Positions 1 to 64,000 of a stretch of DNA of 64,000 bases are shown one piece after another. The notes below the pieces were generated by a model, which worked only from the letters and a program-made list of their open reading frames with translations, did not search any database and was not told the DNA's origin. The position numbers were made by a program, and so were the translations under genes. Positions within the stretch are counted from its first letter, which is position 1. Each line of letters opens with the position of its first letter. The DNA comes from an uncultured virus (IMG/VR IMGVR_UViG_3300042389_000736) (Duplodnaviria; Heunggongvirae; Uroviricota; Caudoviricetes), in IMG/VR virus record IMGVR_UViG_3300042389_000736, positions 1-64,000 of that record; one strand, written 5' to 3'.

Positions 1-69
1 ATCGACTACATCCACGACGACGTAGACGACGAGGAAGACAACTACGTTCCTCCCTACGAGGTATCGTGA
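1..69 (+). CDS. 3' end of an acidic hypothetical protein (partial)
   Basis: Frame 1 is open from the window edge (IDYIHDDVDDEEDNYVPPYEVS) to TGA at 67-69, with typical codon usage. Confidence 0.5.
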   Translation: MDYIHDDVDDEEDNYVPPYEVS

Positions 70-122
70 CTACCCCATACAGGCCGAATTGAATTGCAGT
101 ATGAGCGAAATGCTCATACTGC

Positions 123-135
123 AACAAGGCTTTAG
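123..135 (+). promoter_or_regulatory. late promoter AACA-N6-TAG (representative + strand copy)
   Basis: Same motif at 33631, 34503, 35093, 38020, 42758 and 60308 on the + strand. Confidence 0.75.
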
Positions 136-154
136 TCATATCATTGGAGCTGTC

Positions 155-664
155 ATGATTAACGTCTCCGAACTAAAACAGAAGTTCGACCTTCTGCCGG
201 TAGACAAGAACAACTGGGATCTCTACCAGAGCCTTCTTGACTTGGACATGTCCGTCTTCAAACCACTGATGGAAGAAATCCTTGAGGGTCGAATGGACAT
301 CGAGGACACCCGACCGATCTTCTCCAAGTACATGCCGAAGGTGGTAAGCGCGGTCAGAAACGAGGTCGAGAATAAGCGTCGGTTGATCAACACCGAGGAA
401 GAATTCCGGAAGAACCTCGTCCGGCGAGCTCTCACTCCGGACGAAGCGATCAAGGAAGTCCGAGTCACGAACCCGGCATACGAGGACATCAAAGGGGTGA
501 TGATCGACAAGTACGAAGAGGCCACCGGCGACAAGCTGACCGAGAGCCAGCGCAGAGCGATGCTCATTGCAATGGAGCAGACTCAGTACTTCGATATCGA
601 TCTGTATGGGAACAAAGAGAAGCAAGTCCGTCTCTCGGACATGCTTTCCGGTAGCCCTAGCTAA
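155..664 (+). CDS. hypothetical protein (late gene)
   Basis: ORF 89..664; start moved to ATG 155 (GGAG at 146-149, late promoter motif at 123-135). Confidence 0.7.
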   Translation: MINVSELKQKFDLLPVDKNNWDLYQSLLDLDMSVFKPLMEEILEGRMDIEDTRPIFSKYMPKVVSAVRNEVENKRRLINTEEEFRKNLVRRALTPDEAIKEVRVTNPAYEDIKGVMIDKYEEATGDKLTESQRRAMLIAMEQTQYFDIDLYGNKEKQVRLSDMLSGSPS

Positions 665-675
665 AGGAAAACAAA

Positions 676-1707
676 ATGGCAGAATTGCTACTCACGCAGA
701 ACGAGCTGGACGCGTACCTCTCATCGGTCGATCTCTCCGACCCGGCGATCAACAGCGTCTTCAACTCGATTCAGTTGCTCACTACGAACAACTACAACGA
801 CATTCTCTACTACCTCGTCAATGGGCGGCTGACCATCCAGCAGCTGATTCAGACTCCGATCAACAACGCCACTGCTCGGAACCTCATTGCAGCCGCCGAG
901 CAGGGCGGGAGTACAATCCTTGCGAGGAAAAAGTTCTACCAGAATTTCCTGTCTAAGCTGCCCAGCTTCATAGCCTTCGGGAACGACATGAAGAGCGTGC
1001 TGAGCACGTACATGTACTTTCTCGCATACCCGAGTTCGAATTTCGTCAAGACCGTCGAGATCGACTCCACCGGGCTCAGCACGACGAAATTCAACGGGAT
1101 TGCTCCTATCAAGGAGAAGCACAATCAGATCCTTGCGTACTGTAAGGCACAGCCACAGTGGTCTGCGCTCACGGCGTACTGCAGCCGCTACAACTTGAAC
1201 TCTCTGCTCGCAATCTTCGACAAAGAACTCAACACGTACGAGATGATCTCCACTGCGGATCGCAAGTATCTGTCGCTGAGAGCGTCTGCCAAGGACAGCA
1301 TCTGCGGATACGCAATCCGTGGACTGTACGGATTTTCTTACCGGGTCTACTACGCCGAGTATCTGGACTACATCGTCAGCCAGATGGCAGCGAAGTACGA
1401 TCAGGACGCCGCAAAGAACGGCGCGGTCGGTCTGAGGTACGCCCAGACGCTCAATAATTGGGACGTACTCCCTCGGAGCTCAACCGCGTCGGAGCTCATC
1501 AAGAACCTCGGTCAGCTCTACATGGTGTTCTACAAGTTCCCGTCGATCTACGGTTCTTCGTACTTCACTCAAGCCGAAATAAACAGCGCACGAGCAATGC
1601 TCTCCATCTACATCGGAGACGACGCGCTCAATCCGGGTTTCTTCGGGTACGTGAGGGCTTTCTTGGAGCTCTTCAACTCCCAGCTCGAAGCGCAGCTAGT
1701 TCCGTGA
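676..1707 (+). CDS. hypothetical protein, probably virion structural
   Basis: 343-aa ORF, AAGGA RBS, in a late operon leading to the portal gene. Confidence 0.65.
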   Translation: MAELLLTQNELDAYLSSVDLSDPAINSVFNSIQLLTTNNYNDILYYLVNGRLTIQQLIQTPINNATARNLIAAAEQGGSTILARKKFYQNFLSKLPSFIAFGNDMKSVLSTYMYFLAYPSSNFVKTVEIDSTGLSTTKFNGIAPIKEKHNQILAYCKAQPQWSALTAYCSRYNLNSLLAIFDKELNTYEMISTADRKYLSLRASAKDSICGYAIRGLYGFSYRVYYAEYLDYIVSQMAAKYDQDAAKNGAVGLRYAQTLNNWDVLPRSSTASELIKNLGQLYMVFYKFPSIYGSSYFTQAEINSARAMLSIYIGDDALNPGFFGYVRAFLELFNSQLEAQLVP

Positions 1708-1714
1708 GGAGATT

Positions 1715-2764
1715 ATGCCGAAACTTTCAATGTATGACCTTCGAAAATTCACTTCGAAGGTGGATCAGACAAATTTCCTGATCTTTGCAAAACTGCTGAA
1801 CCTGACAGACCAAGACCTGTTCAACCTCGTCATAGAACTGCTGAATGACAACCGGATCAATCTGTTCATGCTCAGCGGTCTCCCCATGATCAGCGACCAC
1901 ACGGTCAAGAACTTCGTAGAAAGCTACCTCATCCACGTCGATCCTCAAGTCTTGCACACCTCGAATGTGTCGGACTTCAGCGTGTCGGACTACATGGAGG
2001 GGCTGAAGGACGGGGCGAACGTCACCACCCTGATCGATCTGCTGAGAGCGTACAACGCTCAAGAGAACCTGAACTACGGTAAGCCCGGAAGGAAACTGAT
2101 CGGAGACATCAAGCTCACGCTCGACCGCTCAAGCTACTTCGGGTACAACAGTCTGCAGGACATCAAGACCGTCTTCGACCAGCACGTCAACTCCGACATC
2201 TGCAACGAGTTCCAGACGATCGACATCCAGTACGTGTTCCCAACACCGCAGTCCCTCCCGACCCCGAATTCGGACCGGGCGACAGCAGTGCGGACGTGGT
2301 ACTCCGACGTCTTTTCTCCGTTTCTGGGAGTCTTGAACAACCAGAGCCTACACGGCCTCCTGTACAGCGTCGACGAGACGATGGCAAAGTCGCAGGAGTA
2401 CGTGGTCGAGTTCCACGAGATCTACAACTTCAAGCTCTACGGCGACAACATCCCGAAGCTGCACAACCAGACTGCGTTTGAGCTGGCTGCTCTCGGACGA
2501 CCCTACAACGATGCCGAGATCGCCGCCATCGAGGAGTCGATCTACAGCACATCGATCGTGCCGACGAGCCTGAGTGAGAGTATCTCCCTGAAGCTCTACA
2601 AGGCCCACATCGTTGCACTCCACAAGGGTTACGCCGGAGATGCAGCCTACGCTAGTAAGATTATCGACGACCTCGAAGTGATCATCGAGATGATCGAACA
2701 CTTCAAGAAAGTAGTCAATATGATCTTGAACCAAACTCACGAGAATTTTAAAGTAGTGACATGA
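1715..2764 (+). CDS. hypothetical protein, probably virion structural
   Basis: 349-aa ORF, GAGGAG RBS, directly upstream of portal. Confidence 0.65.
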   Translation: MPKLSMYDLRKFTSKVDQTNFLIFAKLLNLTDQDLFNLVIELLNDNRINLFMLSGLPMISDHTVKNFVESYLIHVDPQVLHTSNVSDFSVSDYMEGLKDGANVTTLIDLLRAYNAQENLNYGKPGRKLIGDIKLTLDRSSYFGYNSLQDIKTVFDQHVNSDICNEFQTIDIQYVFPTPQSLPTPNSDRATAVRTWYSDVFSPFLGVLNNQSLHGLLYSVDETMAKSQEYVVEFHEIYNFKLYGDNIPKLHNQTAFELAALGRPYNDAEIAAIEESIYSTSIVPTSLSESISLKLYKAHIVALHKGYAGDAAYASKIIDDLEVIIEMIEHFKKVVNMILNQTHENFKVVT

Positions 2765-2774
2765 AGGATTCTAC

Positions 2775-5213
2775 ATGGCAAAGAAAGATGAAACAAGGCT
2801 CCCGCTGAAGGTGAGCCAGTCCGCCCTCAAGGCTCTTGACCGCATGAAGAAGAGCACCGATACGATCGTGTCCGTGCAATCCGGAGTGACTAAAGAGCTG
2901 ATGAAGGCGGGTAGCGCACTGGACGAGCTCAACCAGAGCATCAACCGGAGCGTCCTCAAGACTTACAACAACTTCGTCGGTCTAGGTCAAGATTTCAATG
3001 CGCAGGAAGTCAATCAGATCCTCGCGCTGACCCAGAAGAACGCGACTCAGAAGAAGACCGACATGAAGAAGGTCGTCGCCGACTTCAAGAAATCGGTCCA
3101 GAGCAACGAGCAGACTCAAGAGCTGCTCAAGTCTCGCAAGGAGTACAAGGCGAGCCTCTACAGTTCGTACGACCTGATCGTCAGCATCATCCCGAAGATG
3201 AGACTGGCGCTGAACACGATCACGAACAGCATCATTTCTCCGGATGACTTCTCGAAGCGTTCGATGTCGATCTACTTCGACGACAAGAATCTCGCTCCGC
3301 AAGATGCCGAAGAAATTCGTCGCCGCATGCAGCGCCTGATGGAGAAGTACGGCATCGAGAAGGACCTCAAGGAGGACGTCGTCGATACGCTGGTGAAGGG
3401 AGAGAAGTTCTGGGCGATTCTGTCCATGAACGAGGAAATCAAATCTCTCCTCAAGGAAAGCGCGACCGAGAAGAACGGAGGGTATCACACCCTTGAAGGG
3501 ACTTGCTCCTCGATGCTGAACGAGCACGTCGCCACGGTAGAAGAGACCTGTCTCCTCGACGAGGGCGTCTACCTCTTCTCGGAAGACAAGAGCAAGGCCG
3601 ACCGCAGTAAGTTCGCCAGAGATCTCGACGATTTCATCGCCGATAACCTCGTCATCGGGTCTTCCACTCAGTTCCTCGCCGAGCACCAGTCTCTGACGGA
3701 AGAGCTTGAGAACTCCGCAGTCCTCAAGAGCACCCACGAGATGAGAGCTTCCGACCAGACGAAGCGCGAAGGAGACGTGCCGGACACCGCGATCGACGGC
3801 CTCCGTTTGGCCTCAGACAACGCCATCCTGAAGAAGCTGAAGGCAGACCACGTCGTCAAGCTCGAATACGATGACCGAGTTTATGGTTATGTCTACGTCG
3901 ATGCCATTGCCATCGACGAGAAGGATAAGACCGGAAAAGTCAAGAACTCGCCAGCAGAACAAGCCGGGAGCGATCAGAATCTGGTCACTGCCGGGGTGCA
4001 GGGCGTACTGTACTCGTCCTCCGACATCGACAAGGGCGTCACCGGCGAGAAGCGGGCGGTCATCAACGATCCGAAGCTGAAGTACATCGCAGACGTGTTC
4101 GTCAACCGTCTGTCGAAGAAGGAGAACATCCGCCTGCTCAAGAAGTCTGAGCAGCTGAAGCATGCGATCTACCACTCCTTGATCACCAAGCGGATCACGA
4201 AGGACGAGAAGATCCGCGTCGTGTTCTTCACTCCGGACGAGGTTGTCCACATCGACCGCAAGGAATCGATCTTCGACAACGTACTCTTCTTCGCCAAGTT
4301 GTACATCGCTACCCTGATCACGATCCTGATGCAGAACATCGTTCGTGGCGCGGACAAGCGGGCGTACTACATCGATATCGGTCTGGAGAACGATGCAGCT
4401 AACGCCATCAACGGCGTCATCCGAGACATCAAGTCCAAGGACCTGACGAACGTTCACAACATGGACATGACGTCCATGCTGAACATCCTCGGCGACTTCA
4501 ACGACTACTACATCCCCTCCATCGACGGCGAGAAGCCGATCGAGATCAGCACCGTGGACGGGCTGCAGAATATCTCCCTCGACAACGAGTTCCTGAACTG
4601 GTTGTCCAACAACATCTTCTCTGGGATCGGCCTGCCTGCCGCGTACCTGACCGAAGTCGACAACGTGGACTTCGCCAAGGCGCTCTCCATGCAGAACGCT
4701 CGCTTCATCCGCGACATCGTCTCCGAACAGAACACGTTCGGTTACGGTTACTCGGAGCTCCTGAAGAAACTGTACATGAAGGAGTTCGCAGCAGAGCTCT
4801 CCAGCAAGGGCAATGATGATGACTCCAACGGCAAAGAGAAGACCACGACTCGTCTCTTCGACGTAGACTCGATCGAGGCGAGGTTCCCCTCCCCGGTGAG
4901 CCTGAACATGACCAACCTCAACGACCAGATCGGCAACCTCACGACGCTGATCGATGCGCTGTCGGAGGTCATTGACGTCAAGTCCGAAGACAAGGACGCT
5001 GCGACACCCATCTTCAAGCGCGAGATGTTCCGCAAGTATCTGCCCAACGTCAACTGGGAGGATGTGGACGGAATCGTCGCGAAGGTGAAGAAGGAGATCC
5101 TCACGTCCAAGATCAAGGCAAAACAGCCCGAAGGCGACGGTTCGGAAGAACCCGACGCTCCTGACGCCACCAGTGCGCCTAGTACCGACGTCAGCATGGA
5201 CGACATGGAGTAA
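2775..5213 (+). CDS. portal protein (jumbo phage, T4 gp20-like)
   Basis: 812 aa; segments such as IVRGADKRAYYIDIG, DYYIP, IEISTVDG and GIGLPAAYL resemble T4-gp20-type portal motifs. Confidence 0.7.
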   Translation: MAKKDETRLPLKVSQSALKALDRMKKSTDTIVSVQSGVTKELMKAGSALDELNQSINRSVLKTYNNFVGLGQDFNAQEVNQILALTQKNATQKKTDMKKVVADFKKSVQSNEQTQELLKSRKEYKASLYSSYDLIVSIIPKMRLALNTITNSIISPDDFSKRSMSIYFDDKNLAPQDAEEIRRRMQRLMEKYGIEKDLKEDVVDTLVKGEKFWAILSMNEEIKSLLKESATEKNGGYHTLEGTCSSMLNEHVATVEETCLLDEGVYLFSEDKSKADRSKFARDLDDFIADNLVIGSSTQFLAEHQSLTEELENSAVLKSTHEMRASDQTKREGDVPDTAIDGLRLASDNAILKKLKADHVVKLEYDDRVYGYVYVDAIAIDEKDKTGKVKNSPAEQAGSDQNLVTAGVQGVLYSSSDIDKGVTGEKRAVINDPKLKYIADVFVNRLSKKENIRLLKKSEQLKHAIYHSLITKRITKDEKIRVVFFTPDEVVHIDRKESIFDNVLFFAKLYIATLITILMQNIVRGADKRAYYIDIGLENDAANAINGVIRDIKSKDLTNVHNMDMTSMLNILGDFNDYYIPSIDGEKPIEISTVDGLQNISLDNEFLNWLSNNIFSGIGLPAAYLTEVDNVDFAKALSMQNARFIRDIVSEQNTFGYGYSELLKKLYMKEFAAELSSKGNDDDSNGKEKTTTRLFDVDSIEARFPSPVSLNMTNLNDQIGNLTTLIDALSEVIDVKSEDKDAATPIFKREMFRKYLPNVNWEDVDGIVAKVKKEILTSKIKAKQPEGDGSEEPDAPDATSAPSTDVSMDDME

Positions 5214-5216
5214 AAG

Positions 5217-5252
5217 TGAAGCCCCCTTACGGATTGACCGTAAGGGGGATTT
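5217..5252. terminator. bidirectional intrinsic terminator
   Basis: CCCCCTTACGG-ATTGA-CCGTAAGGGGG hairpin with flanking A/T tracts. Confidence 0.85.
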
Positions 5253-5349
5253 TCACAGAGATTCTTGGCAGGATTGGCAGATCGGAAGTGACGGAAAGGT
5301 AGTCGTCTATGAATTTGGCCGACAACGCCAATTTCTGCTTCGTATCTCT
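5217..5349 (-). ncRNA. candidate late small RNA (~130 nt)
   Basis: AACA-TCCTGA-TAG promoter at 5348-5360(-), no ATG ORF, nested stems (AGAGAU/AUCUCU, GCAGA/UCUGC, UUGGC/GCCAA, GACG/CGUC), ends in terminator. Confidence 0.55.
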
Positions 5350-5386
5350 ATCAGGATGTTCGAATATCCCAACCGACCGTAGTGAC

Positions 5387-5430
5387 AAAAAAGAACCTCA
5401 ATGGCCCCGAAGGACCATTGAGGGTTCTTT
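5387..5430 (-). terminator. intrinsic terminator after tail tube gene
   Basis: CTCAATGG..CC-CGAA-GG..CCATTGAG hairpin, A7 tract on the plus strand. Confidence 0.8.
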
Positions 5431-5441
5431 CCGCGCCTCGA

Positions 5442-6224
5442 TTAGGCCGAAGGAACGCTGGAAGCGTATTCGGACAGGTTGAGGAAGTCGTTCTCGTTGT
5501 AGAACTTGTACACCTTGGAGGTGCTCATCTGGGCGGCTGCGAATGCTTCCACAGCTTGACCGAAGTTCATGTAACCCTTGAACTCCTGCTCGTTCTCAGC
5601 GAATTCGTGCGAGCCGGATTCGTAGTTGAAGTGTTGCAGGAAGATCTTGGTCGGCATGACGTGGGTGAACAGACAAGCGAACTCGATGTTCGACTTGTCA
5701 GCGCCGACGCCGAAGTTGTCGGCGTCAGGACGGGTCACCACGTAGAGCAGGATGCCGGTGTGGTTGTTGGAGTGGTAAGGCACGTTGTGCTTCTTCGGGT
5801 ACGTCGCGATGCCGGTCTTCGGATCGCGGATACCAGAGGTCCACTCGTTGTAGTACTTGGTGATCGGAGCGCCAGACTGCTCTTGGTACTTCAGGGTGAA
5901 GCCCTCGGCCTTCTGCATGGTGCCCTTCGCGAACGACAGTTCGTTGTTCGTGAAGCCAGCGGTGATCGCGCCGGTATCCAGTTGGATGTCGGACAGACCG
6001 CTGAAAGCCTTGAAGTTGCGCTCGGTCAGCTGCTTGAATTCGGCACCGTTGTCGGCACCGATCCAGTCAGGGACTTTGATCCACTTGATGAAAGCGTAAC
6101 CGGAAACGTACGGGTCCTTCATGTTGGCCCCGTGATGAACGTGACCGTTGAAGAACGACTCCTGAGACGGAGTCACGGTGTGGTTCGTCAGGTTCGGTTC
6201 GCGGATGAGGTTGGTGTTTGCCAT
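5442..6224 (-). CDS. tail tube protein
   Basis: 260 aa, immediately downstream of the sheath; FTLKYQE..G.PI...YNEW..GIRDPKTG pattern typical of jumbo phage tube proteins. Confidence 0.75.
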   Translation of the reverse strand: MANTNLIREPNLTNHTVTPSQESFFNGHVHHGANMKDPYVSGYAFIKWIKVPDWIGADNGAEFKQLTERNFKAFSGLSDIQLDTGAITAGFTNNELSFAKGTMQKAEGFTLKYQEQSGAPITKYYNEWTSGIRDPKTGIATYPKKHNVPYHSNNHTGILLYVVTRPDADNFGVGADKSNIEFACLFTHVMPTKIFLQHFNYESGSHEFAENEQEFKGYMNFGQAVEAFAAAQMSTSKVYKFYNENDFLNLSEYASSVPSA

Positions 6225-6250
6225 AGCTTATTCCTTATCTCTCGACCAGA

Positions 6251-8287
6251 TTAGCGGTTCACGACGAAGTCGATGAAGATACGCTCGATCAGACCGGTGA
6301 AGATCATGTCCACGCGAACGCGGGCAATCTTCTGTTGACGGTCGTAGTCGGAGGCGTAGACAGCACCGGAGATGGTCTTGCAGGTCCTGTTGGAAACCCA
6401 CTTCTGCAGGTAGCTGTTCAGGTTGTAAGACATCGACTCGTGGGTGATCGCGTCGTTGAACTCGTCGCGGTACTCGTCCATCATCGCTTCGACGTCACGC
6501 TTGATGCGCATCAGCGCACGGACGTTGTTGATGTTGGACAGAGCAGAGTTGACGGTCTGCGCAGTCAGCTGCGTACCGAAGTTGATGCGCTTCGGATCCT
6601 TCTCGACGTAGTTGACCTGCGCCTTGTAGAGGGATTCCTTCCACATCTCGTTCGGGAAGAAGTTGATCTGGTCGAAGCCGGAGATCGTGCCACGGCGGGG
6701 GCCGGTGAAGGACCACTGGACGCCAAACTGCTCGTCGTTTGCCGGAATCTTCTTGGCCAGGAAGTAGGTCATGGTGACCTTGATGTTCTGGCCGGTGTAC
6801 TCGTCGTAAACCACCGCGTCTTGGCCGAAAATGGCAGTGCGGAAGTTGGACATGGAGATGGAACCGTGGCGGAAGTCGATCGTCTGCTGGGCGGTCGCTT
6901 GGAAGCCGCAGTCGAGGATTGCCACGCAGTCTTCGCGCATCACGTCTGCGAACTCGGACATCGCGTTCTTCACGGAAGCCGGGTTGTTGCCGTCGAGCAG
7001 CACGTCGAAGAGGTACTGTTTCTTGTCGAGGATCACGCTGTCGATCTCGGCTTTGTAAGCCTTGTTCAGCAGGGACTCTTCGCTGAAGTCAGCGATCTGA
7101 ACCCACAGAGCCGGGTTGGCACCAGTCGGATCGGCAGACTTGTCGTACACCGGACCCCAAGTGCCGTCGTGGCCACCCATCAGGTAGCAGACGTCGGACA
7201 GATCGGGAGCGAAAGACAGAGTCTTCCAGTTGTCCTGATAGTCTTCCGGGTTCGGCACGTCGACGTTGTTGACCTTGGGAGTCGCGAACTTGACGCCTTG
7301 GTTGTGGTGGATGGCGGCAGCGGTGAAGGACGGGGAGGCAGTGCCTTGGCCGGACGCATACACTTGAACGCCAGAACGCTCCTTGCCGAAGAAGACGTCC
7401 AGATGCAGCGGGTTGACGCCGCTGATGTCGGGATCGTGACCGGCAGTGCCATCAACGCCCATGTCGAAGTCGATGATGAAGGAACGAACTTCCTCCATGC
7501 GGTCTTCGTACTCGTCGGCGATGGCGACCTTCAGGAACTTGGAGTACTTGTTCAGCACGTTTGCGAAGAACAGGGACTCGCGGCTGCGATCCTTGGCGGT
7601 CTTCTCGAAGGAGACCGTGTAGGGACCGTCGACAACCACGTCAGCGCCGGTGATGTCCTTGGCGGTGATTTCCAGACCGTAGGTACGGAAGTCGTACGTA
7701 TTGTCCAGACCGTCCTTCACGGACAGGCGGATGCCCATCTTGTTGTACGCCTTGCCACGACCGTACGGGTAGAACACGGCCAGCGGGTACACCTTGGTGG
7801 TGGAGGGAACGGGATGGCCGGTGCCGAGCACGTCGGTCATGGCGGAGGTGTTCGCCATATCCGGTGCGGTGTTGACCAGAGTCTCCATCGCTTCCAGACT
7901 AGCGGCGGAAGTGCCGACAGTGTTCTTGGAACCGACGTTGGAGATCAGAGGAACAACGGTTTTGGAACCGTTCACGTTGTCCAGACCGAGGGACAGGACG
8001 ATGTTGGAGTACTCTGCATCACCCGGCAGAACACGGATGAAGTAAGCCTCACCGCCTGCGCCCAGCCAGTTGTACACGTTGTACATGGACTGGCCGGTGA
8101 TCGGCATGTTGGGTTCGCCGAAGATGAACTTGGCTTCATCCTTGGTGGTGAGTCTTGTCAGAATGTTGTCAGGGCCTTTCACGGCCTTGCCGCATGCGAA
8201 AAGAACCGTCGTACCCGCCGCAGTCTGGAAGACGAACGAGTTGTCGATGATTCTCGAATGCACTGACGGATGCAAATATTCAGGCAT
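6251..8287 (-). CDS. contractile tail sheath protein
   Basis: MPEYLHPSVHSRIID start (ATG 8287); C-terminal GPRRGTI, LYKAQVNYV, SALSNINNVR, IERIFIDFVV sheath motifs. Confidence 0.9.
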   Translation of the reverse strand: MPEYLHPSVHSRIIDNSFVFQTAAGTTVLFACGKAVKGPDNILTRLTTKDEAKFIFGEPNMPITGQSMYNVYNWLGAGGEAYFIRVLPGDAEYSNIVLSLGLDNVNGSKTVVPLISNVGSKNTVGTSAASLEAMETLVNTAPDMANTSAMTDVLGTGHPVPSTTKVYPLAVFYPYGRGKAYNKMGIRLSVKDGLDNTYDFRTYGLEITAKDITGADVVVDGPYTVSFEKTAKDRSRESLFFANVLNKYSKFLKVAIADEYEDRMEEVRSFIIDFDMGVDGTAGHDPDISGVNPLHLDVFFGKERSGVQVYASGQGTASPSFTAAAIHHNQGVKFATPKVNNVDVPNPEDYQDNWKTLSFAPDLSDVCYLMGGHDGTWGPVYDKSADPTGANPALWVQIADFSEESLLNKAYKAEIDSVILDKKQYLFDVLLDGNNPASVKNAMSEFADVMREDCVAILDCGFQATAQQTIDFRHGSISMSNFRTAIFGQDAVVYDEYTGQNIKVTMTYFLAKKIPANDEQFGVQWSFTGPRRGTISGFDQINFFPNEMWKESLYKAQVNYVEKDPKRINFGTQLTAQTVNSALSNINNVRALMRIKRDVEAMMDEYRDEFNDAITHESMSYNLNSYLQKWVSNRTCKTISGAVYASDYDRQQKIARVRVDMIFTGLIERIFIDFVVNR

Positions 8288-8364
8288 AGTTTCTTTCCTT
8301 AAGTGAGAAAGTGTGCATAGCTTCCGAAGCCCTTGCACAATGTCAAAGGTTTTGGGATAGCCTT

Positions 8365-8377
8365 CTAAGTAGTTGTT
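8365..8377 (-). promoter_or_regulatory. late promoter AACA-N6-TAG of the sheath-tube operon (representative - strand copy)
   Basis: Same motif at 5348, 9110, 15167, 17001, 18282, 25467 and 62061 on the - strand. Confidence 0.75.
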
Positions 8378-8390
8378 TGGGAGGACCCTG

Positions 8391-9089
8391 TCAATATTTG
8401 AGGATCTTCTCTACCGGCGAGATGATCTGGTCCTTTTCGCCGCGAGACATGATGACTGCGGACTGCAACGACTTATTGATGTCTTCGAAGGAGATTGCGT
8501 TGAAGACGGAGGTGACGCGGGAGATCTCCTTGATCGAGATGAGCTTGAAATCCTTCGGCGAAACGCTCTTGTCCTTCAAGGCGAGGCGGAGAGGCTTCGT
8601 CTCATCCTTGTCCCAGCGGACCAACTCGGACGTGATAGCTTCGATGACGACCGGCTGAGACGCTACACGGGTGTCGTTCATCTGAGCGTTCTTGGAGAAC
8701 AGGCCGATCAGCTCTTCCGGAGAATTCACGTTGATCTTTGCGGCGATCAAGTAGTTTAGGAACTTATTGACCGAATCGACCCGCTTGAAGTACGTGGTCG
8801 ACTCGATGATTACGTCTTCCGGTTCGAACGTCACGTACTTCCCTTCGGAGTCGTCGGTGGCATTGAACGCGTTGATTTTGATGACAACAGGAAGGTTGAC
8901 CTGATAGTCTTTGTACTTGGCGAAAGAGGCGTCGTCCGAGACCCTCATCACGAAGAAGCCGAGAGTCTGGATGTCGGTGTCGATCACCTCTGCCAGTTCA
9001 TCCTCGAACATCTGCTTCGAGATGATCACTCGGATGTACTTCTTCGCGATCACCTTGTTGTCTTTCTGCTCTATGAAGGGAAACTTCAT
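8391..9089 (-). CDS. RNA polymerase beta' extreme C-terminal fragment (probably virion RNAP)
   Basis: LISIKEISRVTSVFNAISFEDINKSL resembles RpoC [27 protein letters not shown]; RBS AAGGA before ATG 9089; late promoter at 9110-9122. Confidence 0.65.
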   Translation of the reverse strand: MKFPFIEQKDNKVIAKKYIRVIISKQMFEDELAEVIDTDIQTLGFFVMRVSDDASFAKYKDYQVNLPVVIKINAFNATDDSEGKYVTFEPEDVIIESTTYFKRVDSVNKFLNYLIAAKINVNSPEELIGLFSKNAQMNDTRVASQPVVIEAITSELVRWDKDETKPLRLALKDKSVSPKDFKLISIKEISRVTSVFNAISFEDINKSLQSAVIMSRGEKDQIISPVEKILKY

Positions 9090-9153
9090 CTTGAATTCCT
9101 TACAGTGATCTAGGTAGATGTTCCCGTATGGCGTTAACCATACGGGAGACACA

Positions 9154-9753
9154 TCACACTTTCTTGAAGATCTCGTAAGCCTTACCGCCGAGTACCGGAA
9201 TCAGGCCGAGGCGGGAGTTGGTGCGCATGATCATGAAGGCGAACTTCACGAAGACGGCGTACTCCTTCGGGTTAGCGCAGTTCTTGGCGAACAGGTTCAC
9301 CGTGTTGAACATGCAGATCATCTTCTCGCGGAACTCGGCGTCCTTGATAGAGTCGATGGTCTGCATCACCTTCTGGTAGTGGAGGCCGACGATCCGGTTG
9401 CGGCGGTACAGGGAGCGCATTTCGCGTTCGTCCGTCAGGCGCAGGGAATTTAGGCGCTTCACCCCGGAGATGTCCACCATCTCCAGAATCTTCTCGGAGT
9501 TATTGATCAGATCGGCGTTCATCAAGACGTTCTTGGCTGCGGCAATCTGGTGGGGCTGGCTCTCGGGGTCGGCGATGTCGGCTTCTGCCTTCTTCGTCAT
9601 CCCCTCAAGGTACATGTTCATCACATCGACGTAGCCCTTGCGGATGTCTTCCACGTCTTGCTTCAGCGCGGCCAGCTTGCCAGCCACGTCCTCTTGGAGG
9701 TCGAATTCTTCGCCCAACTCTTCAAGAGTCACTTCGTCCTTTTGTTCTTGCAT
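9154..9753 (-). CDS. hypothetical protein
   Basis: 199-aa ORF in the terminase operon, coupled to the upstream stop codon. Confidence 0.7.
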   Translation of the reverse strand: MQEQKDEVTLEELGEEFDLQEDVAGKLAALKQDVEDIRKGYVDVMNMYLEGMTKKAEADIADPESQPHQIAAAKNVLMNADLINNSEKILEMVDISGVKRLNSLRLTDEREMRSLYRRNRIVGLHYQKVMQTIDSIKDAEFREKMICMFNTVNLFAKNCANPKEYAVFVKFAFMIMRTNSRLGLIPVLGGKAYEIFKKV

Positions 9754-10499
9754 CAGTTCAGTCCTTTTAGTTTTTCGACGAGTTCGTCGCGGAACTCGGT
9801 TGTGATGTGAGGGAAGTCGTCGTGCTCGGGGAAGTCGCAGACGTAGCGATGGAAAGCCTCGCAGACGTCCATCCCGTCAAAGATCTTGTGGATCGTGGAG
9901 ACTTGGTCGTAGTTCAGCACCAGTCCGTTGATTTCCTCGGTGAGGTCAGCTCCGCTGGAGATGTACTCTGCGGCAATTTCTTGATAGAACGCGACGAGGC
10001 TGATGTATGTCGGAGAGATCTCCGGGACTTCTTCCTTCAGGCGTGGGAGCATGAAGTCTTTCTTCGTCTCTTTCTTGAACCGCTGGGCGAGATCTTTGCG
10101 CTGGGAGATTGCGGATGCAACCATCATGTCCAGAACGTTGCGGCGGCGGTTGAAGTAGAAGAAGTAGTAGACGAAGCGCATGTCGGACTGCGAGTCTACA
10201 GAGACTGCGGAGGGTTCGATTACTCCTTCGTAGTCCTTGGTGAACTGTTCGTAGATCAGAGTCCACACGGTCTTCTTGAGCTCTTCGAGAGACTCGCGGT
10301 GGTCGTTTTCTTGGGCCACCACGATGGACATGTTGATCTTCTCCAGAATCGCTTCTAGGTAGTCGGTGCTCTGGGTCTCAAGCTGGAGGCTTTTATTGGC
10401 GAGGAACTCCTGAAGCCCCTCGTGCAGAAGGGCGTAGGACTCCTCCATGTAAGCCTCGGGCTCGATGGCGCTAGGGCTCAGGGAGTCGAGATTGCTCAT
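9753..10499 (-). CDS. hypothetical protein
   Basis: 248-aa ORF directly downstream of terminase. Confidence 0.7.
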   Translation of the reverse strand: MSNLDSLSPSAIEPEAYMEESYALLHEGLQEFLANKSLQLETQSTDYLEAILEKINMSIVVAQENDHRESLEELKKTVWTLIYEQFTKDYEGVIEPSAVSVDSQSDMRFVYYFFYFNRRRNVLDMMVASAISQRKDLAQRFKKETKKDFMLPRLKEEVPEISPTYISLVAFYQEIAAEYISSGADLTEEINGLVLNYDQVSTIHKIFDGMDVCEAFHRYVCDFPEHDDFPHITTEFRDELVEKLKGLN

Positions 10500-10501
10500 T
10501 T

Positions 10502-12562
10502 TTATTTCCGTAGAATGCTGAGAGTTGATGTATTAATCACCAGTTCGCGTTTACCGTTCTTGGGTGAGAACTTGTCCTTGGCGTACTTCAATATGTCGAT
10601 ACCACGGTCGTGGAGGTCAATCATTTCTTGAAGAGAGAGACCGGACACGATCTCGGGTGCCTTCTGGACGCGGTTCAGGTCGGCGATCGAGCGCGGGACG
10701 CTCTTCCCTGAAGACACGACCTGCGCGTTTGCCGAAATCGACGAGCTGGTGCGAAGGAAGTGCGAGATCGAGTTACCGTAGGCGACTGCGTAGCGGACGA
10801 AGAGGTATGCGAAGAGAACGTCATCATGGCATCCCCGCTCGTGCTCCACCTTGCCCTTGGAGTCGTACACCAAGGTCTTGACCTCGTCGTACAGATCCTT
10901 GACGCCAAGCAGGTTCGGGTCCTCGTCGACGACCTGAACCAGCAGGTCGATCATCGCATCGCGGGACTGCTGCGTGGTGTTCACGCCGTACGTGATGTTG
11001 TCCTTCTTCGTCCGGTAGAGCTTATCCTTGTCCTTGTCCTTGATAGGGTAATCGTAGAAAAGGTTGTTAGGGATTCTCCGCACCAGATGGTCGACGAGCG
11101 ACTTACCGTAGCTGTTCCGTTCGATCACTAGGACGGAGTCGGTCAGCAGGTTCTTTACCACCCACTCAAGCAGGGACGAGTAGTACGCGAGGTTGATCTT
11201 GTTGTTTCTGAAGATCGCACAGGGGTACATGTCGATCGGATCGACCACGACGAAGGCAGACGAGTCGTTGCCCGTGCCGCCAGAAGTATCGACGCCGATC
11301 AGGTAGCGTTTGCTCTTCTCAAGCGGGCGGTACACCTTGAGCGGGTACTTCTCAAACACCTTCCCGGTCACCACGTCCGGGTCGTCGGTGACGGACATGA
11401 AGACCGTCTCGATCGGCTCCTCGACGAGGTGAGAGTAGATGACGTCCAGCTGCTCTTCAGAGAAGACCGAGTTATCGGAAGCCTTCGTCCATTCAAGGTC
11501 GATCTCTCGGCGGATGACCAGCTGGTCGTTGGTCAGGGCGCGACATTCTTTGTTGTACCAAGCGTCGTCCAACCCAAGCTGCTGCCAAGTGAACTTGATG
11601 TACAAGAAGTCGTTGCTGGAGTTCGCGGTGATGTACGCTCTCGCATCCTCCTGATTCATGTCGTACAGCTCCTCGGTGAACTCGCAGGCCCCCATGATCA
11701 TGGAGTGGCAGTATTCGCCCTCTGCGGAGTCGAGGTTGTTTGGCGTAGTCGTGATAATCTTGGAGAAGGGCTTGCCGTTATCCTTAGCGATCTCGGCGAC
11801 CTTAGACTGCGCGGGGGCAGCAGATTTGTACACGACGCCGTTGTGGCGGAGGAAGGCAAACTCGTCCAGCCAGAGGATCGGGGTGGTCATACCGCGTCCC
11901 TGCTTGTCAGCAGCTTCGTGCGAATTCGGAGAGCCGGAGCACTTGATCGAGTTGTTGCGCTTGGCGTTGATGATGGACTCGATGTTGTTCGTGTCCTCGT
12001 CATTGAAGATTGCTTCCTGCACGTAGTCTGGCAGCAGGCCGCGAATATCCTTCAGGCGCTTGAGGTTGTTGTTCGCGTCAGCCACGCTCTTGTTGGAGAA
12101 CAGCATCTGCGAGTTGGTGGTGCCGAAGTCGTAGATCCAAGCGAGGATCGCAGCCACCGACATGGTCTTGCCCTTCTGCCGTGGCAGCAGAAGGATCGGA
12201 TTGAAATTGTTCAGCACAGCCCAGACCACGGCAAGGTTGCCGCGATGGAGCTCAAACCGAAGGGCCTTACCCGGAGCCGGGATGCGGGCCACCTCTCTCA
12301 GGAAGTACCAAGGATTGCGGACGATCTCAGTGATGACCCTTGCTTTCTCGTCCCTGGTGATGCGCTTGTTGTGCGGATCGACATTCATCAGGCTCTTGTC
12401 GTACAGGCGCAGGAAGAACTTGTTGTTCGATACCCCCTGTTCCTTCAGGTGCTTAAAGAGCTTGACAAACGATATGTTCTTCGTTGTCGTATGAATGGTG
12501 TAGTCGTCGTACACCACTTTGCCGAAGTAAGGATCAACCTCACTCCGCTTTTTGGCCGTCAT
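10502..12562 (-). CDS. terL: terminase large subunit
   Basis: Walker A LPRQKGKT, Walker B WLDEFAF, TTT motif C, RNase H-like GVDTSGGTGNDSS and HDD; GGAG RBS before ATG 12562. Confidence 0.92.
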   Translation of the reverse strand: MTAKKRSEVDPYFGKVVYDDYTIHTTTKNISFVKLFKHLKEQGVSNNKFFLRLYDKSLMNVDPHNKRITRDEKARVITEIVRNPWYFLREVARIPAPGKALRFELHRGNLAVVWAVLNNFNPILLLPRQKGKTMSVAAILAWIYDFGTTNSQMLFSNKSVADANNNLKRLKDIRGLLPDYVQEAIFNDEDTNNIESIINAKRNNSIKCSGSPNSHEAADKQGRGMTTPILWLDEFAFLRHNGVVYKSAAPAQSKVAEIAKDNGKPFSKIITTTPNNLDSAEGEYCHSMIMGACEFTEELYDMNQEDARAYITANSSNDFLYIKFTWQQLGLDDAWYNKECRALTNDQLVIRREIDLEWTKASDNSVFSEEQLDVIYSHLVEEPIETVFMSVTDDPDVVTGKVFEKYPLKVYRPLEKSKRYLIGVDTSGGTGNDSSAFVVVDPIDMYPCAIFRNNKINLAYYSSLLEWVVKNLLTDSVLVIERNSYGKSLVDHLVRRIPNNLFYDYPIKDKDKDKLYRTKKDNITYGVNTTQQSRDAMIDLLVQVVDEDPNLLGVKDLYDEVKTLVYDSKGKVEHERGCHDDVLFAYLFVRYAVAYGNSISHFLRTSSSISANAQVVSSGKSVPRSIADLNRVQKAPEIVSGLSLQEMIDLHDRGIDILKYAKDKFSPKNGKRELVINTSTLSILRK

Positions 12563-12572
12563 GGTTACTCCG

Positions 12573-12610
12573 AAAAAAAAAGAGGACACTATCTAAGTGT
12601 CCTCTTTCTC
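12573..12610 (-). terminator. intrinsic terminator containing the terminase late promoter
   Basis: AAAGAGGACAC-TATCTAA-GTGTCCTCTTT with A9 tract; GACA-CTTAGA-TAG on the minus strand at 12589-12601. Confidence 0.75.
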
Positions 12611-12618
12611 GCAGAGGT

Positions 12619-12864
12619 TTACGCCTCTACGTGGAACATCCCGTCGCCTTGTGGGCAAAGGTCATCCAGTTCGTCGAGCTGAGAATCGAAGAATTCCTTG
12701 AAGGCTTTTTCGGCCTTCTGGACCATGCGCTTCACACCCGACATCGAGTCACGGCGCTTCTTCTTCGGCGCTTCAGTCTTGATACCCCAGTACTCCGGCA
12801 TCTCCTGAAGCATCTCTTGCTGTTCGATCTCGTAAGTCGCCTTGGCTACCATCGATGCGTCCAT
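12619..12864 (-). CDS. small hypothetical protein
   Basis: 81 aa, AAGGAG RBS. Confidence 0.65.
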   Translation of the reverse strand: MDASMVAKATYEIEQQEMLQEMPEYWGIKTEAPKKKRRDSMSGVKRMVQKAEKAFKEFFDSQLDELDDLCPQGDGMFHVEA

Positions 12865-12878
12865 CTCTGGTCTCCTTC

Positions 12879-13073
12879 TCAGTGGCGAGTTTGATTCAGT
12901 TCGACTTCCAGATAGCTCTGGACGTCAGACATCTTCTCTTCGCCGTCGAAGACGAACTGTTGCCCCGCGATCTCAACGATCACGCTGCTGCTTTCCGCCG
13001 GGAAAGTCATGGTGCCTTTGAGTGCCCCGATTTTGATCTTGGTGACCAAGTCTTTTTGTTGTACTGTTGCCAT
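12879..13073 (-). CDS. small hypothetical protein
   Basis: 64 aa, AAGGA RBS, AT-rich promoter-like element at 13124-13136. Confidence 0.6.
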   Translation of the reverse strand: MATVQQKDLVTKIKIGALKGTMTFPAESSSVIVEIAGQQFVFDGEEKMSDVQSYLEVELNQTRH

Positions 13074-13205
13074 TTCAAGGATTCCTTTGCAAAGAAAGGT
13101 ATCGATAACGCACCGATACCACGATAATAATATCTCCGAATCTGACGGGCAGTTACGGTAAAAGAAAAAAAGAACAGCGGATGCCGCAATGGCATCCGCT
13201 TCTTG

Positions 13206-13826
13206 TTACACCGTCTCGGTGTGCTCTTGGTGGTAGTGATCGCGGATCACAGAAATCTTGGCAAGGTAGTCGACAATCGTTCTCGGATTGACGTACTTAC
13301 CGTTCCCGTTCCGCCAGATCGCGTTAGCCATCTGGAGCACTTGGCGCTCCTTGGTGATGAAGTCGTCGTCGCGACCGATCCGAGCCATGCGGTCTTCCAC
13401 GCTCAGCTCTTCGTAGTTGACGTCGAGGCCGATCGTCACGATGTTGTAACCAGAGGCAATGTGGTTGTTGCGCTGGTTCTTTTCCAGCAGATCCTGCAGA
13501 CCCTCTTCGGCGAGGATGATGGTGGCAATCTTGCCGTCCACGAAGTCGGGGAGTGAACCGTACAGGTCCTTGAAGATGGATCCGGGATTGGTGCCGAGTA
13601 CCCCGATCAGGTCGTCCTGCAGGTACCCGAAGGTTTGGCGCTGGATGAAGATGTAGGGGTCGCCTTGGCGCTCACCGGGGCGCATGGCGCGGGTGGAGAA
13701 CTGCTGCAGCTTGTAGAACAGCTCCGGATAGTCAGAGATGAGGTTCTTTTCGAGGGTGCTCTTGCCAGAGCCGGAGACGCCGACGATCGCGAGGATGGTG
13801 GGCTTGAGAATCGAGAAGTGTTCCAT
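13206..13826 (-). CDS. guanylate kinase-like nucleoside monophosphate kinase
   Basis: P-loop GVSGSGKST and STRAMRPGERQGDPYIF (Gmk TTR..RPGE..G.DY.F motif). Confidence 0.85.
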   Translation of the reverse strand: MEHFSILKPTILAIVGVSGSGKSTLEKNLISDYPELFYKLQQFSTRAMRPGERQGDPYIFIQRQTFGYLQDDLIGVLGTNPGSIFKDLYGSLPDFVDGKIATIILAEEGLQDLLEKNQRNNHIASGYNIVTIGLDVNYEELSVEDRMARIGRDDDFITKERQVLQMANAIWRNGNGKYVNPRTIVDYLAKISVIRDHYHQEHTETV

Positions 13827-13858
13827 CTGGGTTTCCTTTCACATTAGAGGACACATTC

Positions 13859-13923
13859 ATTATATATCCTAAAACGCTGTTTAGCTTTATGACGAATCTG
13901 CAAATGCGTCCCTCATATATGAT
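13859..13923. promoter_or_regulatory. divergent early-type promoters ATATATNAT
   Basis: gATATATaAT (-) at 13859-13868 and cATATATgAT (+) at 13914-13923; the motif recurs at 26726(-), 33370(-), 34465(-), 38729(+), 47882(-) and 63745(+). Confidence 0.7.
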
Positions 13924-13955
13924 GCTTATGAGATTAAACCTATATGGGGTGTACA

Positions 13956-14219
13956 ATGAACAACTCGCAAATCGTTTCGTTCGAAGTAACAGAAGGTGAA
14001 CTTCTGGAGATCATGACGCGCTCGGCTTCTCAAGAGACTCTTAAGAGACTGAACCGTGTGCGCAGCCAGATGGCCGATCTAGCCAGACAGGAAGCAGAAC
14101 TTCTTGAGAGCCTTCAGAGAGACCGCCTCCGCTTGGATCAATTAGAGCGCCGCAACCAGCTGAATCGCGACATCACCAGGACAATTACGTATGATGCAAT
14201 GGCACGTCGCCGCTTCTGA
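13956..14219 (+). CDS. coiled-coil hypothetical protein
   Basis: ORF 13944..14219; ATG 13956 follows GGGGTG; ATATATNAT motif upstream. Confidence 0.6.
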   Translation: MNNSQIVSFEVTEGELLEIMTRSASQETLKRLNRVRSQMADLARQEAELLESLQRDRLRLDQLERRNQLNRDITRTITYDAMARRRF

Positions 14220-14224
14220 TGTAA

Positions 14225-14266
14225 GAAAAATCACCGGACATTACTATAGTACGGTGATTTTTTTTT
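14225..14266 (+). terminator. intrinsic terminator containing a late promoter
   Basis: AAAAATCACCG...CGGTGATTTTTTTTT; GACA-TTACTA-TAG at 14237-14249 in the loop. Confidence 0.75.
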
Positions 14267-14277
14267 GAGAGGTTATC

Positions 14278-14610
14278 ATGGGTACGCTAAGAGAACTTGG
14301 GTCGAAGCTCGACCATTCCATCAGAGAGGTGAACAGCCCTCACTGGTCTTTGACTAAGCTGGGCATGCTGTTCTTCCTTTTTCCGTCCATCACCGGCGTC
14401 TTCATCTACGACGCCATCATCAATAAGCGCATGGACTGGATGAACACCGCCATCTTCATCACTGGCATCGTGACTCCCCGTCTCATCAGCCAGATCCTTG
14501 CAGCTCGCTTCGGCTATCAAGGGAAAAACGGCGAGAAGCTGGACGGAGACAACTCCATTGACGCCAGCCCTAAAGATGAAGGCGTCGTCGAACAAGCTGA
14601 GAAGAAGTAA
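14278..14610 (+). CDS. two-TM membrane protein, possible holin
   Basis: 110 aa, two hydrophobic segments, charged C-terminus, late promoter. Confidence 0.45.
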   Translation: MGTLRELGSKLDHSIREVNSPHWSLTKLGMLFFLFPSITGVFIYDAIINKRMDWMNTAIFITGIVTPRLISQILAARFGYQGKNGEKLDGDNSIDASPKDEGVVEQAEKK

Positions 14611-14670
14611 TTAAAACCCCCATACCCGCGAAGGGTATGGGGATCTAACGCTGAAGGTCACCAGAGGCGA

Positions 14671-15081
14671 TTACTTCTTGGCGACGGGCTTCTTGGTCGG
14701 CAGCTTCGGAGCGACCTTCTTGACCGGAGCAGCTTCAGCCTTGGCGGCGGGCTTGGCAGCAGCCTTGGCCGGAGCCTTCTTGGCCTTCTTCTCGGAGTCC
14801 AGAACGCGGACGGCCTTGGCGACCTTGAACTTCAGGGTGCTGTAGGCTTCGACGGCGACGGTCTCGCCGGTACGGGGGTTGATGCGATCGCGAGCCGGGT
14901 TGTGAGCCCAACGGAAGGTGCCCAGCTTGGTGCGGACGCTTTCCTTCTCTTGGCAGACAGCCAGCAGGCCGGACAGGGTGGCTTCCACGTACTGTTCGGT
15001 TTCCTTCTTGTTGGCGGTCACACCGGCCTTGGCCAGCTCGGCTTGAACGGAGGCGATCAGATCGTCTTTGATGGCAGACAT
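14671..15081 (-). CDS. HU/IHF family DNA-binding protein with a Lys/Ala/Pro-rich histone-H1-like tail
   Basis: LGTF...PARDRINPRTGETV...LKFKVAK HU signature followed by KKAKKAPAKAAAKPAAK. Confidence 0.88.
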   Translation of the reverse strand: MSAIKDDLIASVQAELAKAGVTANKKETEQYVEATLSGLLAVCQEKESVRTKLGTFRWAHNPARDRINPRTGETVAVEAYSTLKFKVAKAVRVLDSEKKAKKAPAKAAAKPAAKAEAAPVKKVAPKLPTKKPVAKK

Positions 15082-15322
15082 GCTTTTATCCTTTTTGGAA
15101 ATTGATGAAACGGGTGAGTTGTGAAGTGGTGCCCGTTGCCCTTACGGTCTATTGGGCGACCACAGGCTACTATTATGTTAGGCTTGCGCGGCATCGAAAA
15201 AGTCCGAACTAAGTACCGAAACTAGTTATGACCAATGAGATTGCGTGGCGCAAATCTGGTCTCATCAAGAAAAATGACGGAATGGCCGAAAATGGCCATT
15301 CCGCAGTTCACAAACATTCTTT

Positions 15323-15970
15323 TCAGTCCGCGAGCAGATGAGTCTCGATGATTTCCAGCAGGGTCTTCTTGCTGATGTTGCGTTCCGTCTCGATCTGCTT
15401 GACGATCTCGTCCGGCAGCGAGGCGGTCAGCGCCTTCAGGAACTTCAGCAGTTCTGCCTTGGTGTAGACGGCATACTGATCTGCAGTTAGAAGGTGGAGG
15501 CTGATGGAGTCGTCAGAGGTCTCGATGGTGTCCAGCAGACTTTCGGGGAGCTTGACTTCCTCTTCAGCCTGCTCTTCGGGAGCAGATTCCTCTTCAGAGG
15601 ATTCCTCTTCGGAAGGAGCATCCTCTTCGGATTTTTCTTCCTCGGAAGGTTGCTCTTCCTCGGTCGATTCTTGCTGCTCCGGCTGCTCTACCACTTCGGT
15701 CTGAGACGCTGCTTCTTCAACAACGGTCTCTTCGACCTTTTCTTCGAACACTTCAGGAGCCTTTACTGCCTCGGTGTGATCGATGTTCTCGATGCCACCA
15801 TCGGCGTAAACTACCTGCTTCACGATGACCTCGAAACCGTTCTCGGTCAGGAAGCGGTACTCACTCTTGGGAATGGTGACGTTGTGCAGAGGTCCAGTAC
15901 GGCGGAAATACCCAACGAATTTGTTGTCAAGGATGTCCACCTTCAGGAATGTGATTTTCGAAAGATCCAT
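15323..15970 (-). CDS. acidic low-complexity hypothetical protein
   Basis: 215 aa with central Glu/Ser-rich repeats (SEEEKSEEDAPSEEESSEEE). Confidence 0.7.
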   Translation of the reverse strand: MDLSKITFLKVDILDNKFVGYFRRTGPLHNVTIPKSEYRFLTENGFEVIVKQVVYADGGIENIDHTEAVKAPEVFEEKVEETVVEEAASQTEVVEQPEQQESTEEEQPSEEEKSEEDAPSEEESSEEESAPEEQAEEEVKLPESLLDTIETSDDSISLHLLTADQYAVYTKAELLKFLKALTASLPDEIVKQIETERNISKKTLLEIIETHLLAD

Positions 15971-16043
15971 TTGTTTTCCTTTGGGTTAGAAACGATCTTA
16001 CTGTGCGATGACAGTAAGATCGTTCCGTGAATCAAACCGTTGA

Positions 16044-16955
16044 TCAGTCTTCGCTGTCGTCGCCGGTGGAGTCGTCGCTTGCCAACTCGTCGATGCTGGA
16101 CAGGAAGTCGTCCTCATCGAAGTTGTCGGGCAGGTCGCCGCCTTCGTCATCGTCACAACCTTCGTCGTCGATGTCATCGTCATCTTCGACGCCGTCATCA
16201 TCGGTGGGCAGGTCGTTGTTGTCGGTGATCGCGTTGTCCGCAGATTCGCCGAGCAGGTAGCTCAGATAAGCGGGACCATTCAGGGTCTCGCCGAGGTTGT
16301 CGGCGGTCTTCAGGGTGTCGTTCTGATGGGTACCGACGGGGTGATCGACGGTTGTCTCGATGCTGTTCTCTTCAGCACTGCCTTCTTTATCGTTGACTTC
16401 GTCAGCAACGTTGGATGCAGTGATCTTGCCAGCAATCAGGTCATCCAGTTCGATCGGAACGCCAGCAGCTTCAGCATGTTTGGTGGAAACGCTGCGGCGA
16501 AGAGTGTTGCCGCCAGTCAGAATCTCATCGAAGCTCGTCGGCATGTCATTGAACTGCACGGAGAGATCGGAGTTGATGGAATCGGCGCTATTACGAACCA
16601 CAAAATCGTGGTTCAGCTGACCGGGGCCACCGGGAATCATCGCTTCGTTCAGGTCCTTGTCACCTTCGGAAGCATGGCCACCGTGGTTGTCCGGATCATA
16701 CAGATCGGCGAGGTCGTCGTTGGTGATGCCAGCGATCTGGTCTTGGTTGAAGAATTGGTACTTGTCGAAGTCACCGACGCCGCCGAGTTCCTTGACGGAG
16801 TTCGGGTTAACCGGCAGGTCAGCGGTTTCGACGAGGAAGGCCATGTCGGAAACGTCGCAGATCGCTTCTTCCACGGAGAGGGTCTCTCTCAGGGACAGTT
16901 CGGCGAGTTCAGCTTCGCTGAGGACATCGATCTTCTCTTTCAAAAGTGTGCTCAT
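16044..16955 (-). CDS. highly acidic late protein, probable head core/scaffold or internal head protein
   Basis: 303 aa, Asp-rich C-terminus, several L-x-E sites, late promoter at 17001-17013. Confidence 0.55.
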   Translation of the reverse strand: MSTLLKEKIDVLSEAELAELSLRETLSVEEAICDVSDMAFLVETADLPVNPNSVKELGGVGDFDKYQFFNQDQIAGITNDDLADLYDPDNHGGHASEGDKDLNEAMIPGGPGQLNHDFVVRNSADSINSDLSVQFNDMPTSFDEILTGGNTLRRSVSTKHAEAAGVPIELDDLIAGKITASNVADEVNDKEGSAEENSIETTVDHPVGTHQNDTLKTADNLGETLNGPAYLSYLLGESADNAITDNNDLPTDDDGVEDDDDIDDEGCDDDEGGDLPDNFDEDDFLSSIDELASDDSTGDDSED

Positions 16956-17022
16956 GTTTGATTTCCTTGTGAACTTAAGGCGGGAGCCAATAGAGAAATT
17001 CTAAATTTCTGTTTGGCGAAAT

Positions 17023-18261
17023 TCAGTTTACGTTGGGTCTGCCAATGATCTCCTTGCGATAGTGTTTGATCGCATAGAGAACCAGCGGTACGACCCGGTA
17101 ATCATCGACTGACTCCTCAGTGTCGTCGAGATCTTGGAGCAACTCGGAGAAGTTCTCCTTGTTGTAGTAGGCGTTGAGGTAGCGCACGACAAACGTCTGA
17201 AGCTTTCCGAGGTCCGTTGTGTCGTTTGCTTTGATTTTCGATATGAGCTCCGGAGAGAATGGAGAGATGACGATGTCCTCGGGTCTCTCGACCGCGCCGC
17301 TCTCCAGAGGCGTGGCTAAATAATGGTTCGTCTTCGAGAACCAATCTTGAGAGTACCTGGATGCACCGCACCCGACAACTACATACCGCGTCTCGGTGTT
17401 TGTAGAGTCGATATCGACTCCACTGGAAGGGGCCTTCTCGGCAAAGGAGTACAGAGACTTCTTGTAGCGAGAGGGCTTCACCTTCTTCAAGATGTCAAGG
17501 TCGAGGTACTTGAACCGTCTGTAGATCTTGAAGCTTTCCTCCAGCTTGTTATGGAGCACGAAGTAGTTCAGCATGACGTCGATGATCGGACGACCGAGCG
17601 GATCCGACTCACTGTCAACGTAGCAGCTGGTCTCCTTCGAGTAGTAGGTGTCGTCGTAACGCTCCAAGAGCGAGTCGTACACACCCTCCATCGCAAGGTA
17701 GAGATCGAAGTCGGTGCGCTTGATGATCGGGTTCGAGGTCTTGCCGATCAAGTTGTAGTCCACCGTGTATTCTTCGGCCACCTGTTCCTCGACGTCCTCG
17801 ATGTTGAAGGACGAGAGTTTGAAGGTGATCTTGAAGTACTTCGAGTTGTTGTAATTGTCTTGTTCGACGTCTGTGACGATGAAGACCTTCCGCTCGTTCT
17901 GGTATTCGATCTCGAATACGTCGTCGGAGCTAGGGACGATTGTGTCCGGAAGGATGATCGCGGAGGACGACACGTTGCCCACGACGCCGAAGTCGGTGAT
18001 CTCGGTGCCGAACGAGGCGTTCTCCACCTTGTAAATCGGCAGGTTGTCGATCTGGTCGAACTCGACTGGAGAGTCGGCTCCGATCACTTCGTTGATGTTC
18101 TCCAGCCCTCTGTCGTACGTGCTCTTGAGATGGTTCTTCGAGAAGTACGTGCAGAACGTCGGAGCGGAGTTCAGGAAGGTCGAGTAGTCCTTCGTCGCTT
18201 GCTCGATGTAGTGCCGGACGTTGGCGTTCGTGACCCTCGTGTTGGGTAGAATTCTTCCCAT
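17023..18261 (-). CDS. virion structural protein, possibly neck/head-tail connector
   Basis: 412 aa, late promoter at 18282-18294; ILPDTIVPSSDDVF motif resembles jumbo phage neck proteins. Confidence 0.5.
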   Translation of the reverse strand: MGRILPNTRVTNANVRHYIEQATKDYSTFLNSAPTFCTYFSKNHLKSTYDRGLENINEVIGADSPVEFDQIDNLPIYKVENASFGTEITDFGVVGNVSSSAIILPDTIVPSSDDVFEIEYQNERKVFIVTDVEQDNYNNSKYFKITFKLSSFNIEDVEEQVAEEYTVDYNLIGKTSNPIIKRTDFDLYLAMEGVYDSLLERYDDTYYSKETSCYVDSESDPLGRPIIDVMLNYFVLHNKLEESFKIYRRFKYLDLDILKKVKPSRYKKSLYSFAEKAPSSGVDIDSTNTETRYVVVGCGASRYSQDWFSKTNHYLATPLESGAVERPEDIVISPFSPELISKIKANDTTDLGKLQTFVVRYLNAYYNKENFSELLQDLDDTEESVDDYRVVPLVLYAIKHYRKEIIGRPNVN

Positions 18262-18353
18262 GCAGGATCTCCTGATGATAGCTATTTTCTTGTTGAACGA
18301 ACGAAGAAAAAGAAGCTCCCCATAGGCGCACGATGACGCCTATGGGTAAGCCT

Positions 18354-18500
18354 TCAGCCGTTCAGAATGAAGCGTTGGTCTTCACTCTTCTTCTCTTCAT
18401 TCTCCTGCAAGAGGCCGTCCGCTTGTTCGTTCAGACCGTTTTTCTTCTCGGTCTGCATCAGGCCCTCGTTGAAGGGCATCTCCGGAACTTCGTTGCTCAT
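18354..18500 (-). CDS. 48-aa peptide (below the ORF track cutoff)
   Basis: MSNEVPEMPFNEGLMQTEKKNGLNEQADGLLQENEEKKSEDQRFILNG; ATGA overlap with the upstream stop, AAGGA RBS, followed by a terminator hairpin. Confidence 0.6.
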   Translation of the reverse strand: MSNEVPEMPFNEGLMQTEKKNGLNEQADGLLQENEEKKSEDQRFILNG

Positions 18501-18985
18501 GATTTTTCCTTGATGTTCAGTATTTCTTCGCAGCGGTCAGAAAGCTTCCCAATCCTCACCAGCAGCACAGATATGTCGTCGTACAGATCGACTCCGTGTC
18601 GGTAGAACGACTGGAACTCCTCGTAGATGAACTCGTTGGAGTTGTGGACGATGCTCTTTGCCTGCTGACTCTTGCTCTTGAAGGAGCTAAGCCATCCAGT
18701 GTAAGCTCCGGCCCACTTGTCGACGAAGAGGTTGATCTCGATGATGAGGTCGAGCACCTCTCTGATGACGGTTGCTTCCTCCTTGGAGAACGCTCTGGAC
18801 GCGTCTACCCCGTGGAGCGACTTTCTCAGAGCTTCCACGTACGGGAAGCAGTTATTGATAAATTCGAGGAAGTTGATTGACCCCCTCGGATTCATGCCGC
18901 CGAAGCGGGTGGTCGAGTCCAAATAGATCGACCAAAGGAGAGACCTCGTTCGAGACCTCCCCTTCAACCAGTTCCAAAATTTCAT
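18497..18985 (-). CDS. hypothetical protein
   Basis: 162 aa, TAATG coupling to the upstream gene. Confidence 0.7.
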   Translation of the reverse strand: MKFWNWLKGRSRTRSLLWSIYLDSTTRFGGMNPRGSINFLEFINNCFPYVEALRKSLHGVDASRAFSKEEATVIREVLDLIIEINLFVDKWAGAYTGWLSSFKSKSQQAKSIVHNSNEFIYEEFQSFYRHGVDLYDDISVLLVRIGKLSDRCEEILNIKEKS

Positions 18986-19641
18986 TACTCTTCCTCAGTT
19001 ACCTTTCTGGATGACGATGAACCCTTCCTCCTGCGTCCGGGCAGTGCTGCGGTGAGCATCATCAGGCTGTCGAAGTCCAGCTTCCGAAGCTTGTATTCGA
19101 CGGCTCTGATGATTCTCAGCGGCAAGAAGACGAGTTCCTCTTTAGACCCGATGAAGATGTTGACGCCCTGTTGGACCTCTCCGGTCTTTGGGTCCTCGCT
19201 GACGGCAAAGGAGATCATGATCGCCTTGCCTTCTTCATTGGACACCTTCTCTTTGATCGACTTGAACTCTTCGTTCACGAAGCACTCGTATCCGTGATCG
19301 CTGTCTTCGACTTCGCCGAAGACTTCGTTGTCTCGCATCACGATCATGAAGTTCTTGAATGCTTCGCATAGGTCGACGATGGTCGTGCAAGAGAAAGCTA
19401 TTTCGCTGCCCTTGACTTGTCTCTTCTTTTCCGGGTCGTAAGACTCGTATCCGAAGATCAAGTAAGAGCTGTAGTTGTATGTGTCGTACACGTTCCCGTT
19501 GTCGGAAGCGAACGAGTATGACGGCCCGAAGTCGGACGAGTCAGACTTGACTACAAACTTGAGCCGCAGGTTGGAGTACCGGAATAGTGGTACTGTTTTG
19601 GAGTGCCATGTCTTGTTTGATGCCATCGTAGTCCTTCCCAT
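18985..19641 (-). CDS. hypothetical protein
   Basis: 218-aa ORF in the helicase operon. Confidence 0.7.
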   Translation of the reverse strand: MGRTTMASNKTWHSKTVPLFRYSNLRLKFVVKSDSSDFGPSYSFASDNGNVYDTYNYSSYLIFGYESYDPEKKRQVKGSEIAFSCTTIVDLCEAFKNFMIVMRDNEVFGEVEDSDHGYECFVNEEFKSIKEKVSNEEGKAIMISFAVSEDPKTGEVQQGVNIFIGSKEELVFLPLRIIRAVEYKLRKLDFDSLMMLTAALPGRRRKGSSSSRKVTEEE

Positions 19642-19826
19642 TATTGCATTTGCCCGTAGCCAGATCCCAAGTCAGATTGGGAGCCGGGTCGTCTCCGGAC
19701 ACGTTGTAGCGATCGATGAAGCCGGTCAGCGTGTTGCCGACCGGATCATACGAAAGCGGGAAGATCTGCTCGCCTTCCTCTGTCTGGAAGGCGTACATCT
19801 CACGAGGAAGCCGGGGCTTACCGTCG

Positions 19827-21374
19827 CTATTCGTCATCTTCATCTACCTTTCTGGTCGGCTTGCCTACCACGAATTTGGTGTACGAAACGGATACCGGGT
19901 CCATCACCTTGCGCTCCCGGTACATCATGTTGCGGCACTTCTTGAAGGTGAAGTCCGCTAGCTGGATGAACATGCGCTTCTTGTCACCTTCCTTGCGCAG
20001 ACGACCTGCGATCTGCAGGAGGTGCGCTTCGGAGGTGATAGGAGTAACGTTGATGATCATCTCAAGACATGATATATTTATGATTCCCGAGAAGGACTTG
20101 TCCGTCGTTATGATGAGATTCTTGTCGGTTTCTTTCATCCGCTCGTCCATGTCCTTGATGTCGCTGTTGAAGAAGCCGACTGTCAGGTCAGGGTACTGCT
20201 GGATGAGGTACTCGCCGATCGCCCTGCCAGCCTCGTTCGTCTTCACGATGACCGCGATCTTGTTCGTCTCGGCAGTGCGGTGTTTCAGCGCGTAGTTCAC
20301 GGTGCGACGCAGCACTTCCTTGCAGAAGAAATCGAAGTATGGTAGGTCGGGGTGGGTGAGCATCTTCAGGTACACCAGAGCATCGAAACCGTTCGGCTTG
20401 TTGATGCCTTTTTGGTGTTCTTTGGCGGCGTTCGAGTAGTACTGGACCTCCACGAAGTCGAACTTCTCCACCTTGTCTTGGCGGTAAACGCACTCGTCTC
20501 CGGGCGTCATGTTCTGGAGGATGATCTGCTCGCCATAGATGCGGCGGGAGTCTGTCGCCGTCAGATACAGCGTCTTGTAGGACACGACGTGCATCTCAAG
20601 GTTGAAGATCGTTTGGAGCTTCAGATGCATCTCGTCGATGATCTTGACCGAGATCTTGAGCTCCTCGAAGAGCTTGGTCACCAGCTCCGCATCCCCGTTC
20701 TTGAAGATGCTGCTCAGGGTCGGAGCAGAGCAGATCATGAGCTTGTACTGGCTCTTGTTCTCGATGATCTTCTTGATCGAAGCCGACCCCTTGACGATGG
20801 CAACCTCGCTGGCGATGTCGATGTCTGAGAACTTGTCGAACTCCTCCAGCCAAGTAGTGATGGCTCTGTCGTCGGGACAGATGATGCCTGCCATCTGCTT
20901 CGAAGCGCAGATGTACGAGATGGTGACGAAAGTTTTTCCTTCGCCAGTGTCAACAAACATCGCTCTTCTGGGTTTGTCCTTGATGTCGGAGAAGTCGTTC
21001 TTTCCGTGAAGGAAATCCGAGAGGGTCAGCTGCAACTCGGATCTGGCGGAGACTCCCGGCTTGAGCGCGATGTTGCACTTACCCCTAGGGATAAAGTACT
21101 CTGGTTCCTTGATGATTTCTTTCTCGTCTTCCTCAAGGTACTTCATCAGGTACTTGGGAGGGAAGTTGCGGGGAATCGCGTAGTACGACTCTCCATTGTA
21201 GTTTACCTGTGCGAGGGCGGTCCAAAGCTCCTCGTACCCGAACGTGATCTTCTTTGCGAAGACCGTGTTCTTTTTTACGAATTCGTCGAAGCTGTCTTCC
21301 TTGAACCCACGCACGAGAATCCTGTTACGGTGCAGCACTATCGCCATGATAGATACTCCTCTCGATGTGTTCAC
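19827..21374 (-). CDS. SF2 DExH helicase (UvsW-like)
   Basis: DTGEGKT (I), IIDEMH (II), LTAT (III), QIAGRLR (VI); true start may be ATG 21347. Confidence 0.85.
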   Translation of the reverse strand: MNTSRGVSIMAIVLHRNRILVRGFKEDSFDEFVKKNTVFAKKITFGYEELWTALAQVNYNGESYYAIPRNFPPKYLMKYLEEDEKEIIKEPEYFIPRGKCNIALKPGVSARSELQLTLSDFLHGKNDFSDIKDKPRRAMFVDTGEGKTFVTISYICASKQMAGIICPDDRAITTWLEEFDKFSDIDIASEVAIVKGSASIKKIIENKSQYKLMICSAPTLSSIFKNGDAELVTKLFEELKISVKIIDEMHLKLQTIFNLEMHVVSYKTLYLTATDSRRIYGEQIILQNMTPGDECVYRQDKVEKFDFVEVQYYSNAAKEHQKGINKPNGFDALVYLKMLTHPDLPYFDFFCKEVLRRTVNYALKHRTAETNKIAVIVKTNEAGRAIGEYLIQQYPDLTVGFFNSDIKDMDERMKETDKNLIITTDKSFSGIINISCLEMIINVTPITSEAHLLQIAGRLRKEGDKKRMFIQLADFTFKKCRNMMYRERKVMDPVSVSYTKFVVGKPTRKVDEDDE

Positions 21375-21462
21375 ACTAAATTATTATTCGAGAGATGGCG
21401 ATTTTGCAAAAAAGAACCCATGCCGCCTTGCGGGCAGCATGGGTTTAATGGGTTTTTCGCAA

Positions 21463-22020
21463 CTACTCTGTCATGCTGTCGAAGTGGTCTTCAAGATCCT
21501 CTTGGTCGATGATTTTCTGATCAGCTTCTTCGGAGACTCCGACTACCTGGATCAGGTCGATCCCGTGGTCGAGAAGCATGTCGTGGGACATACCGTTCTT
21601 AAACTCTTCGATGTAGTAGATGCGCTTCACCTTCGCCCTGATGAGCCTTGCGGCGCATCGGGTGCAGGGCGAATGGGTGATGTAGAGGGTGGCTCCCTCC
21701 AGCGACCTTCCGATCTCTGCGGCTCTCTGAAGCACTTCGTCTTCTGCGTGGAGCGTGGAGTCTTTGGTCTTCCCGTTGAGGTCAACCGTGTAGGGGTCTC
21801 TGGAGTCCACGTTGTGGTTGAAGCCATACCCGAGAACGTTACCGTTCCGGTCCACTGCCACGGCTCCGACTTGCTTGTCAGGAGCCGGAGAGCGGGACGC
21901 GATCTGCATCGCAACGTTCAGCCACACGCGCAGTGCGCTCGAAGGCTTTCTGTACCGGACGATCGGAGGGGCTTCCTGCAGATCTTCGTTTTCTTCAATT
22001 ACGTGGTAGTCGTTTTCCAC
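21463..22020 (-). CDS. dCMP deaminase
   Basis: QVGAV, GFN, HAE and YITHSPCTRCA zinc deaminase motifs. Confidence 0.88.
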   Translation of the reverse strand: MENDYHVIEENEDLQEAPPIVRYRKPSSALRVWLNVAMQIASRSPAPDKQVGAVAVDRNGNVLGYGFNHNVDSRDPYTVDLNGKTKDSTLHAEDEVLQRAAEIGRSLEGATLYITHSPCTRCAARLIRAKVKRIYYIEEFKNGMSHDMLLDHGIDLIQVVGVSEEADQKIIDQEDLEDHFDSMTE

Positions 22021-22043
22021 TGTGGCTCCTCTTCTCTTGGCCG

Positions 22044-23951
22044 TCAGTACAGGCCGTCGATGATGCTTTCTTCATCCTTGCTGAACATGTTGTTCTCCAC
22101 AACGTAGTTCAGACGCTCGAAGGCGAGGGTGATCGCCGCCGATGGATGATTGACGAGCGCGTTGGTGAGTTTGAGGAACTTCAACTTCTCGGGGTTGTCA
22201 AAGTTCTTCGGGCGGTGTTGAATGTCGTCCACATCCCTGAGCAACTCGCGGAGGATCAGCTCGATGGTGAGGCTGCTGGCGCGGATGTTCGAACGTTCGA
22301 GAAGGCCGAGGAACTCAGGAAGGATGAGGTGATAATTGCCGGGGTCGGAAATCTTCACCTTCTTCTTGGGCTCCTCTTCAATCACTTCTTCGATGTTGAG
22401 ACGGGCCTCGCTCTCCAGAAGGTGGATGATGTTCTTCAGGGGGGTGGAGAGCTCGCTGTTCTCGACGTTGATCCGGAAGAGGTTCTCCTGACCGTCGTTC
22501 GAAACTTCGATGATGTTGTCTGCCTTGTACTTGGAAACCATGTCGGGGTTCTCAAGCACCACCAGCTCTTCTCCGTCGGCGAACTCGAACTCGACCTGAC
22601 GGTCTCCGTCGAGCACCACCATGCGCTTGATGACCGTCTCCTCCTCATCGTTGACGATGATCTCGGTTACGTTCACCTTGAAGTGCTTCTTGCCGATCAG
22701 GTTGGAGCCGTCGATCTCGAAGTACTCGTACATCTTCTGAGGGAGCTTCACCTTCTCCGGGTTGATCTGGAGCAGGTGCTTCGAGGACAGCAGCATCTGG
22801 GTCAGCTGCTCGGTGAGGCTGAGCACGCTGCTGATGCCGATATGGAACGGGTTCACCTTCACCAGATCGCCGTAGCAGGTGTGGCATATGCCGTCTTCGG
22901 CGCAGCAGGTGATCGGAGTGCGGAGCCGGATCTTCTTGCCGACCATACTCTGGTCCCGACCGTCGATCTTGACCAGCTTGCCCTTGACAGAGCGGTAGCG
23001 ACCGTTGAGCCGCTTGAGCGCCGACTTGGACTCGATGACCATTTCGAGGTAGTTGTCGGACCCGCAGTCCTTGGTCTCAGACAGCTTCTGATTCAGCACC
23101 AGGAGCAGGAGCTTCCGCGACATGTAACCAGCGCGGCGCACTTGCAGCGAGTTGGTGATCAGCGCCTTGCGGGCACCCATCGCCGAGACGAAGTAGTCCA
23201 TCTCGTTGCGGAACCCGTAGAAGAGGTTCGTGTCCACGCAGTGCGGGAAGATCGCAGATGAGGTCACCTCGGGCTTGTAGCCGACGTTGCAGAACACCTG
23301 CTGGAACTGTCCGATTGACACAGCCGACAGGAGGTTCTTGTAACAGTTGTACTCGTCATCCTTGATGATAGCTTCGAGCAGCTGGCGGTTTGCGTTCTTG
23401 ACCTTCTCGTTGCCTTCGAAGTAGTCGACCTTGGAGCCGGTCTCCTCCCGCACCTTGGTCTTCAGCAGAGCTGCTACTTCCGGATTTCGCTGCATCATCT
23501 GCAGCATGTCGTAGATGTTGATGCTGTTGCCAGCGGACTGGTTGACCTCGAATGCCATGTCTGCCAGCTCTTCGAGGCAGCGGGCGATGATCGCCTTGAG
23601 ACCAGTGAGGTCAGCGTCCTCGTCGGTCGCCATGCGGATGGTGTCCGTGAAGTACGAGGACACCATCTTCGCCGCATTGTCTTCTGCGGAACACAGAAGA
23701 AGATCGCCCTCGTCGAGATCCCGTTCCAGCACGTAGCGGGCCTTGATCGCGACGAGGGCGAGGACCAAGGCACCGAACCGCTGGCTCAGTACCTTGCCCA
23801 TGAACTTGAACTTCGTTTCCCGACGACGAATCGAGAAGTCGGCCTTCAGGAGAGCGATACACTCGTCCGTGAAGTTAATCGTCGCTTCCAGATCTTTCTG
23901 CTCGACGAAGTTCAGATTTAGAACTTTTTCCTTTTCGTTTTTTGCCACCAT
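22044..23951 (-). CDS. RNA polymerase beta' subunit C-terminal half (probably non-virion RNAP)
   Basis: Bridge helix YFVSAMGARKALITNSLQVRRAGYMSRKL; Zn site DCG...RTPITC....GICHTCYG; trigger loop IG..SVLSLTEQLTQMLLSSKH. Confidence 0.9.
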   Translation of the reverse strand: MVAKNEKEKVLNLNFVEQKDLEATINFTDECIALLKADFSIRRRETKFKFMGKVLSQRFGALVLALVAIKARYVLERDLDEGDLLLCSAEDNAAKMVSSYFTDTIRMATDEDADLTGLKAIIARCLEELADMAFEVNQSAGNSINIYDMLQMMQRNPEVAALLKTKVREETGSKVDYFEGNEKVKNANRQLLEAIIKDDEYNCYKNLLSAVSIGQFQQVFCNVGYKPEVTSSAIFPHCVDTNLFYGFRNEMDYFVSAMGARKALITNSLQVRRAGYMSRKLLLLVLNQKLSETKDCGSDNYLEMVIESKSALKRLNGRYRSVKGKLVKIDGRDQSMVGKKIRLRTPITCCAEDGICHTCYGDLVKVNPFHIGISSVLSLTEQLTQMLLSSKHLLQINPEKVKLPQKMYEYFEIDGSNLIGKKHFKVNVTEIIVNDEEETVIKRMVVLDGDRQVEFEFADGEELVVLENPDMVSKYKADNIIEVSNDGQENLFRINVENSELSTPLKNIIHLLESEARLNIEEVIEEEPKKKVKISDPGNYHLILPEFLGLLERSNIRASSLTIELILRELLRDVDDIQHRPKNFDNPEKLKFLKLTNALVNHPSAAITLAFERLNYVVENNMFSKDEESIIDGLY

Positions 23952-24078
23952 TTTTCCCCTTCTCGAACGACAAATTGAACTTGAAACTGTGATGCTTGAG
24001 ACTCAGGTTTAGTCTCTTGTCCGCCGCGTCGCCGAAGAGCGCGTTGGTAACGCCTGTGATTACTTCGCCTATGATCAT
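23875..24078 (-). CDS. small basic protein with FKFNLxFEKG motif
   Basis: 67 aa; shares a 10-aa motif with ORF 31023..31229; overlaps the beta' start. Confidence 0.45.
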   Translation of the reverse strand: MIIGEVITGVTNALFGDAADKRLNLSLKHHSFKFNLSFEKGKNGGKKRKGKSSKSELRRAERSGSDD

Positions 24079-24220
24079 TCCTAGCCTCTCTTTGGGAGGT
24101 TAGGAAGCGCCGGAGAGTCCTGCAGCGGAGGCGTCACCAGCTCTGAACTGGATCTAGTCCCGCCCGGATTTTGCACCTCCTGTACGCACTACCTTCATTC
24201 CTCAATAAAAATGATGGAAA

Positions 24221-24253
24221 CATCCGCTACACCCTCGTGAGGTGTAGCGGATG
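24221..24253 (-). terminator. intrinsic terminator after the HU-like gene
   Basis: CATCCGCTACACC...GGTGTAGCGGATG perfect 13-bp stem. Confidence 0.8.
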
Positions 24254-24269
24254 AACGCATCAGAAGATG

Positions 24270-25316
24270 TTACTTCTTCTTCTTGGCCGGAGTGAAGGTC
24301 TCATTGCCTTCGTCGTCGGTGCCCCACTTGCCGTTGACGAAGTTGCCCTTGGCGTCGAACTGACCTTCGACGAACTCGCCGTCATCGGTAGTCGTGCCCT
24401 TGGTCATGGTCTTGCCGTAGTACAGGTTCAGGCTGACCTTGGTGTGCGGGCTGACGAGGGTGTGGTACGGAGTAGCGACTTGCGCCAGCTCGGTGTTCGG
24501 GGCGTACACGCGAGCTTCCATTTCGCGGCGCTTGAACTTCGCCACGAACTTCACATCGTACTCGGCCAGAGTCTCTTCGAGGAAGGTCTCGAAAGCCTTG
24601 ACGACTTGGATGGTGACGCTCTTGGTCGGAGGAGCGATGCCCAGCTCGACCAGCTTGTCGTGGAAGCGGCTGAACAGTTCGTCCTGCGGCATCCAGGAAC
24701 CCGGCTTCAATTCCTTGCGCTCTTTCTCCTTCTTGGCGCCCCAAGCGGAGTTCTTGCCGGTCTTGGTCTGCTTGCCGGTCGGGACTTCGTCGTCGCCTTC
24801 GTCGTCAGCGGCGGGCTTCGCAGCCTTCTTGGCGGGAGCAGCGGCCTTGACCGGGGCCTTGGCGGCAGCCTTCACGGGAGCCTTGGCAGGGGCCTTCTTC
24901 GGAGCCGGAGCTTCTTCTTCGGCTTCTTCCTCTTCGCCGTCTTCTTCCGAGGATTCTTCTTCCTCTTCTTCTTCCGGCTCAGGGGCCTTCGGAGCGGCCT
25001 TCTTGGCAGGGGCCTTGGCGGCGGGCTTCACGACCTTCTTCGGAGCCGGAGCTTCTTCTTCGGCTTCTTCCTCTTCGCCGTCCTCGTCGCCTTCTTCCTC
25101 TTCTTCTTCCGGCTCAACGGCCTTCGGAGCGGCCTTCTTGGCCAGGACTTTCTTCACCGGCTTGGCCGGAGCTTCTTCTTCCTCGCCTTCGCCTTCACCG
25201 CCCTCGACTTGGGAGTCTTCCTCTTCGTCGTCGGCGGGCTTGCTCACCTTCTTGGAGGCGGTAGCGGGGGAAGCGCCGTTCTTCTTCTTGGCCAGCAGGT
25301 CTTTGATCGATGCCAT
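24270..25316 (-). CDS. HU/IHF-like DNA-binding protein with a long N-terminal alternating acidic/PAKK repeat region
   Basis: C-terminal ~110 aa follow the HU pattern (QDELF...TKSVTIQVVKAFETFLEETL...KFKRREMEAR..NT..KVSL...GK); N-terminal poly-Glu and PAKKA blocks. Confidence 0.65.
   Translation of the reverse strand: MASIKDLLAKKKNGASPATASKKVSKPADDEEEDSQVEGGEGEGEEEEAPAKPVKKVLAKKAAPKAVEPEEEEEEGDEDGEEEEAEEEAPAPKKVVKPAAKAPAKKAAPKAPEPEEEEEEESSEEDGEEEEAEEEAPAPKKAPAKAPVKAAAKAPVKAAAPAKKAAKPAADDEGDDEVPTGKQTKTGKNSAWGAKKEKERKELKPGSWMPQDELFSRFHDKLVELGIAPPTKSVTIQVVKAFETFLEETLAEYDVKFVAKFKRREMEARVYAPNTELAQVATPYHTLVSPHTKVSLNLYYGKTMTKGTTTDDGEFVEGQFDAKGNFVNGKWGTDDEGNETFTPAKKKK
24890..25190. repeat. intragenic tandem repeat, period about 141 nt
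   Basis: GGAGCCGGAGCTTCTTCTTCGGCTTCTTCCTCTTCGCCGTC at 24901 and 25042, partial third copy near 25164. Confidence 0.85.
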
Positions 25317-25581
25317 TTTTCAGTCCTTTCTAGTGACTTGGTACACAGGTAAATTTCCAATCGATTGGAGGCTCTTGTCAGGCTGACCCTTTTGAGTTAG
25401 TATCAGCCTGGAACCACGTAGATTATATCTACGCGATTTCAGGTTTGACGTTTACCGCAGGGTAGTCTAGCCAGATGTTGGATACGCTGAAACCACATGA
25501 ATGCACCTTTCTCAATTAGTTACATCCAGAATCGGGTTCCAGCGCTTTCTTTCAAATACGTTCTAAGACGTTTTTGGTTCT

Positions 25582-26523
25582 CTATGCCAGCTTGATGAGC
25601 AGGTCAATGATGGCCCGCGTCATAGCGATGGAACGGTGATTCCACTTGAGTCTCTCCGAGATCGACACGTCGCTTAGGGAGCAGAACTGCTCCTCGTCTT
25701 TAGACTTGCCGTTGACGAAGAAGATCGAATTATAGCCGAAATCTCGATGCAGCGCACGGAGACTTTCGCGGTCGTTGAGGGAAAAGCCATTCGGAACAAC
25801 GACCTCTCCAAAGAGGGTTCCGATGCCTGACGCCGCGATCTTGCCGGACGGCTCGGCGATGGTCGCCACAGTCTGGAAGTACGCCGGAACCTCACCGTGC
25901 TTCCCGACCACGCTCATGACGCGAGTCAGCAGCATGACCTTGTTCAGGAAGTCCTTCGCGTCCTTGGTTTTCACCGACTCGGGCTTCCCTTCTTCCGAAA
26001 GGATCTCGTGGTAGATGATACCGGCATCCACGAAGCTCTCGGGGTTGTAACGACCGATGTTTCGGTCGAAGTACCGAGCGGAGTAGACACCCGGCTCGTC
26101 TCCAAGCAGCGGAACACAGATACCGGAGTCCTCTGCCATGACGTAGGACGACAAGTGTGCTGCGGTCTGGGTGCTCTTCAGGACGGAGTTCGCGTAGAGG
26201 GTGCTCCCCGTCTCGTCCACTTCCGGTAGCGGAACCTTCGGCACGTCGAACTCCAGCAGCCCGTCCAGCAGCTCCTTCAGATGACCGCTGTTCTCGATGA
26301 ATCCCTTGAATTCGAGCACCTTCCCGTAGTTGCCGGTGGCGAACCAGATTCGAGGATCGCGCTTCAGGGTGATTGGCAGGTAGTCGAGGATGCGTCCCTT
26401 GATCGGCAGCAGGTATGCCATCACGCTCTCGATCTCACTCCGGAAGGAGCTGTAGTTTTCTTGCTGGCGCAGAACCGTCGTGCGGTGCCCGTCCAGATCG
26501 ATGAGGTCAATCACTTCTTCCAT
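25582..26523 (-). CDS. Ham1/RdgB-family non-canonical NTP pyrophosphatase
   Basis: FATGNYGK, AEDSG, PGVYSARY, FGYNSIF, NHR motifs; AAGGA RBS before ATG 26523. Confidence 0.82.
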   Translation of the reverse strand: MEEVIDLIDLDGHRTTVLRQQENYSSFRSEIESVMAYLLPIKGRILDYLPITLKRDPRIWFATGNYGKVLEFKGFIENSGHLKELLDGLLEFDVPKVPLPEVDETGSTLYANSVLKSTQTAAHLSSYVMAEDSGICVPLLGDEPGVYSARYFDRNIGRYNPESFVDAGIIYHEILSEEGKPESVKTKDAKDFLNKVMLLTRVMSVVGKHGEVPAYFQTVATIAEPSGKIAASGIGTLFGEVVVPNGFSLNDRESLRALHRDFGYNSIFFVNGKSKDEEQFCSLSDVSISERLKWNHRSIAMTRAIIDLLIKLA

Positions 26524-26807
26524 GCTTCTTCCTTTTGCTTCATTTGCCGTAGTGGCTAAATCGTACCATCGATACGTTCCTTTCAGTTTTCCTCTCAGTC
26601 GCAGTTGTATTCGGGAATATCTCTTTAGCACATCCCGAGGGGGACTTTAGGGGGTGATAGAGTACGAGATCATCTTTAAATAAATAATGATACCGTAACC
26701 CAGATCATCCTCTAGGAGCACTGATATGATATATGAGTAATAGTGGATTTGCTTTGTAACTACTCATTAATCATGAAACACTTTCATTTTTCTAGGGGAT
26801 AACCACC

Positions 26808-29800
26808 ATGATGGTTTCAATGGAAAAGATCATCCCGAACAAGATCTACTTCTCGTCTTCTCTCCAGATCAATGTGGAAAAGGAAGGGAAGTACATCCTT
26901 ACTTCGACGGATCCAGAGGATCCACAAAGACTGAAGTCCTTGACGGACTCCATGAAATTCGTGCCTCAAGGGAAGATGTACCTGTACTTCCCAGAGATGC
27001 TGCTGAACCCGGCGACTCTCGCTTCGATCAGCTCCACCAAGGAACGCAACGACTTCTTCAAGGACATCGCAGAGATCAACCTCGGCCATCAGGCCACCAA
27101 GGTCATGAAGCTCTCCGATCTCTCTCAGGAGCAGAAGAGTGACAACCATCCGCTGGTCGTCAACGTCGGCGGGTACTTCTCCAAGCTGGACTCGTACATC
27201 TCGGTCCACAAGAAGACCCCTCAGCAGAAGTACGCTTACCTCAAGCTCGTACTGAAGAAGATCCTGGCAGACACCGCGAGGGACATCCCGGAAGGCAAGA
27301 AGACGCTGGTCGTGGACATCCAAGGTAACAGCCCGAGAATCGACCCGGTGCTGTTCACCATCGTATACGGCCTGAAGAAGGACTTCGAGGGGTGCTCCGG
27401 TATCTTCTCCGGAGTGGACGTGATCTTGGTCGATCCCGACCACAACCTCTTCGTCAAACTGAATCTGACCGACCGCAAGAAAGCCATCCAGTCGGTGAAC
27501 CTGTCTGCGAAGATGGCTGCTCTCAGCAAGTCGTTCGATCCCAAGAAGGTCATCACCGACAAGGACGTCCAAGTCGGCGACACTGTGGTATCAGACGACG
27601 CCGAAGTGATCGGATCCACCGAAGAGACCCCGATCGACAAGACCGGAGAGGTCACCAATCAGGAAGCTGCCAAGGCTTCCGAACAGACCAAGGAAGAAGC
27701 AGACCACACTGACGTGGACGGCGTATCCCGAGTCGAAGACCTCGATCTCAGCGAGATCATGGCGACCGACACCTCTGCCGAGTTCGACCGGCTCGAAAAG
27801 GAGAACGCCGAGTTTGTGGCAAAGTTCAAGCCGCAGCAGGACAAAGCCTTCGGCGACGTCCAGAAGAGGGAAGAAGACTTCGTTCTCCATGTGGAATCGG
27901 CAAAGGACGACGCGGTACTCAACCCGAGCATCAAGACCGCCAAGACGGTGGCCCTGACCAACTCCTACCACAAGAACCTCTTCAGGAAGGATGTTGCCTC
28001 CCTCCTCCAGTCCCTCAATAACGACTCAGAATTCCCTGCCGTCGTGATCTCGCACGAGATGAAGGACTCTTCGGACCCGCTGAACCTGAAGGACGAGCTT
28101 TCCGTCGTCTTCATGGACAAGCAGGGTAAGAAGCACAACTTCACTGTTGACGTTCCCAAACTGTCCTCCGACGGCTTCCTGTACATCAACGGCAATAAAA
28201 AGTTCATCGCCAAGCAGACGACGCTTTTGCCGCTCATCAAGGAAGCTCCCGACCGAGTCCAGATCACCACGTCGTACTCGAAGACCTTCTTGTACCGCAA
28301 GGGCGACAAGACTAACCCGATGATCGACAGGATCTTTAAGACTCTCATCGGTAAGTCGTACACCGGGGTGAAGCCCATGTACGGCAATTCCTTCGCGTCC
28401 AACATCAAGTACGGCGTCAGTATCCCCTACAACTACCTCTCGAAGCGTCTCTTCACGCTCAGCTTCGATCTGGGAGCGAAGGCTTCTCTGGACTTCCACT
28501 TCAGCCAGAAGCGGATCCGTTCGGTGATGGAGGATGCCGGGATGTCGATCCCGGAAGGGAAGCTGCCGGTTGCACTGCGGATGATGAACGGCAAGATTGA
28601 TGCGGTCTACTTCGAGGATGCGTCCACCAGAAAGGTGGAGCAGGTCAGCGGCAAGACGGTCATGAAGACCTATCAGAACCTGCAGGACCTGCTCGTCGAG
28701 ACGATCAGGAACTACAAGAACACCGACGTCCTGAAGGCTTTCGAGGCCACCAATGCAGGCAAGGCGTACAGCTACACCGACATCAAGCTCGCCGGGACCA
28801 GCGTCCCTCTGGGCATCCTCGTCAGCTTCTACCAAGGTCTGCTTCCAGCTCTCGACGGGTACGGCATCAAGTACACCGTCTCCGCTGAGAAGCGCCGTGC
28901 TGCAGAGAACGAGACTCTCATCCAGTTCAAGGACATGAATGTGTACCTGAATCTGGAAGGGGATACTGCTAAGGAGCTCTTTGCCAACGGTCTGTACTTC
29001 CTGAATACCAAGGAGTTCTCCTACCGGGACGCTGAGCGTCGTGGGTCTGTGTTCATCGAGTACTTCGGAGAGGCAATCGGATCCCGCAACATCGCCAAGG
29101 CATACATCAACTTCGAGACCTCGATGATCGACCCGATCACGAAGGAGATCCTCATCGATCTGAAACTGCCAACGGAGTTCGTCCCTCTGCTTTACAAGGC
29201 GAACGACATGCTGGCGGGGTACTCCCACAAGCGCAAGAACGACATGACGAACTTCCGGGTCAGAGACTCTGAGGTGCTGTCCGTGGCGATCTACGACGTA
29301 CTCATGAAGTCCTTCAACGAGTACAAGCGCACCGTGAAGACCGGCGTGGTGACTCCGATCTCTGCGCCGAAGGACGCCGTGGTCAAGAAGGTGCAGGCTC
29401 TCCCGAACGTGGAGGACTATTCGGTTCTGTCTCCGTTCCTCGAAATGGAGCTGAAGTCCAAGACGACATTCAAAGGTCCGTCCGGCCTCAACAGCTCCGA
29501 CGCCTACACCGCCGAGATTCGTTCTTACGATCCGTCGATGATCGGCCTGTTCGGCATCTTCTCCCCGGTCTCCGGGGAGATCGGCGTCAACCGCTCTCTG
29601 GTGCTGAACCCGAAGATCCGAAACAACCGTGGGTACCTCGACCATCCGGACGTGGACTCGATGAACATGGACAACCTGTTCGCCTCCGGCGAGCTGCTGA
29701 ACCTGTTCTCCGCGAACCACTCCGACCCGATGCGTACCGGCATGGCTACCACTCAGGGCAAGCACATCGTCTCGACGAAGGTGCAGCACAACTACCTGAT

Positions 29801-30923
29801 CGGTACCGGTCTCGACAAGACCATCTCCCAGCTCATCGGGCAAGATTTTGCCTGGAAGGCGGCGGAGGACGGCGAGATCGTCAAGATCGACCAGCGGAAC
29901 AAGCTCGTCTTCGTGAAGTACAAGACCGGGCAGACTACCGCGATCGACGTCAGCGACAAGCCCGCCAAGAACTCTTCTTCCGGCTTCTGGATCAAGAACA
30001 AGCTCGAACTCATCGATGGCCTGAAGGTCGGCTCCAAGTTCAAAAAGGGTCAGACCCTAGCTACTAACCGCAGCTTCTTCCGGCAGGACATGGACGGATC
30101 CCACGGATTTGCCCCCGGAAGGCTCACGAAAGTGGCGATGATGTGCCTCCCAACCACTTACGAAGACTCCGCCCCTGTCATCGAAAAAGTGGCAAAGGAG
30201 ATGGCTTCCGACATCATCACCGAGAAGCAGGTGGCGCTGAAAGAGAACTCCAAGATCATCAAGATCGCCAGCGAAGGCCAGAAGCTCAACGTCAACGACC
30301 CCCTCATCATCTTCGAGGAGATCGGCGACAGCGAGAAGGATGCCCTGAGCGCGATCGAGAAGGCGGCTAAAGCTGCCGAGGGAGACGAGGACTTGGAGCA
30401 CCTCGGAAGAAACATCATCAAGTCGAAGTACTCCGGTACGATCACCAACGTCAAAGTCTACTACAACTGCGACTTGGAGTCCGACGCGATCCACCCGACT
30501 CTGAAGGAGTACGTCAAGGGGTACATCTCCAAGGTGAAGTCCCGCTCCGACGCTCTGAAGGGTAACAAGGAGGACGACCTGATCGAGATGCCGTCCATCG
30601 AGCGCATCGACTCTGACAAGATCCTCGGCAACGAGATGTCTGGCGTCCTGATCGTGTTCTACATCGCACACGAGGAGAAGATGGACGTTGGCAACAAGCT
30701 GGCATTCTTCTCAGCCTGTAAAGGGATCGTCTCGGAAGTCATTCCTGACGACTTGGCTCCTCTGACGGAGTACCGAGAGGAAGAGCCTATCGAGGCGGTC
30801 GTCTCTCCGATGTCTTTGATCTCTCGTAACACTCCTGACCTTCCGCTCATGGGGTTCTCCAACAAGGTGATCCTTGAGCTGAAGAAGCAGTGTATCGAAG
30901 AGCTCTTCGGCGACAAGAAGTAA
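26808..30923 (+). CDS. RNA polymerase beta subunit, large N-terminal fragment (probably virion RNAP)
   Basis: DGFLYINGNKKFIAKQ, EIRSYDPSMIG...SPVSGEIG, HSDPMRTGMATTQ, YEDS, VGNKL......KG and SPMSLISR match RpoB conserved regions. Confidence 0.9.
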   Translation: MMVSMEKIIPNKIYFSSSLQINVEKEGKYILTSTDPEDPQRLKSLTDSMKFVPQGKMYLYFPEMLLNPATLASISSTKERNDFFKDIAEINLGHQATKVMKLSDLSQEQKSDNHPLVVNVGGYFSKLDSYISVHKKTPQQKYAYLKLVLKKILADTARDIPEGKKTLVVDIQGNSPRIDPVLFTIVYGLKKDFEGCSGIFSGVDVILVDPDHNLFVKLNLTDRKKAIQSVNLSAKMAALSKSFDPKKVITDKDVQVGDTVVSDDAEVIGSTEETPIDKTGEVTNQEAAKASEQTKEEADHTDVDGVSRVEDLDLSEIMATDTSAEFDRLEKENAEFVAKFKPQQDKAFGDVQKREEDFVLHVESAKDDAVLNPSIKTAKTVALTNSYHKNLFRKDVASLLQSLNNDSEFPAVVISHEMKDSSDPLNLKDELSVVFMDKQGKKHNFTVDVPKLSSDGFLYINGNKKFIAKQTTLLPLIKEAPDRVQITTSYSKTFLYRKGDKTNPMIDRIFKTLIGKSYTGVKPMYGNSFASNIKYGVSIPYNYLSKRLFTLSFDLGAKASLDFHFSQKRIRSVMEDAGMSIPEGKLPVALRMMNGKIDAVYFEDASTRKVEQVSGKTVMKTYQNLQDLLVETIRNYKNTDVLKAFEATNAGKAYSYTDIKLAGTSVPLGILVSFYQGLLPALDGYGIKYTVSAEKRRAAENETLIQFKDMNVYLNLEGDTAKELFANGLYFLNTKEFSYRDAERRGSVFIEYFGEAIGSRNIAKAYINFETSMIDPITKEILIDLKLPTEFVPLLYKANDMLAGYSHKRKNDMTNFRVRDSEVLSVAIYDVLMKSFNEYKRTVKTGVVTPISAPKDAVVKKVQALPNVEDYSVLSPFLEMELKSKTTFKGPSGLNSSDAYTAEIRSYDPSMIGLFGIFSPVSGEIGVNRSLVLNPKIRNNRGYLDHPDVDSMNMDNLFASGELLNLFSANHSDPMRTGMATTQGKHIVSTKVQHNYLIGTGLDKTISQLIGQDFAWKAAEDGEIVKIDQRNKLVFVKYKTGQTTAIDVSDKPAKNSSSGFWIKNKLELIDGLKVGSKFKKGQTLATNRSFFRQDMDGSHGFAPGRLTKVAMMCLPTTYEDSAPVIEKVAKEMASDIITEKQVALKENSKIIKIASEGQKLNVNDPLIIFEEIGDSEKDALSAIEKAAKAAEGDEDLEHLGRNIIKSKYSGTITNVKVYYNCDLESDAIHPTLKEYVKGYISKVKSRSDALKGNKEDDLIEMPSIERIDSDKILGNEMSGVLIVFYIAHEEKMDVGNKLAFFSACKGIVSEVIPDDLAPLTEYREEEPIEAVVSPMSLISRNTPDLPLMGFSNKVILELKKQCIEELFGDKK

Positions 30924-30927
30924 CGAG

Positions 30928-30978
30928 GTGTGGGTAATGGTCGAAATGACCATTACCCACATCACATTTTTCATTTTT
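30928..30978 (+). terminator. intrinsic terminator after RNAP beta
   Basis: TGTGGGTAATGGTC-GAAAT-GACCATTACCCACA followed by T tracts. Confidence 0.85.
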
Positions 30979-31022
30979 AGTACTCCTGACTGCCACAACT
31001 CAGTGATAGAAAGGAGTCCACG

Positions 31023-31229
31023 ATGAACAGAAACAACATGCTCAAGGCGATGATGCTGACCGCGCTAGTGGTCAGAAGAAACCAAGCAGAGGACGATCTC
31101 TGCCAAGCAGTCGCCGGTACCAGAATCCAAATCGGAGGAAACAAAAGACAAGTTTCCGACGGCAACACATTCAAGTTCAATCTTCCTTTCGAGAAGGGAA
31201 GAAGGACGCCGAAATGCAAGAAAAATTAA
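31023..31229 (+). CDS. small basic protein with FKFNLxFEKG motif
   Basis: 68 aa, strong AAAGGAG RBS, AACT-N6-TAG at 30997-31009, followed by a terminator. Confidence 0.65.
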   Translation: MNRNNMLKAMMLTALVVRRNQAEDDLCQAVAGTRIQIGGNKRQVSDGNTFKFNLPFEKGRRTPKCKKN

Positions 31230-31233
31230 TGAT

Positions 31234-31379
31234 AACCCCTACTGCCACATAGCAGTAGGGGTCTTTCATCGTTTCGAGGTTATCACACTTCCGGACGCTA
31301 ATCTTGTCCTTACCAGTTCGGGGTCCACCTAGCATATCGGTTGCTAGTGCTACTACCTCCACCTGAATTGTGCCTCAGT
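31234..31379 (-). ncRNA. candidate late structured small RNA (~145 nt)
   Basis: AACA-TATCTA-TAC at 31378-31390(-); stems GAGGU/ACCUC, CUAGCA/UGCUAG, GGAC/GUCC; ends at the ACCCCTACTGC/GCAGTAGGGGT hairpin. Confidence 0.4.
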
Positions 31380-31388
31380 ATAGATATG

Positions 31389-31937
31389 TTAGTATTTTCG
31401 GCTGTCGTAAGCCCACTGTAGCAGGGCCTGACGCTGTACGGGACGGCAAGTGGCATCCCCTTTCTTGCAGTTCTTGGTGAGCTGCGCCTTGTGCCTCACA
31501 AAAGACTTCCAGCGGGCGCACTGTTTTGCATCGACCTTCTCGTCGCGGCGTCCCATGTACGCCCGACAATACCACTGGAACCATCCGCGAGGGTCGTCGC
31601 CCACGATCCACCCTTGCTTCCTCCAGTGCGACAGCGGCTTTCTGGATTTCACCTTGAAGTAGTTCAGCTCAGGATCAGCATCTCCGCCATCCTTCACCAC
31701 CTTGGCACCACTGAACCAAGAAGAGGGGAACTCTCCGTGGCAATCGTTGAGGTACTTACCTTCGAAGACACCGAGAGCCAGCATCTCTTTTGGAGTCAGC
31801 TCAGGGTCGAAGCCATATTTCTCCTTCAAGTCAGAGAGGTCGCCTTCCTTGACAGTCAGCTCATAAGAGTAACCCTTCTGCATCTTGTCGCTAACCTTGA
31901 CGGTCTTTCGTTTACCTTCAAGAAGAATGAATTTCAT
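31389..31937 (-). CDS. conserved uncharacterised Trp/Arg-rich protein
   Basis: F.PELTPKEML.LGVF.G.Y, DPRGWFQWYCR.YMGRR and RQALLQWAY motifs of a widespread family of unknown function. Confidence 0.75.
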   Translation of the reverse strand: MKFILLEGKRKTVKVSDKMQKGYSYELTVKEGDLSDLKEKYGFDPELTPKEMLALGVFEGKYLNDCHGEFPSSWFSGAKVVKDGGDADPELNYFKVKSRKPLSHWRKQGWIVGDDPRGWFQWYCRAYMGRRDEKVDAKQCARWKSFVRHKAQLTKNCKKGDATCRPVQRQALLQWAYDSRKY

Positions 31938-32000
31938 GTTTTCCCCAAGAAAAAAGTACACACTAAGGAAAAGTTAGAGGGGCGCAGAGGCCCCTCCTCC

Positions 32001-32666
32001 TTACTTCCGATGACGGAAGGAAACCCGCTTGTCGAAGCCGTGCTGCACCAGCCGGTCTGTATCCGAGATCTTCACAGGCGGGTCCATGTCCGGAGACGGA
32101 TAGATCACGTTGCCCATGAAGTAAGAAATCTCTTGGTACAGAGAGTTCTGATCGATGATCTTAGAGACCCCGAGCTCCGACAAGACAGGCATCTTGTTAG
32201 AGATTCGGAATTGAGTCTTCCGGTTCCCGTAATTGACTTGGATGCTACTCACCCGAAAGATGGGCTGCTTCAAGATACGGCTGAGTTCAACCAGCATTGG
32301 ATGCGTCCCTCCGTCGAAGAAGCGCATGTCGAGCTCTCTCAGAAAGTACTTGGATCTTACGAATCTGATCGACTCGTCAGTAGTGAGTACTCTCACTTCG
32401 TCTGGAAGACCGGAGCCGAACTCGGCCTGCTTGATCTTCATGAGATGAGGCTTCCCGCAGATCGACAGCAGCTCGGTCCGAGTCCTCGAATGGAAGTCGC
32501 TGTGGGTCGAGAGGGGGAAGTTTCCGTTCATCTCAATTTGGATGTCGCGATAGTCCGGTTCCTCCAGCTTGATGAGCGCCGGTCGTTCGTAGACCACCTT
32601 CGGGTCGATCCCGTAGACGTTCGAAATGTGGTCGTAGTAGTCTCTGAATTTGGAGATGATTCTCAT
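32001..32666 (-). CDS. conserved phage hypothetical protein
   Basis: MRIISKFRDYYD start and HGFDKRVSFRH end, a common phage hypothetical pattern. Confidence 0.75.
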   Translation of the reverse strand: MRIISKFRDYYDHISNVYGIDPKVVYERPALIKLEEPDYRDIQIEMNGNFPLSTHSDFHSRTRTELLSICGKPHLMKIKQAEFGSGLPDEVRVLTTDESIRFVRSKYFLRELDMRFFDGGTHPMLVELSRILKQPIFRVSSIQVNYGNRKTQFRISNKMPVLSELGVSKIIDQNSLYQEISYFMGNVIYPSPDMDPPVKISDTDRLVQHGFDKRVSFRHRK

Positions 32667-32905
32667 TGCTTCTTCCTCACAATCTTGTAGTCGTTCGGAG
32701 CGTACTTGTTGTACAGCTCATCGGCTTCCTCTTGTCCGACCAGCGCAGTGTACTTCTTCATCAAACCGCTGATCTTGTCTGCGTGAGCTTGACCTCGACG
32801 CCATGTGCCGCCGTCATCGCTGTAGTTGTAGTACCAGTCATGCCGAGACAGGCTCTCTTCGAGTTCTTTCCTGACCAGCAGGACATCATCTTTCTCGTTG
32901 CTCAT
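32663..32905 (-). CDS. small hypothetical protein
   Basis: HDWYYNYSDDG..WRRG motif; AAGGA RBS before ATG 32905. Confidence 0.7.
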   Translation of the reverse strand: MSNEKDDVLLVRKELEESLSRHDWYYNYSDDGGTWRRGQAHADKISGLMKKYTALVGQEEADELYNKYAPNDYKIVRKKQ

Positions 32906-33311
32906 TTCTCTTCCTTTCAACATAGGACTTTAGGACTCCGTCCGTCGGTTCAAAGTCCATCTTTCCCTCTACGAAAATCCGGTACGACTCTAGGGCATAC
33001 CAGCCGATTCCATGCATCTTGCTCAGTTCGTCTATGCTTGACGGCGGATTGGCTACCCACTCCGCAGCTAGGCGGATTATCATTTTCGATCGCCGGTTCA
33101 TCAATCCTAGCGACCTGATCGTCTCCACCATCTTCGGCAGGTCTTCTTCCTTCACACATTTGGGAGTAGGCCAATGTCGGAAGAACTCATCTACTACGCT
33201 CTTTACCTGCTCACCAGTGGTCCTGTTCAACAGGATGCTACTGATGACTACCCGCCAAGCATCGCCGTGATAACTCTCTTGAACTAACTTGTATTCGGTA
33301 TTGCGTCGCAT
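32886..33311 (-). CDS. MBD4-like HhH-GPD mismatch DNA glycosylase
   Basis: DAWRVVISSILLNRTTG, LGLMNRR, HGIGWYALESYRIF and EPTD..L..Y parallel MBD4 DPWKLLIATIFLNRTSG, LGLYDLR, HGIGKYGNDSYRIF and PEDHKL..Y; AAGGAGG RBS. Confidence 0.85.
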   Translation of the reverse strand: MRRNTEYKLVQESYHGDAWRVVISSILLNRTTGEQVKSVVDEFFRHWPTPKCVKEEDLPKMVETIRSLGLMNRRSKMIIRLAAEWVANPPSSIDELSKMHGIGWYALESYRIFVEGKMDFEPTDGVLKSYVERKRNEQRER

Positions 33312-33424
33312 GGTTGTCCTCCTTACCATATGACACCGCATCTCTCGGCGTTATCCTTCCGCCACGCTAATGATATATCAAGAAAAAAAGATTCGAGCGA
33401 ACTCGAATCTTTTCTCCTGCATCC

Positions 33425-33562
33425 TTACCACTGGAACCACCACTGGCAGAAAGAGTATGTAAATGCCGAGAAGGTGACAATGGAAACACCGATCGTCATG
33501 CGGGTGTTGAAACGTTCGGTTTCAGCCTCGCGACGGGGGCTGTAAGAGTAGTGGACGTTCAT
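33425..33562 (-). CDS. 45-aa single-TM peptide (below the ORF track cutoff)
   Basis: MNVHYSYSPRREAETERFNTRMTIGVSIVTFSAFTYSFCQWWFQW; GGAG RBS; terminator at 33385-33412 downstream. Confidence 0.5.
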   Translation of the reverse strand: MNVHYSYSPRREAETERFNTRMTIGVSIVTFSAFTYSFCQWWFQW

Positions 33563-33665
33563 TTCGGTTCTCCAATTAGAAGGTTGATATCACAAGAATT
33601 ATATCTGCCGGACTGGGTTGCAGATACGGGAACACAGAAATAGCTAACTTACAAGGAGAGCTGTA

Positions 33666-34025
33666 ATGGAAAAAATCATCATTCTTCTCATGCAATCTCG
33701 TACCCTTGTCCACACGTACCACCTGAAGGCGAAGAATCTTGCTCCTCATCTGGCACTCGACGAGCTGTACAACGCGCTGACCGACCACATCGACGATCTC
33801 ACCGAAGTGTATCAGGGCTTCGCGGAGCGTCTGCTCGATCTGAATTCCTATCCGGGTTTCACCGTAGACGACGACCCTCTCGGCCAAGTGAGAGAGATCG
33901 CCAGTGCCATCGAATCGATGAGAAACCAAATCACCCCCAACTGTTCGACGATCCAGAACATGATCGACGAAGCACTTCAGACTCTGTACAAGACCAAGTA
34001 CAAGCTGATGTTCCTGCCGATCTAA
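33666..34025 (+). CDS. ferritin/Dps-like four-helix protein
   Basis: H..H......HLALDELY......DDLTEVYQG ferroxidase-like motif; late promoter at 33631. Confidence 0.75.
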   Translation: MEKIIILLMQSRTLVHTYHLKAKNLAPHLALDELYNALTDHIDDLTEVYQGFAERLLDLNSYPGFTVDDDPLGQVREIASAIESMRNQITPNCSTIQNMIDEALQTLYKTKYKLMFLPI

Positions 34026-34063
34026 GAAAAAAAAAGAACCCTACCGCGATGGTAGGGTTCTTT
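34025..34063. terminator. bidirectional intrinsic terminator
   Basis: A9-GAACCCTACC-GCGAT-GGTAGGGTTCTTT between convergent genes. Confidence 0.85.
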
Positions 34064-34078
34064 CACGCTCTATAGGAG

Positions 34079-34417
34079 CTACGACGCCGCAAGCGCCTGT
34101 CGGTCGTTCTTGAGAACTTCCCGGAGCGCATTGGCGATGTCGGTCGGGCTGACTTGTTGGGCGGGGCGCGGTTCTTGAGTCTGCTCCCAAGGCATTCCAC
34201 GAGTCAGATCCTCGTAAACCTTGTTGATGCCAGTCTCATTGACGAAAGCATACGCTTCGTCGACCGAATTAAATTGTCGCGGTTCCACCGTCCCATCTTC
34301 CTTCTTCATCTTTACCACCGTCCAGGTTGCGAAAACCACGAAGTGATTCTTCATGAATTCGATTACCCAGTGACCGTTTTGATGGTCGAAGGTGATGCGG
34401 AAAGCGCGATTCTTCAT
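34079..34417 (-). CDS. hypothetical protein (early)
   Basis: 112 aa, AAGGAG RBS, ATATATNAT at 34465-34473. Confidence 0.7.
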   Translation of the reverse strand: MKNRAFRITFDHQNGHWVIEFMKNHFVVFATWTVVKMKKEDGTVEPRQFNSVDEAYAFVNETGINKVYEDLTRGMPWEQTQEPRPAQQVSPTDIANALREVLKNDRQALAAS

Positions 34418-34538
34418 TTGAAACTCCTTGCAAAGATACGGTAATCCGGATGGCTACCACGAAAATTATATATCACTGTTGGGAGCTTACTTCCGGTACG
34501 GCAACAACACCTTAGACCTCATAATAAAAGGAAGAACC

Positions 34539-35090
34539 ATGCATAAAGAGCGGACGTTCTCCGAGACTTCACTTGAGCTAGCCGACGAGCTCATGAAAGA
34601 GCTCGGAGTCAAAGACAAGGACGTGCGGCTCATCGATCAGGCGATTGATGAGTGGCAGAACGAGAAGAACTACACGAAGATATCCCTGACATACTACGGA
34701 GAGCCGAAGGCTCAGGCCCGTCCGAGGTCTTCCAGTCAGCACGGCGGGTTCTTCTATGATCCGAGTAAGAGCCTCAAGCAATGGGTGCTCTCTCAGATCG
34801 TGGCGCAGCTCCCGCCCAATTTCAAGCCCATCGATCGATCCATCGAGGTCACGCTGCGCTTCTACCGGACTATGCCAAAGGGCGGATCCAAGAAGGACAA
34901 GATCCTGATGGAGCTCGGAGTCATCCAGCCTTGCGGTCGTCCCGACATCGACAACTTCATCAAACTCGTTCAAGACGCGCTGAACAAGACGCTGTATACG
35001 GACGACTCCAACATAGTCACGCTGTACGCCGAGAAGTTCTATTCCTGCAAGCCCAGAGTGGAACTTGACATCAAATTCCGTAAAGCCTAA
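34539..35090 (+). CDS. rusA: RusA-family Holliday junction resolvase
   Basis: GEPKAQARPR, RPDIDNFIKLVQDALN..YTDDSNIV, KFYS..PRVE. Confidence 0.88.
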   Translation: MHKERTFSETSLELADELMKELGVKDKDVRLIDQAIDEWQNEKNYTKISLTYYGEPKAQARPRSSSQHGGFFYDPSKSLKQWVLSQIVAQLPPNFKPIDRSIEVTLRFYRTMPKGGSKKDKILMELGVIQPCGRPDIDNFIKLVQDALNKTLYTDDSNIVTLYAEKFYSCKPRVELDIKFRKA

Positions 35091-35103
35091 GAAACAACTT
35101 GTT

Positions 35104-35185
35104 AGTGTGGGACAGTTGTTCTGCACTTGCATCATGCTTTGTCCTTTCTTTTCCCCTAACCCTTTGCCGGGTTAGGGGTCTTTTT
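35104..35185 (+). ncRNA. candidate late small RNA (~82 nt) with an anti-SD seed
   Basis: Promoter AACA-ACTTGT-TAG at 35093-35105; 10-bp hairpin from +1; pyrimidine linker UUUGUCCUUUCUUUU; terminator CCCCTAACCC/GGGTTAGGGG-TCTTTTT. Confidence 0.55.
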
Positions 35186-35228
35186 ACTTCGAAGGACATC
35201 TGTATAGACCAAATAATCGGAGCTAGAA

Positions 35229-36647
35229 ATGCCGACCAACAACGTATACATTCGAGATCTTCCTTACGAGTTCTTGAAGTCAAAGGGAGATGCTTTCCTA
35301 GATTCCGCAAGCCTGACGAATCACGAGAGCATCTTCATAGGAACAAAGGCAAGTGCGCCGCTGATGGCAGCTCCCAAGACGAAGGAGGAGATTCCAGACG
35401 TCGTGCTGAAAAGCCTCAGAGAGCTGATCGTCAGAAAGTACACCGACAACACTTCATTCACGAAGGTGGAAGAAGACACTCTGCTGATGTCGTACTACTA
35501 CCTGCAGTCCAAGGCCATCCTCGCCAACGACTTCAAGAAGGAAAAGAAGAAGCTCCATCCGGTGACAAACAAGGCATCGAACTTCAAGACCGGAGAGCCA
35601 CCACTGATGCTTCGCCGGGTGCTGGAGAACCCTCTGGTGAAGAAGCTTCGGAAAGGGTACACCGCTTCGCCAGACAAGAGCAGCCTCAAGCTCCGCCCGG
35701 AGAAGACGGGAAAATCCGTCAAGGATATCATCAAGTCCAGCAAGTTCTACCAAGAGACGGCGAGCTCTCTGGTGTACGACGACGTCCAATACGCCGCGCA
35801 CGTCATGAATGAGGCGATCAGGAACGCTGGAGTCCAAGGGAGCTTCCCCGCGTGGGTTTACGAGATTCCATCTGGTAGCGCCCAGCAATCGACGGAGTAC
35901 AAGTTCAAGTACGAAAACGTCGCAGAGATGGTGAAGTTGGTCCGCAGTTTGATCGAAGACAAGTACAACTTCGGCTTCCAGACGATGACTCAGGGGAATA
36001 TCGACACCGCTGAGATCCTGAAGGAGTCGATGCTCGCTAGACTTCGGAGTCCAAGCGCCGACCCGGCGTACGTCTTCCTGAAGTTCGAGACCACCGGAAA
36101 CGACCCGATCGGCGGGACGTACAACTTCAGAGTGCAGGACTTCTCGTCTGACAGGTATTTCTTGGCGGGGGTGCTGAACTACTCCTCTCTTGAGATCGAC
36201 CTGAACCCTCGTCTGAGCCAGGACACGGTTAATTCCACCCTGAGATTCTCGCCGAGAGCCGGTGACGCGTCTGTCTGCGTCCTTCTAGGCAAGGACAGAA
36301 CTCCATTCCGCATTTCAGGAATGGATAAGAAGCTCTTCAACATCGACACGTTCACCGTCGATGAGGCAATGAACACTTGGACGATCGACTTCGACGGTGC
36401 TGATGATAACTTCGTCTTCCAAGTCGAGTCGAACGGCAGCATCGTCACACCGACTTCCGCCCGCCTGCTCTCCGACTCAAGGATCGAACTGCGCTTCAGG
36501 ACTGCTGTTAGCGGGAAGCTGTTCATTCTCTCTTGCGCTAAGAACTGGCCGAACGACGCGATGCTAGTGGTCACTGAGGAGAATGTCGAACGGATCCTTG
36601 CAACCACGAATTTCCACAAGAAGGTGTACAGGAAATGGATACAGTAG
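35229..36647 (+). CDS. probable virion structural protein
   Basis: 472 aa; GACA-N6-TAG promoter at 35195; C-terminal NTWTI...IELRFRTAVSG beta domain resembling tail/baseplate proteins. Confidence 0.6.
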   Translation: MPTNNVYIRDLPYEFLKSKGDAFLDSASLTNHESIFIGTKASAPLMAAPKTKEEIPDVVLKSLRELIVRKYTDNTSFTKVEEDTLLMSYYYLQSKAILANDFKKEKKKLHPVTNKASNFKTGEPPLMLRRVLENPLVKKLRKGYTASPDKSSLKLRPEKTGKSVKDIIKSSKFYQETASSLVYDDVQYAAHVMNEAIRNAGVQGSFPAWVYEIPSGSAQQSTEYKFKYENVAEMVKLVRSLIEDKYNFGFQTMTQGNIDTAEILKESMLARLRSPSADPAYVFLKFETTGNDPIGGTYNFRVQDFSSDRYFLAGVLNYSSLEIDLNPRLSQDTVNSTLRFSPRAGDASVCVLLGKDRTPFRISGMDKKLFNIDTFTVDEAMNTWTIDFDGADDNFVFQVESNGSIVTPTSARLLSDSRIELRFRTAVSGKLFILSCAKNWPNDAMLVVTEENVERILATTNFHKKVYRKWIQ

Positions 36648-36901
36648 TCACTGTGGCGAAGATGAAGGCAGATATCGCAAAGAGCGTAGCCAAGAACCTC
36701 GCCGTCAACTCAATAGAAGCTCTCGGGTCAATTCTAGAGGGTAAGAAAGACTCCGGTCTGGATGCCAAACTTGAGAAGAGATACGCCGCGATGCGGCTCA
36801 AGCTCTTCCTCAAGTACACGATGATCGACTACGAAGTTCTCGCATCCAGAGTGCAGCGGAACGACGTCTACGCCGAGCTCATGGAAGGATCCAAGCTATG
36901 A
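36635..36901 (+). CDS. small hypothetical protein
   Basis: 88 aa, overlaps both neighbours in the operon. Confidence 0.6.
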   Translation: MDTVVTVAKMKADIAKSVAKNLAVNSIEALGSILEGKKDSGLDAKLEKRYAAMRLKLFLKYTMIDYEVLASRVQRNDVYAELMEGSKL

Positions 36902-37977
36902 TCAGAAACTGTCTCGGTCTGACCGTTGACGACCTCAAGAACGACCTCTTCGGAAGGCTGGACTCTTGGACGCTGGACTGGCTGCTGGACCAAGAGTGCG
37001 GCGGTGGCGGAGCTGGCGAAGCGGCCCTCGCGAAGTACGACGCCTTCTCCGTCTACACCGCGAAGCAAGGTCTCAATTACCTCAACAACCTCGACAAGAA
37101 CGACGGGTCCGTCAGCGGAGCGGACCCGTTCGGCTTCCTTCGGGACAACATGGGGAACTACCTGAAGGACTTCGGCGACCGGGAGTGCTCTGGGCAGAAC
37201 GTCGCCATAGACGACCTAGTGTCTCAATACAAGCCGGACCCCTACGTCTCGATGTACCCGGACACCCTATCCGACTCCAAGAAGGCGCTGCTCTTGGACC
37301 AGCTGCGAAAGTCTAACTTCAACGCCGCTGTCACCAACGGCCTCAACCCTACAGCAGACAACAACTCGCCGTACATGATCCTCGACGACTCTGAGCGCGG
37401 CGACGACATGATGCTGATAAAGACAGGGAACCTGTTCGGTCCTTCCATTCTCAGCAAGATCCCGGTGTCGGTAATCGAGAATTTCGACCCAGACAAGATG
37501 ATCTACACGAAGTGCTTCAGGACGCTTTTTGCTCTTGAGAACTACTTCGTGCCGGACAATCCGAAGTCGAAGCCCATCGTCACCGAAGGGAAGCTCCGTA
37601 GCATCCGAAGGCTTCACGAAGATGTGATTCTGCCGATCTACCGTTTCTACTACGGAAATGAAGACGACTCCACTTGCAAGCTTCGGATCCACGGCGGGCT
37701 GATGTCTATGGAGACTGCGGTCTCTAGGATGGGGGCGTCTCTGGCGACAAGACACGTCTACGGTCAGTCTGCTAACTTCAGTCTCGTGTCAATCTCGAAC
37801 GACAAGGTGCTCGAAGATCTGAGGTCCGGAGCCATCGGCGTAGACTTCGGCGTGGCGGCTCTGGTGAACGGCATCTACATCACGCTGCCTTACACTTACG
37901 AGAACTACGAGGTTCGGAACGTGATTCTGTCCTCCCCGAACTTCGATTCCGATGATATCCGTGCGCAATTCTTATGA
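36898..37977 (+). CDS. protein with a C-terminal peptidase M15-like domain, apparently degenerate
   Basis: LHEDVILPIY...IHGGLMS......GAS..TRHVYGQSANF resembles M15 L...VL.PIR...ISSGYRS...GGS..SQH..GQAAD. Confidence 0.55.
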   Translation: MIRNCLGLTVDDLKNDLFGRLDSWTLDWLLDQECGGGGAGEAALAKYDAFSVYTAKQGLNYLNNLDKNDGSVSGADPFGFLRDNMGNYLKDFGDRECSGQNVAIDDLVSQYKPDPYVSMYPDTLSDSKKALLLDQLRKSNFNAAVTNGLNPTADNNSPYMILDDSERGDDMMLIKTGNLFGPSILSKIPVSVIENFDPDKMIYTKCFRTLFALENYFVPDNPKSKPIVTEGKLRSIRRLHEDVILPIYRFYYGNEDDSTCKLRIHGGLMSMETAVSRMGASLATRHVYGQSANFSLVSISNDKVLEDLRSGAIGVDFGVAALVNGIYITLPYTYENYEVRNVILSSPNFDSDDIRAQFL

Positions 37978-38056
37978 ATTGGCAAGGAAGTTTCGTGGCT
38001 ACACTCGGGGTAGCCATGCAACACCGGAATAGTCTCATCATCTTAGCGAAACTCCA

Positions 38057-38680
38057 ATGACCACCAACAACATCACCCCGGACGACATTTTGTCGGACGC
38101 GGACAACAGACGTTTGTCCGAGATGATGGCAATCAAGAAGCACGTCTACGCCTTCATCAATAAGAAAGAACTGCTCAAGTTCATCCTCCACATCATCGAC
38201 TCCACCGAAGTGGTGACGTTCGAGCGCAAGCACGACCGCCGCTTCCTGAATCTGATGAACCTCTCGATGGCGCTCCAGCTCGACGTCAAGAAGGCAACCG
38301 AGAAGTACGAGGTCTCCGACCTCAAGGATCCGAAGAAGAACGGCAGCCGAGAAACAACGATGACCGCTCGCGCCAATTTCCTACGCGAGTTGATCGTTGT
38401 ACCGTTCACCGACCTGATGGGCAACATGCTGAGCACCATCATCGACAAGGAGCCGGACGAGGACTACCAGTACTCCGAGTGGATCTTCAACATCCTCCCG
38501 GAGAACTACAAAGAACTTCGCAATTCTGTCAGCAGCTTCATCGAGCTGGAGGACGGAGACAAAGAAAAGATCAAGAACGACCTGAAGTTCATGTACGGCA
38601 TGTGCTCCGCGTTCGTCTTCCCTCCCGAGGAAGTTGACCTCAACGAGGACACCGGCTTCACCCTCGAATTTCTGCTGTAA
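38057..38680 (+). CDS. hypothetical protein (late)
   Basis: 207 aa, late promoter at 38020-38032, terminator at 38684-38725. Confidence 0.7.
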   Translation: MTTNNITPDDILSDADNRRLSEMMAIKKHVYAFINKKELLKFILHIIDSTEVVTFERKHDRRFLNLMNLSMALQLDVKKATEKYEVSDLKDPKKNGSRETTMTARANFLRELIVVPFTDLMGNMLSTIIDKEPDEDYQYSEWIFNILPENYKELRNSVSSFIELEDGDKEKIKNDLKFMYGMCSAFVFPPEEVDLNEDTGFTLEFLL

Positions 38681-38765
38681 AGACATGACGTATGAGACTC
38701 GTTCTCATACGTCATTACTTTTTTTGCAAATATATTATCACCATGTGAGATTCTCGGAGAAATAA

Positions 38766-39137
38766 ATGATACCAATAATGAAGCCGCTTACAGTGATATC
38801 GATGGATATCGAAAGGGAAGAGTCCCCGATCACCTTCATCGACCACTTCGCGTCTGTCGGCGGGTTGCAGCCTGTCTACTCTCGATCTTCTACGACGACG
38901 ATGAAAATCGTGACTCCTTCCTTAGACGATCCGTCCGTTTACCATGCCGATTTTTTCGTTGTGGCGAACCCTCGCCTCCAAAGGCACCCAGTCAGTCTCG
39001 GAAACCCGACCAGCGAGCACGACGAGAAGGTGCAACAACTCAATACTTTCCTGGAGATTCTTCAATTCGCTAGGACAAACCCAGTTGCAAGAGAGAAGTT
39101 GGAGGACCTGTTCAAGCTCCGACAGCTTCTCGGATGA
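38766..39137 (+). CDS. hypothetical protein (early)
   Basis: 123 aa, GGAG RBS, ATATATTAT at 38730-38738. Confidence 0.65.
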   Translation: MIPIMKPLTVISMDIEREESPITFIDHFASVGGLQPVYSRSSTTTMKIVTPSLDDPSVYHADFFVVANPRLQRHPVSLGNPTSEHDEKVQQLNTFLEILQFARTNPVAREKLEDLFKLRQLLG

Positions 39138-39149
39138 TTCGAGGAAAAT

Positions 39150-40301
39150 ATGTCAACTTTCATCTCTATCTCAGACGTCCATCACGGCGCAAAGTCCCAC
39201 GAGAGCATGCGGGAAGAGTTCTACGCCGAGGGTGGATTCTTCGACGTTCTCGATGCCACCCTACCGGAAGAAGATTTCATCGGGGTGGCCGTTACCGGGG
39301 ACTGGTTCGACAAGAAACTGGACATGAACGACCCGAGAGCAAAGCTCGGAGTCTCCGTCATGGTGGATATCCTGAACCGCTGCATCCAGTACGACAAGCA
39401 CCTCGTCGTGATCCGTGGAACCTACTCCCACGACCTCAACCAGCTGAATGTGTTTGAGGAGTTCGGCGCTCTCTACGAGAAGTTCCACCTCGTCAACACG
39501 GTGCGAGAGATCAAGTTCGGTCCTCTGAGAACTCTCTGCATCCCGGAGGAGTACCCGCAAGACAGCGACGAGTACTACGCCGACTGGTTCTCCAAGAAAT
39601 ACGATCTGATACTCGGCCACGGCTTCTTCGATTTCAACTGCTTCGACAGCAACGACGCCGAGCGCAACATCCCGCAGATGCCGGTATTCGAGGCAGACGT
39701 GATCTGCAAGCTGGCACCGCTCACGATCTTCGGCCACGATCATACCCACAAGGACTACAAGAACAAGATCTTCTACAACGGATCTTTCTCTCGGCTCTGC
39801 CACAATGAAGAGACTCCCAAGGGGTTCATCTACGCAGAGTGGGACAGGAAGAACCCGTCAGTACACCTCATGGAGAACGCGCTTGCTCCGAGGTACATCA
39901 CCGTCGTACTCGACGTCATCGTGAAGCGAGCAAAGATTGACGTCAACTTCGAGGAACTGGTGAAGCTCATCGAACGCACCAAGGTAAAAGCAAACGCATA
40001 CGACCTGAAAGTGAAGGTCACGGACTACTTCACCAAAGAGCACAAGGTCACCGTCGAGCTGGTCAAGAACCACTTCTTGAACCAGCCTGGGTATCGGATA
40101 GAATCCGGTCGGCTGAACGTCCTGAGAGATTCGGAAAACGTGATAGAAGACTCCGACGAAGGAGAGGGTGATACTACGTATGACTTCCTCTTCGAGCCCA
40201 CCAATATTGTCGACAAGGTTCTCAAGTTCATCGAAGTGAAGCACGAGGGGCAGTACAACCTGACGCGGGACCAAGTGGCTCAGTCGATTTCACCCGTCTA
40301 A
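39150..40301 (+). CDS. sbcD: SbcD/Mre11-like metallophosphoesterase nuclease
   Basis: ISDVH, GDWFD, GT.SHD, GH, GHDH and YNGS motifs. Confidence 0.85.
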   Translation: MSTFISISDVHHGAKSHESMREEFYAEGGFFDVLDATLPEEDFIGVAVTGDWFDKKLDMNDPRAKLGVSVMVDILNRCIQYDKHLVVIRGTYSHDLNQLNVFEEFGALYEKFHLVNTVREIKFGPLRTLCIPEEYPQDSDEYYADWFSKKYDLILGHGFFDFNCFDSNDAERNIPQMPVFEADVICKLAPLTIFGHDHTHKDYKNKIFYNGSFSRLCHNEETPKGFIYAEWDRKNPSVHLMENALAPRYITVVLDVIVKRAKIDVNFEELVKLIERTKVKANAYDLKVKVTDYFTKEHKVTVELVKNHFLNQPGYRIESGRLNVLRDSENVIEDSDEGEGDTTYDFLFEPTNIVDKVLKFIEVKHEGQYNLTRDQVAQSISPV

Positions 40302-40317
40302 GGACGAAAGGAGTGCA

Positions 40318-41973
40318 ATGAAAAAAAGAGAAAGAAGCGGAAGCAAGAAAGCCTCCAACCGGGTAAAGATGGAGCTGAAGACGTCGCTGATGAAGAATCT
40401 GCTGGCGTACCTGCTCGGAGAGACCAAGTCGAGGAACTTCGTCAAGAAGCTCAACATCTTCTTCCAGCTAGTCGACGAGACGGTGTATCTCAGCGATGCA
40501 GATATGGAGATGCCGTACGCTGCAGTGCGACGCGTTCTGAAGACGATCCTCGAAGACAACGTAGACGACCAAGAACTCATCATGGACCGTCTGCTCTCGA
40601 TGCCGAAGTACGAGGAAGAGATGCCTGACCTGATCGAGGAGATTAGCGGCATCGACATGAACGAGGACCTCGTCGTTTATATCGAGAACGAGTTCATTGA
40701 CCGTCTCAACTACGTCACTGCTATCCCGGTCATATCTCAGCTCAAGCTGGCGATATCTCAGTTTGACAAGCAGGAGTATGAGTCCTATAACGAGATCATC
40801 CAAGAGATCCGTGGCTATACCTCCATCTTCAACAAGGCGGTGAACCTTCGTTCGTCGGCTTCTCTGACTTATCCAGAGATCGACTTCAACAGTGAGCAGT
40901 TCGAAGTTATTCTCGAAAAGGTCTACAAAAACCTCACGAACGAGAAGAAGTACTTGATGACAGGAGTCAAGGAGCTAAACAAGATGCTGCAGGGCGGCTT
41001 CCAACCCGGTCGCGTCTACGTGTTCATGGCTGTGTCTGGCGGTTGGAAGTCTGGCCTGCTGCTGAACGCGTTCATTTGGGCTGCGCGGTACAACCGGAAC
41101 CTCCGGTGCAGGGATCAGGCCAAGAAGCCGATGTTCCTCTATCTGACGCAGGAGAACGATTCCGAAGAGACGCTCGACCGCATGTTCAGCTACATGAACT
41201 GTGTCAAAGACAGCAAGTACACCCCGCTCGACCAGATCAAGGAGGCGTTCATCGAAGAGGGGATCGTGGACCCCGGACACCACGGCTTCAAGATCCACTA
41301 CTTTCGAAAGAACGAGATCTGCGCTAACGACATTGAGAACCTCGTCCACGACATCGAGGCCGACGGAGAGTACGAGGTCAAGTTGATCGTTCACGATTAC
41401 CTGAAGCGTCTGCGTCCGAACGTGGCAGCCAATGACATCCGGGTCGATCTCGGCTCCGCCACGAACGATCTGTCCGAATTGGCGAAGCTGCTGAAGATCC
41501 CGATCGTCACCGCCAACCAGCTCAACAAGGAGGCATACACCGTTCTCATGCAGCAGGGCAACAACGAGAACAAGAATGACCTCGGCAAGAAGGCGTCCCT
41601 GACGATGCAATCGGAGTCTCAGCTCATCACCGAGAACGCCGACTGCGTCATTGCGATCAACAAGGAGTACCAGCGGGCCACCGACAAGTGGTTCCTGACC
41701 TTCACCGATCTCAAGAACCGGGCATCTAAGACCAACCGTTCGTACGCCAACAGGTACTTCGCAATACCCTTCGTAGAGGGGAACTCGATGCGCCTAATGG
41801 AAGATCTGAACACGGATGATAATTACGCCTTGCAATCCATCTCGGATGGTCTGGCGGATTTCGACCCGAACGGCCACAACGACGACACCGAACCGGAAAA
41901 CCGCCCCAAGACTCAGCGCAAGGGGCAGCACAAGAAGGTTCTGGCTGACGACGCATTTGAGGACGAAGACTGA
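40318..41973 (+). CDS. dnaB: DnaB-like replicative helicase
   Basis: TGVKELNKMLQGGFQPGRVY, A.SGGWKS, VHDYL, IPIVTANQLN, ENAD, KNR motifs. Confidence 0.9.
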   Translation: MKKRERSGSKKASNRVKMELKTSLMKNLLAYLLGETKSRNFVKKLNIFFQLVDETVYLSDADMEMPYAAVRRVLKTILEDNVDDQELIMDRLLSMPKYEEEMPDLIEEISGIDMNEDLVVYIENEFIDRLNYVTAIPVISQLKLAISQFDKQEYESYNEIIQEIRGYTSIFNKAVNLRSSASLTYPEIDFNSEQFEVILEKVYKNLTNEKKYLMTGVKELNKMLQGGFQPGRVYVFMAVSGGWKSGLLLNAFIWAARYNRNLRCRDQAKKPMFLYLTQENDSEETLDRMFSYMNCVKDSKYTPLDQIKEAFIEEGIVDPGHHGFKIHYFRKNEICANDIENLVHDIEADGEYEVKLIVHDYLKRLRPNVAANDIRVDLGSATNDLSELAKLLKIPIVTANQLNKEAYTVLMQQGNNENKNDLGKKASLTMQSESQLITENADCVIAINKEYQRATDKWFLTFTDLKNRASKTNRSYANRYFAIPFVEGNSMRLMEDLNTDDNYALQSISDGLADFDPNGHNDDTEPENRPKTQRKGQHKKVLADDAFEDED

Positions 41974-41978
41974 CATCA

Positions 41979-42014
41979 GTCCGGATGGGTAAAACCATCC
42001 GGACTTTTTTTTTT
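41979..42014 (+). terminator. intrinsic terminator
   Basis: AGTCCGGATGG/CCATCCGGACT stem with a long T tract. Confidence 0.85.
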
Positions 42015-42023
42015 GGAGGAATC

Positions 42024-42278
42024 ATGGAATACGTTGCTTCCGTATTCGACAAGCTGGAGAACATCCCGCACGTAGTCCGAGTCCAGTGCGACAGCGAGGA
42101 TCTGACCGATGTCATTCTGGCGGTGTACACCAAGCTGATAGGGCAAGAAGAGCCTCTCACCAAAGGTGAAGTAGAAGCCCAGGAAGACCTCTTCGCAGAC
42201 TACGTGGTGATCTCCATCTTCAGAGAAGCTGGTGAGAACCTGATCCCCGACCTCGAACAAGAAGGAGAAGACGAATGA
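42024..42278 (+). CDS. small acidic hypothetical protein
   Basis: GGAGG RBS before ATG 42024. Confidence 0.65.
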   Translation: MEYVASVFDKLENIPHVVRVQCDSEDLTDVILAVYTKLIGQEEPLTKGEVEAQEDLFADYVVISIFREAGENLIPDLEQEGEDE

Positions 42279-42751
42279 ACTACCAAGAATTCATCAACGA
42301 AGTGAAGAAATTCGAGCTGCTGAAGTACGGCGAGGACATGGAGCACAAGTTCCAGTATCCGGTTGCCATCCGGGCTGCGCCCAGCGTTGAGGCGCTGCTC
42401 GACGCTCTGGAGGAGTACGTCTTCCCCGTCTTCAACCAATTCGACGTGGCGAAGCGCGAACAGTTCGCTCTCCTCAAGCAACTCCTGCAAGAGAACAACT
42501 GCGGATACACCGCAAAGGCACCGTCGTACCTCAACGGATTCGGCACGGGTAGCTCGATCATGAGCAACATGCCAGCGCACATCGTCCGGAACGTCTCGAA
42601 CAACAACGGCTACTCGCAACACTTGCGAGAACCAGTGAACATCGAGTTCGACAACATGTCTTCGAGCAGCAATTCGGTCATGATCAACTGCCCGGAACTC
42701 CAAATGATCATGGTGGATTCCATCGTGATGAACCTCCTGCAATTTGTTTGA
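42275..42751 (+). CDS. hypothetical protein
   Basis: 158 aa, ATGA overlap with the upstream gene. Confidence 0.65.
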   Translation: MNYQEFINEVKKFELLKYGEDMEHKFQYPVAIRAAPSVEALLDALEEYVFPVFNQFDVAKREQFALLKQLLQENNCGYTAKAPSYLNGFGTGSSIMSNMPAHIVRNVSNNNGYSQHLREPVNIEFDNMSSSSNSVMINCPELQMIMVDSIVMNLLQFV

Positions 42752-42792
42752 CAAAGCAACACCAGATTAGCTTATTGATCTGGAAGGTTCTC

Positions 42793-43767
42793 ATGAGTAT
42801 TTCACTGATATCCGCTTTCCTGCTTTTCGCATCGGGCCTCTCGATCACGATAGCAGGGGCGTTCTTCTCCGTGAAGGGCGTAGTCATGCTCATCCCGGAC
42901 CCAGAAATCTACTACGGTCTGCTGGTGTTGGCCATCGCTTTCGAGGGGGCCAAGATCACTGCGTCGACGTTCCTCTTCCACGAGTACCGAGACTCTCAGT
43001 ATCCTACCGCCTTGAAGGTGATCCTCAGCGCGGCAGTCGCTGCTCTTGTCTTGCTTTCTTCCATCGCAACCTACTCCCACCTGAACGCCTCGATATCCAA
43101 GTCGATGAGCACCGTGACTTCCAACAGCGCGGAGCGAACTCGGCTGACCGAGGACCGGGATCAGCTGCAGCAGACCATCCGGAACATAGAAACCCAGATG
43201 AACTCTCTGCCGCCAAACACCGGGGCGAATGCTAGAATCCGAATGATGAAGGCGTTCGAAGGAGAGAAGGCCGAGGCGAAGGCGAGATTGGACTCGGTGT
43301 CCGAGAAGATCCAGCAGCTCGACCAGAAGAACGTGGAAGAGGACAAGTTCCTATTCCTCAATTCCCTCTCTGCCCTGACCGGCCTGAACCGAGACAAGCT
43401 CTACACCGTGATCGTGCTGTCAATCGTCGCTCTGATCGACCCGCTTGCGATCACCTTGATCCTCAGCGGCTCGTTCATCGTGGCGAACATCCGAAAGGAA
43501 AAAGACGTCATCGCCGAGCAGCAGAAAGAGATAGAGATTCTCAAGGAAGAGGAGCAGGCTCTTGAGGAGACTCTGGAGGAAACGACCGAGCAGCTGATCG
43601 AGAGGATCGAGGAATCGATCGAGGAACACGGCGGAAACATCACAAAGGAAGACGTCGAAGCTCTCCTCAAGATCGAGCAGAGTGCCGACTCCATCCCGGC
43701 CCGTTCTCGCAAGAAACTCATCAAGATCCGCGATTTTCTGAAGGGTTCCAATGACAATCCAAAGTAA
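42793..43767 (+). CDS. membrane protein with 3 TM, coiled coil, 1 TM (possible lysis or injection accessory)
   Basis: Hydrophobic segments flank a long coiled coil; late promoter at 42758-42770. Confidence 0.65.
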   Translation: MSISLISAFLLFASGLSITIAGAFFSVKGVVMLIPDPEIYYGLLVLAIAFEGAKITASTFLFHEYRDSQYPTALKVILSAAVAALVLLSSIATYSHLNASISKSMSTVTSNSAERTRLTEDRDQLQQTIRNIETQMNSLPPNTGANARIRMMKAFEGEKAEAKARLDSVSEKIQQLDQKNVEEDKFLFLNSLSALTGLNRDKLYTVIVLSIVALIDPLAITLILSGSFIVANIRKEKDVIAEQQKEIEILKEEEQALEETLEETTEQLIERIEESIEEHGGNITKEDVEALLKIEQSADSIPARSRKKLIKIRDFLKGSNDNPK

Positions 43768-44353
43768 ATTCTACCCGGTAAACCAGCTGGACCAAAGGAA
43801 GACGAACCGCTTCATCGTGCTTTCGCATGTGTCGAACTTCGTCCTGAAGACCCACGCTTTCCCGCCGGACCTCAGAAACAAGACGAACTACCACTGCCTC
43901 CCGGACCTGCGAGAGTACTACCGCGAGAAGGTCGAGATGCGGCAGATGCCGTTCCACTACCACGTCTGCCGACTCAAGGGAGAGTGGGAAGCCTTCGGCA
44001 CAGCCCCGGAGCACTACCGCTCTCCGATCATCGACAAGGCGGCTGAGAACTACTACATCGAGGATAAGTTCAAGGACGCGATCATCATCTGCGTCCAAGA
44101 CAACTTCGCCTTGAACACCCCGGACGAGCGGATGCACCAGCTGATCTCCTCGACGCTGATCGCTCCGATGCTGAAGCAGTTCAGGGTGAACTTCAGGGAC
44201 TCGGTCTTCTGGTGGGACGAGATCTTCAACTGGGACAAGTACCAGTACGACCGGAAGAACAACCCTCTGGACTGGTCTTACCCTTGGGAGGTGAACAGGA
44301 TGCTCTATTTCGATCGAGTCATCTTCAACCTCGAATCCATCAAGTACTTCTGA
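43751..44353 (+). CDS. Amidase_2-like protein, apparently degenerate
   Basis: FIVLSH, PFHYHV, AIIICVQDNF and P.E.M..L..LI pattern of N-acetylmuramoyl-L-alanine amidases. Confidence 0.5.
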   Translation: MTIQSKFYPVNQLDQRKTNRFIVLSHVSNFVLKTHAFPPDLRNKTNYHCLPDLREYYREKVEMRQMPFHYHVCRLKGEWEAFGTAPEHYRSPIIDKAAENYYIEDKFKDAIIICVQDNFALNTPDERMHQLISSTLIAPMLKQFRVNFRDSVFWWDEIFNWDKYQYDRKNNPLDWSYPWEVNRMLYFDRVIFNLESIKYF

Positions 44354-44363
44354 GAGGCTAATT

Positions 44364-44807
44364 ATGGCACTGTCATTCGCCTCCTACGACTCGGCGGAGT
44401 TTCCGACGATCGAGGAGTCCATAGCCAGCTCGAAGACCAACCCCTTTCTGCTGAACAACTTCTCCGACAAGCTCGTTGCGCTTGTCGAGGGCCAGAACAC
44501 GATCGTCTACGAGCCGTACAACGTGCTCCAGTCCTTCGTGTGGATGCTGGATGACTTCCTAGTCACCTATCCGATGCCCCCGGACGAGCACTACATGCCG
44601 GAGAAGACTGCGAAGAGGCTCTACGACTCGCACGACTTCTGGTACATCTGCATGCTGGTCAACAACGTCTCGAACGTCAAGGACTACAGGTTCGAGACGT
44701 ACAAGGTGCTGCCTGCCGAGAGCCTGTACCACGTCGAGACTTTCCTCGACCGAGCCAAGGGCGAGCTGAGAGTCTACACTCCGGAAACGGACACGGTCTT
44801 CAAGTAA
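44364..44807 (+). CDS. baseplate wedge protein (T4 gp53/LysM-like)
   Basis: PEKTAKRLYDSHDFWYICMLVNNV motif. Confidence 0.7.
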   Translation: MALSFASYDSAEFPTIEESIASSKTNPFLLNNFSDKLVALVEGQNTIVYEPYNVLQSFVWMLDDFLVTYPMPPDEHYMPEKTAKRLYDSHDFWYICMLVNNVSNVKDYRFETYKVLPAESLYHVETFLDRAKGELRVYTPETDTVFK

Positions 44808-44844
44808 AAAAAAACGGAACTAGCAAATCGCTAGTTCCGTTTTT
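44806..44844. terminator. bidirectional intrinsic terminator
   Basis: A-tract CGGAACTAGC-AAATC-GCTAGTTCCG T-tract. Confidence 0.88.
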
Positions 44845-44848
44845 ACTG

Positions 44849-45112
44849 TCACTTCTTCCTGTCAGGATAATGCTTGTTGAGGTAAGTCTGTGAGACAACC
44901 CTCAGCGCAATGTACCAGACGATGACTTGCACCAACAGATCCCACCAAGGAGTCATCTCTCCTTCGCCGAAGAACTGGATCAGCAGGTTCAGCATGAAGA
45001 GGACGCCGATCCCGTGCTTCGTCAGGAAGGAAACCGGCATCACCACTTGGAGGACGGGATCTTCCCGCATTCTCTTTAGGACCTGCGGATTGTACTTGGG
45101 CTTACTTCTCAT
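44849..45112 (-). CDS. small membrane protein
   Basis: 87 aa with two hydrophobic segments, AGGAG RBS. Confidence 0.6.
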   Translation of the reverse strand: MRSKPKYNPQVLKRMREDPVLQVVMPVSFLTKHGIGVLFMLNLLIQFFGEGEMTPWWDLLVQVIVWYIALRVVSQTYLNKHYPDRKK

Positions 45113-47852
45113 TCTTTCTCCTGAAGTCCGCTACGACCGTCTTGTTGAACATCGTCGTCTCGTCGCTGGTGTCGAAGTTCGCCCCCTTGAGGAGGACGAC
45201 CCCGATCTCCGCGCTGGCGAAAGCCTCGTTGTGTGTGATCACGAAGCATTGCTCGCAGGCCAGAGCGTCCAGCTGTTTTTCGAGGATGTCAAGGAACTTG
45301 TAGCGATTGGTGGTATCGAGTTCCGCGTCAACTTCGTCGAGGTAGACGAGGTTGTACTTGGTGTCAGATTGTCTGATCGCCCTGCTGGTGATCCCCAACG
45401 ACAGAGAGCACTTGACCAGCGCGGTCTCGCCTTGGCTGCACTCAGTGATATCCTTGGCGTACGGGAACCCGTTCTTGTAAACCGGGATGCTGAAGTCGGT
45501 GTCGGACACGTTGAAGTCGATGGCAAAGCCGTCGCCGAGCGCCAGCGTCAGGAGCCGGTTCGTCTCTTCCTTGATGCCGTCGAGGTAGGAACCGAGGATG
45601 TGGAGGGGAATGCCGGTCTTGATGTCGAGCGCGTCTTTGACGACTTTCAGAACTTCCCGGCTGTCCATCAGATTCGCCTTCCGCTCCTCGTATTCCTCGA
45701 TTCTGGCCAGTTTGGTGGAGTAGGTTGCCACCTCCTTGGTCAGCTCAGTCACGCTCTCGTCGAGGGTCTCCTTCTCCCCTTCCAGATCTTTCACCTTCTG
45801 CTCGGCGGTCGAGATGCGCTCGATGTTTTCGAGGTTGTTCTCGTAGATCTTGTTGAGGGCCTTGAGATCCTTCTCGATCGCGGCGACTTCGGCGAGAATA
45901 CTCTGCAGGGTTTCGATCAGGTCTTTGGCGGATTCCTTCTTCTCCAGCGACTCCTTGGCGTCCGCCAGTCCCTCCTTCACCTCGGCCTCTTTCGGAGTGA
46001 TCCGGGTGATCTCGTCGTTTGCCTTAGAGATCCGGTCGTTGATTTCCCCGACGAACGATTCCACATCGCTCATGGACTCAATCTTCGACGCGGTGTTCTC
46101 GATTGCAGCTTTCTTGTCCTCGATCTTCTTGGCCAGATTGACCTTGCGCACGACGGGGGACATATCGAAGAGGCTTTGGACTTCCTCTGCGGTCATGTCG
46201 TACACCGCCATCCCGATGTCTCGGTTGTGCTCTTTGAAGACTTCAGCAAGTTTGGTCTTGGCCAGAACCGAAGGACTCATCTCGACGAACATGTAAACGC
46301 CAGACTGGAACAGCTGGGCCTTCGTCCTTATGGCTTTGAGACATGCGATTCTTGTCTGGATTTTCTGGAGGGCAATCTCGGCCTTCTCGATCGTCTCCTT
46401 CTTCTCGGTCAACTCGTCGGCTTTCTCCTTGTGGGAGAGGCCGATCTTGTAGACCTCGCAGGTCTTGCTCCGGCAGAGCGAAGCGACGTCGATGGTGGTC
46501 TTGGAGGCGATGCGCTCGTCTTCGGCAGAGCGAAGCTCACGCTTCAGCTTGGAGATCTCGGCTTCCTTCTTCTCGGCGAGGAGCTCGTCCGATTCGATGC
46601 GCTCCTTGAGGGACTGCTCCGACGCCGTGAACATCAGCTCGATGTACTCCTCGTCGAAGTCTGCAACGAGGCGCTTGCCCTCAACGATGTCCATCGCCAG
46701 ACGCTGGGCCTGGGCGCTGTCGGAAGTGGCGTCCTCGACGACGATGCCGTCGATGATCCCGACGCCCTTGATCTCCTTGAACTGCTTCTCGACTTCCTTC
46801 AGTTCTCCTCTGTACTTCGATAGCAGTTCCTTCAGCTCGTCGACCGACGTGGTGGAGCTCTTCGAGTACTTCTTCAGCTCGATCTGAGCGGCATTGCGGT
46901 TGTTTGTCGCTGCGACCCTCGCCCCTTGGAGGCGTTCGAGTTCGAGAGTCAGCTCGTTCACCCGCTTAGTGAGATCCTTGATCTCGGAGTTCAGGCTTCC
47001 GATCTTCTTGGCGATCGTCGCCTTGTCGTACTCCCTCAGCTTCGGATAGTCGGAGTAGACCTCTTCGAGTTCGCCCTGCTTCTCGGCGAGCTCCTTGGTC
47101 TTCGCTTCCCGCTCCGCAAGCTCTTCGGCGAACTCGGCCACCGCCTTCTTAGCGGTCTCCACCTCTCGCTGCGTCGAGATGATCTCGGCGGCAAGCTTGG
47201 CGACGTTCTGGCTGGTCTTCTTGAGAGTCTTCCCGATGACGTCGATGCGGGACTTGACTTCTTCCTTGTCCTCCAGCTTCGACATCTCGTCGGTGATGTA
47301 CTTGATCTCCTTATTGGAGAGATTCAGCTTGTCGTTGACGACCTTGTATGCGTTGATGTACATGTCGATCGAGGGGGTGAACTTCCCCAAGAACTGCTTG
47401 CGGGCGCTGGCCTGCAGGTCGATGAAGTTCTTGCTATTGGATCCGATCTTGACGATCTTGAAGAACTCCGCGTTCACCCCGAGCTCTTCCTCCACGATGG
47501 CGATGAACGTGCGGATGCCGCCAGACTCGTTCAGGGACTCGTCGTTCTTGTAGATGAAGGACTTGTTCTTCCCCTTGCCGTAGTAGTGCTCGATGCGATA
47601 CAGGTCGCCGCCCTTGCGGATGTGGATCTCCTTATATCCCTCGTGGTCGTCGAGGATCAGGCTGTCCCGGCTATCGAAGGACTCCATGAACGGATGGAGG
47701 GTAGACATGATGGTCGACTTGCCCGACCCGTTCGCGCCTAGGAAGAGGATGATGCGCTTCTCACACTTCGTGAAGTCGATCTCGATCTCTTTGCGTCCCA
47801 TCCCTGCCATGATTCCTTTGAAGTTTTTCAACTTCAGGTACTCGATTATCAT
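45102..47852 (-). CDS. sbcC: SbcC/Rad50-like SMC ATPase
   Basis: Walker A GANGSGKS, long coiled coils, signature CSQGE, Walker B YLDEVDAELD, ITH. Confidence 0.9.
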   Translation of the reverse strand: MIIEYLKLKNFKGIMAGMGRKEIEIDFTKCEKRIILFLGANGSGKSTIMSTLHPFMESFDSRDSLILDDHEGYKEIHIRKGGDLYRIEHYYGKGKNKSFIYKNDESLNESGGIRTFIAIVEEELGVNAEFFKIVKIGSNSKNFIDLQASARKQFLGKFTPSIDMYINAYKVVNDKLNLSNKEIKYITDEMSKLEDKEEVKSRIDVIGKTLKKTSQNVAKLAAEIISTQREVETAKKAVAEFAEELAEREAKTKELAEKQGELEEVYSDYPKLREYDKATIAKKIGSLNSEIKDLTKRVNELTLELERLQGARVAATNNRNAAQIELKKYSKSSTTSVDELKELLSKYRGELKEVEKQFKEIKGVGIIDGIVVEDATSDSAQAQRLAMDIVEGKRLVADFDEEYIELMFTASEQSLKERIESDELLAEKKEAEISKLKRELRSAEDERIASKTTIDVASLCRSKTCEVYKIGLSHKEKADELTEKKETIEKAEIALQKIQTRIACLKAIRTKAQLFQSGVYMFVEMSPSVLAKTKLAEVFKEHNRDIGMAVYDMTAEEVQSLFDMSPVVRKVNLAKKIEDKKAAIENTASKIESMSDVESFVGEINDRISKANDEITRITPKEAEVKEGLADAKESLEKKESAKDLIETLQSILAEVAAIEKDLKALNKIYENNLENIERISTAEQKVKDLEGEKETLDESVTELTKEVATYSTKLARIEEYEERKANLMDSREVLKVVKDALDIKTGIPLHILGSYLDGIKEETNRLLTLALGDGFAIDFNVSDTDFSIPVYKNGFPYAKDITECSQGETALVKCSLSLGITSRAIRQSDTKYNLVYLDEVDAELDTTNRYKFLDILEKQLDALACEQCFVITHNEAFASAEIGVVLLKGANFDTSDETTMFNKTVVADFRRKNEK

Positions 47853-47953
47853 GCTTGGTTCCTTTCTTCTTGAACACGCATATCATATATGTCATATTTT
47901 TCTGTTGCACAGATAAAAATCTCCATACGGCGCTAACCGTATGGAGATCCGTA

Positions 47954-48826
47954 TCACTGCAGTGCGGGGTTCACAGTGTAGCGACTGACCGGGGCCGGGA
48001 AGTCGGTGTCCAGCCGGAACTTCGTCACAAAGTTCAGCAGGTTGTTTGCCGTAGTGCCGGTGCTCAGGGATCCGGTGGTAATCCGGTTGAAGACCCAAGA
48101 GATGTGCGACAGGTCTCGCAGGTTCCCAAGCACATGCTCCGAAATCACGCTCTGTTCGGCGACGATGAACTTGAAGAAGAGCATGTACGCCTTCAGCTTC
48201 GACTCGATGGCGCTCACGTCGTGGCTGGCGTGAAAAGCTCTCACCCCGTCCGGGACGTTTCTGCCAGCTGCCGAGATGAACTCGTGCAGGAGGTAAGCCT
48301 TGTACAGGGAGGTGATGTCGTCGGCGGTTCTGAGCTTGAGGAAGAGATTGTGCATCTTGTCAAAGCACATGTTCTCACCGAGGGCGTTCCTCTCCCCGTA
48401 CATCACGTACCCGAGCAGGACATCCCGGAAGATCGTTCCACGGTACTCGATGGCCAGCTCCCCGGAATCAGAGAGGGAGAGGAGGTCGCTCGCCAAGAAG
48501 TTTCCAGCTAGCTGGGAATTCAGGAAGCGATCCTCGAAGTGTATGACGAAGTCGCTGGGGATGAGTCGGAAGTACCAGTTCAGATCCACCAGATTTCTGT
48601 GTTCCGTGCCGAAGCAGTCCAAGAGCTGTTCGACTTCTGAGTGGTGGACCGAAGCGCCTATCACGTCGTATCCGATGGAGCGGACTGCCTCTCGGATGTA
48701 GATCCTAGCGATAGAGGGCATGCGCCCTGCCATAGCACCGTAGTAGTTCTCTAGGTTTGTCTTTGTGTCGAAGAGCCCGTAGAATGGCTCCATGTCCGAC
48801 ATGAATTCTTCGAGAGTTCTTGCCAT
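47954..48826 (-). CDS. probable virion structural protein
   Basis: 290 aa, GAGGA RBS, late operon divergent from the tape measure gene. Confidence 0.6.
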   Translation of the reverse strand: MARTLEEFMSDMEPFYGLFDTKTNLENYYGAMAGRMPSIARIYIREAVRSIGYDVIGASVHHSEVEQLLDCFGTEHRNLVDLNWYFRLIPSDFVIHFEDRFLNSQLAGNFLASDLLSLSDSGELAIEYRGTIFRDVLLGYVMYGERNALGENMCFDKMHNLFLKLRTADDITSLYKAYLLHEFISAAGRNVPDGVRAFHASHDVSAIESKLKAYMLFFKFIVAEQSVISEHVLGNLRDLSHISWVFNRITTGSLSTGTTANNLLNFVTKFRLDTDFPAPVSRYTVNPALQ

Positions 48827-48833
48827 ATTTTCC

Positions 48834-50336
48834 TCAAGCCATCAGGCTGTAAGCAGTTTCCGAGAGATCTTCGATGTTCGCCAAGTTATTGGTCACGAGA
48901 TCCTCGTTCAGGTCGTGGACGTACTTAAGATCGGCGGTCGCCTCGGACTCGAACTCACCGTACTTGGAGAAATCCACCGACAGCTCGGACATGTTACCCT
49001 GCAGCTTCCGGGCCAGCCTGTAGGTTTCTAGGTTAGTCCCGATAGAGCTGGTGAGCATGTTGTCGTCTCTGAAGCCGTAGGTCGCCAGAGTCCGGGAGTG
49101 CTCGTCTGCCGGGATGTTGCCCGTCTTGACGTAGATCGGAGAGTTCATGTCTCCGTTCAGGGAGCCCCGGTACGACTTGGTGAGGTCGTAGGTGTTCCGG
49201 TTCATCAGAGCGTATCTCTCGTCGGCGAGATACTTCTCCTTCTTCTTCGCACAGCACTTGCAAGAGTTGTCGGACGCGTTCGGGTTGTACCCGCCGTACA
49301 TCGTGGCGTTTGCGGTATTGAGACCCTTCACCCCGAAGACCGACGAGATGAACGGGTCGTAGTTCCCAAACTTGTTTAAGCTCTGTGCGGTGCTACAGGC
49401 GGTATACGACTTACTCGAAGAGAAGGCGTTCCGCATGGAGTCGGAGAGAGCGGTGTTGACCAGAGACGGCACTCCGAGCTGCTGGAGGAAGCCGCCGAGT
49501 TTCGGGTTCAGGCCGGACAGCATGGCATTCGCCTGACCAGTCAGACCGTTGACGAAACCCCCGGCTTGCGAGGCCAGACCGTTGATGCCACCCTGCACGG
49601 CGTTGATCGCGTTCAGAGCGCCGCCCACCCCACCCTGCACGGCGTTGACGACCGCCATAGTCCCGCTGAGAGGATTGACGTTGTCTAGGCCCTCGAAGCT
49701 TCCTCCGAGCATGTTGGTCAAGCCGGTCTCCAGAAGGGCGAGAGCGTCGTCGCTCTGACATTCGAGCATCTTCGCCAGAGACGAGATAGGGTCGTCGGGA
49801 AGAGGGATGTCGAAGTCGAAGTCTGTCAGCTTGTCCATCAAGTTCTCAGGGCTGAAGTTGCTCAGCGCGGTGAGCGCGCTGTCGATCATGTTCGAGAGAC
49901 CAGTGCTGATCTTGTTGAACATGTTCTTTATGTCCGTTGCGTCCGGGAGGCTGATCTTGAGGTTCAGGTCAGGCATCCGAAAGTCCAGATTCTTCAGCTT
50001 CTCGACGCTGTTGAGGCCGAGAGAGGTCAGCTTGTCGGTCAGAGCAGAGATGGTGTCCAGCACTCCTGCAGCCGCGATGGCTGCGTTGAATCCGGCGTTC
50101 ACGCAGCCGTCCAGAACCTTGATTGCGCTCCCTACGTCTCTCAGTGCCCCGTTGATCTGGTTGTTGGACGAGTTGATGAGCATCTTGAGGTTATTCAGTT
50201 CCGGCCCACCGCAGGCAAGGTTCCGGGACACGTAGTCCTCGACCATGTAGCCTTGAGGGTAGACCCTTGGAATGTCGCCAGCTTGGATTCTATCGAAGGG
50301 CTTGACGATCGAGTTCCTTATGTCAAATACATTCAT
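48834..50336 (-). CDS. probable tail/baseplate structural protein (Gly/Asn-rich)
   Basis: 500 aa, late-type promoter at 50367-50379, short NAVQGG repeats. Confidence 0.6.
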   Translation of the reverse strand: MNVFDIRNSIVKPFDRIQAGDIPRVYPQGYMVEDYVSRNLACGGPELNNLKMLINSSNNQINGALRDVGSAIKVLDGCVNAGFNAAIAAAGVLDTISALTDKLTSLGLNSVEKLKNLDFRMPDLNLKISLPDATDIKNMFNKISTGLSNMIDSALTALSNFSPENLMDKLTDFDFDIPLPDDPISSLAKMLECQSDDALALLETGLTNMLGGSFEGLDNVNPLSGTMAVVNAVQGGVGGALNAINAVQGGINGLASQAGGFVNGLTGQANAMLSGLNPKLGGFLQQLGVPSLVNTALSDSMRNAFSSSKSYTACSTAQSLNKFGNYDPFISSVFGVKGLNTANATMYGGYNPNASDNSCKCCAKKKEKYLADERYALMNRNTYDLTKSYRGSLNGDMNSPIYVKTGNIPADEHSRTLATYGFRDDNMLTSSIGTNLETYRLARKLQGNMSELSVDFSKYGEFESEATADLKYVHDLNEDLVTNNLANIEDLSETAYSLMA

Positions 50337-50366
50337 GATTTTCCTTCCAGGAAATCCTTTTGCAAA

Positions 50367-50404
50367 TTATTTCAATGTTCTTTGAGAATTTAACAGGTAG
50401 ATAA
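50367..50404. promoter_or_regulatory. back-to-back divergent late promoters AACA-N6-TAA
   Basis: 50367-50379(-) for ORF 48834..50336 and 50392-50404(+) for the tape measure gene. Confidence 0.65.
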
Positions 50405-50436
50405 TCACCATTTTAGGTTTCTAGAAGGAAAACGTC

Positions 50437-53400
50437 ATGGCTGTGTTCCTAAAGAACGTGGCGAAGTCCTTGTTGACTAATACCCTCCCGGAGGGTACCA
50501 CGAGGCTCTTCCCCGGAACCGCAGAAGTCATGTCCCGCTTTAAGCAGGACGTGGACAAGTCTGAGGGTATCGTAGACGAACTACGAGAGAAAGCATCAAA
50601 GTTCAGCCAAGCCGCAAACTTCGCTGGATTCAAGCGGATCCACAAGACCGCGTTCAAGCAGCTCTCCACCGGCAAGTTCGGCATCTCCAAGGAGGAAGCC
50701 GACTCCGACATGATGAAGAGCATGGGCTTCGACATGGAGGGGATGGACCTCTCCGGAGACTTTGACTTCGACGCTGCAAACGGTGCAGGCGGCGATTCTT
50801 CGTCTTCCGCCGAGTCCTCGACCAGCCCGGATGGCTCGGTCACTGAGATTACCAACAAGAACTATTACACTAACATCAACAAAGGCAGCTCCGACAACGG
50901 AGAAGTCGTTAGTGCGATCGCTTCCGGGGCAATCACCGGATTGGGCGGTCTAGCCGCAATCGGCGGCATTTTGTCTGAGATCAACAAGAACATCGGTCTG
51001 CTCGACGCCTTCCAGAAGGAAAAGACGTCGATGTACTACGACCTTTCACTGGAGGCTTCTAAAGCTCTGGTGGCGGCGCAGGAGAAGCAGAGCGCCGACT
51101 CCGCGAAGATGTACCAGTACTTCGCGGACTTGCAAGATCAAAAAACTTTGAAGGCTGCTCAAGAGCAAACCGGGATCGACATGGGCTCCATGCTCGACCC
51201 CTCCAGACTGCTCGGGAAGATCAACGATAGCTTCTTCACCAGCGACATGGTGCTCGGCGGTCTCGGAAACGAGATTGGGAAGATCGCCAAGGATCCGATC
51301 GGATTCCTCGCGTCAGCTGCTCTTTTCGGGTCTGCGTTCGGTGGCGGTCGCGGTCTAGTTGGGGAGATGTTTGGTTCGCAGATCGATAAGGTCGAGCGGA
51401 TGGCAAAGAACCTTCCGTACTTGGCCCAGAACAAGCTCGAAAGCTGGTCTGCCGGTCGCGACTACGGTAAGAGTGGTTTCTCCATCGAGAACATTCTTGC
51501 CTCGATTGGCGACAACCTGAAGCTGGACATCGCTAACCCGAAGCTCAAGCTGAATCAGGATGCCGACGGAGCGACCTCGTTCGACACCGTGACCAGACGC
51601 TCCATCATCACCGAGATCCCAGGATACCTGTCTAAGATCTTGATGACGCTACAGCAGTTGACTGACATCACCAGCCGTGCGCACAACCTCCAGCCGGACT
51701 CCAAAATCGGTCACACCGTCTACGACAGGGAGACCGGGAAGTTCGAGGGAGAACACAAGTACAAGAGCGCGATCGCTTCAAGATTCCGCAAGATCAATCG
51801 CGGTGAGACTTCCGAGGGCTTTGGCACTAACTTGAAGCAGGCGATGACCGCCTCCGGCGTCAAGGGCCACGACGCTCGTCGCCTGCAGGCCAGCTTGCTC
51901 GGTCTCGCCAACTCCAACTTCGCCGGGATGACGGACCTGAAGGACTCCAAGTCCGTCAAGGAAATGCTCGGTCGGATGTGGGATCAGGAGATCAAGAAGC
52001 GCAAGGGTCAGACCAACGAAGAGTACGAGGACTTCAAGAAGCGCACGATCGCCAAGCGGATCAGCAAGATCTCTCCGCATCTGGATTCCGTCATCGGGAC
52101 CATGAATGCGTCTGGCAAGTCGGACGACATTCTGGCTGCTGACTTGGCTACTCGCAAGGCGGCGCTGGACAAGATCCGCGTTGAGAAGGGCGAGGCGCAG
52201 TACAAGGCGGAACACGCCAAGTTCCTTGAGTACAAGAAGCGCGTCGAGAAGCTGAAGGCTTCCGGCGACCTCGGAACCCACTACTCCAACAACCTCGAAG
52301 ACTCCTTCATCCGCCACGGAGCGGACACGTACCAAGCCGTCGTGGACGAAGGCAAGCGCATGTCCGGGAAGACTTCCGGTATGGTTGCCGCTCTGAACGG
52401 AGACATCACCGAAGTCAAGGGTAAGAAGGACTACACTGTCAAGAATAAGGATGCTGACAAGCTCCGTAAGATGGCAGAGCAGTTCCGAGACAGAGCCAAG
52501 GCTTCTAGAGCTGCGTCCGGCTCCGATTCCGGCTTCTTCGACTCCATCGTCGACAAGATCGGCGGCGTCGGCACCAAGGTCTACGAGAAGATCGGCAAGG
52601 CCGGTGACAGCATCGCCAAGAGCGTGAAGTCCGGCATCACCAGCGTCTTCGGTCTAGACAAGAAGGAGACCAAAGGCAAGAGCCTGCTGGAGACCATGTC
52701 GTTTGCGTTCGACCAGAAGGCGCTTCTGCCGTTTAAGCGGATGCTCATCGGGAAGTCAGAGGGAGACGCGACCAAGATGTCGTTCCTCGACACCGTCAAG
52801 CTTCGCTGGGACACCAGCATCTTGACGCCAATGAAGAAGGCGATGCTTGGAGAGGGAGCCACCGCTGAAGAGGCTCAGAAGACATCTTTCTTCGAGTCGC
52901 TGAACAAGGGCATGAACCGCACCGTTCTGATGCCGCTCAAGACGTGGCTCATCGGAGACGAGAAGGCCGCAAAGAGAGTTGGCTTCTTCAAGGCCATCGA
53001 GATCTCTTGGAATAAGAATGTCATGCTCCCGGTGAAAACCTGGATGATGGGCGGCGACAAGAAGTCTGCCCGCAAGATGACATTCCTCCAAGTCGTCGGC
53101 GACAAGCTTGAGAAATCGGTGTTCCTCCCGCTCCGCACGAGCCTGCTCGGCGGGAACGAGAAGAAGGCCAAGAATCTGTCGATGTGGGGAGCGATCTCCC
53201 ACAGCTTCGACCGCAACATCACTCACCCGCTGAAGAAGCTCATGCTTCCTGACGCGGACGTCCGCACTCTCCGCAAGACGTCATTCCTGACCGCGATGCG
53301 TACCTCCTTCGACCAGAAGGTGCTGCAGCCGATCAAGGGGTGGCTGTTCGGCGAGGAGGGCAAGAAGAAGTCATTCTTCAAGAACTTCTCCGAATGGATG

Positions 53401-56400
53401 GGTCCGAGGATCAACAAGATCCTCTTCGGCGACAAGGCCAAGGACAACACCCTGTGGGGCAACATCAAGAACACCCTGAAGGGAGTCGGCACGTTCATCT
53501 CCGACAAGGTATTCAAGCCCCTCAAGGGATGGTTCCTTGACGAGCTCATGCCCTCCATGAAGGACATGTTCAAGGAAGTCGGAGCAGAGGTCAAGCGTTT
53601 CTTCGGGAAGGCCAAGGACTTCTTCACCAAGGATCTCGTGAAAGGTGCCAAGGGCATCATGAAGGAGATCTTGGGCGATGACATGATCAAGACGATCCGC
53701 GAGAAGGTCGTGGATCCGTTCAAGAATGCGATCGCTAAGCTCGGCGAAACGCTGGGCGGCTTCTTCAAGTTCTTCCTGAGACTGCCAGTGAACCTCTTCA
53801 AGGGTATTGCTGACTCGATCAAGCTGAACCGCATGAAGCGCGGCGAGGGCAACTTCTCCGACGACGAGCGAAACCGCCTCGAAGCACTGGACAAGAAGGG
53901 TTCCACCTTCGACTTCATGGCTGGCGTCCGCAAGAAGGCTGAAGACACCAAGAAGGCGGTTGACGACGCGTTGACTCCTCCGGCTGATGTTGGTCAACGC
54001 TTCAAGAAAGCCGGGGAACAGGTCTCCGAGGGCTTCGAAGAAGGGATCGTTGACGGCACCAAGACCATCTGGGAGAAAGTCAAGGACATGGGCACTGGCG
54101 TGTTGGACAAGGTGAAAGCCGTGTTCGACATTCACTCTCCGTCCCGCAAGATGAGAGAGCTCGGCGAACACGTCGTCGAGGGCTTCATCGAGGGCCTGAA
54201 GAGGAAGGAACAAGAGGCTCTGGCGATCATCGACCGTCTGAGCAACTCCCTCCAGAATCGTAAGCTCGAACTGTCCGGAGAGATCACTGCCAAGGTGGAC
54301 GAGGGCGCTGAGAAGGGTGGCCGCTTCGGCGAGATCATCAAACAGCTCCACGCCAACGTCACCGAGACGAAGAAGACCACGTCGATCCTCGACAAGATCC
54401 ACGACTTCATGAAGGGCAACCTATCCGAAGTCGACAAGACCACCAAGAAGATCCTCTACGCCATGAAGAACGGCGGCAAGGGTGCTGGCGAAATCGACCT
54501 GTACTCCAGTCCGCTGAGCTGGATGGGCAACAAGCTCGACAGTCTGCTCTCGACCGGCCTGAAGACCATCAAGGGATTCGTGGACGGCGCAGCGAACGTG
54601 CTGAAGAGCTTTTCCGACCTGCCCAAGAAGGTGCTTGGGATGTTCGGCGATCTGGCGAAGTCTGCCATGAGCGTCGTGACCAACCTGCTCCCGAACATCG
54701 GCGATCTGGCGGCAAGCGCCATGAAGACGCTGAGCAACCTTGCGAAGAATGCTGGCGACACGTTCGTCAACATGACCGACAAGGTACTCCAAGCCGGTCT
54801 CAAGCTGGCCGGACAGATCGGCAATGCGATCAAGCCTTTGACCGATGCGTTCGTCGACGTAACCTCAACTCTGATCAGCGGCCTGAAGCCTGCTGTTACG
54901 AGTCTGACGACTGCGCTAACTAGCGCCGTGCAGGGTCTGGCTACTTTTGCTGGCAAGCTTCTGGACTTTGCGGGTCAGCTCGGGAACAAGGTTCTCGACT
55001 TCTCCGCCAAGCACCTCGGCATCTCTATCGGCAAGGGCCGGACCGGCGGAGGTCTCATGGACCCCAACGCCATCGTCAAGGTGTCGCTGGTGAATAGCTT
55101 CGTCGGCGGGTCTGCTGCGAATCCGATGTACGTACACGTTGTAGACGGTAAGGTTCAGGTTTACAGGAAGGAAAAGCCTTCCGTGAAGATGACCGACAAC
55201 ATCGAGGACGTGACTGCCGCAGCCGACAAGCTCAAAGGTAAGAAGGACGCCGAGAAGAAAGAAGACAAGAAGGACGATACTCTCGATAAGCTGAAGGATG
55301 TCGCTGGCACCGTTGCGGGTGCTGCTGCTCCGGGGCTGATTGGGAAGGCAGCTACTACTGTCGGTGCCAAGGTCGCTGCGGCCAAGGCTGGCGCGAGTAG
55401 TATCCTTGGTAAGATCGTCGATCGCGGCGATTACACCAAGGCAAAGGCAATCGACAAGTTCCGTACTGCGGATAAGATCAACGTTCGTTCCGACGAATGG
55501 AAGAATCTGAGCAAGGCCGACAGATCGAAGATTCTGAGCGAACGGAAGGCAGCTGCGAAGGCAGGGGAGACCCTGAAGTCGAGCCGCACTGTCAGGATCA
55601 ACGAGGGTCTGAAGAAGGCCGGAGGTAAGGTCACCGGAGCCATCGACAAGGTTGGCAAGGGTGCTTCTTGGATTGGAGACAAAATCTCAGGTGCAGGGAA
55701 GGCCGTCACCAAAGCTACGACCGGCAAGTTCGGGACTGGCGGTGCAGGGAACCTGATCTCCAAGGCGACTTCTGGCGCTGTCGACAAGATCGGCGGGCTG
55801 GCAAAGACTAGCATCGAGAAGGTTGGTTCTTCGAGAATCGGTCAGGCAGTGGGCGGCGCTCTGGAGAAAGTTCCGGGCGGAGCTATCGCCAAGACTGTCG
55901 GTGGCGCTGCCGGGAAACTTGGCGGTGCTGCTGCGTCCATGACCGGGAAAGCCTTTGGTGGCGTGGTTGGCACTGGCGTGAAAGCCATTGGCAGCACCGT
56001 TGCCAATGTCGGCGTCCGGATGCCTACGGCTATCGCTGGCGGTGCCATGAACATGGCGGGCAAAGCCGTCAGCGGCGTTGCTGGCATGGCAGGCAAGATG
56101 GCGGGCTCGGTCATGAAGATCGGTGCCAAGGGTCTCACGATCGGCGGCGTAGTCGGCGGTCTGGGCGAAGTCATCTCCGACACCATCTTCGAGAAGGGTG
56201 GCCACGCTCACAAGATCTTCACGAACTCCTTCAAGACGCTCGGCGGTGCATCCACCGGTGCTATGATCGGCAGTATGATCCTTCCGGGGGTCGGCACGCT
56301 GATCGGCGGCGTCATTGGTGCTGCTGCGTCCGGTCTGACGGATGCTCTGGCGGGCGTCAAGGACTGGCTGGAGGACACCTTCAAAGACGAGATCCAGAAT

Positions 56401-58794
56401 GCGACCGGCTTCTTCCTTGAATTCCCGGAGAAGCTGAGCGGTTGGATCGAGAAGCTGCCGGAGAAGGTTGACAAGTTCGCGGAAGAGATTCCCAATAAGA
56501 TCATGGCGTTCTTCTCGACTCCGACGACCTCGGAGCTCGACCCGACGACTGGCCTACCGAAGGAAGAGAAACCCTCTATCCTCTGGAAGATGGTCAAGGC
56601 GCTCGGGAACGCTGGCATGAGTCTCGTTGCTCAGGCACCTAAGCTGGCGATCACCCTCGGGGAGTCTCTGACTAAGGTTCTGGTGGCGGGCATCATCACT
56701 GCCGGTGGGTTCATGTTGAAGGGCTTCGCTCGTTTCGGCAACATGATCCAGAACGCTTTCGAAGATAACGTCTACTTGCCGCTCAAGGGCAGCGTCCAGA
56801 AGCAGCTCATCAAGTTGGGCGACTTCGTCAGCGGCGTGTTCGAGGACGGCTTCGGCGGTTCCATCAACCGCGTCAGACAGTCTCTCGCCGACATGAAGAT
56901 CAGCATCTTCGGCAAGGAATTCGCACCGTTCAGCTTCCTCGCGGTCTCCGACCAAGAGAAGGCAGACATGGCGGCGAAGGCCAAGGCGAGAGAAGAATCG
57001 ACTAACCAGAAGCTCAAGGCCGTCGACACCGAGCAAGACCAGTACAAGCTCGCTAGAGACAAGCGCCAGCAGGCCAGCCTGCAGGCCATCGACGACGGTA
57101 CGAAGGGCGCGATTGCCACAAGCAACAAGCTCGTCGGAGGTCTCGGTGATGCCCTCCGCTCCGCCACAGGGGCTAACGCCGCTGCCGAGTGGGGTAAGGG
57201 TCTGGGCAAGGGAGACCGAAACCAGAACCGCTACGCTCAGGCGATGGAAGCCGCGAAGGGCGACGAGAAGAAGGCCAAGGAAGAGTACGCCAAGAAGTTC
57301 CTGATCTCCGAAGAGGAGGCGGCTACAGCCAAGGCGAAGAACGACGGCAGCTACGAAAGATTGGTTGCCGAACGCACCGCAAGTGTGGACAAGGACGCGA
57401 ACTGGAGTCAGGGCAAGACCTCGTACGGAGCAGCGAAATCTGCTGCAAACGAGGAACGCTACAAGACTTGGCTGCAGTCTCAGGGTCTCAAGGACAACGA
57501 GCAGTCGCGTAACAAGTTCGATCTACTCGTCCAGTCGGAGCAATCCGGCAGAGTGATCATGGCCAGCGGCAAGGCTTTCGGTAAGCCAGAAGTGGAAGAC
57601 GCCATCACGAAGGCGGCTAACGCGTACGGCATCCCGAGAGACCTGATGGTCAAGATGGCGCTGATCGAGTCGAACATGAATCCTTCGGCAAGCCGTGGCC
57701 CGAACGGCGCGAAGGGTCTGTACCAGTTCGTGCCCGACACCGCAGCTGCCTACGGGATCAAGGGTCGCGAGTTGGATCCGTATGCCAATGCTGAAGCGGC
57801 AGCTCGTCTGTTCCGCGACAACATGAAGCAGATGACCAACAAGGGCATCCCCATCACCCCGACCACCATGTACCTTGCTCACCAGCAGGGTGCGGGCGGT
57901 CTCGGCGCTATCTGGTACTCGGCCAAGTCTGGCATGGGCATTAGCAGCAAAGAGATCGCGGGGAACATGGCGAACAACGACCCGCTCGGCGAGAGCAAGT
58001 ACAGGGATCCGAAATTGTTCCTCGCTGCTTGGGAGAAGAAGCTTGGAGAAGGCAACCAGCTGGCGAGCATGTTCGGGGTCTCCCCGGATGTCGTCGCTGG
58101 CGTCAAGCTGAACTCCAACATTGCGGCAATGAGCGGAGGCAGTCCTGCTTCCACCGCTATGGCTGCAGTGGCTTCGGCTCCTGCGCCGAAGGTCGCTCCT
58201 GCGGCTACCGCCATGACTGCTCTGGCTGCGGCTCCGTCCGTTGCGCCTCAGACTAAGGCGTCTCCTGCTGCTACCGCTAACACGGTTTCCGACAAGGTGA
58301 TGACTGCAGCTACGACCCCAACGGTCTCCGCTGCGCCATCCACTGCGAAGGGCAACGTCATGGGCGGTATTGCGGTGGCGACGGCTGCAGGTCTGGCCGG
58401 AACTGCGGCGAGAGAGTCTGTCCAAGACCGTCAGCTCAACACGAGCTCGATTCAGGCTGCTATGGCTCCGACTGGCGGCGTGGATCCGGCTCTGGCGGAA
58501 CTGCGTCAGCAGACTACTCTCCTTGCCGCGATTGCGGGCAACACCAAGGAACTCGGTGGGATGTCGAACAGCATCGTGTCTGCGGTGAACAATGTGACGA
58601 ACAACAATGGCGCGGCCACGAAGGTGGCCGAGAACGTCGAGAGATCTAACACGTTCGTCAATAATGCTAGGAAGACGGACATCTTCGGAAATCTGACCAA
58701 CAGAGGTGACGCTGGAGTGCTGAGGCCCTCGGTCGATGCTCTTCGCATTGCCTCTGGTGGGAATATCCCGAACATGAGCCCGATCACTGTCTGA
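50437..58794 (+). CDS. tail tape measure protein with a C-terminal lytic transglycosylase (SLT) domain
   Basis: 2785 aa, Ala/Gly/Lys-rich, FDIHSPSR TMP motif, ~32-aa Trp/Pro repeats; SLT motifs IESNMNP, AKGLYQF, DPYAN. Confidence 0.88.
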   Translation: MAVFLKNVAKSLLTNTLPEGTTRLFPGTAEVMSRFKQDVDKSEGIVDELREKASKFSQAANFAGFKRIHKTAFKQLSTGKFGISKEEADSDMMKSMGFDMEGMDLSGDFDFDAANGAGGDSSSSAESSTSPDGSVTEITNKNYYTNINKGSSDNGEVVSAIASGAITGLGGLAAIGGILSEINKNIGLLDAFQKEKTSMYYDLSLEASKALVAAQEKQSADSAKMYQYFADLQDQKTLKAAQEQTGIDMGSMLDPSRLLGKINDSFFTSDMVLGGLGNEIGKIAKDPIGFLASAALFGSAFGGGRGLVGEMFGSQIDKVERMAKNLPYLAQNKLESWSAGRDYGKSGFSIENILASIGDNLKLDIANPKLKLNQDADGATSFDTVTRRSIITEIPGYLSKILMTLQQLTDITSRAHNLQPDSKIGHTVYDRETGKFEGEHKYKSAIASRFRKINRGETSEGFGTNLKQAMTASGVKGHDARRLQASLLGLANSNFAGMTDLKDSKSVKEMLGRMWDQEIKKRKGQTNEEYEDFKKRTIAKRISKISPHLDSVIGTMNASGKSDDILAADLATRKAALDKIRVEKGEAQYKAEHAKFLEYKKRVEKLKASGDLGTHYSNNLEDSFIRHGADTYQAVVDEGKRMSGKTSGMVAALNGDITEVKGKKDYTVKNKDADKLRKMAEQFRDRAKASRAASGSDSGFFDSIVDKIGGVGTKVYEKIGKAGDSIAKSVKSGITSVFGLDKKETKGKSLLETMSFAFDQKALLPFKRMLIGKSEGDATKMSFLDTVKLRWDTSILTPMKKAMLGEGATAEEAQKTSFFESLNKGMNRTVLMPLKTWLIGDEKAAKRVGFFKAIEISWNKNVMLPVKTWMMGGDKKSARKMTFLQVVGDKLEKSVFLPLRTSLLGGNEKKAKNLSMWGAISHSFDRNITHPLKKLMLPDADVRTLRKTSFLTAMRTSFDQKVLQPIKGWLFGEEGKKKSFFKNFSEWMGPRINKILFGDKAKDNTLWGNIKNTLKGVGTFISDKVFKPLKGWFLDELMPSMKDMFKEVGAEVKRFFGKAKDFFTKDLVKGAKGIMKEILGDDMIKTIREKVVDPFKNAIAKLGETLGGFFKFFLRLPVNLFKGIADSIKLNRMKRGEGNFSDDERNRLEALDKKGSTFDFMAGVRKKAEDTKKAVDDALTPPADVGQRFKKAGEQVSEGFEEGIVDGTKTIWEKVKDMGTGVLDKVKAVFDIHSPSRKMRELGEHVVEGFIEGLKRKEQEALAIIDRLSNSLQNRKLELSGEITAKVDEGAEKGGRFGEIIKQLHANVTETKKTTSILDKIHDFMKGNLSEVDKTTKKILYAMKNGGKGAGEIDLYSSPLSWMGNKLDSLLSTGLKTIKGFVDGAANVLKSFSDLPKKVLGMFGDLAKSAMSVVTNLLPNIGDLAASAMKTLSNLAKNAGDTFVNMTDKVLQAGLKLAGQIGNAIKPLTDAFVDVTSTLISGLKPAVTSLTTALTSAVQGLATFAGKLLDFAGQLGNKVLDFSAKHLGISIGKGRTGGGLMDPNAIVKVSLVNSFVGGSAANPMYVHVVDGKVQVYRKEKPSVKMTDNIEDVTAAADKLKGKKDAEKKEDKKDDTLDKLKDVAGTVAGAAAPGLIGKAATTVGAKVAAAKAGASSILGKIVDRGDYTKAKAIDKFRTADKINVRSDEWKNLSKADRSKILSERKAAAKAGETLKSSRTVRINEGLKKAGGKVTGAIDKVGKGASWIGDKISGAGKAVTKATTGKFGTGGAGNLISKATSGAVDKIGGLAKTSIEKVGSSRIGQAVGGALEKVPGGAIAKTVGGAAGKLGGAAASMTGKAFGGVVGTGVKAIGSTVANVGVRMPTAIAGGAMNMAGKAVSGVAGMAGKMAGSVMKIGAKGLTIGGVVGGLGEVISDTIFEKGGHAHKIFTNSFKTLGGASTGAMIGSMILPGVGTLIGGVIGAAASGLTDALAGVKDWLEDTFKDEIQNATGFFLEFPEKLSGWIEKLPEKVDKFAEEIPNKIMAFFSTPTTSELDPTTGLPKEEKPSILWKMVKALGNAGMSLVAQAPKLAITLGESLTKVLVAGIITAGGFMLKGFARFGNMIQNAFEDNVYLPLKGSVQKQLIKLGDFVSGVFEDGFGGSINRVRQSLADMKISIFGKEFAPFSFLAVSDQEKADMAAKAKAREESTNQKLKAVDTEQDQYKLARDKRQQASLQAIDDGTKGAIATSNKLVGGLGDALRSATGANAAAEWGKGLGKGDRNQNRYAQAMEAAKGDEKKAKEEYAKKFLISEEEAATAKAKNDGSYERLVAERTASVDKDANWSQGKTSYGAAKSAANEERYKTWLQSQGLKDNEQSRNKFDLLVQSEQSGRVIMASGKAFGKPEVEDAITKAANAYGIPRDLMVKMALIESNMNPSASRGPNGAKGLYQFVPDTAAAYGIKGRELDPYANAEAAARLFRDNMKQMTNKGIPITPTTMYLAHQQGAGGLGAIWYSAKSGMGISSKEIAGNMANNDPLGESKYRDPKLFLAAWEKKLGEGNQLASMFGVSPDVVAGVKLNSNIAAMSGGSPASTAMAAVASAPAPKVAPAATAMTALAAAPSVAPQTKASPAATANTVSDKVMTAATTPTVSAAPSTAKGNVMGGIAVATAAGLAGTAARESVQDRQLNTSSIQAAMAPTGGVDPALAELRQQTTLLAAIAGNTKELGGMSNSIVSAVNNVTNNNGAATKVAENVERSNTFVNNARKTDIFGNLTNRGDAGVLRPSVDALRIASGGNIPNMSPITV

Positions 58795-58888
58795 TGAAGT
58801 CGGTAACGATTAATTAGACAGGTATTCACGGATGGCCCTACAGGTGAAAAGCCTGTAGGGCCTCCTCATTTCTTCGCATGGTGACCAA

Positions 58889-60298
58889 ATGGCCGACGAA
58901 AACAATCCGTATTCTCAATTCTACCAGCCGGGGTTCGGTACCATCATCGGTCGGCCCCTTGCTTTCAATCCTCGGTGCGATCCTCACCAGAGGATCTTCC
59001 AAGAGACGCTGCTGCAGAACAACACAATCATCCGCGTCACCCCCGGAGTCTATCACTTCGAGAAGGACAAGCTGGAGGCGGCTGATCTGATCCTCAAGGA
59101 TCATTCCAAGCAGGTCGACGAGATCAAGAAGTCCAGAAGAACCACTGCGGCAGAAGAGCTCGACCAGCTCAACGCCCAGACCCAGCAGATTCTCATCAAG
59201 GAAGGTATCGACATGCGATACCTGACCTTCAAGCCAGCGTTCGCCGAGTTCTTGACCGCCTACCAGCTTCTGGTGAACCGGGCAGGCACCTCTCTGACCG
59301 GGCGGTCCAATGCCAGCACGATGACGAAGTTCACGACTAACATCATGGACTTCATGCTGCACAACGACGCCAAGCAAAGCTCCAAGTACCGTGGGTTCAA
59401 CCTGTGGGTGGAGAAGTCTACGTCTATCTCCGAGACGGTGTCTAACTCCTTCTCGGACTCCGTCTTCCAGGGTCTGACCGACAAGATCGGCAACGCCGCG
59501 AGAGAGTTCCAGGTTCTGACGGGGATGAACTTCGGCACCTTCAACGAGTCGAACAACGTCGAGGTGACGACTCAGAACAACATCGGGTCCAACGAGGCTT
59601 CCACGGTTGGCCGTCTGGTCCAGACTGCCGCGACGACTGCCTCCGGCGCGAAGGTCGTCCTTCCGCAGATCTGGAATGACAGCAAGTTCGACCGCAGCTA
59701 CAACGTGTCGTTCCGTTTCATGTCCCCGTACGGCGACGACCGATCCGTCTTTGTGAACGTCATCCTGCCGTTCCTCTTCATCTTGGCCTGCGCACTTCCG
59801 ACTCAGGACGGTCCTTCCGGCATGAAGTTCCCTTTCCTGCTACAGATGGACTGCCCCGGCTACTTCAGCTGCCCTATGGGCGTGATCAGCAACCTGAGCT
59901 TCACCAAGGGCGGCTCCGATGCGCTCTTCAATCGCTCCGGACTCCCTCTGATCATCGAGGGTACCTTCAGCGTGATGGATCTGTACAGCTCTCTGTCTCT
60001 GCCCATCAACGATTCTCAGTTTGTGACTAACCTCGGAACTGCTGCGTTCATCAACAACTTGGTTGGTGCGTCGCTGTATCAGGCGATCGACACCGGCATC
60101 AAGGACAACCTGCAGAACTATGTCAAGGGCGGTCTCTTGAAAATGGTCAGTCCGTTCAATTCTCTAGACGCCAAACAGCTAGACCTGATGCGTTACGCTG
60201 GCATTGCCACCGACCAGACGACTCCGCTAGGATCTACCGTCGCCAACAAGATCGGTCAGGCCGTGAACAACGTGATGGGAATGCTATCGAAGTACTGA
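58889..60298 (+). CDS. baseplate/tail tube initiator-like structural protein
   Basis: Follows the TMP; PQIWNDS.FDRSYNVSFRF.SPYG and GVISNLSFTKG tube-fold-like motifs. Confidence 0.55.
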   Translation: MADENNPYSQFYQPGFGTIIGRPLAFNPRCDPHQRIFQETLLQNNTIIRVTPGVYHFEKDKLEAADLILKDHSKQVDEIKKSRRTTAAEELDQLNAQTQQILIKEGIDMRYLTFKPAFAEFLTAYQLLVNRAGTSLTGRSNASTMTKFTTNIMDFMLHNDAKQSSKYRGFNLWVEKSTSISETVSNSFSDSVFQGLTDKIGNAAREFQVLTGMNFGTFNESNNVEVTTQNNIGSNEASTVGRLVQTAATTASGAKVVLPQIWNDSKFDRSYNVSFRFMSPYGDDRSVFVNVILPFLFILACALPTQDGPSGMKFPFLLQMDCPGYFSCPMGVISNLSFTKGGSDALFNRSGLPLIIEGTFSVMDLYSSLSLPINDSQFVTNLGTAAFINNLVGASLYQAIDTGIKDNLQNYVKGGLLKMVSPFNSLDAKQLDLMRYAGIATDQTTPLGSTVANKIGQAVNNVMGMLSKY

Positions 60299-60353
60299 CC
60301 GCCACGGAACAGCAGTTTAGTAGAATCGTCATCCTTTCCAGAAGGAATTCAAA

Positions 60354-61148
60354 ATGTCCGAAAAGATCATTGGCTACGTATTTCACGAAGCCGCAATGAA
60401 CGAGGGCGAGATCCGTTCCATGCAGCGCCAGCGCAACGGCGTAGTCCGCATGGTGGCCGTCCTCCAAGAAGCCAACCTGCCCAACCGAAACGGTCGTGTC
60501 TACCCGAAGGCTGTCATCGAGAAGGCTCTCCAAGCTCCCTTCGTGAAGGAAAAGCTCGGCACGAACTCTTTGCTCGGCGAGTCCAACCACCCGGCGAACG
60601 CAGACATGCAGCGCCAGATGTCCATCGACCTGAACAACGTGTCCCACGTCATCAAGAAGGTCTGGTGGGATCCGCAGGACAGCAACCTGCTGCTCGGCGA
60701 GGTGGAGACCGCCTCCACCGAGACCGGCAAGAACTTCGCCGGTCTGATCTCCGAGAACGGCATGCAGGCTTCCTTCTCCATGCGTGGCCTCGGCGACGTG
60801 GTTAAGGCAGGTGGCAAGGTTACTGTCAAGGATCCTCTCCGTATCGTGACCTACGACAGCGTTCATTTCCCTTCCCACCAGAAGGCGTACATGCGCAACG
60901 TGGTGAACGAGTCCGCAGTGCCGGTCGGCATCGACGCACTGGCGAAGTACGCCGCCGAGAACTCCAAGGACTTCGCGCAGCTGAACGAGAACGTCCTGTG
61001 CATCGCCCAAGACAAGCTCGACTTCAAGCTCGAAGAGGGCGGCAAGCTCGTCATCATCGACCGCGAGATCCAGCGTCCGGCTGCAGTGGTGCTGATCGAG
61101 TCGAAGCTGGAGAAGGAAGTAACTTCCGCTCTCCGTCGTCTGTTCTAA
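60354..61148 (+). CDS. prohead core protease (T4 gp21-like)
   Basis: NRNGRVYP, GESNHP, VSH, SMRGLG and TYDSV..PS motifs; late promoter at 60308. Confidence 0.9.
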   Translation: MSEKIIGYVFHEAAMNEGEIRSMQRQRNGVVRMVAVLQEANLPNRNGRVYPKAVIEKALQAPFVKEKLGTNSLLGESNHPANADMQRQMSIDLNNVSHVIKKVWWDPQDSNLLLGEVETASTETGKNFAGLISENGMQASFSMRGLGDVVKAGGKVTVKDPLRIVTYDSVHFPSHQKAYMRNVVNESAVPVGIDALAKYAAENSKDFAQLNENVLCIAQDKLDFKLEEGGKLVIIDREIQRPAAVVLIESKLEKEVTSALRRLF

Positions 61149-61192
61149 GAAAAGAAACCCCCTATGGCGTAATTGCCATAGGGGTTCTTTTT
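61149..61192. terminator. bidirectional intrinsic terminator
   Basis: CCCCTATGGC-GTAATT-GCCATAGGGG with A/T tracts. Confidence 0.85.
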
Positions 61193-61565
61193 ACCCTTTG
61201 AGGGTCACGCCGAGCTCTTTCGCTCTGGCTCTGATCATGGGGATCACTTCGCCTTCCATCGACTTGTACAAGTCGATCATGTCGTCGTCACTGTGAGCGA
61301 GATTGTGGATCCCGGTCGTGCCGACTCTGGACTTGAAGTCCGCGATGGAGGCTTTGTAGTTGTCTAGGACTTGCTGGAGATCTTCTTGCTTGTCCATGTG
61401 CTGGAGGGCCTTCTTGACGATGGCGATGCCAGCGTCTTTCCCGATCTTGTGGCCGAAACTCCGGAAGAGCGAGAACGGCCAGAAATCGAGACGGAAAGCC
61501 TTGAAGGCGATGTTGTCTTCCGAGAGGAAGAAGTTCTTGTAATCGTGGACGGACGTTGCCATCAT
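61191..61565 (-). CDS. hypothetical protein (late)
   Basis: 124 aa, overlaps the upstream stop codon. Confidence 0.65.
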   Translation of the reverse strand: MMATSVHDYKNFFLSEDNIAFKAFRLDFWPFSLFRSFGHKIGKDAGIAIVKKALQHMDKQEDLQQVLDNYKASIADFKSRVGTTGIHNLAHSDDDMIDLYKSMEGEVIPMIRARAKELGVTLKG

Positions 61566-62032
61566 TTCACCTTCAGCATCTTGTCCTTCGCTTCCATGCG
61601 AAGGTGCTTCAACTTCGTGACGTGGTGGTCAACGATAGACTTCTGGTCGTCCTTGATGAAGTGAGCGGCCAGCAAGCCAGCGCCCAGCCCAATCAGAGCA
61701 CCAGTCCCTTCGTGACCGCGATCTGCAGCCAGTGCGCCGACCAGCGCGCCGCCCTGCATGTAAGCTCCGACTCGTTCGCCGCTGCGCTTGTTCTCGGTGT
61801 ACCCGCAGTCTTCCAGAGCGTCCTCGATATCCTGGGTGAGGATTTCAATTTCGGTACGGTTCTTTGCGGTTCCAAGGCGAAGCTCGAAGCGGCGAGCTAG
61901 ATCGTCGCCCTGACCGTTCATCACCTTACGGAAGTACGGATTGTCCTGACTATGGGAGTACTCGTTCAGAGCCTCCGCATCGGTCACTTCTCCGCTGAGG
62001 AAGAAGCCGACCAAATCTTGCACTCTTGACAT
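61562..62032 (-). CDS. glycine-zipper protein (late), possible internal head/ejection protein
   Basis: GGALVGALAA...GALIGLGAGLLAA; late promoter at 62061-62073. Confidence 0.6.
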   Translation of the reverse strand: MSRVQDLVGFFLSGEVTDAEALNEYSHSQDNPYFRKVMNGQGDDLARRFELRLGTAKNRTEIEILTQDIEDALEDCGYTENKRSGERVGAYMQGGALVGALAADRGHEGTGALIGLGAGLLAAHFIKDDQKSIVDHHVTKLKHLRMEAKDKMLKVK

Positions 62033-62448
62033 GATTTACCTTTGGTGGTGGATCTACAGACTAATGCAGTGTTCTTGTCGCACTTGAACAGTTTGTCGAG
62101 AACTTTCACCAAAGTTTCGGGTTTGAACGGCTTGATGATGTAGCCGTTCACCCCGAGTTTCACCATCTCTTCGATGCGCTTCTTCTCGCACTCGGCGGTC
62201 AGCATGACCACAGGAGTCCTTTCCATGCCGGGAGTCTGCCGCACCTTGGCGACTAGGTCTCCCCCTGTCATGTTCGGCATGTTCCAGTCGCTGATGACTA
62301 GATCGTACTTGCTGAGCTGGAGAGATTCGAACGCTTCCCTCCCGCAGCTAGCCTCGGAGACGGTGCATCCGTACTCCTTGACGATGGCCGAAACGATGCG
62401 CCTCATCGTGGACATGTCGTCCACGACCAATACTCTTTTGCTCTTCAA
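61984..62448 (-). CDS. cheY: CheY-like single-domain response regulator
   Basis: VLVVDDMSTMRRIV, ISDWNMPNMTG (phospho-Asp), MLTAE, GYIIKPF; TTG start with AGAGGT RBS. Confidence 0.85.
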   Translation of the reverse strand: MKSKRVLVVDDMSTMRRIVSAIVKEYGCTVSEASCGREAFESLQLSKYDLVISDWNMPNMTGGDLVAKVRQTPGMERTPVVMLTAECEKKRIEEMVKLGVNGYIIKPFKPETLVKVLDKLFKCDKNTALVCRSTTKGKSCQECKIWSASSSAEK

Positions 62449-62454
62449 GGCATC

Positions 62455-63723
62455 TTACCTCTTTTTCACTTTTTTCTTGATGGTGAATCCGCTCTTGGGA
62501 GAGGGAACCGCCGCTGTGGTTGTCTTCTTCTCTTCGGCGAAATCCATGATCTCCACCTTGGTGCGAAGCGGCTTGGAGAAATCGACTTTCTCAATCGGAA
62601 TCTCGTTGTCCGGACCCGGTCTCACCCAGTTCTCGAACTCCTCGTCGGTCATCGGCTTGCTCATCTCCGGATCGGAGAAAGACACCATGTCGATGGGAAT
62701 GTCATTGCAGTGATCGAAATTGCATCCCGGCGGCGGGAGATCCTCGCTGGTTGCCTCTCGGATCTCATGAAAAGGGAACGCTCCACCACCGGGAACGACC
62801 GTCACTTTCTCTTCCAGAGCCCCAGCTTTTTCAGCAGATCCTTGTACATCTTCTTCCTGAACTGCTTCAGCGTCTTCGGTGTCGCCTTCTTCATTTTCGG
62901 TTCTCGCTAGGATTCTGTCGAGCGCGTCTTGGAGTTTCTTCTTGTCCTCATCGGTGGGCTCCGAGTCAGACTTCAGGCCGAGCCTCTTCATCTCGCAAGG
63001 GCAGTGGGGGTCATTGCCCACTTTTCCGATGCAGGCGCACATGCTGAGCTTACCGGACTCAAGACCGGCGATGACTTCCTTCACTTCGGAGTGAGCTGGG
63101 TGATCGGGATCGTTCAAGACTTGCTGTACCGGAACGGGCTGGTTGATAGATGGGATCAGTTCGTTCTTGACCCATTCCCGACCCTCGTCCATCGCTGCCT
63201 TTCCTTCCGGGGTAGATTCGATTTCTGCGATGAACTCCGACAGGGGAGTCCCGGCTGCTTCCTTCTCCTCCGATCCCCACAGTTCGTTCAGGGGTTCGTA
63301 GTACTCCCCGACCAGCATGAGGCTTCCTTTCATGGTAGGGAGCTTGAACGTGCTGAAGTCTTCCGGCACCGAGCAGGAGAGGGTGATGTGCGGATTGTAG
63401 ATCGGATAGTCGTAAGTTGCCCCGAGCTCTGCCATCAGGGCAACGTGGCGCTGAATGAGAGAAGGACAACGGAGTTTCATCACCAAACAACGGCATCCGG
63501 GGATGTGACTGTCGAACAAGGCGTATCCGTCGTGGAACGCCATGTGGAACAGGTCCGGGTTGGGCGAGAACTGCTCCGAGTGGTCCTTGCGGGAGTACAG
63601 GAGGGTGACATGGAATTCCTCTTGGGAGCATGGGATACCATTGTCCTTGAGGAAACGTACCAACCTGTCCGCGCTAACAGGAGCCAGATTGTAACCGGCG
63701 TATGTGCCTTTGGCGTTTTGCAT
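62455..63723 (-). CDS. acb1: Acb1/T4 gp57B-like 2H phosphodiesterase with a long C-terminal extension
   Basis: GTYA, FHVTLLYSR, RH....LGATYDYPIYNPHITLS and EYYEPL match Acb1 (two HxT motifs). Confidence 0.8.
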   Translation of the reverse strand: MQNAKGTYAGYNLAPVSADRLVRFLKDNGIPCSQEEFHVTLLYSRKDHSEQFSPNPDLFHMAFHDGYALFDSHIPGCRCLVMKLRCPSLIQRHVALMAELGATYDYPIYNPHITLSCSVPEDFSTFKLPTMKGSLMLVGEYYEPLNELWGSEEKEAAGTPLSEFIAEIESTPEGKAAMDEGREWVKNELIPSINQPVPVQQVLNDPDHPAHSEVKEVIAGLESGKLSMCACIGKVGNDPHCPCEMKRLGLKSDSEPTDEDKKKLQDALDRILARTENEEGDTEDAEAVQEEDVQGSAEKAGALEEKVTVVPGGGAFPFHEIREATSEDLPPPGCNFDHCNDIPIDMVSFSDPEMSKPMTDEEFENWVRPGPDNEIPIEKVDFSKPLRTKVEIMDFAEEKKTTTAAVPSPKSGFTIKKKVKKR

Positions 63724-63793
63724 TTGCGTAAAACCTCAAATTGTGATATATTATTAGAGAGTTCCGACATCAGAAACTCTTACAGGAGATGGT

Positions 63794-64000
63794 ATGGAGA
63801 AGAACTTTGAATCGAGAGACGACGACGTGAACTTCACCATCGTCGTCAACTGGAGGGAGCGCGGCTTCGGCTGCGCCAAGAACTGCTCTTACTGCAACTG
63901 GCGATCTAGCCCGCTGCTCCCGAACGGAGCGCAGAGCGAGGAAGATATCGTCAAGTTCATCAGGCAGTGCAAGAAGAGCTTCGTCACGATCAGCGGAGGC
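63794..64000 (+). CDS. radical SAM protein (5' part, runs off the window)
   Basis: GCAKNCSYC (CxxxCxxC) and VTISGG; AGGAG RBS; ATATATTAT upstream. Confidence 0.8.
   Translation, partial: MEKNFESRDDDVNFTIVVNWRERGFGCAKNCSYCNWRSSPLLPNGAQSEEDIVKFIRQCKKSFVTISGG

Follow-up and report, generated by a model that had tools for sequence, protein, structure and literature searches.

Among proteins of solved structure, the nearest relatives of the enzyme analysed here are the mammalian MBD4 (MED1) glycosylase domains (PDB 4DK9, 4E9E, and 4EVV). For these, a base pocket formed by L447-V448-Q449, L466, G471, and Y540 has been reported (Q449A being inactive), along with an arginine, R468, that fills the gap in the helix, carbonyls of R468 and L506 that read the orphan guanine, and a catalytic aspartate, D560 (PMC3479182, PMC3458566). 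K562 corresponds to mouse Lys536, which is described as stacking on the flipped base (PMC3458566). Proteins of the same family occur in phages, namely Xp12 QNN97216, AXL1 gp65 ('ENDO3c'), and the 'endonuclease III' of Donnerlittchen. XP-12 is reported to carry 5-methylcytosine for all cytosine (PMC7653180, PMC9206674), and no function is given for gp65 in the AXL1 paper (PMC9206674). A further point of reference is the jumbo phages AR9, phiR1-37, and their relatives, for which DNA containing deoxyuridine (dU-DNA) has been reported (PMC5312081, PMC9209446, PMC12697855). In phiR1-37, g100 was proven to be a dTTP pyrophosphatase and g103 a dCTP deaminase, both of which serve to make dU-DNA (PMC12697855). 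A uracil genome loses the usual recognition of deaminated cytosine. How such phages handle this loss is not addressed in the dU-DNA phage literature cited here, and the words 'repair' and 'mismatch' do not occur in PMC12697855.

The DNA studied here is a stretch of 64,000 nucleotides (the window) from a 78-kb contig of 55% GC that represents a jumbo-phage fragment of about 30% completeness. According to CheckV, two contigs of this phage are 30% and 52% complete, and together they cover about 143 kb, or about 55% of the expected genome. The phage comes from lake water, and its fragments were assembled from ordinary metagenome libraries.

Within the window, a minus-strand open reading frame spans 32886..33341, and initiation at the ATG at 33311 yields a 141-aa protein (32886..33311, minus strand) that is predicted to be a standalone, probably monofunctional, MBD4-type HhH-GPD DNA glycosylase. 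Pfam recognised HhH-GPD (PF00730, E 1.1e-8) and no second domain. In a PDB sequence search, glycosylase domains of MBD4 took all of the best 15 places (E 7e-16 to 2e-14); beyond these, Mig.MthI (1kea) followed at E 2e-5 and MutY/Nth at 7e-4 or worse. Likewise, when the AlphaFold model (pLDDT 95.1) was compared with the PDB by Foldseek, MBD4 domains made up the best 16 matches (TM 0.79–0.82, rmsd 1.7–2.0 Å, with 4.3 Å for 4ea5), and the first family other than MBD4 appeared at E 2e-4. The predicted fold is that of mammalian MBD4 (TM about 0.8, rmsd about 1.9 Å over 129 columns, about 30% identity), an HhH-GPD fold that includes a Gly-rich hairpin and a catalytic Asp. Mig, the thermostable thymine-DNA glycosylase 1KEA and by its structure title a G:T/G:U mismatch glycosylase, belongs to the HhH-GPD superfamily as well, as do MutY and Nth, but all of these were weaker matches, with target-normalised TM of 0.3–0.5. 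Mig and MutY/Nth carry a C-terminal 4Fe-4S cluster loop. Since the phage protein has a single cysteine (C52) and its C-terminus lies 17 residues past the catalytic Asp D124, it has no such loop, as MBD4 lacks the cluster.

The active-site residues pointed in the same direction. By residue count on the alignment, L9-V10-Q11, L28, R30, G33, L68, Y105, and D124 correspond to L447-V448-Q449, L466, R468, G471, L506, Y540, and D560 of human MBD4, and the MBD4 pocket, the arginine plug, the guanine-reading positions (including the Leu506 loop), and the catalytic Asp are identical at the aligned positions. D124, G101, G103, and W19 are invariant across 30 homologues. The motifs LNRT.G, LGL..R, HGIG.Y..SYRIF, and P.D are all present, and at what we take to be the position of the Nth-type lyase lysine the protein has a tyrosine, as has MBD4. 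Two differences from MBD4 were evident. The phage protein consists of the domain alone, without the methyl-CpG-binding domain and linker, its promoter and ribosome-binding site lying directly upstream of the 141-aa frame; for lack of a methyl-CpG-binding domain we filed it as an MBD4-like domain only and not as an MBD4 ortholog. In addition, H561-K562 of MBD4 at the pocket rim is replaced by G125-V126, and the base preference may therefore differ from that of MBD4. Taken together, sequence and modelled fold support an enzyme of the MBD4 type rather than of the Nth/MutY type. An earlier note on this DNA had described a resemblance to the MBD4 domain without the FeS cysteine cluster, and the motifs, both rankings, and the single cysteine bear this out; it had also named clustering with Nth/MutY as the alternative to be checked, and MBD4 proved closest both by sequence and by predicted fold, ahead of Nth, MutY, Mig, and AlkA.

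The region ahead of the glycosylase ATG contains, in this order, a hairpin terminator, an early promoter motif, and a strong ribosome-binding site, all on the minus strand. The ribosome-binding site, AAGGAGGA, was read from the sequence at 33317..33324, 5 nt ahead of the ATG. The promoter motif, ATATATCATTAGCGTG, is located at 33363..33378, 52 nt upstream of the ATG, and resembles the early consensus reported for AR9, AAATATATATTAT-N6-G (PMC5312081); by analogy with AR9, the transcript would be expected to start at the final G of the motif (33363). The pattern ATATAT.AT-N6-G occurs nine times in the 78-kb contig, each time just upstream of a gene on the same strand. All nine matches fall in the non-coding 10% of the contig (binomial P about 1e-9), and three control variants had no match in the 78 kb. 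Thus, the early-type promoter proposed in the earlier note was confirmed as an AR9-like motif. The terminator-like hairpin, followed by a T-run (33383..33416), separates an upstream small open reading frame from the glycosylase promoter. The fold of 33376–33424 has an energy of −21.3 kcal/mol (z −4.6), and none of 200 shuffles was equally stable; the hairpin is absent from the output of a consensus terminator scan. Downstream of the glycosylase, three tightly packed and co-oriented frames of 86 aa (32663–32923), 221 aa (phrog_4243, 32001–32666), and 190 aa (31389–31961) follow on the minus strand. None of the three had a Pfam, PDB, or informative Atlas match, and all three (31389..32923) probably share the early transcription unit of the glycosylase. 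Among the sequencing runs that contain this phage no RNA run is listed; three wastewater "RNA-Seq" libraries hold small shares of it and are probably DNA.

Both the changed pocket rim and the early promoter bear on the question whether the protein has some other task, such as removing a different base (5-hydroxymethyluracil or oxidised pyrimidines), countering a host defence based on deaminases, or binding DNA without catalysis. MBD4 is reported to remove 5-hydroxymethyluracil too (PMC3479182, PMC3458566), and early expression would suit counter-defence equally well. However, no defence-related partner gene was recognised adjoining the glycosylase, and a version directed against deaminases would share the G:U chemistry and differ in the source of the lesion only. 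A non-catalytic role is unlikely because the protein retains its catalytic Asp together with the complete pocket for uracil or thymine. We consider another task of this kind distinctly unlikely.

To place the phage, its conserved proteins were compared with those of named jumbo phages. The terminase shares 45% identity with that of phiR1-37, 39–41% with those of AR9/PBS1/Goe21, and 34% with S6-like phages, versus 27–31% with phiKZ-like phages. For RNA polymerase beta', phiR1-37 was the nearest phage. A guanylate-kinase-like nucleotide kinase (13206..13826, minus strand) has hardly any phage homologues outside the dU-DNA jumbo clade: they occur in 23 records only, 21 of AR9-, S6-, LPJP1-, or phiR1-37-type phages and two of Brevibacillus phages. 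These comparisons support membership in the dU-DNA jumbo clade (AR9/PBS1, S6, phiR1-37), above all near phiR1-37. All characterised members of this clade have dU-DNA as far as the reports cited extend (PMC5312081, PMC9209446, PMC12697855), which weakens any reading based on normal thymine DNA.

The kinship with phiR1-37 extends to gene order. A 1371-aa RNA polymerase beta-like protein (26808..30923, plus strand) occupies the position of phiR1-37 g099. It is followed, on the minus strand, by a 349-aa Ham1-family protein (25582..26631; g100 homologue, 31% identity, E 2e-20), by a homologue of the structural protein g101 (24270..25316, converted from L001:17996-19042; 28% identity, E 1e-10), by an RNA polymerase beta'-like subunit (22044..23951; best phage match g102, 33% identity), and by a zinc deaminase of the dCMP/cytidine deaminase family (21463..22020; g103 homologue, 34% identity, E 3e-20). 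The order RNA polymerase beta, Ham1-type protein, g101, RNA polymerase beta', deaminase is common to both phages. Judged by sequence and position, the deaminase and the Ham1-like protein are homologues of phiR1-37 Dcd and Dtt. The kinase at 13206–13826 is a candidate dUMP kinase. Accordingly, the dCMP deaminase and altered Ham1 pyrophosphatase listed in the earlier note both correspond to proven phiR1-37 enzymes in conserved order, its kinship with AR9-type dU-DNA phages is reflected in the best matches of terminase, RNA polymerase beta', and kinase, and the search it proposed for dTTPase and dUMP kinase genes returned a g100-type dTTPase homologue and the candidate kinase.

The lack of thymidylate synthase- and dUTPase-type genes has been stated to be a prerequisite for U-DNA (PMC7824862). 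Neither ThyA, ThyX, dUTPase/DCD, nor UDG was found in the two contigs (about 143 kb, about 55% of the expected genome), in agreement with the absence of thyA and dut that the earlier note had named as a check; ThyA and dUTPase are likewise missing from all five complete clade genomes. A thymidylate synthase or dUTPase gene could sit in the missing part of the genome. In addition to the early motif, the contig shares its late promoter consensus with AR9, in line with the AR9-type promoters listed in the earlier note. Of 24 matches to AACA-N6-TA in the 78-kb contig, 16 are intergenic (P about 4e-11), and nine control variants gave 0–2 each. For AR9, template-strand UUGU was reported to be read at this motif, with inactivity when T is present at −11/−10; the dependence on uracil has been shown for AR9 only (PMC9209446). 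Because of the clade, the phiR1-37 gene order, the AR9 late consensus, and the lack of thymidylate synthase, ThyX, and dUTPase in about 143 kb, dU-DNA, with U replacing T, is likely in this phage, although dU and dT look alike in a base sequence. Assembly from ordinary metagenome libraries counts weakly against dU-DNA, the library chemistries not being stated; one tagmentation kit is reported to have failed on dU-DNA (PMC8323127).

In AR9, Val206 of gp226 excludes thymine. No homologue of this promoter-specificity subunit (phiR1-37 g245) was found in the two contigs by protein search, a five-sequence profile, hmmsearch --max, or a motif regex, and the gene may sit in the missing part of the genome. 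A scan of viral contigs with the gp226 profile recovered AT-rich relatives only (L051, 23% GC; L052, 31.5% GC). A 472-aa frame at 35229–36647 was considered as a gp226 homologue and rejected (BLASTP E 3.9).

For the distribution of the glycosylase family a full HMMER search was needed, since a word-indexed protein search returned three matches only. The HMMER search of the whole library gave 2234 matches at E ≤ 1e-3. A FastTree phylogeny was calculated from 155 domain sequences and 149 columns, two domain matches of fewer than 100 residues being excluded; its support was weak. Standalone proteins shorter than 260 aa make up 106 of these 155 sequences. In the tree, short and long forms each fall into clusters (8 changes versus 41 in shuffles), and the phage glycosylase groups with other short standalone forms, its deeper placement being unreliable. 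The earlier description of MBD4 as best known from eukaryotes does not carry over to the domain, which, given the number of matches and the preponderance of standalone forms, is not essentially eukaryotic. PHROGs holds no family for the glycosylase, and a near-DNA search with 8 kb against named phages gave no match.

Outside this phage, homologues were present in 42 viral contigs. These derive from unrelated large phages whose GC contents range from 31 to 62%, and in none of the 42 was the RNA polymerase of this phage found. Such a spread is in line with an ordinary G:T/G:U base-excision gene of the kind often located in the replication and nucleotide-metabolism modules of large phages, in which case the phage would have normal T-DNA, or its DNA chemistry would be irrelevant, and the gene would have no tie to uracil or GC. 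Several contexts fit this explanation. In one contig (L036) the gene is flanked by those for ThyX and an Fpg/Nei glycosylase, and two genes of the dUTPase family lie close by; in a second (L040) an Fpg/Nei gene is located about 2 kb upstream; in a third (L011) its neighbours encode DNA polymerase B and a ribonucleotide reductase. Of the 42 records, 13 contain a gene of the ThyA family, and the neighbours of the glycosylase in the window encode RusA, SbcD-like, SbcC/SMC-like, and DnaB proteins. In contrast, this phage has kept homologues of both phiR1-37 dU-DNA enzymes in unchanged order as well as the AR9 late promoter consensus, its 143 kb lack ThyA, ThyX, and dUTPase, and its characterised clade relatives have dU-DNA. 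We consider an ordinary repair gene without any tie to uracil rather unlikely.

Among named phages, the closest homologues were found in XP-12, AXL1, and Donnerlittchen and relatives, with about 32% identity across 93% of the query. Directly downstream of the gene, XP-12 and Donnerlittchen carry a cassette encoding a HAD/NTP-pyrophosphatase, a thymidylate synthase homologue, a dCMP deaminase, and DHFR; for AXL1, the gene table in PMC9206674 is the source. These proteins, like the one studied here, are small and standalone, and the pyrimidine chemistry of their phages makes deamination products look normal, as dU-DNA would here. This similarity would suit a genome in which cytosine is modified to 5-methylcytosine or a derivative, as in XP-12, with the enzyme mending T:G mispairs that arise from deamination of 5-methylcytosine. 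However, a thymidylate synthase-family enzyme, needed for 5-methyl- or 5-hydroxymethyl-dCMP, was not found in the 143 kb, and the clade and the conserved Dcd and Dtt homologues point to dU. We consider modified cytosine in this phage highly improbable. XP-12-type phages are siphoviruses of 58–64 kb with the gene directly beside the cassette, whereas here a jumbo phage carries it 11 kb from the deaminase gene. The link between this enzyme family and the 5-methylcytosine phage XP-12 has gone unremarked.

Based on sequence, G:U-specific repair is the best reading of the role of the glycosylase. In a dU genome deaminated cytosine is a normal base, and only its mispairing with G therefore marks the damage. 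Such a genome would be torn apart by a general uracil-DNA glycosylase, while a G-dependent enzyme would take U out of G:U and leave U:A untouched; glycosylases of this latter kind are the one enzyme class that would mend these lesions without harm to the genome. As predicted by homology with MBD4, the viral protein would flip the pyrimidine from the helix into a pocket that takes uracil or thymine but not cytosine, the arginine would plug the gap in the helix, backbone carbonyls would verify that the orphaned partner is guanine, and the aspartate would catalyse cleavage of the glycosidic bond. Its early promoter would be read by the injected virion RNA polymerase, and early expression would thus allow it to clear G:U lesions accumulated in the virion, as well as dUTP wrongly inserted opposite G, ahead of replication or while it proceeds. 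AP endonuclease, polymerase, and ligase of host or phage would next process the abasic site; against this reading, the AP endonuclease families PF03372 and PF01261 were not detected in the sampled DNA. Whether a small monofunctional MBD4-type glycosylase does carry out G:U repair in a GC-rich dU-DNA jumbo phage is, in our estimate, evenly balanced.

Each G:U resolved in this way would become G:C, and repair would therefore be GC-biased. The earlier note had proposed that such an enzyme explains the high GC content. The related dU-DNA phages phiR1-37, AR9/PBS1, and S6 have 24–32% GC in the stretches compared, in contrast to 55% here, and an HhH-GPD gene is absent from all five complete dU-DNA clade genomes. 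It is also absent from the proven dU-DNA roseophage DSS3_VP1. Thus, dU-DNA phages do not need the glycosylase, and since DSS3_VP1, which lacks one, has a GC content of 47.5% in its first 50 kb, the explanation of the high GC content is not established. In a broader and tentative form, MBD4-like phage glycosylases may possibly represent dedicated deamination proofreading wherever deamination yields a base that is legitimate in the genome (U from C, or T from 5-methylcytosine), GC-biased repair letting a member of the otherwise AT-rich dU clade persist at 55% GC, presumably in a GC-rich host; we rate this as somewhat doubtful. The locus also suggests that the dU-DNA jumbo phages include a GC-rich freshwater branch. 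As the candidate is small and easily expressed, it makes the question of dU-genome repair testable, and the family is a possible source of compact G:U/G:T-specific glycosylase reagents.

A scan of metagenome contigs gave 80 glycosylase loci, none with more than 48% identity (a partial match) and none recognisably of this phage lineage. At many of these loci the match span is too long for the residues covered, and introns may be present. The six nearest homologues of the glycosylase belong to singleton or pair clusters and are located on contigs of 1.9–80 kb.

The minus-strand open reading frame at 32886..33341 contains an ATG at 33311 that gives a protein of 141 aa, and a ribosome-binding site, AAGGAGGA (33317-33324, minus strand), precedes this start with a 5-nt spacer, confirming the glycosylase gene called earlier at 32886..33311. 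Pfam assigned the protein to HhH-GPD (PF00730, E = 1.1e-8), and PHROGs held no family for it. Human and mouse MBD4 glycosylase domains filled the first 15 places (E = 7e-16 to 2e-14) when the protein was compared with the whole set of PDB sequences; the Mig-type thymine glycosylase 1KEA came next (2e-5), and MutY, Mag2 and endonuclease III after it (at least 7e-4). An AlphaFold2 model based on a 30-sequence alignment had a mean pLDDT of 95.1 and a pTM of 0.88. When this predicted model was compared to the PDB by Foldseek, the 16 best matches were MBD4 domains (TM 0.79–0.82, about 30% identity; rmsd 1.7–2.0 Å in 15 of the 16), with 1KEA and MutY next. Both rankings bear out the proposal of the earlier note that the enzyme is of the MBD4 type rather than of the Nth/MutY type. 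The lack of an FeS cysteine cluster also held: the protein has a single cysteine and ends 17 residues beyond the Asp at the catalytic position, indicating that no Fe-S loop of the Nth/MutY/Mig type is possible. As no methyl-CpG-binding domain is present in the 141 residues, we classed the protein as a glycosylase domain resembling MBD4 rather than as an orthologue of MBD4; the MBD4-like assignment is firm.

According to passages of PMC3479182 and PMC3458566, the base pocket of MBD4 comprises residues 447–449, 560–562, Leu466, Gly471 and Tyr540, of which the Val448 amide, Gln449 and Tyr540 contact the flipped uracil or thymine at O4, N3 and O2, cytosine being excluded. The same passages describe the Q449A mutant as dead, Arg468 as plugging the gap in the helix, Asp560 as catalytic, the Arg468 and Leu506 carbonyls as hydrogen-bonded to N1/N2 of the orphan guanine, and human K562 as the counterpart of mouse Lys536, a residue stacked against the flipped base (PMC3479182, PMC3458566). 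By residue count along the PDB sequence alignment, L9-V10-Q11, L28, R30, G33, L68, Y105 and D124 of the phage protein occupy those positions, and the sole differences at the named positions are G125-V126 in place of H561-K562. All 30 sequences of the homologue alignment share W19, L28, G69, G101, G103, D124 and L127, and almost all share Q11, N29, T31 and Y105. The position of the lyase lysine of Nth-type enzymes is presumably taken by Tyr, as in MBD4, which predicts a monofunctional enzyme.

The window forms the first 64 kb of a viral contig of 77,986 bp with 54.9% GC and without a terminal repeat (CheckV completeness 30%). An identical glycosylase gene lies on an overlapping IMG/VR contig, 136,853 bp long and 52% complete, and the two contigs combine to about 143 kb. 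The terminase matched those of the Bacillus phages AR9, PBS1 and Goe21 at 39–41% and that of Yersinia phage phiR1-37 at 45% over 62% of the query, with further matches to Staphylococcus S6-like (34%) and then phiKZ-type phages (27–31%); the nearest RNA polymerase beta' was that of phiR1-37 (33%). Contigs at least 99% identical to positions 31000-36000, all of them short, occurred in river (2018), wastewater (2025) and lake (2020, 2024) metagenomes, indicating that the lineage is widespread in fresh water at low depth. A variant of this region with about 95% identity was present in one lake run, and 52 of its 64 listed changes were transitions.

According to a 2025 paper (PMC12697855), two phiR1-37 enzymes differ from their annotation: the protein labelled dCMP deaminase is a dCTP deaminase, which supplies dUTP, and its Ham1-type neighbour, labelled "non-canonical purine NTP pyrophosphatase", acts as a dTTP pyrophosphatase, which removes dTTP. 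The corresponding genes lie in the order g099 (RNA polymerase beta, opposite strand), g100 (Ham1/Dtt), g101, g102 (beta') and g103 (deaminase). The window has five like genes in like order: RNA polymerase beta (26808-30923, plus strand, in the position of g099) and, on the minus strand, a Ham1-like gene (25582-26631; 31% identity to g100, E = 2e-20), a g101-like gene (24270-25316; 28%, E = 1e-10), the g102 counterpart beta' (22044-23951) and a deaminase gene (21463-22020; 34% to g103, E = 3e-20). The dCMP deaminase and altered Ham1 protein of the earlier note are thus homologues of g103 and g100, the latter a candidate for the dTTPase gene that it had suggested seeking. A guanylate-kinase-like gene (13206-13826, minus strand), with early and late promoter motifs upstream, has phage homologues in 23 records, 21 from the jumbo clade with deoxyuridine instead of thymidine (dU-DNA; AR9/PBS1, S6, phiR1-37) and two from Brevibacillus phages. 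A dUMP kinase activity has long been known from PBS2-infected cells, and this protein is a candidate for such an enzyme. Neither contig (about 143 kb; 30% and 52% complete) contained ThyA, ThyX, dUTPase, a DCD-type dCTP deaminase or a UDG-family gene, and five complete clade genomes had no ThyA and no dUTPase; part of a comparative review names the absence of such genes as a prerequisite of uracil genomes (PMC7824862). The AR9 late motif is read as template-strand UUGU, and thymine at positions −11 and −10 abolishes its activity (PMC9209446). A promoter-specificity subunit of the type whose valine excludes thymine was not found in the 143 kb of phage DNA, which counts against the wider reading. 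The case for the uracil genome proposed earlier gains considerably from the gene order shared with phiR1-37 and is in line with the lack of ThyA, ThyX and dUTPase in these contigs. Taken together, we consider it rather likely that the phage has dU-DNA.

On the minus strand, a 45-aa open reading frame (33425-33562), a strong hairpin followed by a T-run (33383-33416; −21.3 kcal/mol, z −4.6), the early promoter motif ATATATCATTAGCGTG (33363-33378) and the ribosome-binding site follow one another toward the glycosylase. The motif resembles the early consensus of AR9, given in part of PMC5312081 as AAATATATATTAT-N6-G. The pattern ATATAT.AT-N6-G occurs nine times in the 78-kb contig. By the original gene list, eight copies lay in intergenic sequence ahead of a gene on the same strand, and the ninth lay inside a long, TTG-started form of a RusA reading frame; with RusA started at its first ATG, all nine are intergenic (10.1% non-coding; binomial P ~1e-9). 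Three control variants had no match in the contig. The AR9 late consensus AACA-N6-TA occurs 24 times, with 14 copies intergenic and 12 at most 150 nt upstream of a same-strand gene by the original list, and with 16 intergenic and 15 upstream by the revised one (P ~4e-11); the latter count becomes 14 with the g101-like gene at its exact coordinates, the motif then lying 152 nt upstream. Each of nine control variants had 0–2 intergenic matches. The AR9-type promoters reported earlier hold, including the early one of the glycosylase, a gene with no late motif upstream. Three reading frames (86, 221 and 190 aa; 31389-32923, minus strand) are packed directly behind the glycosylase and probably share its early transcript; neither Pfam nor the PDB gave a match to their proteins. 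For the 190-aa one, the ESM Atlas contains many similar bacterial proteins, and the Atlas model is of high confidence (pTM 0.90).

In a uracil genome, cytosine deamination would produce a base that is normal there, so that pairing with G alone would mark the damage; a glycosylase acting on any uracil would destroy the genome. An MBD4-type enzyme could check the orphan base through hydrogen bonds possible for guanine and not for adenine, and would thus excise U opposite G and spare U:A pairs. Early transcription by an injected polymerase would allow lesions accumulated in the virion to be cleaned before the first replication fixes them, and under abundant dUTP the enzyme would also correct dUTP inserted opposite G. 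As G:U would always be resolved to G:C, such repair would be GC-biased. We infer this whole scheme from homology and established base-excision chemistry; the proposed repair in a probable uracil genome is testable by simple assays.

The earlier note had proposed that, if the phage has U-DNA or 5-modified C, such an enzyme could explain the high GC. The proven dU-DNA roseophage DSS3_VP1, with 47.5% GC in its first 50 kb, has no HhH-GPD gene, nor has any of the five complete dU-DNA clade genomes, indicating that the enzyme is necessary neither for dU-DNA nor for middling GC. DSS3_VP1 is a clear counter-example to necessity; GC may simply follow the host, and a role of the glycosylase in keeping it high is hypothetical. 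A full HMMER search with a cutoff of E ≤ 1e-3 returned 2234 representatives, of which 743 had E ≤ 1e-10; many standalone proteins of 120–170 aa and long proteins with the domain at the C-terminus are included. The phage protein grouped with the short forms in a tree of weak support. A scan of viral contigs yielded 42 further loci of the family. The RNA polymerase of the phage matched one of the 43 carrier records, which is the same phage, and none of the 42 others. Most viral carriers (IMG/VR contigs L002-L032 and L041-L043) are fragments of 31–42% GC with CheckV-scaled genomes of about 280 kb, and two nearly complete carriers, G011 (85%) and G023 (79%), have no ThyA-family gene. In carrier L036, the MBD4-like gene is flanked by ThyX and an Fpg/Nei glycosylase, with two dUTPase-family genes nearby (8418-11198); in L040, an Fpg/Nei-type bifunctional glycosylase gene lies about 2 kb upstream (7833-8753); and in L011 the gene adjoins polymerase B and ribonucleotide reductase. 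These contexts indicate that in some phages the family belongs to an ordinary repair and nucleotide module, and the Fpg/Nei neighbours in L036 and L040, both from unrelated large phages, suggest a small phage base-excision module. The glycosylase is a new member of an established family, and its occurrence in a probable uracil genome is a novel variation on a type of repair already known.

The closest homologues in named phages were those of XP-12 and its relatives (about 32% identity over 93% of the query). XP-12 DNA contains 5-methylcytosine instead of cytosine, as described in parts of PMC7653180 and PMC9206674. In Xanthomonas phage XP-12 (L054:5917-8995) and Janthinobacterium phage Donnerlittchen (L055:5917-8960), the MBD4-like gene, labelled hypothetical or "endonuclease III", heads a block and is directly followed by HAD/NTP pyrophosphatase, thymidylate-synthase homologue, dCMP deaminase and DHFR, in this order. 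Deamination of 5-methylcytosine leads to T:G, the classical MBD4 substrate, so that the XP-12-type enzyme too would repair a normal-looking lesion. AXL1 has the same neighbours, and its gp65 ("ENDO3c") is given no function in the relevant part of PMC9206674. Among the listed titles and abstracts of literature outside subscription-only papers, we found neither a description of a phage MBD4-like glycosylase nor a link of it to 5-methylcytosine genomes; a jumbo-phage review (PMC7824862) mentions neither MBD4 nor HhH, and a T:G repair role for 5-methylcytosine phage genomes has seemingly not been proposed before.

Several other genes of the window were also recorded. A 422-aa protein (62455-63723, minus strand) carries an Acb1 (anti-CBASS phosphodiesterase) domain at its N-terminus as well as a long acidic tail, and adjoins a standalone response-regulator receiver-domain protein (61984-62448, minus strand). 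Downstream of an early promoter motif (63746-61), a gene from 63794 through 64000 and on to 64963 of the contig (plus strand) encodes a 389-aa protein with CxxxCxxC, a typical radical-SAM motif; the protein could conceivably act in the modification of nucleotides or DNA. Late promoter motifs precede the genes for a protein of 2785 aa whose lytic transglycosylase (SLT) domain lies around residue 2400 (50437-58794, plus strand), probably a giant virion-associated protein, for a DUF5856 protein with the PHROG label starvation-inducible regulator (33666-34025, plus strand) and for an HU-like DNA-binding protein (14671-15081, minus strand).

Follow-up and report, generated by a model that had tools for sequence, protein, structure and literature searches.

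The spacer that separates the rusA-like gene from the g087-like gene behind it, in the 64,000 nt of phage DNA analysed here (the window), is best explained as a short unit of late transcription that lies inside the rusA 3' UTR, and we give this reading a probability of about 0.5. The phage non-virion RNA polymerase (nvRNAP) would start RNA at A35104 from an AR9-type promoter. Most transcripts would then stop at the terminator of rusA and leave a structured RNA of ~82 nt late in infection, and the late operon downstream could use the read-through fraction as its leader. Any action in trans would rely on pairing of the exposed linker with Shine-Dalgarno (SD) and start regions, that of sbcC being the best prediction. 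The unit is well formed from late promoter to terminator, is one of three such units in the window and is probably transcribed. We infer the firing of the promoter at 35093, efficient termination and any activity of the RNA from the sequence.

Scans with PHROG and Pfam profiles identified a jumbo myophage gene set in the window (tail sheath, large terminase and portal-like protein) along with several split RNA-polymerase beta-like subunits, SbcCD, DnaB and RusA. The nearest named phage is Yersinia phage phiR1-37, with 48.6% identity between RusA and the g086 product and 39.4% identity for an RNAP beta-like subunit, followed by the AR9/PBS1 group at ~33%. Judged by these genes, the window is part of a phiR1-37/AR9-like jumbo phage. 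The G+C content of the phage is 51-60%.

The window makes up the opening 64 kb of a contig of 77,986 nt. The same phage is represented in IMG/VR by a 136,853-nt record, which agrees with the window at every position over 24,113 nt, and so adds no variation there, and has 1 difference in a further 318 nt. Genome statistics were calculated on 142,868 nt, that is the contig and 64,882 non-overlapping nt of the IMG/VR record. Genes were called crudely as longest ORFs in a greedy manner; at least three were placed on the incorrect strand and amended manually, so gene-based counts are approximate. Longest-ORF calling is unreliable in this genome, where spurious long ORFs lie antisense to real genes at 34578-35135(-), 5382-6254(+), 31491-32690(+) and 24267-25352(+). 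The true gene opposite 5382-6254(+) is 5442-6224(-) (phrog_21257, E 9e-83), and 32001-32666(-) matches phrog_4243.

At both -11 and -10, the template strand of promoters used by the AR9 nvRNAP must carry uracil. Late promoters of AR9 have the form AACA-(6N)-T followed by A or G, the last base being the transcription start site (TSS), and this consensus marks the mapped late TSSs (PMC5312081). With the purified AR9 nvRNAP, substitutions at -11 to -8 abolish transcription in vitro (PMC5449584), and in AR9 a strong stop of transcription was reported at predicted terminators (PMC5312081).

A motif of the same kind could be recognised in the present phage. AACANNNNNNTAG has 29 matches in the 136,853-nt sister record as against 6 for the reversed control, and the motif matches mostly precede start codons by 17-90 nt on the coding strand. 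Taken over the whole genome, the bare motif shows no enrichment (45 AACA-N6-TW sites vs 49.8 +/- 6.6 in shuffles). We collected 32 reference sites located 17-152 nt before genes or tRNA, in which the information is confined to the AACA/TA core and a G at +2 (22/32), with positions +3 to +11 being poor in G. About 8 non-promoter AACA-N6-TA sites occur in 286 kb of strand, and ~1 chance copy of the motif is expected across all intergenic DNA. Judged from its placement, AACA-N6-TA, usually followed by G, is a genuine late-promoter class in this phage and is used genome-wide. The gene for tRNA-Arg(tct) stands directly behind a canonical late promoter, so noncoding late products exist. It is one of six tRNA genes in the phage (Glu, Ser, Tyr, Ala, Asn and Arg), found at 1414-2582 and 9246-9322 of record G001/L008, upstream of the window.

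Divergent intergenic regions carry a second motif, ATATAT followed by C or G and then A, with A+T-rich flanks; examples in the window are found at 25640-26800, 32900-33100, 38720-38760 and 62400-63800. This is presumably the early promoter class of the virion RNAP. Both kinds of promoter are seen upstream of rusA and of sbcC. GACA-N6-TAG variants were also observed inside the loops of terminator hairpins at 12560-12600(-) and 14225-14270(+), which may be a coincidence or a case of overlapping signals.

The rusA-like Holliday junction resolvase gene (34539..35090, + strand, 183 aa; PF05866, E 1.9e-24; phrog_140, E 6.7e-37) has a canonical late promoter of its own, AACAACACCTTA followed by G, at 34503..34514(+), whose predicted TSS precedes the ATG by 25 nt. 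Its stop codon occupies 35088-35090, and rusA transcripts have their terminator in common with the element. A preliminary description of this DNA had placed another late promoter 2 nt past that stop codon, and a canonical AR9-type promoter is indeed present there (AACA ACTTGT TA, then G; 35093..35104, + strand), with AACA at 35093-35096, TA at 35103-35104 and the predicted +1 at A35104. All positions of the AR9 consensus are thus present, and the complete core (AACA, 6 nt, TA and G at +2) supports the model of a late RNA. The first transcribed bases are rich in G (GUGUGGG), unlike the G-poor +3 to +11 region of the reference promoters.

According to the fold prediction, the RNA would begin with a hairpin of 10 bp and loop AGUU (35104..35127, + strand). 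The hairpin had been called perfect; the ten pairs are there, but three of them are G-U, and because these are needed the hairpin forms in the + strand RNA only. The 5' 49 nt alone fold with -12 kcal/mol (z -1.9; 7/200 shuffles fold as well), and the whole 81-82 nt with -31.2 to -31.7 kcal/mol (z -4.8), mainly owing to the terminator. Both the MFE and the centroid fold contain the hairpin and the terminator and nothing else. Between the two lies a CU-rich linker (35128..35152, + strand), which was expected to be unpaired and is predicted to be single-stranded with an unpaired probability of 0.6-0.99 over its CU-rich stretch at 35138-35152. The reverse complement of the linker has every part of a translation initiation region (AAAGGA, 6 nt, ATG). 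The strong terminator described behind the linker was likewise recovered as an intrinsic terminator (35153..35185, + strand; -19 kcal/mol) with a 10-bp stem including 7 G-C pairs (arms 35153-35162 and 35169-35178), a 6-nt loop and a UCUUUUU tail, encoded by TCTTTTT ending at 35185. This layout yields a predicted RNA of 82 nt with an exposed CU-rich stretch. No Rfam family matched in the whole window (best local score 18.1 bits vs a threshold of 140). Two small reading frames in the spacer were considered and rejected: a 13-codon ATG frame at 35133 has no SD, and a 36-aa TTG ORF begins inside rusA.

The distance between the rusA stop codon and its terminator is unusual for this phage. Among strong terminators, the median distance from the stop codon is 12.5 nt, and 57/78 entries have a distance of <=20 nt. 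The terminator of rusA begins 62 nt past the stop and is an outlier. Five strong terminators (-19 kcal/mol or better) lie >=50 nt downstream of the stop of a long ORF. One of them follows a small ORF and one a tRNA, and for the other three (35153+, 31270- and 5256-) the noncoding stretch before the terminator opens with a canonical late promoter. By our own arithmetic ~0.01 AACA-N6-TA sites are expected by chance in these 322 nt. The stretches were chosen after the fact, yet such a pattern is difficult to set aside.

Apart from the rusA-linked element, these are two sister units on the minus strand. Unit (a) (5222..5360) has the promoter AACATCCTGATA followed by G, a TSS at A5349 and a terminator stem at 5248-5222, for a predicted noncoding RNA of ~128 nt (fold -52.7 kcal/mol, z -6.55). 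The terminator of the virion gene 5442-6224(-) borders the unit on one side and the end of the portal-like gene on the other; the unit is flanked by two convergent terminators and shows an exposed loop, ACUACCUUUCC. Unit (b) (31222..31390) has the promoter AACATATCTATA, which overlaps the stop codon of gene 31389-31961(-), a TSS at A31379 and a strong terminator stem from ~31270, for a noncoding RNA of ~158 nt (fold -55.6 kcal/mol, z -4.0). Its terminator may also serve the + strand ORF 31023-31229. Neither unit has a downstream gene on the same strand, and the ORFs inside both are without SD. As there is no gene for them to lead into, the two units cannot be leaders, and they lend plausibility to the idea that the phage makes independent short late RNAs. 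It is chiefly the presence of three such noncoding stretches running from promoter to terminator that leads us to put the short late RNA at about 0.5. Inspection by eye also showed unit (b) to be complementary over 8 nt to the linker of the rusA-linked element, which is within chance and was discarded.

We searched for the element in other phages and in sequencing data. Neither the spacer nor the 472-aa gene downstream gave a match in named phages with blastn and tblastn. The search of IMG/VR returned the same phage only, and metagenome scans and one GTDB scan gave no relative. For the 472-aa protein seven homologs were found. Four of the 20 listed sequencing runs were compared. Run X3 contains the same sequence over 34933-35313, with 1 difference at 35261. 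Run X7 contains the rusA of a relative, ending at 35080, with substitutions mostly at third codon positions. Run X10, which is recorded as RNA, gave no match on 34450-35450, and the other three runs are Logan contigs recorded or judged as DNA. Contigs of this kind cannot show RNA starts, and the comparison has no bearing on transcription.

In phiR1-37 (NC_016163.1) rusA and g087 are 1 nt apart, and the element is absent at this junction. The AR9-type motif does precede phiR1-37 genes: there is an AACA-N6-TAG before rusA, with the TSS 33 nt before the start. According to the AR9 paper (PMC5312081), no consensus for late promoters had emerged from the transcriptome study of phiR1-37. We also identified a late promoter followed by a strong terminator and then a gene at TSS 45179(+) before g084 and at TSS 195262(-) before the structural gene g272, with further cases at TSS 135663(+) and 186443(+). 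Five AACA-N6-TAG sites lie <=9 nt before a terminator stem, where our own arithmetic gives an expectation of ~0.4, and promoter-terminator sites in this genome include 45168-45215(+), 135652-135715(+), 186432-186475(+), 195161-195273(-) and 32976-33088(-). One phiR1-37 unit is an orphan: it occupies the long spacer between g077 and g078 on the minus strand, with both neighbouring genes on the other strand. This phage group thus habitually puts its late promoters ahead of terminators. The phiR1-37 junctions resemble the element in the order of stop codon, late-promoter motif, strong terminator and late gene. They differ from it in that the start is mostly 5-9 nt before the terminator stem and that no second promoter-like site follows.

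This arrangement bears on what the promoter at 35093 serves. The downstream gene (35229..36647, + strand, 472 aa) is by homology and synteny the counterpart of phiR1-37 g087, and the next two genes correspond in position to structural genes of phiR1-37. The preliminary description gave it a promoter of its own at 35195. What is found there (35195..35206, + strand) is GACA-N6-TA followed by G, a late-promoter-like variant with GACA instead of AACA, in other words an A-to-G change at -11. By AR9 rules it would be inactive and its function is doubtful; part 1 of AR9 Table S3 has no row with G at -11 (PMC5312081). The promoter at 35093 could therefore be the real late promoter of the g087-like operon, with a terminator that shields the late structural genes from rusA transcription but lets part of the transcripts pass; the short RNA would then be a mere terminated by-product. 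The terminator, at +49 to +82, does lie between the promoter and the gene start at +126, the GACA variant is the sole promoter-like site behind it, and a substitution at -11 abolishes in vitro transcription in AR9 (PMC5449584). A 5' UTR of 125 nt would be inside the AR9 range of 26-491 nt (PMC5312081). The GACA variant and the promoter-before-terminator habit of phiR1-37, which repeats the order of late promoter, strong terminator and RBS with gene without room for a second promoter, make the leader or read-through role a serious rival. Genes of the present phage also start directly after terminators, for example at 69097 and 58889, where a hairpin is followed by RBS and ATG with no recognisable promoter (contig 69040-69097 and window 58800-58889), so read-through seems to be part of normal operon expression. 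We nevertheless consider the pure leader role possible rather than probable: with a strong terminator 49 nt from the start, the RNA polymerase should be in normal elongation there; GACA-N6-TAG stands at a typical distance of 23 nt from the start codon; and units (a) and (b) have the same build without any gene to serve. A terminated RNA of 82 nt is expected under either the small-RNA or the leader model.

Alternatively, the AACA-N6-TAG at 35093 might be a silent chance match in a rusA 3' UTR that merely carries a stabilising hairpin and a terminator. With ~1 chance intergenic copy expected genome-wide such a match is conceivable, and the absence of the spacer from the same junction in phiR1-37, the G-rich start region that departs from the reference promoters and the RNA run without a match on 34450-35450 all fit this passive role. 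It leaves the 62-nt terminator distance unexplained against a norm of <=20 nt, however, and gives no reason for the motif to stand at the head of all three otherwise unexplained noncoding stretches that precede strong terminators, so that we hold a passive 3' UTR, like the pure leader role, to be possible rather than probable. It is far less probable still that the CU-rich tract is simply the antisense of a real minus-strand start. The minus strand does show AAGAAAGGA, CAAAGC and an ATG at 35135, a textbook SD-spacer-ATG for this phage, leading into an open frame of 185 aa antisense to rusA. On the other hand, the frame has no Pfam match, no minus-strand promoter motif was seen upstream, and this genome has many long antisense ORFs. 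Furthermore, the relative's rusA (~80% identity) varies mostly at third codon positions, which are first codon positions for the antisense frame. The 185-aa ORF was rejected on this codon-position pattern and on the absent Pfam family.

Within the late transcription unit that we prefer, a narrower possibility, and a subset of it, is a stand-alone trans-acting sRNA whose CU-rich linker blocks the SD and start regions of selected phage or host mRNAs. The preliminary description had pointed to 9-nt complements of the linker in two RBSs, and these exist at 25323-25331 and 47860-47868. Their frequency is at chance level: each 9-mer has one copy besides the element where ~0.85 are expected, and 19 and 20 of 100 shuffles, respectively, give >=2. 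The complement announced for the RBS of ORF 31023 is also present, as AGAAAGGA upstream of the ORF. The gene at 24270-25316, labelled HU-like on that occasion, gave no HU-like match, and the PF00216 gene of the phage is 14671-15081.

Across the genome the linker matches 28, 9 and 5 of 152 initiation regions over >=7, >=8 and >=9 nt, counts that are equalled by 5%, 8% and 4% of same-composition shuffles (n=300), and its mean top-10 duplex energy is equalled by 0.3% of 300 shuffles. Windows of 20 nt from the linker have a complement of >=7 nt in 20-24/120 SD-bearing initiation regions, and 0.37% of 3000 random genomic windows reach the count of 20/120. Target prediction on the phage initiation regions, as had been proposed, gave the sbcC initiation region as the top duplex, with -25.3 kcal/mol and pairing from the SD through AUGAU. 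A best target of this energy or better was obtained with 1% of 400 shuffles, but also with 11% of 600 random genomic 25-mers and with 14% of 51 TCCTTT-containing 25-mers outside initiation regions; whether the complementarity exceeds chance thus changes with the control chosen. Since AAGGA occurs in 53/152 initiation regions and AAAGGA in 26/152, any mirror image of an initiation region will match many genes. The complementarity is what would be expected of any SD-spacer-AUG mirror image, and it lends the claim of a riboregulator that represses selected mRNAs no specific support. The anti-SD property is not common to the sister units either, as unit (b) has none and unit (a) reaches <=7/120.

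The targets appear to be generic, because the 9-mers are at chance level, the sbcC duplex is matched by genomic controls and the sister units are negative; anti-SD function is left without specific support. The trans-acting sRNA draws some strength from the predicted openness of the linker, from its unusual reach among initiation regions against random genomic windows and shuffles (0.3-8% for the latter), from the rarity of the sbcC energy among shuffles and from the orphan sister units, which favour stand-alone late RNAs. Against it stand the same chance and control frequencies, the missing anti-SD property in the sister units, the lack of an Rfam family and the empty phiR1-37 junction, and on balance we find it distinctly unlikely. 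The same low standing applies to a broader proposal, in which the phage would have a small set of late ncRNAs made by the nvRNAP (three in 64 kb), with the rusA-linked one damping SD-dependent translation late in infection. Read as a riboregulator, this RNA would mimic the 16S 3' tail and at the same time be the antisense of an initiation region. If true, this would be of interest and would give the AR9/phiR1-37 transcription system its first assigned riboregulator; at present anti-SD function is just a sequence property.

The late transcription unit has implications of its own. The AR9 late-promoter rule extends to an uncultured, G+C-richer relative of phiR1-37, and the window contains units from promoter to terminator without genes which, if transcribed, would be small RNAs made by an nvRNAP. 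A literature search and the main text of the AR9 paper gave no mention of such RNAs for this phage group, and small or noncoding RNAs in general are not mentioned in that main text (PMC5312081). AR9 and the present phage share the core motif, its spacing and the +1 position. In both, late promoters also drive tRNA and antisense non-mRNA products and terminators end operons. By contrast, every TSS in part 1 of AR9 Table S3 is attributed to a gene, an antisense RNA or a tRNA (PMC5312081). The present phage also differs from AR9 in its G+C content of 51-60% and in being uncultured, and its DNA may not carry the uracil on which the AR9 nvRNAP depends, a point against the late transcription unit.

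Comparable elements are found in other systems. DapZ and MicL are type I 3'-UTR sRNAs, which have their own promoter and a terminator common to the mRNA. The rusA-linked element resembles them in having a promoter at the end of the upstream ORF, a common terminator and a single-stranded stretch between hairpin and terminator. It differs in that transcription by a phage multisubunit RNA polymerase is proposed and in that it is known from sequence alone. For icaR of Staphylococcus aureus, anti-SD pairing of a 3' UTR takes place in cis. The element shares with icaR a pyrimidine-rich anti-SD tract in a 3' UTR. Unlike in icaR, the initiation region of its own gene ranks only 70 of 157 predicted partners (-12.2 kcal/mol). 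The start region of the next gene ranks 112 of 157, and cis pairing was rejected for both.

Among lytic Pseudomonas phages, ncRNA1 and ncRNA2 of PAK_P3 and 17 candidates derived from 5' UTRs of phiKZ were described as short, abundant, late RNAs from untranslated regions (PMC10914365). The predicted RNA would likewise be a short, late, UTR-located RNA of a virulent or jumbo phage. The PAK_P3 RNAs have no TSS of their own and are made by processing (PMC10914365), whereas the rusA-linked element has a canonical promoter.
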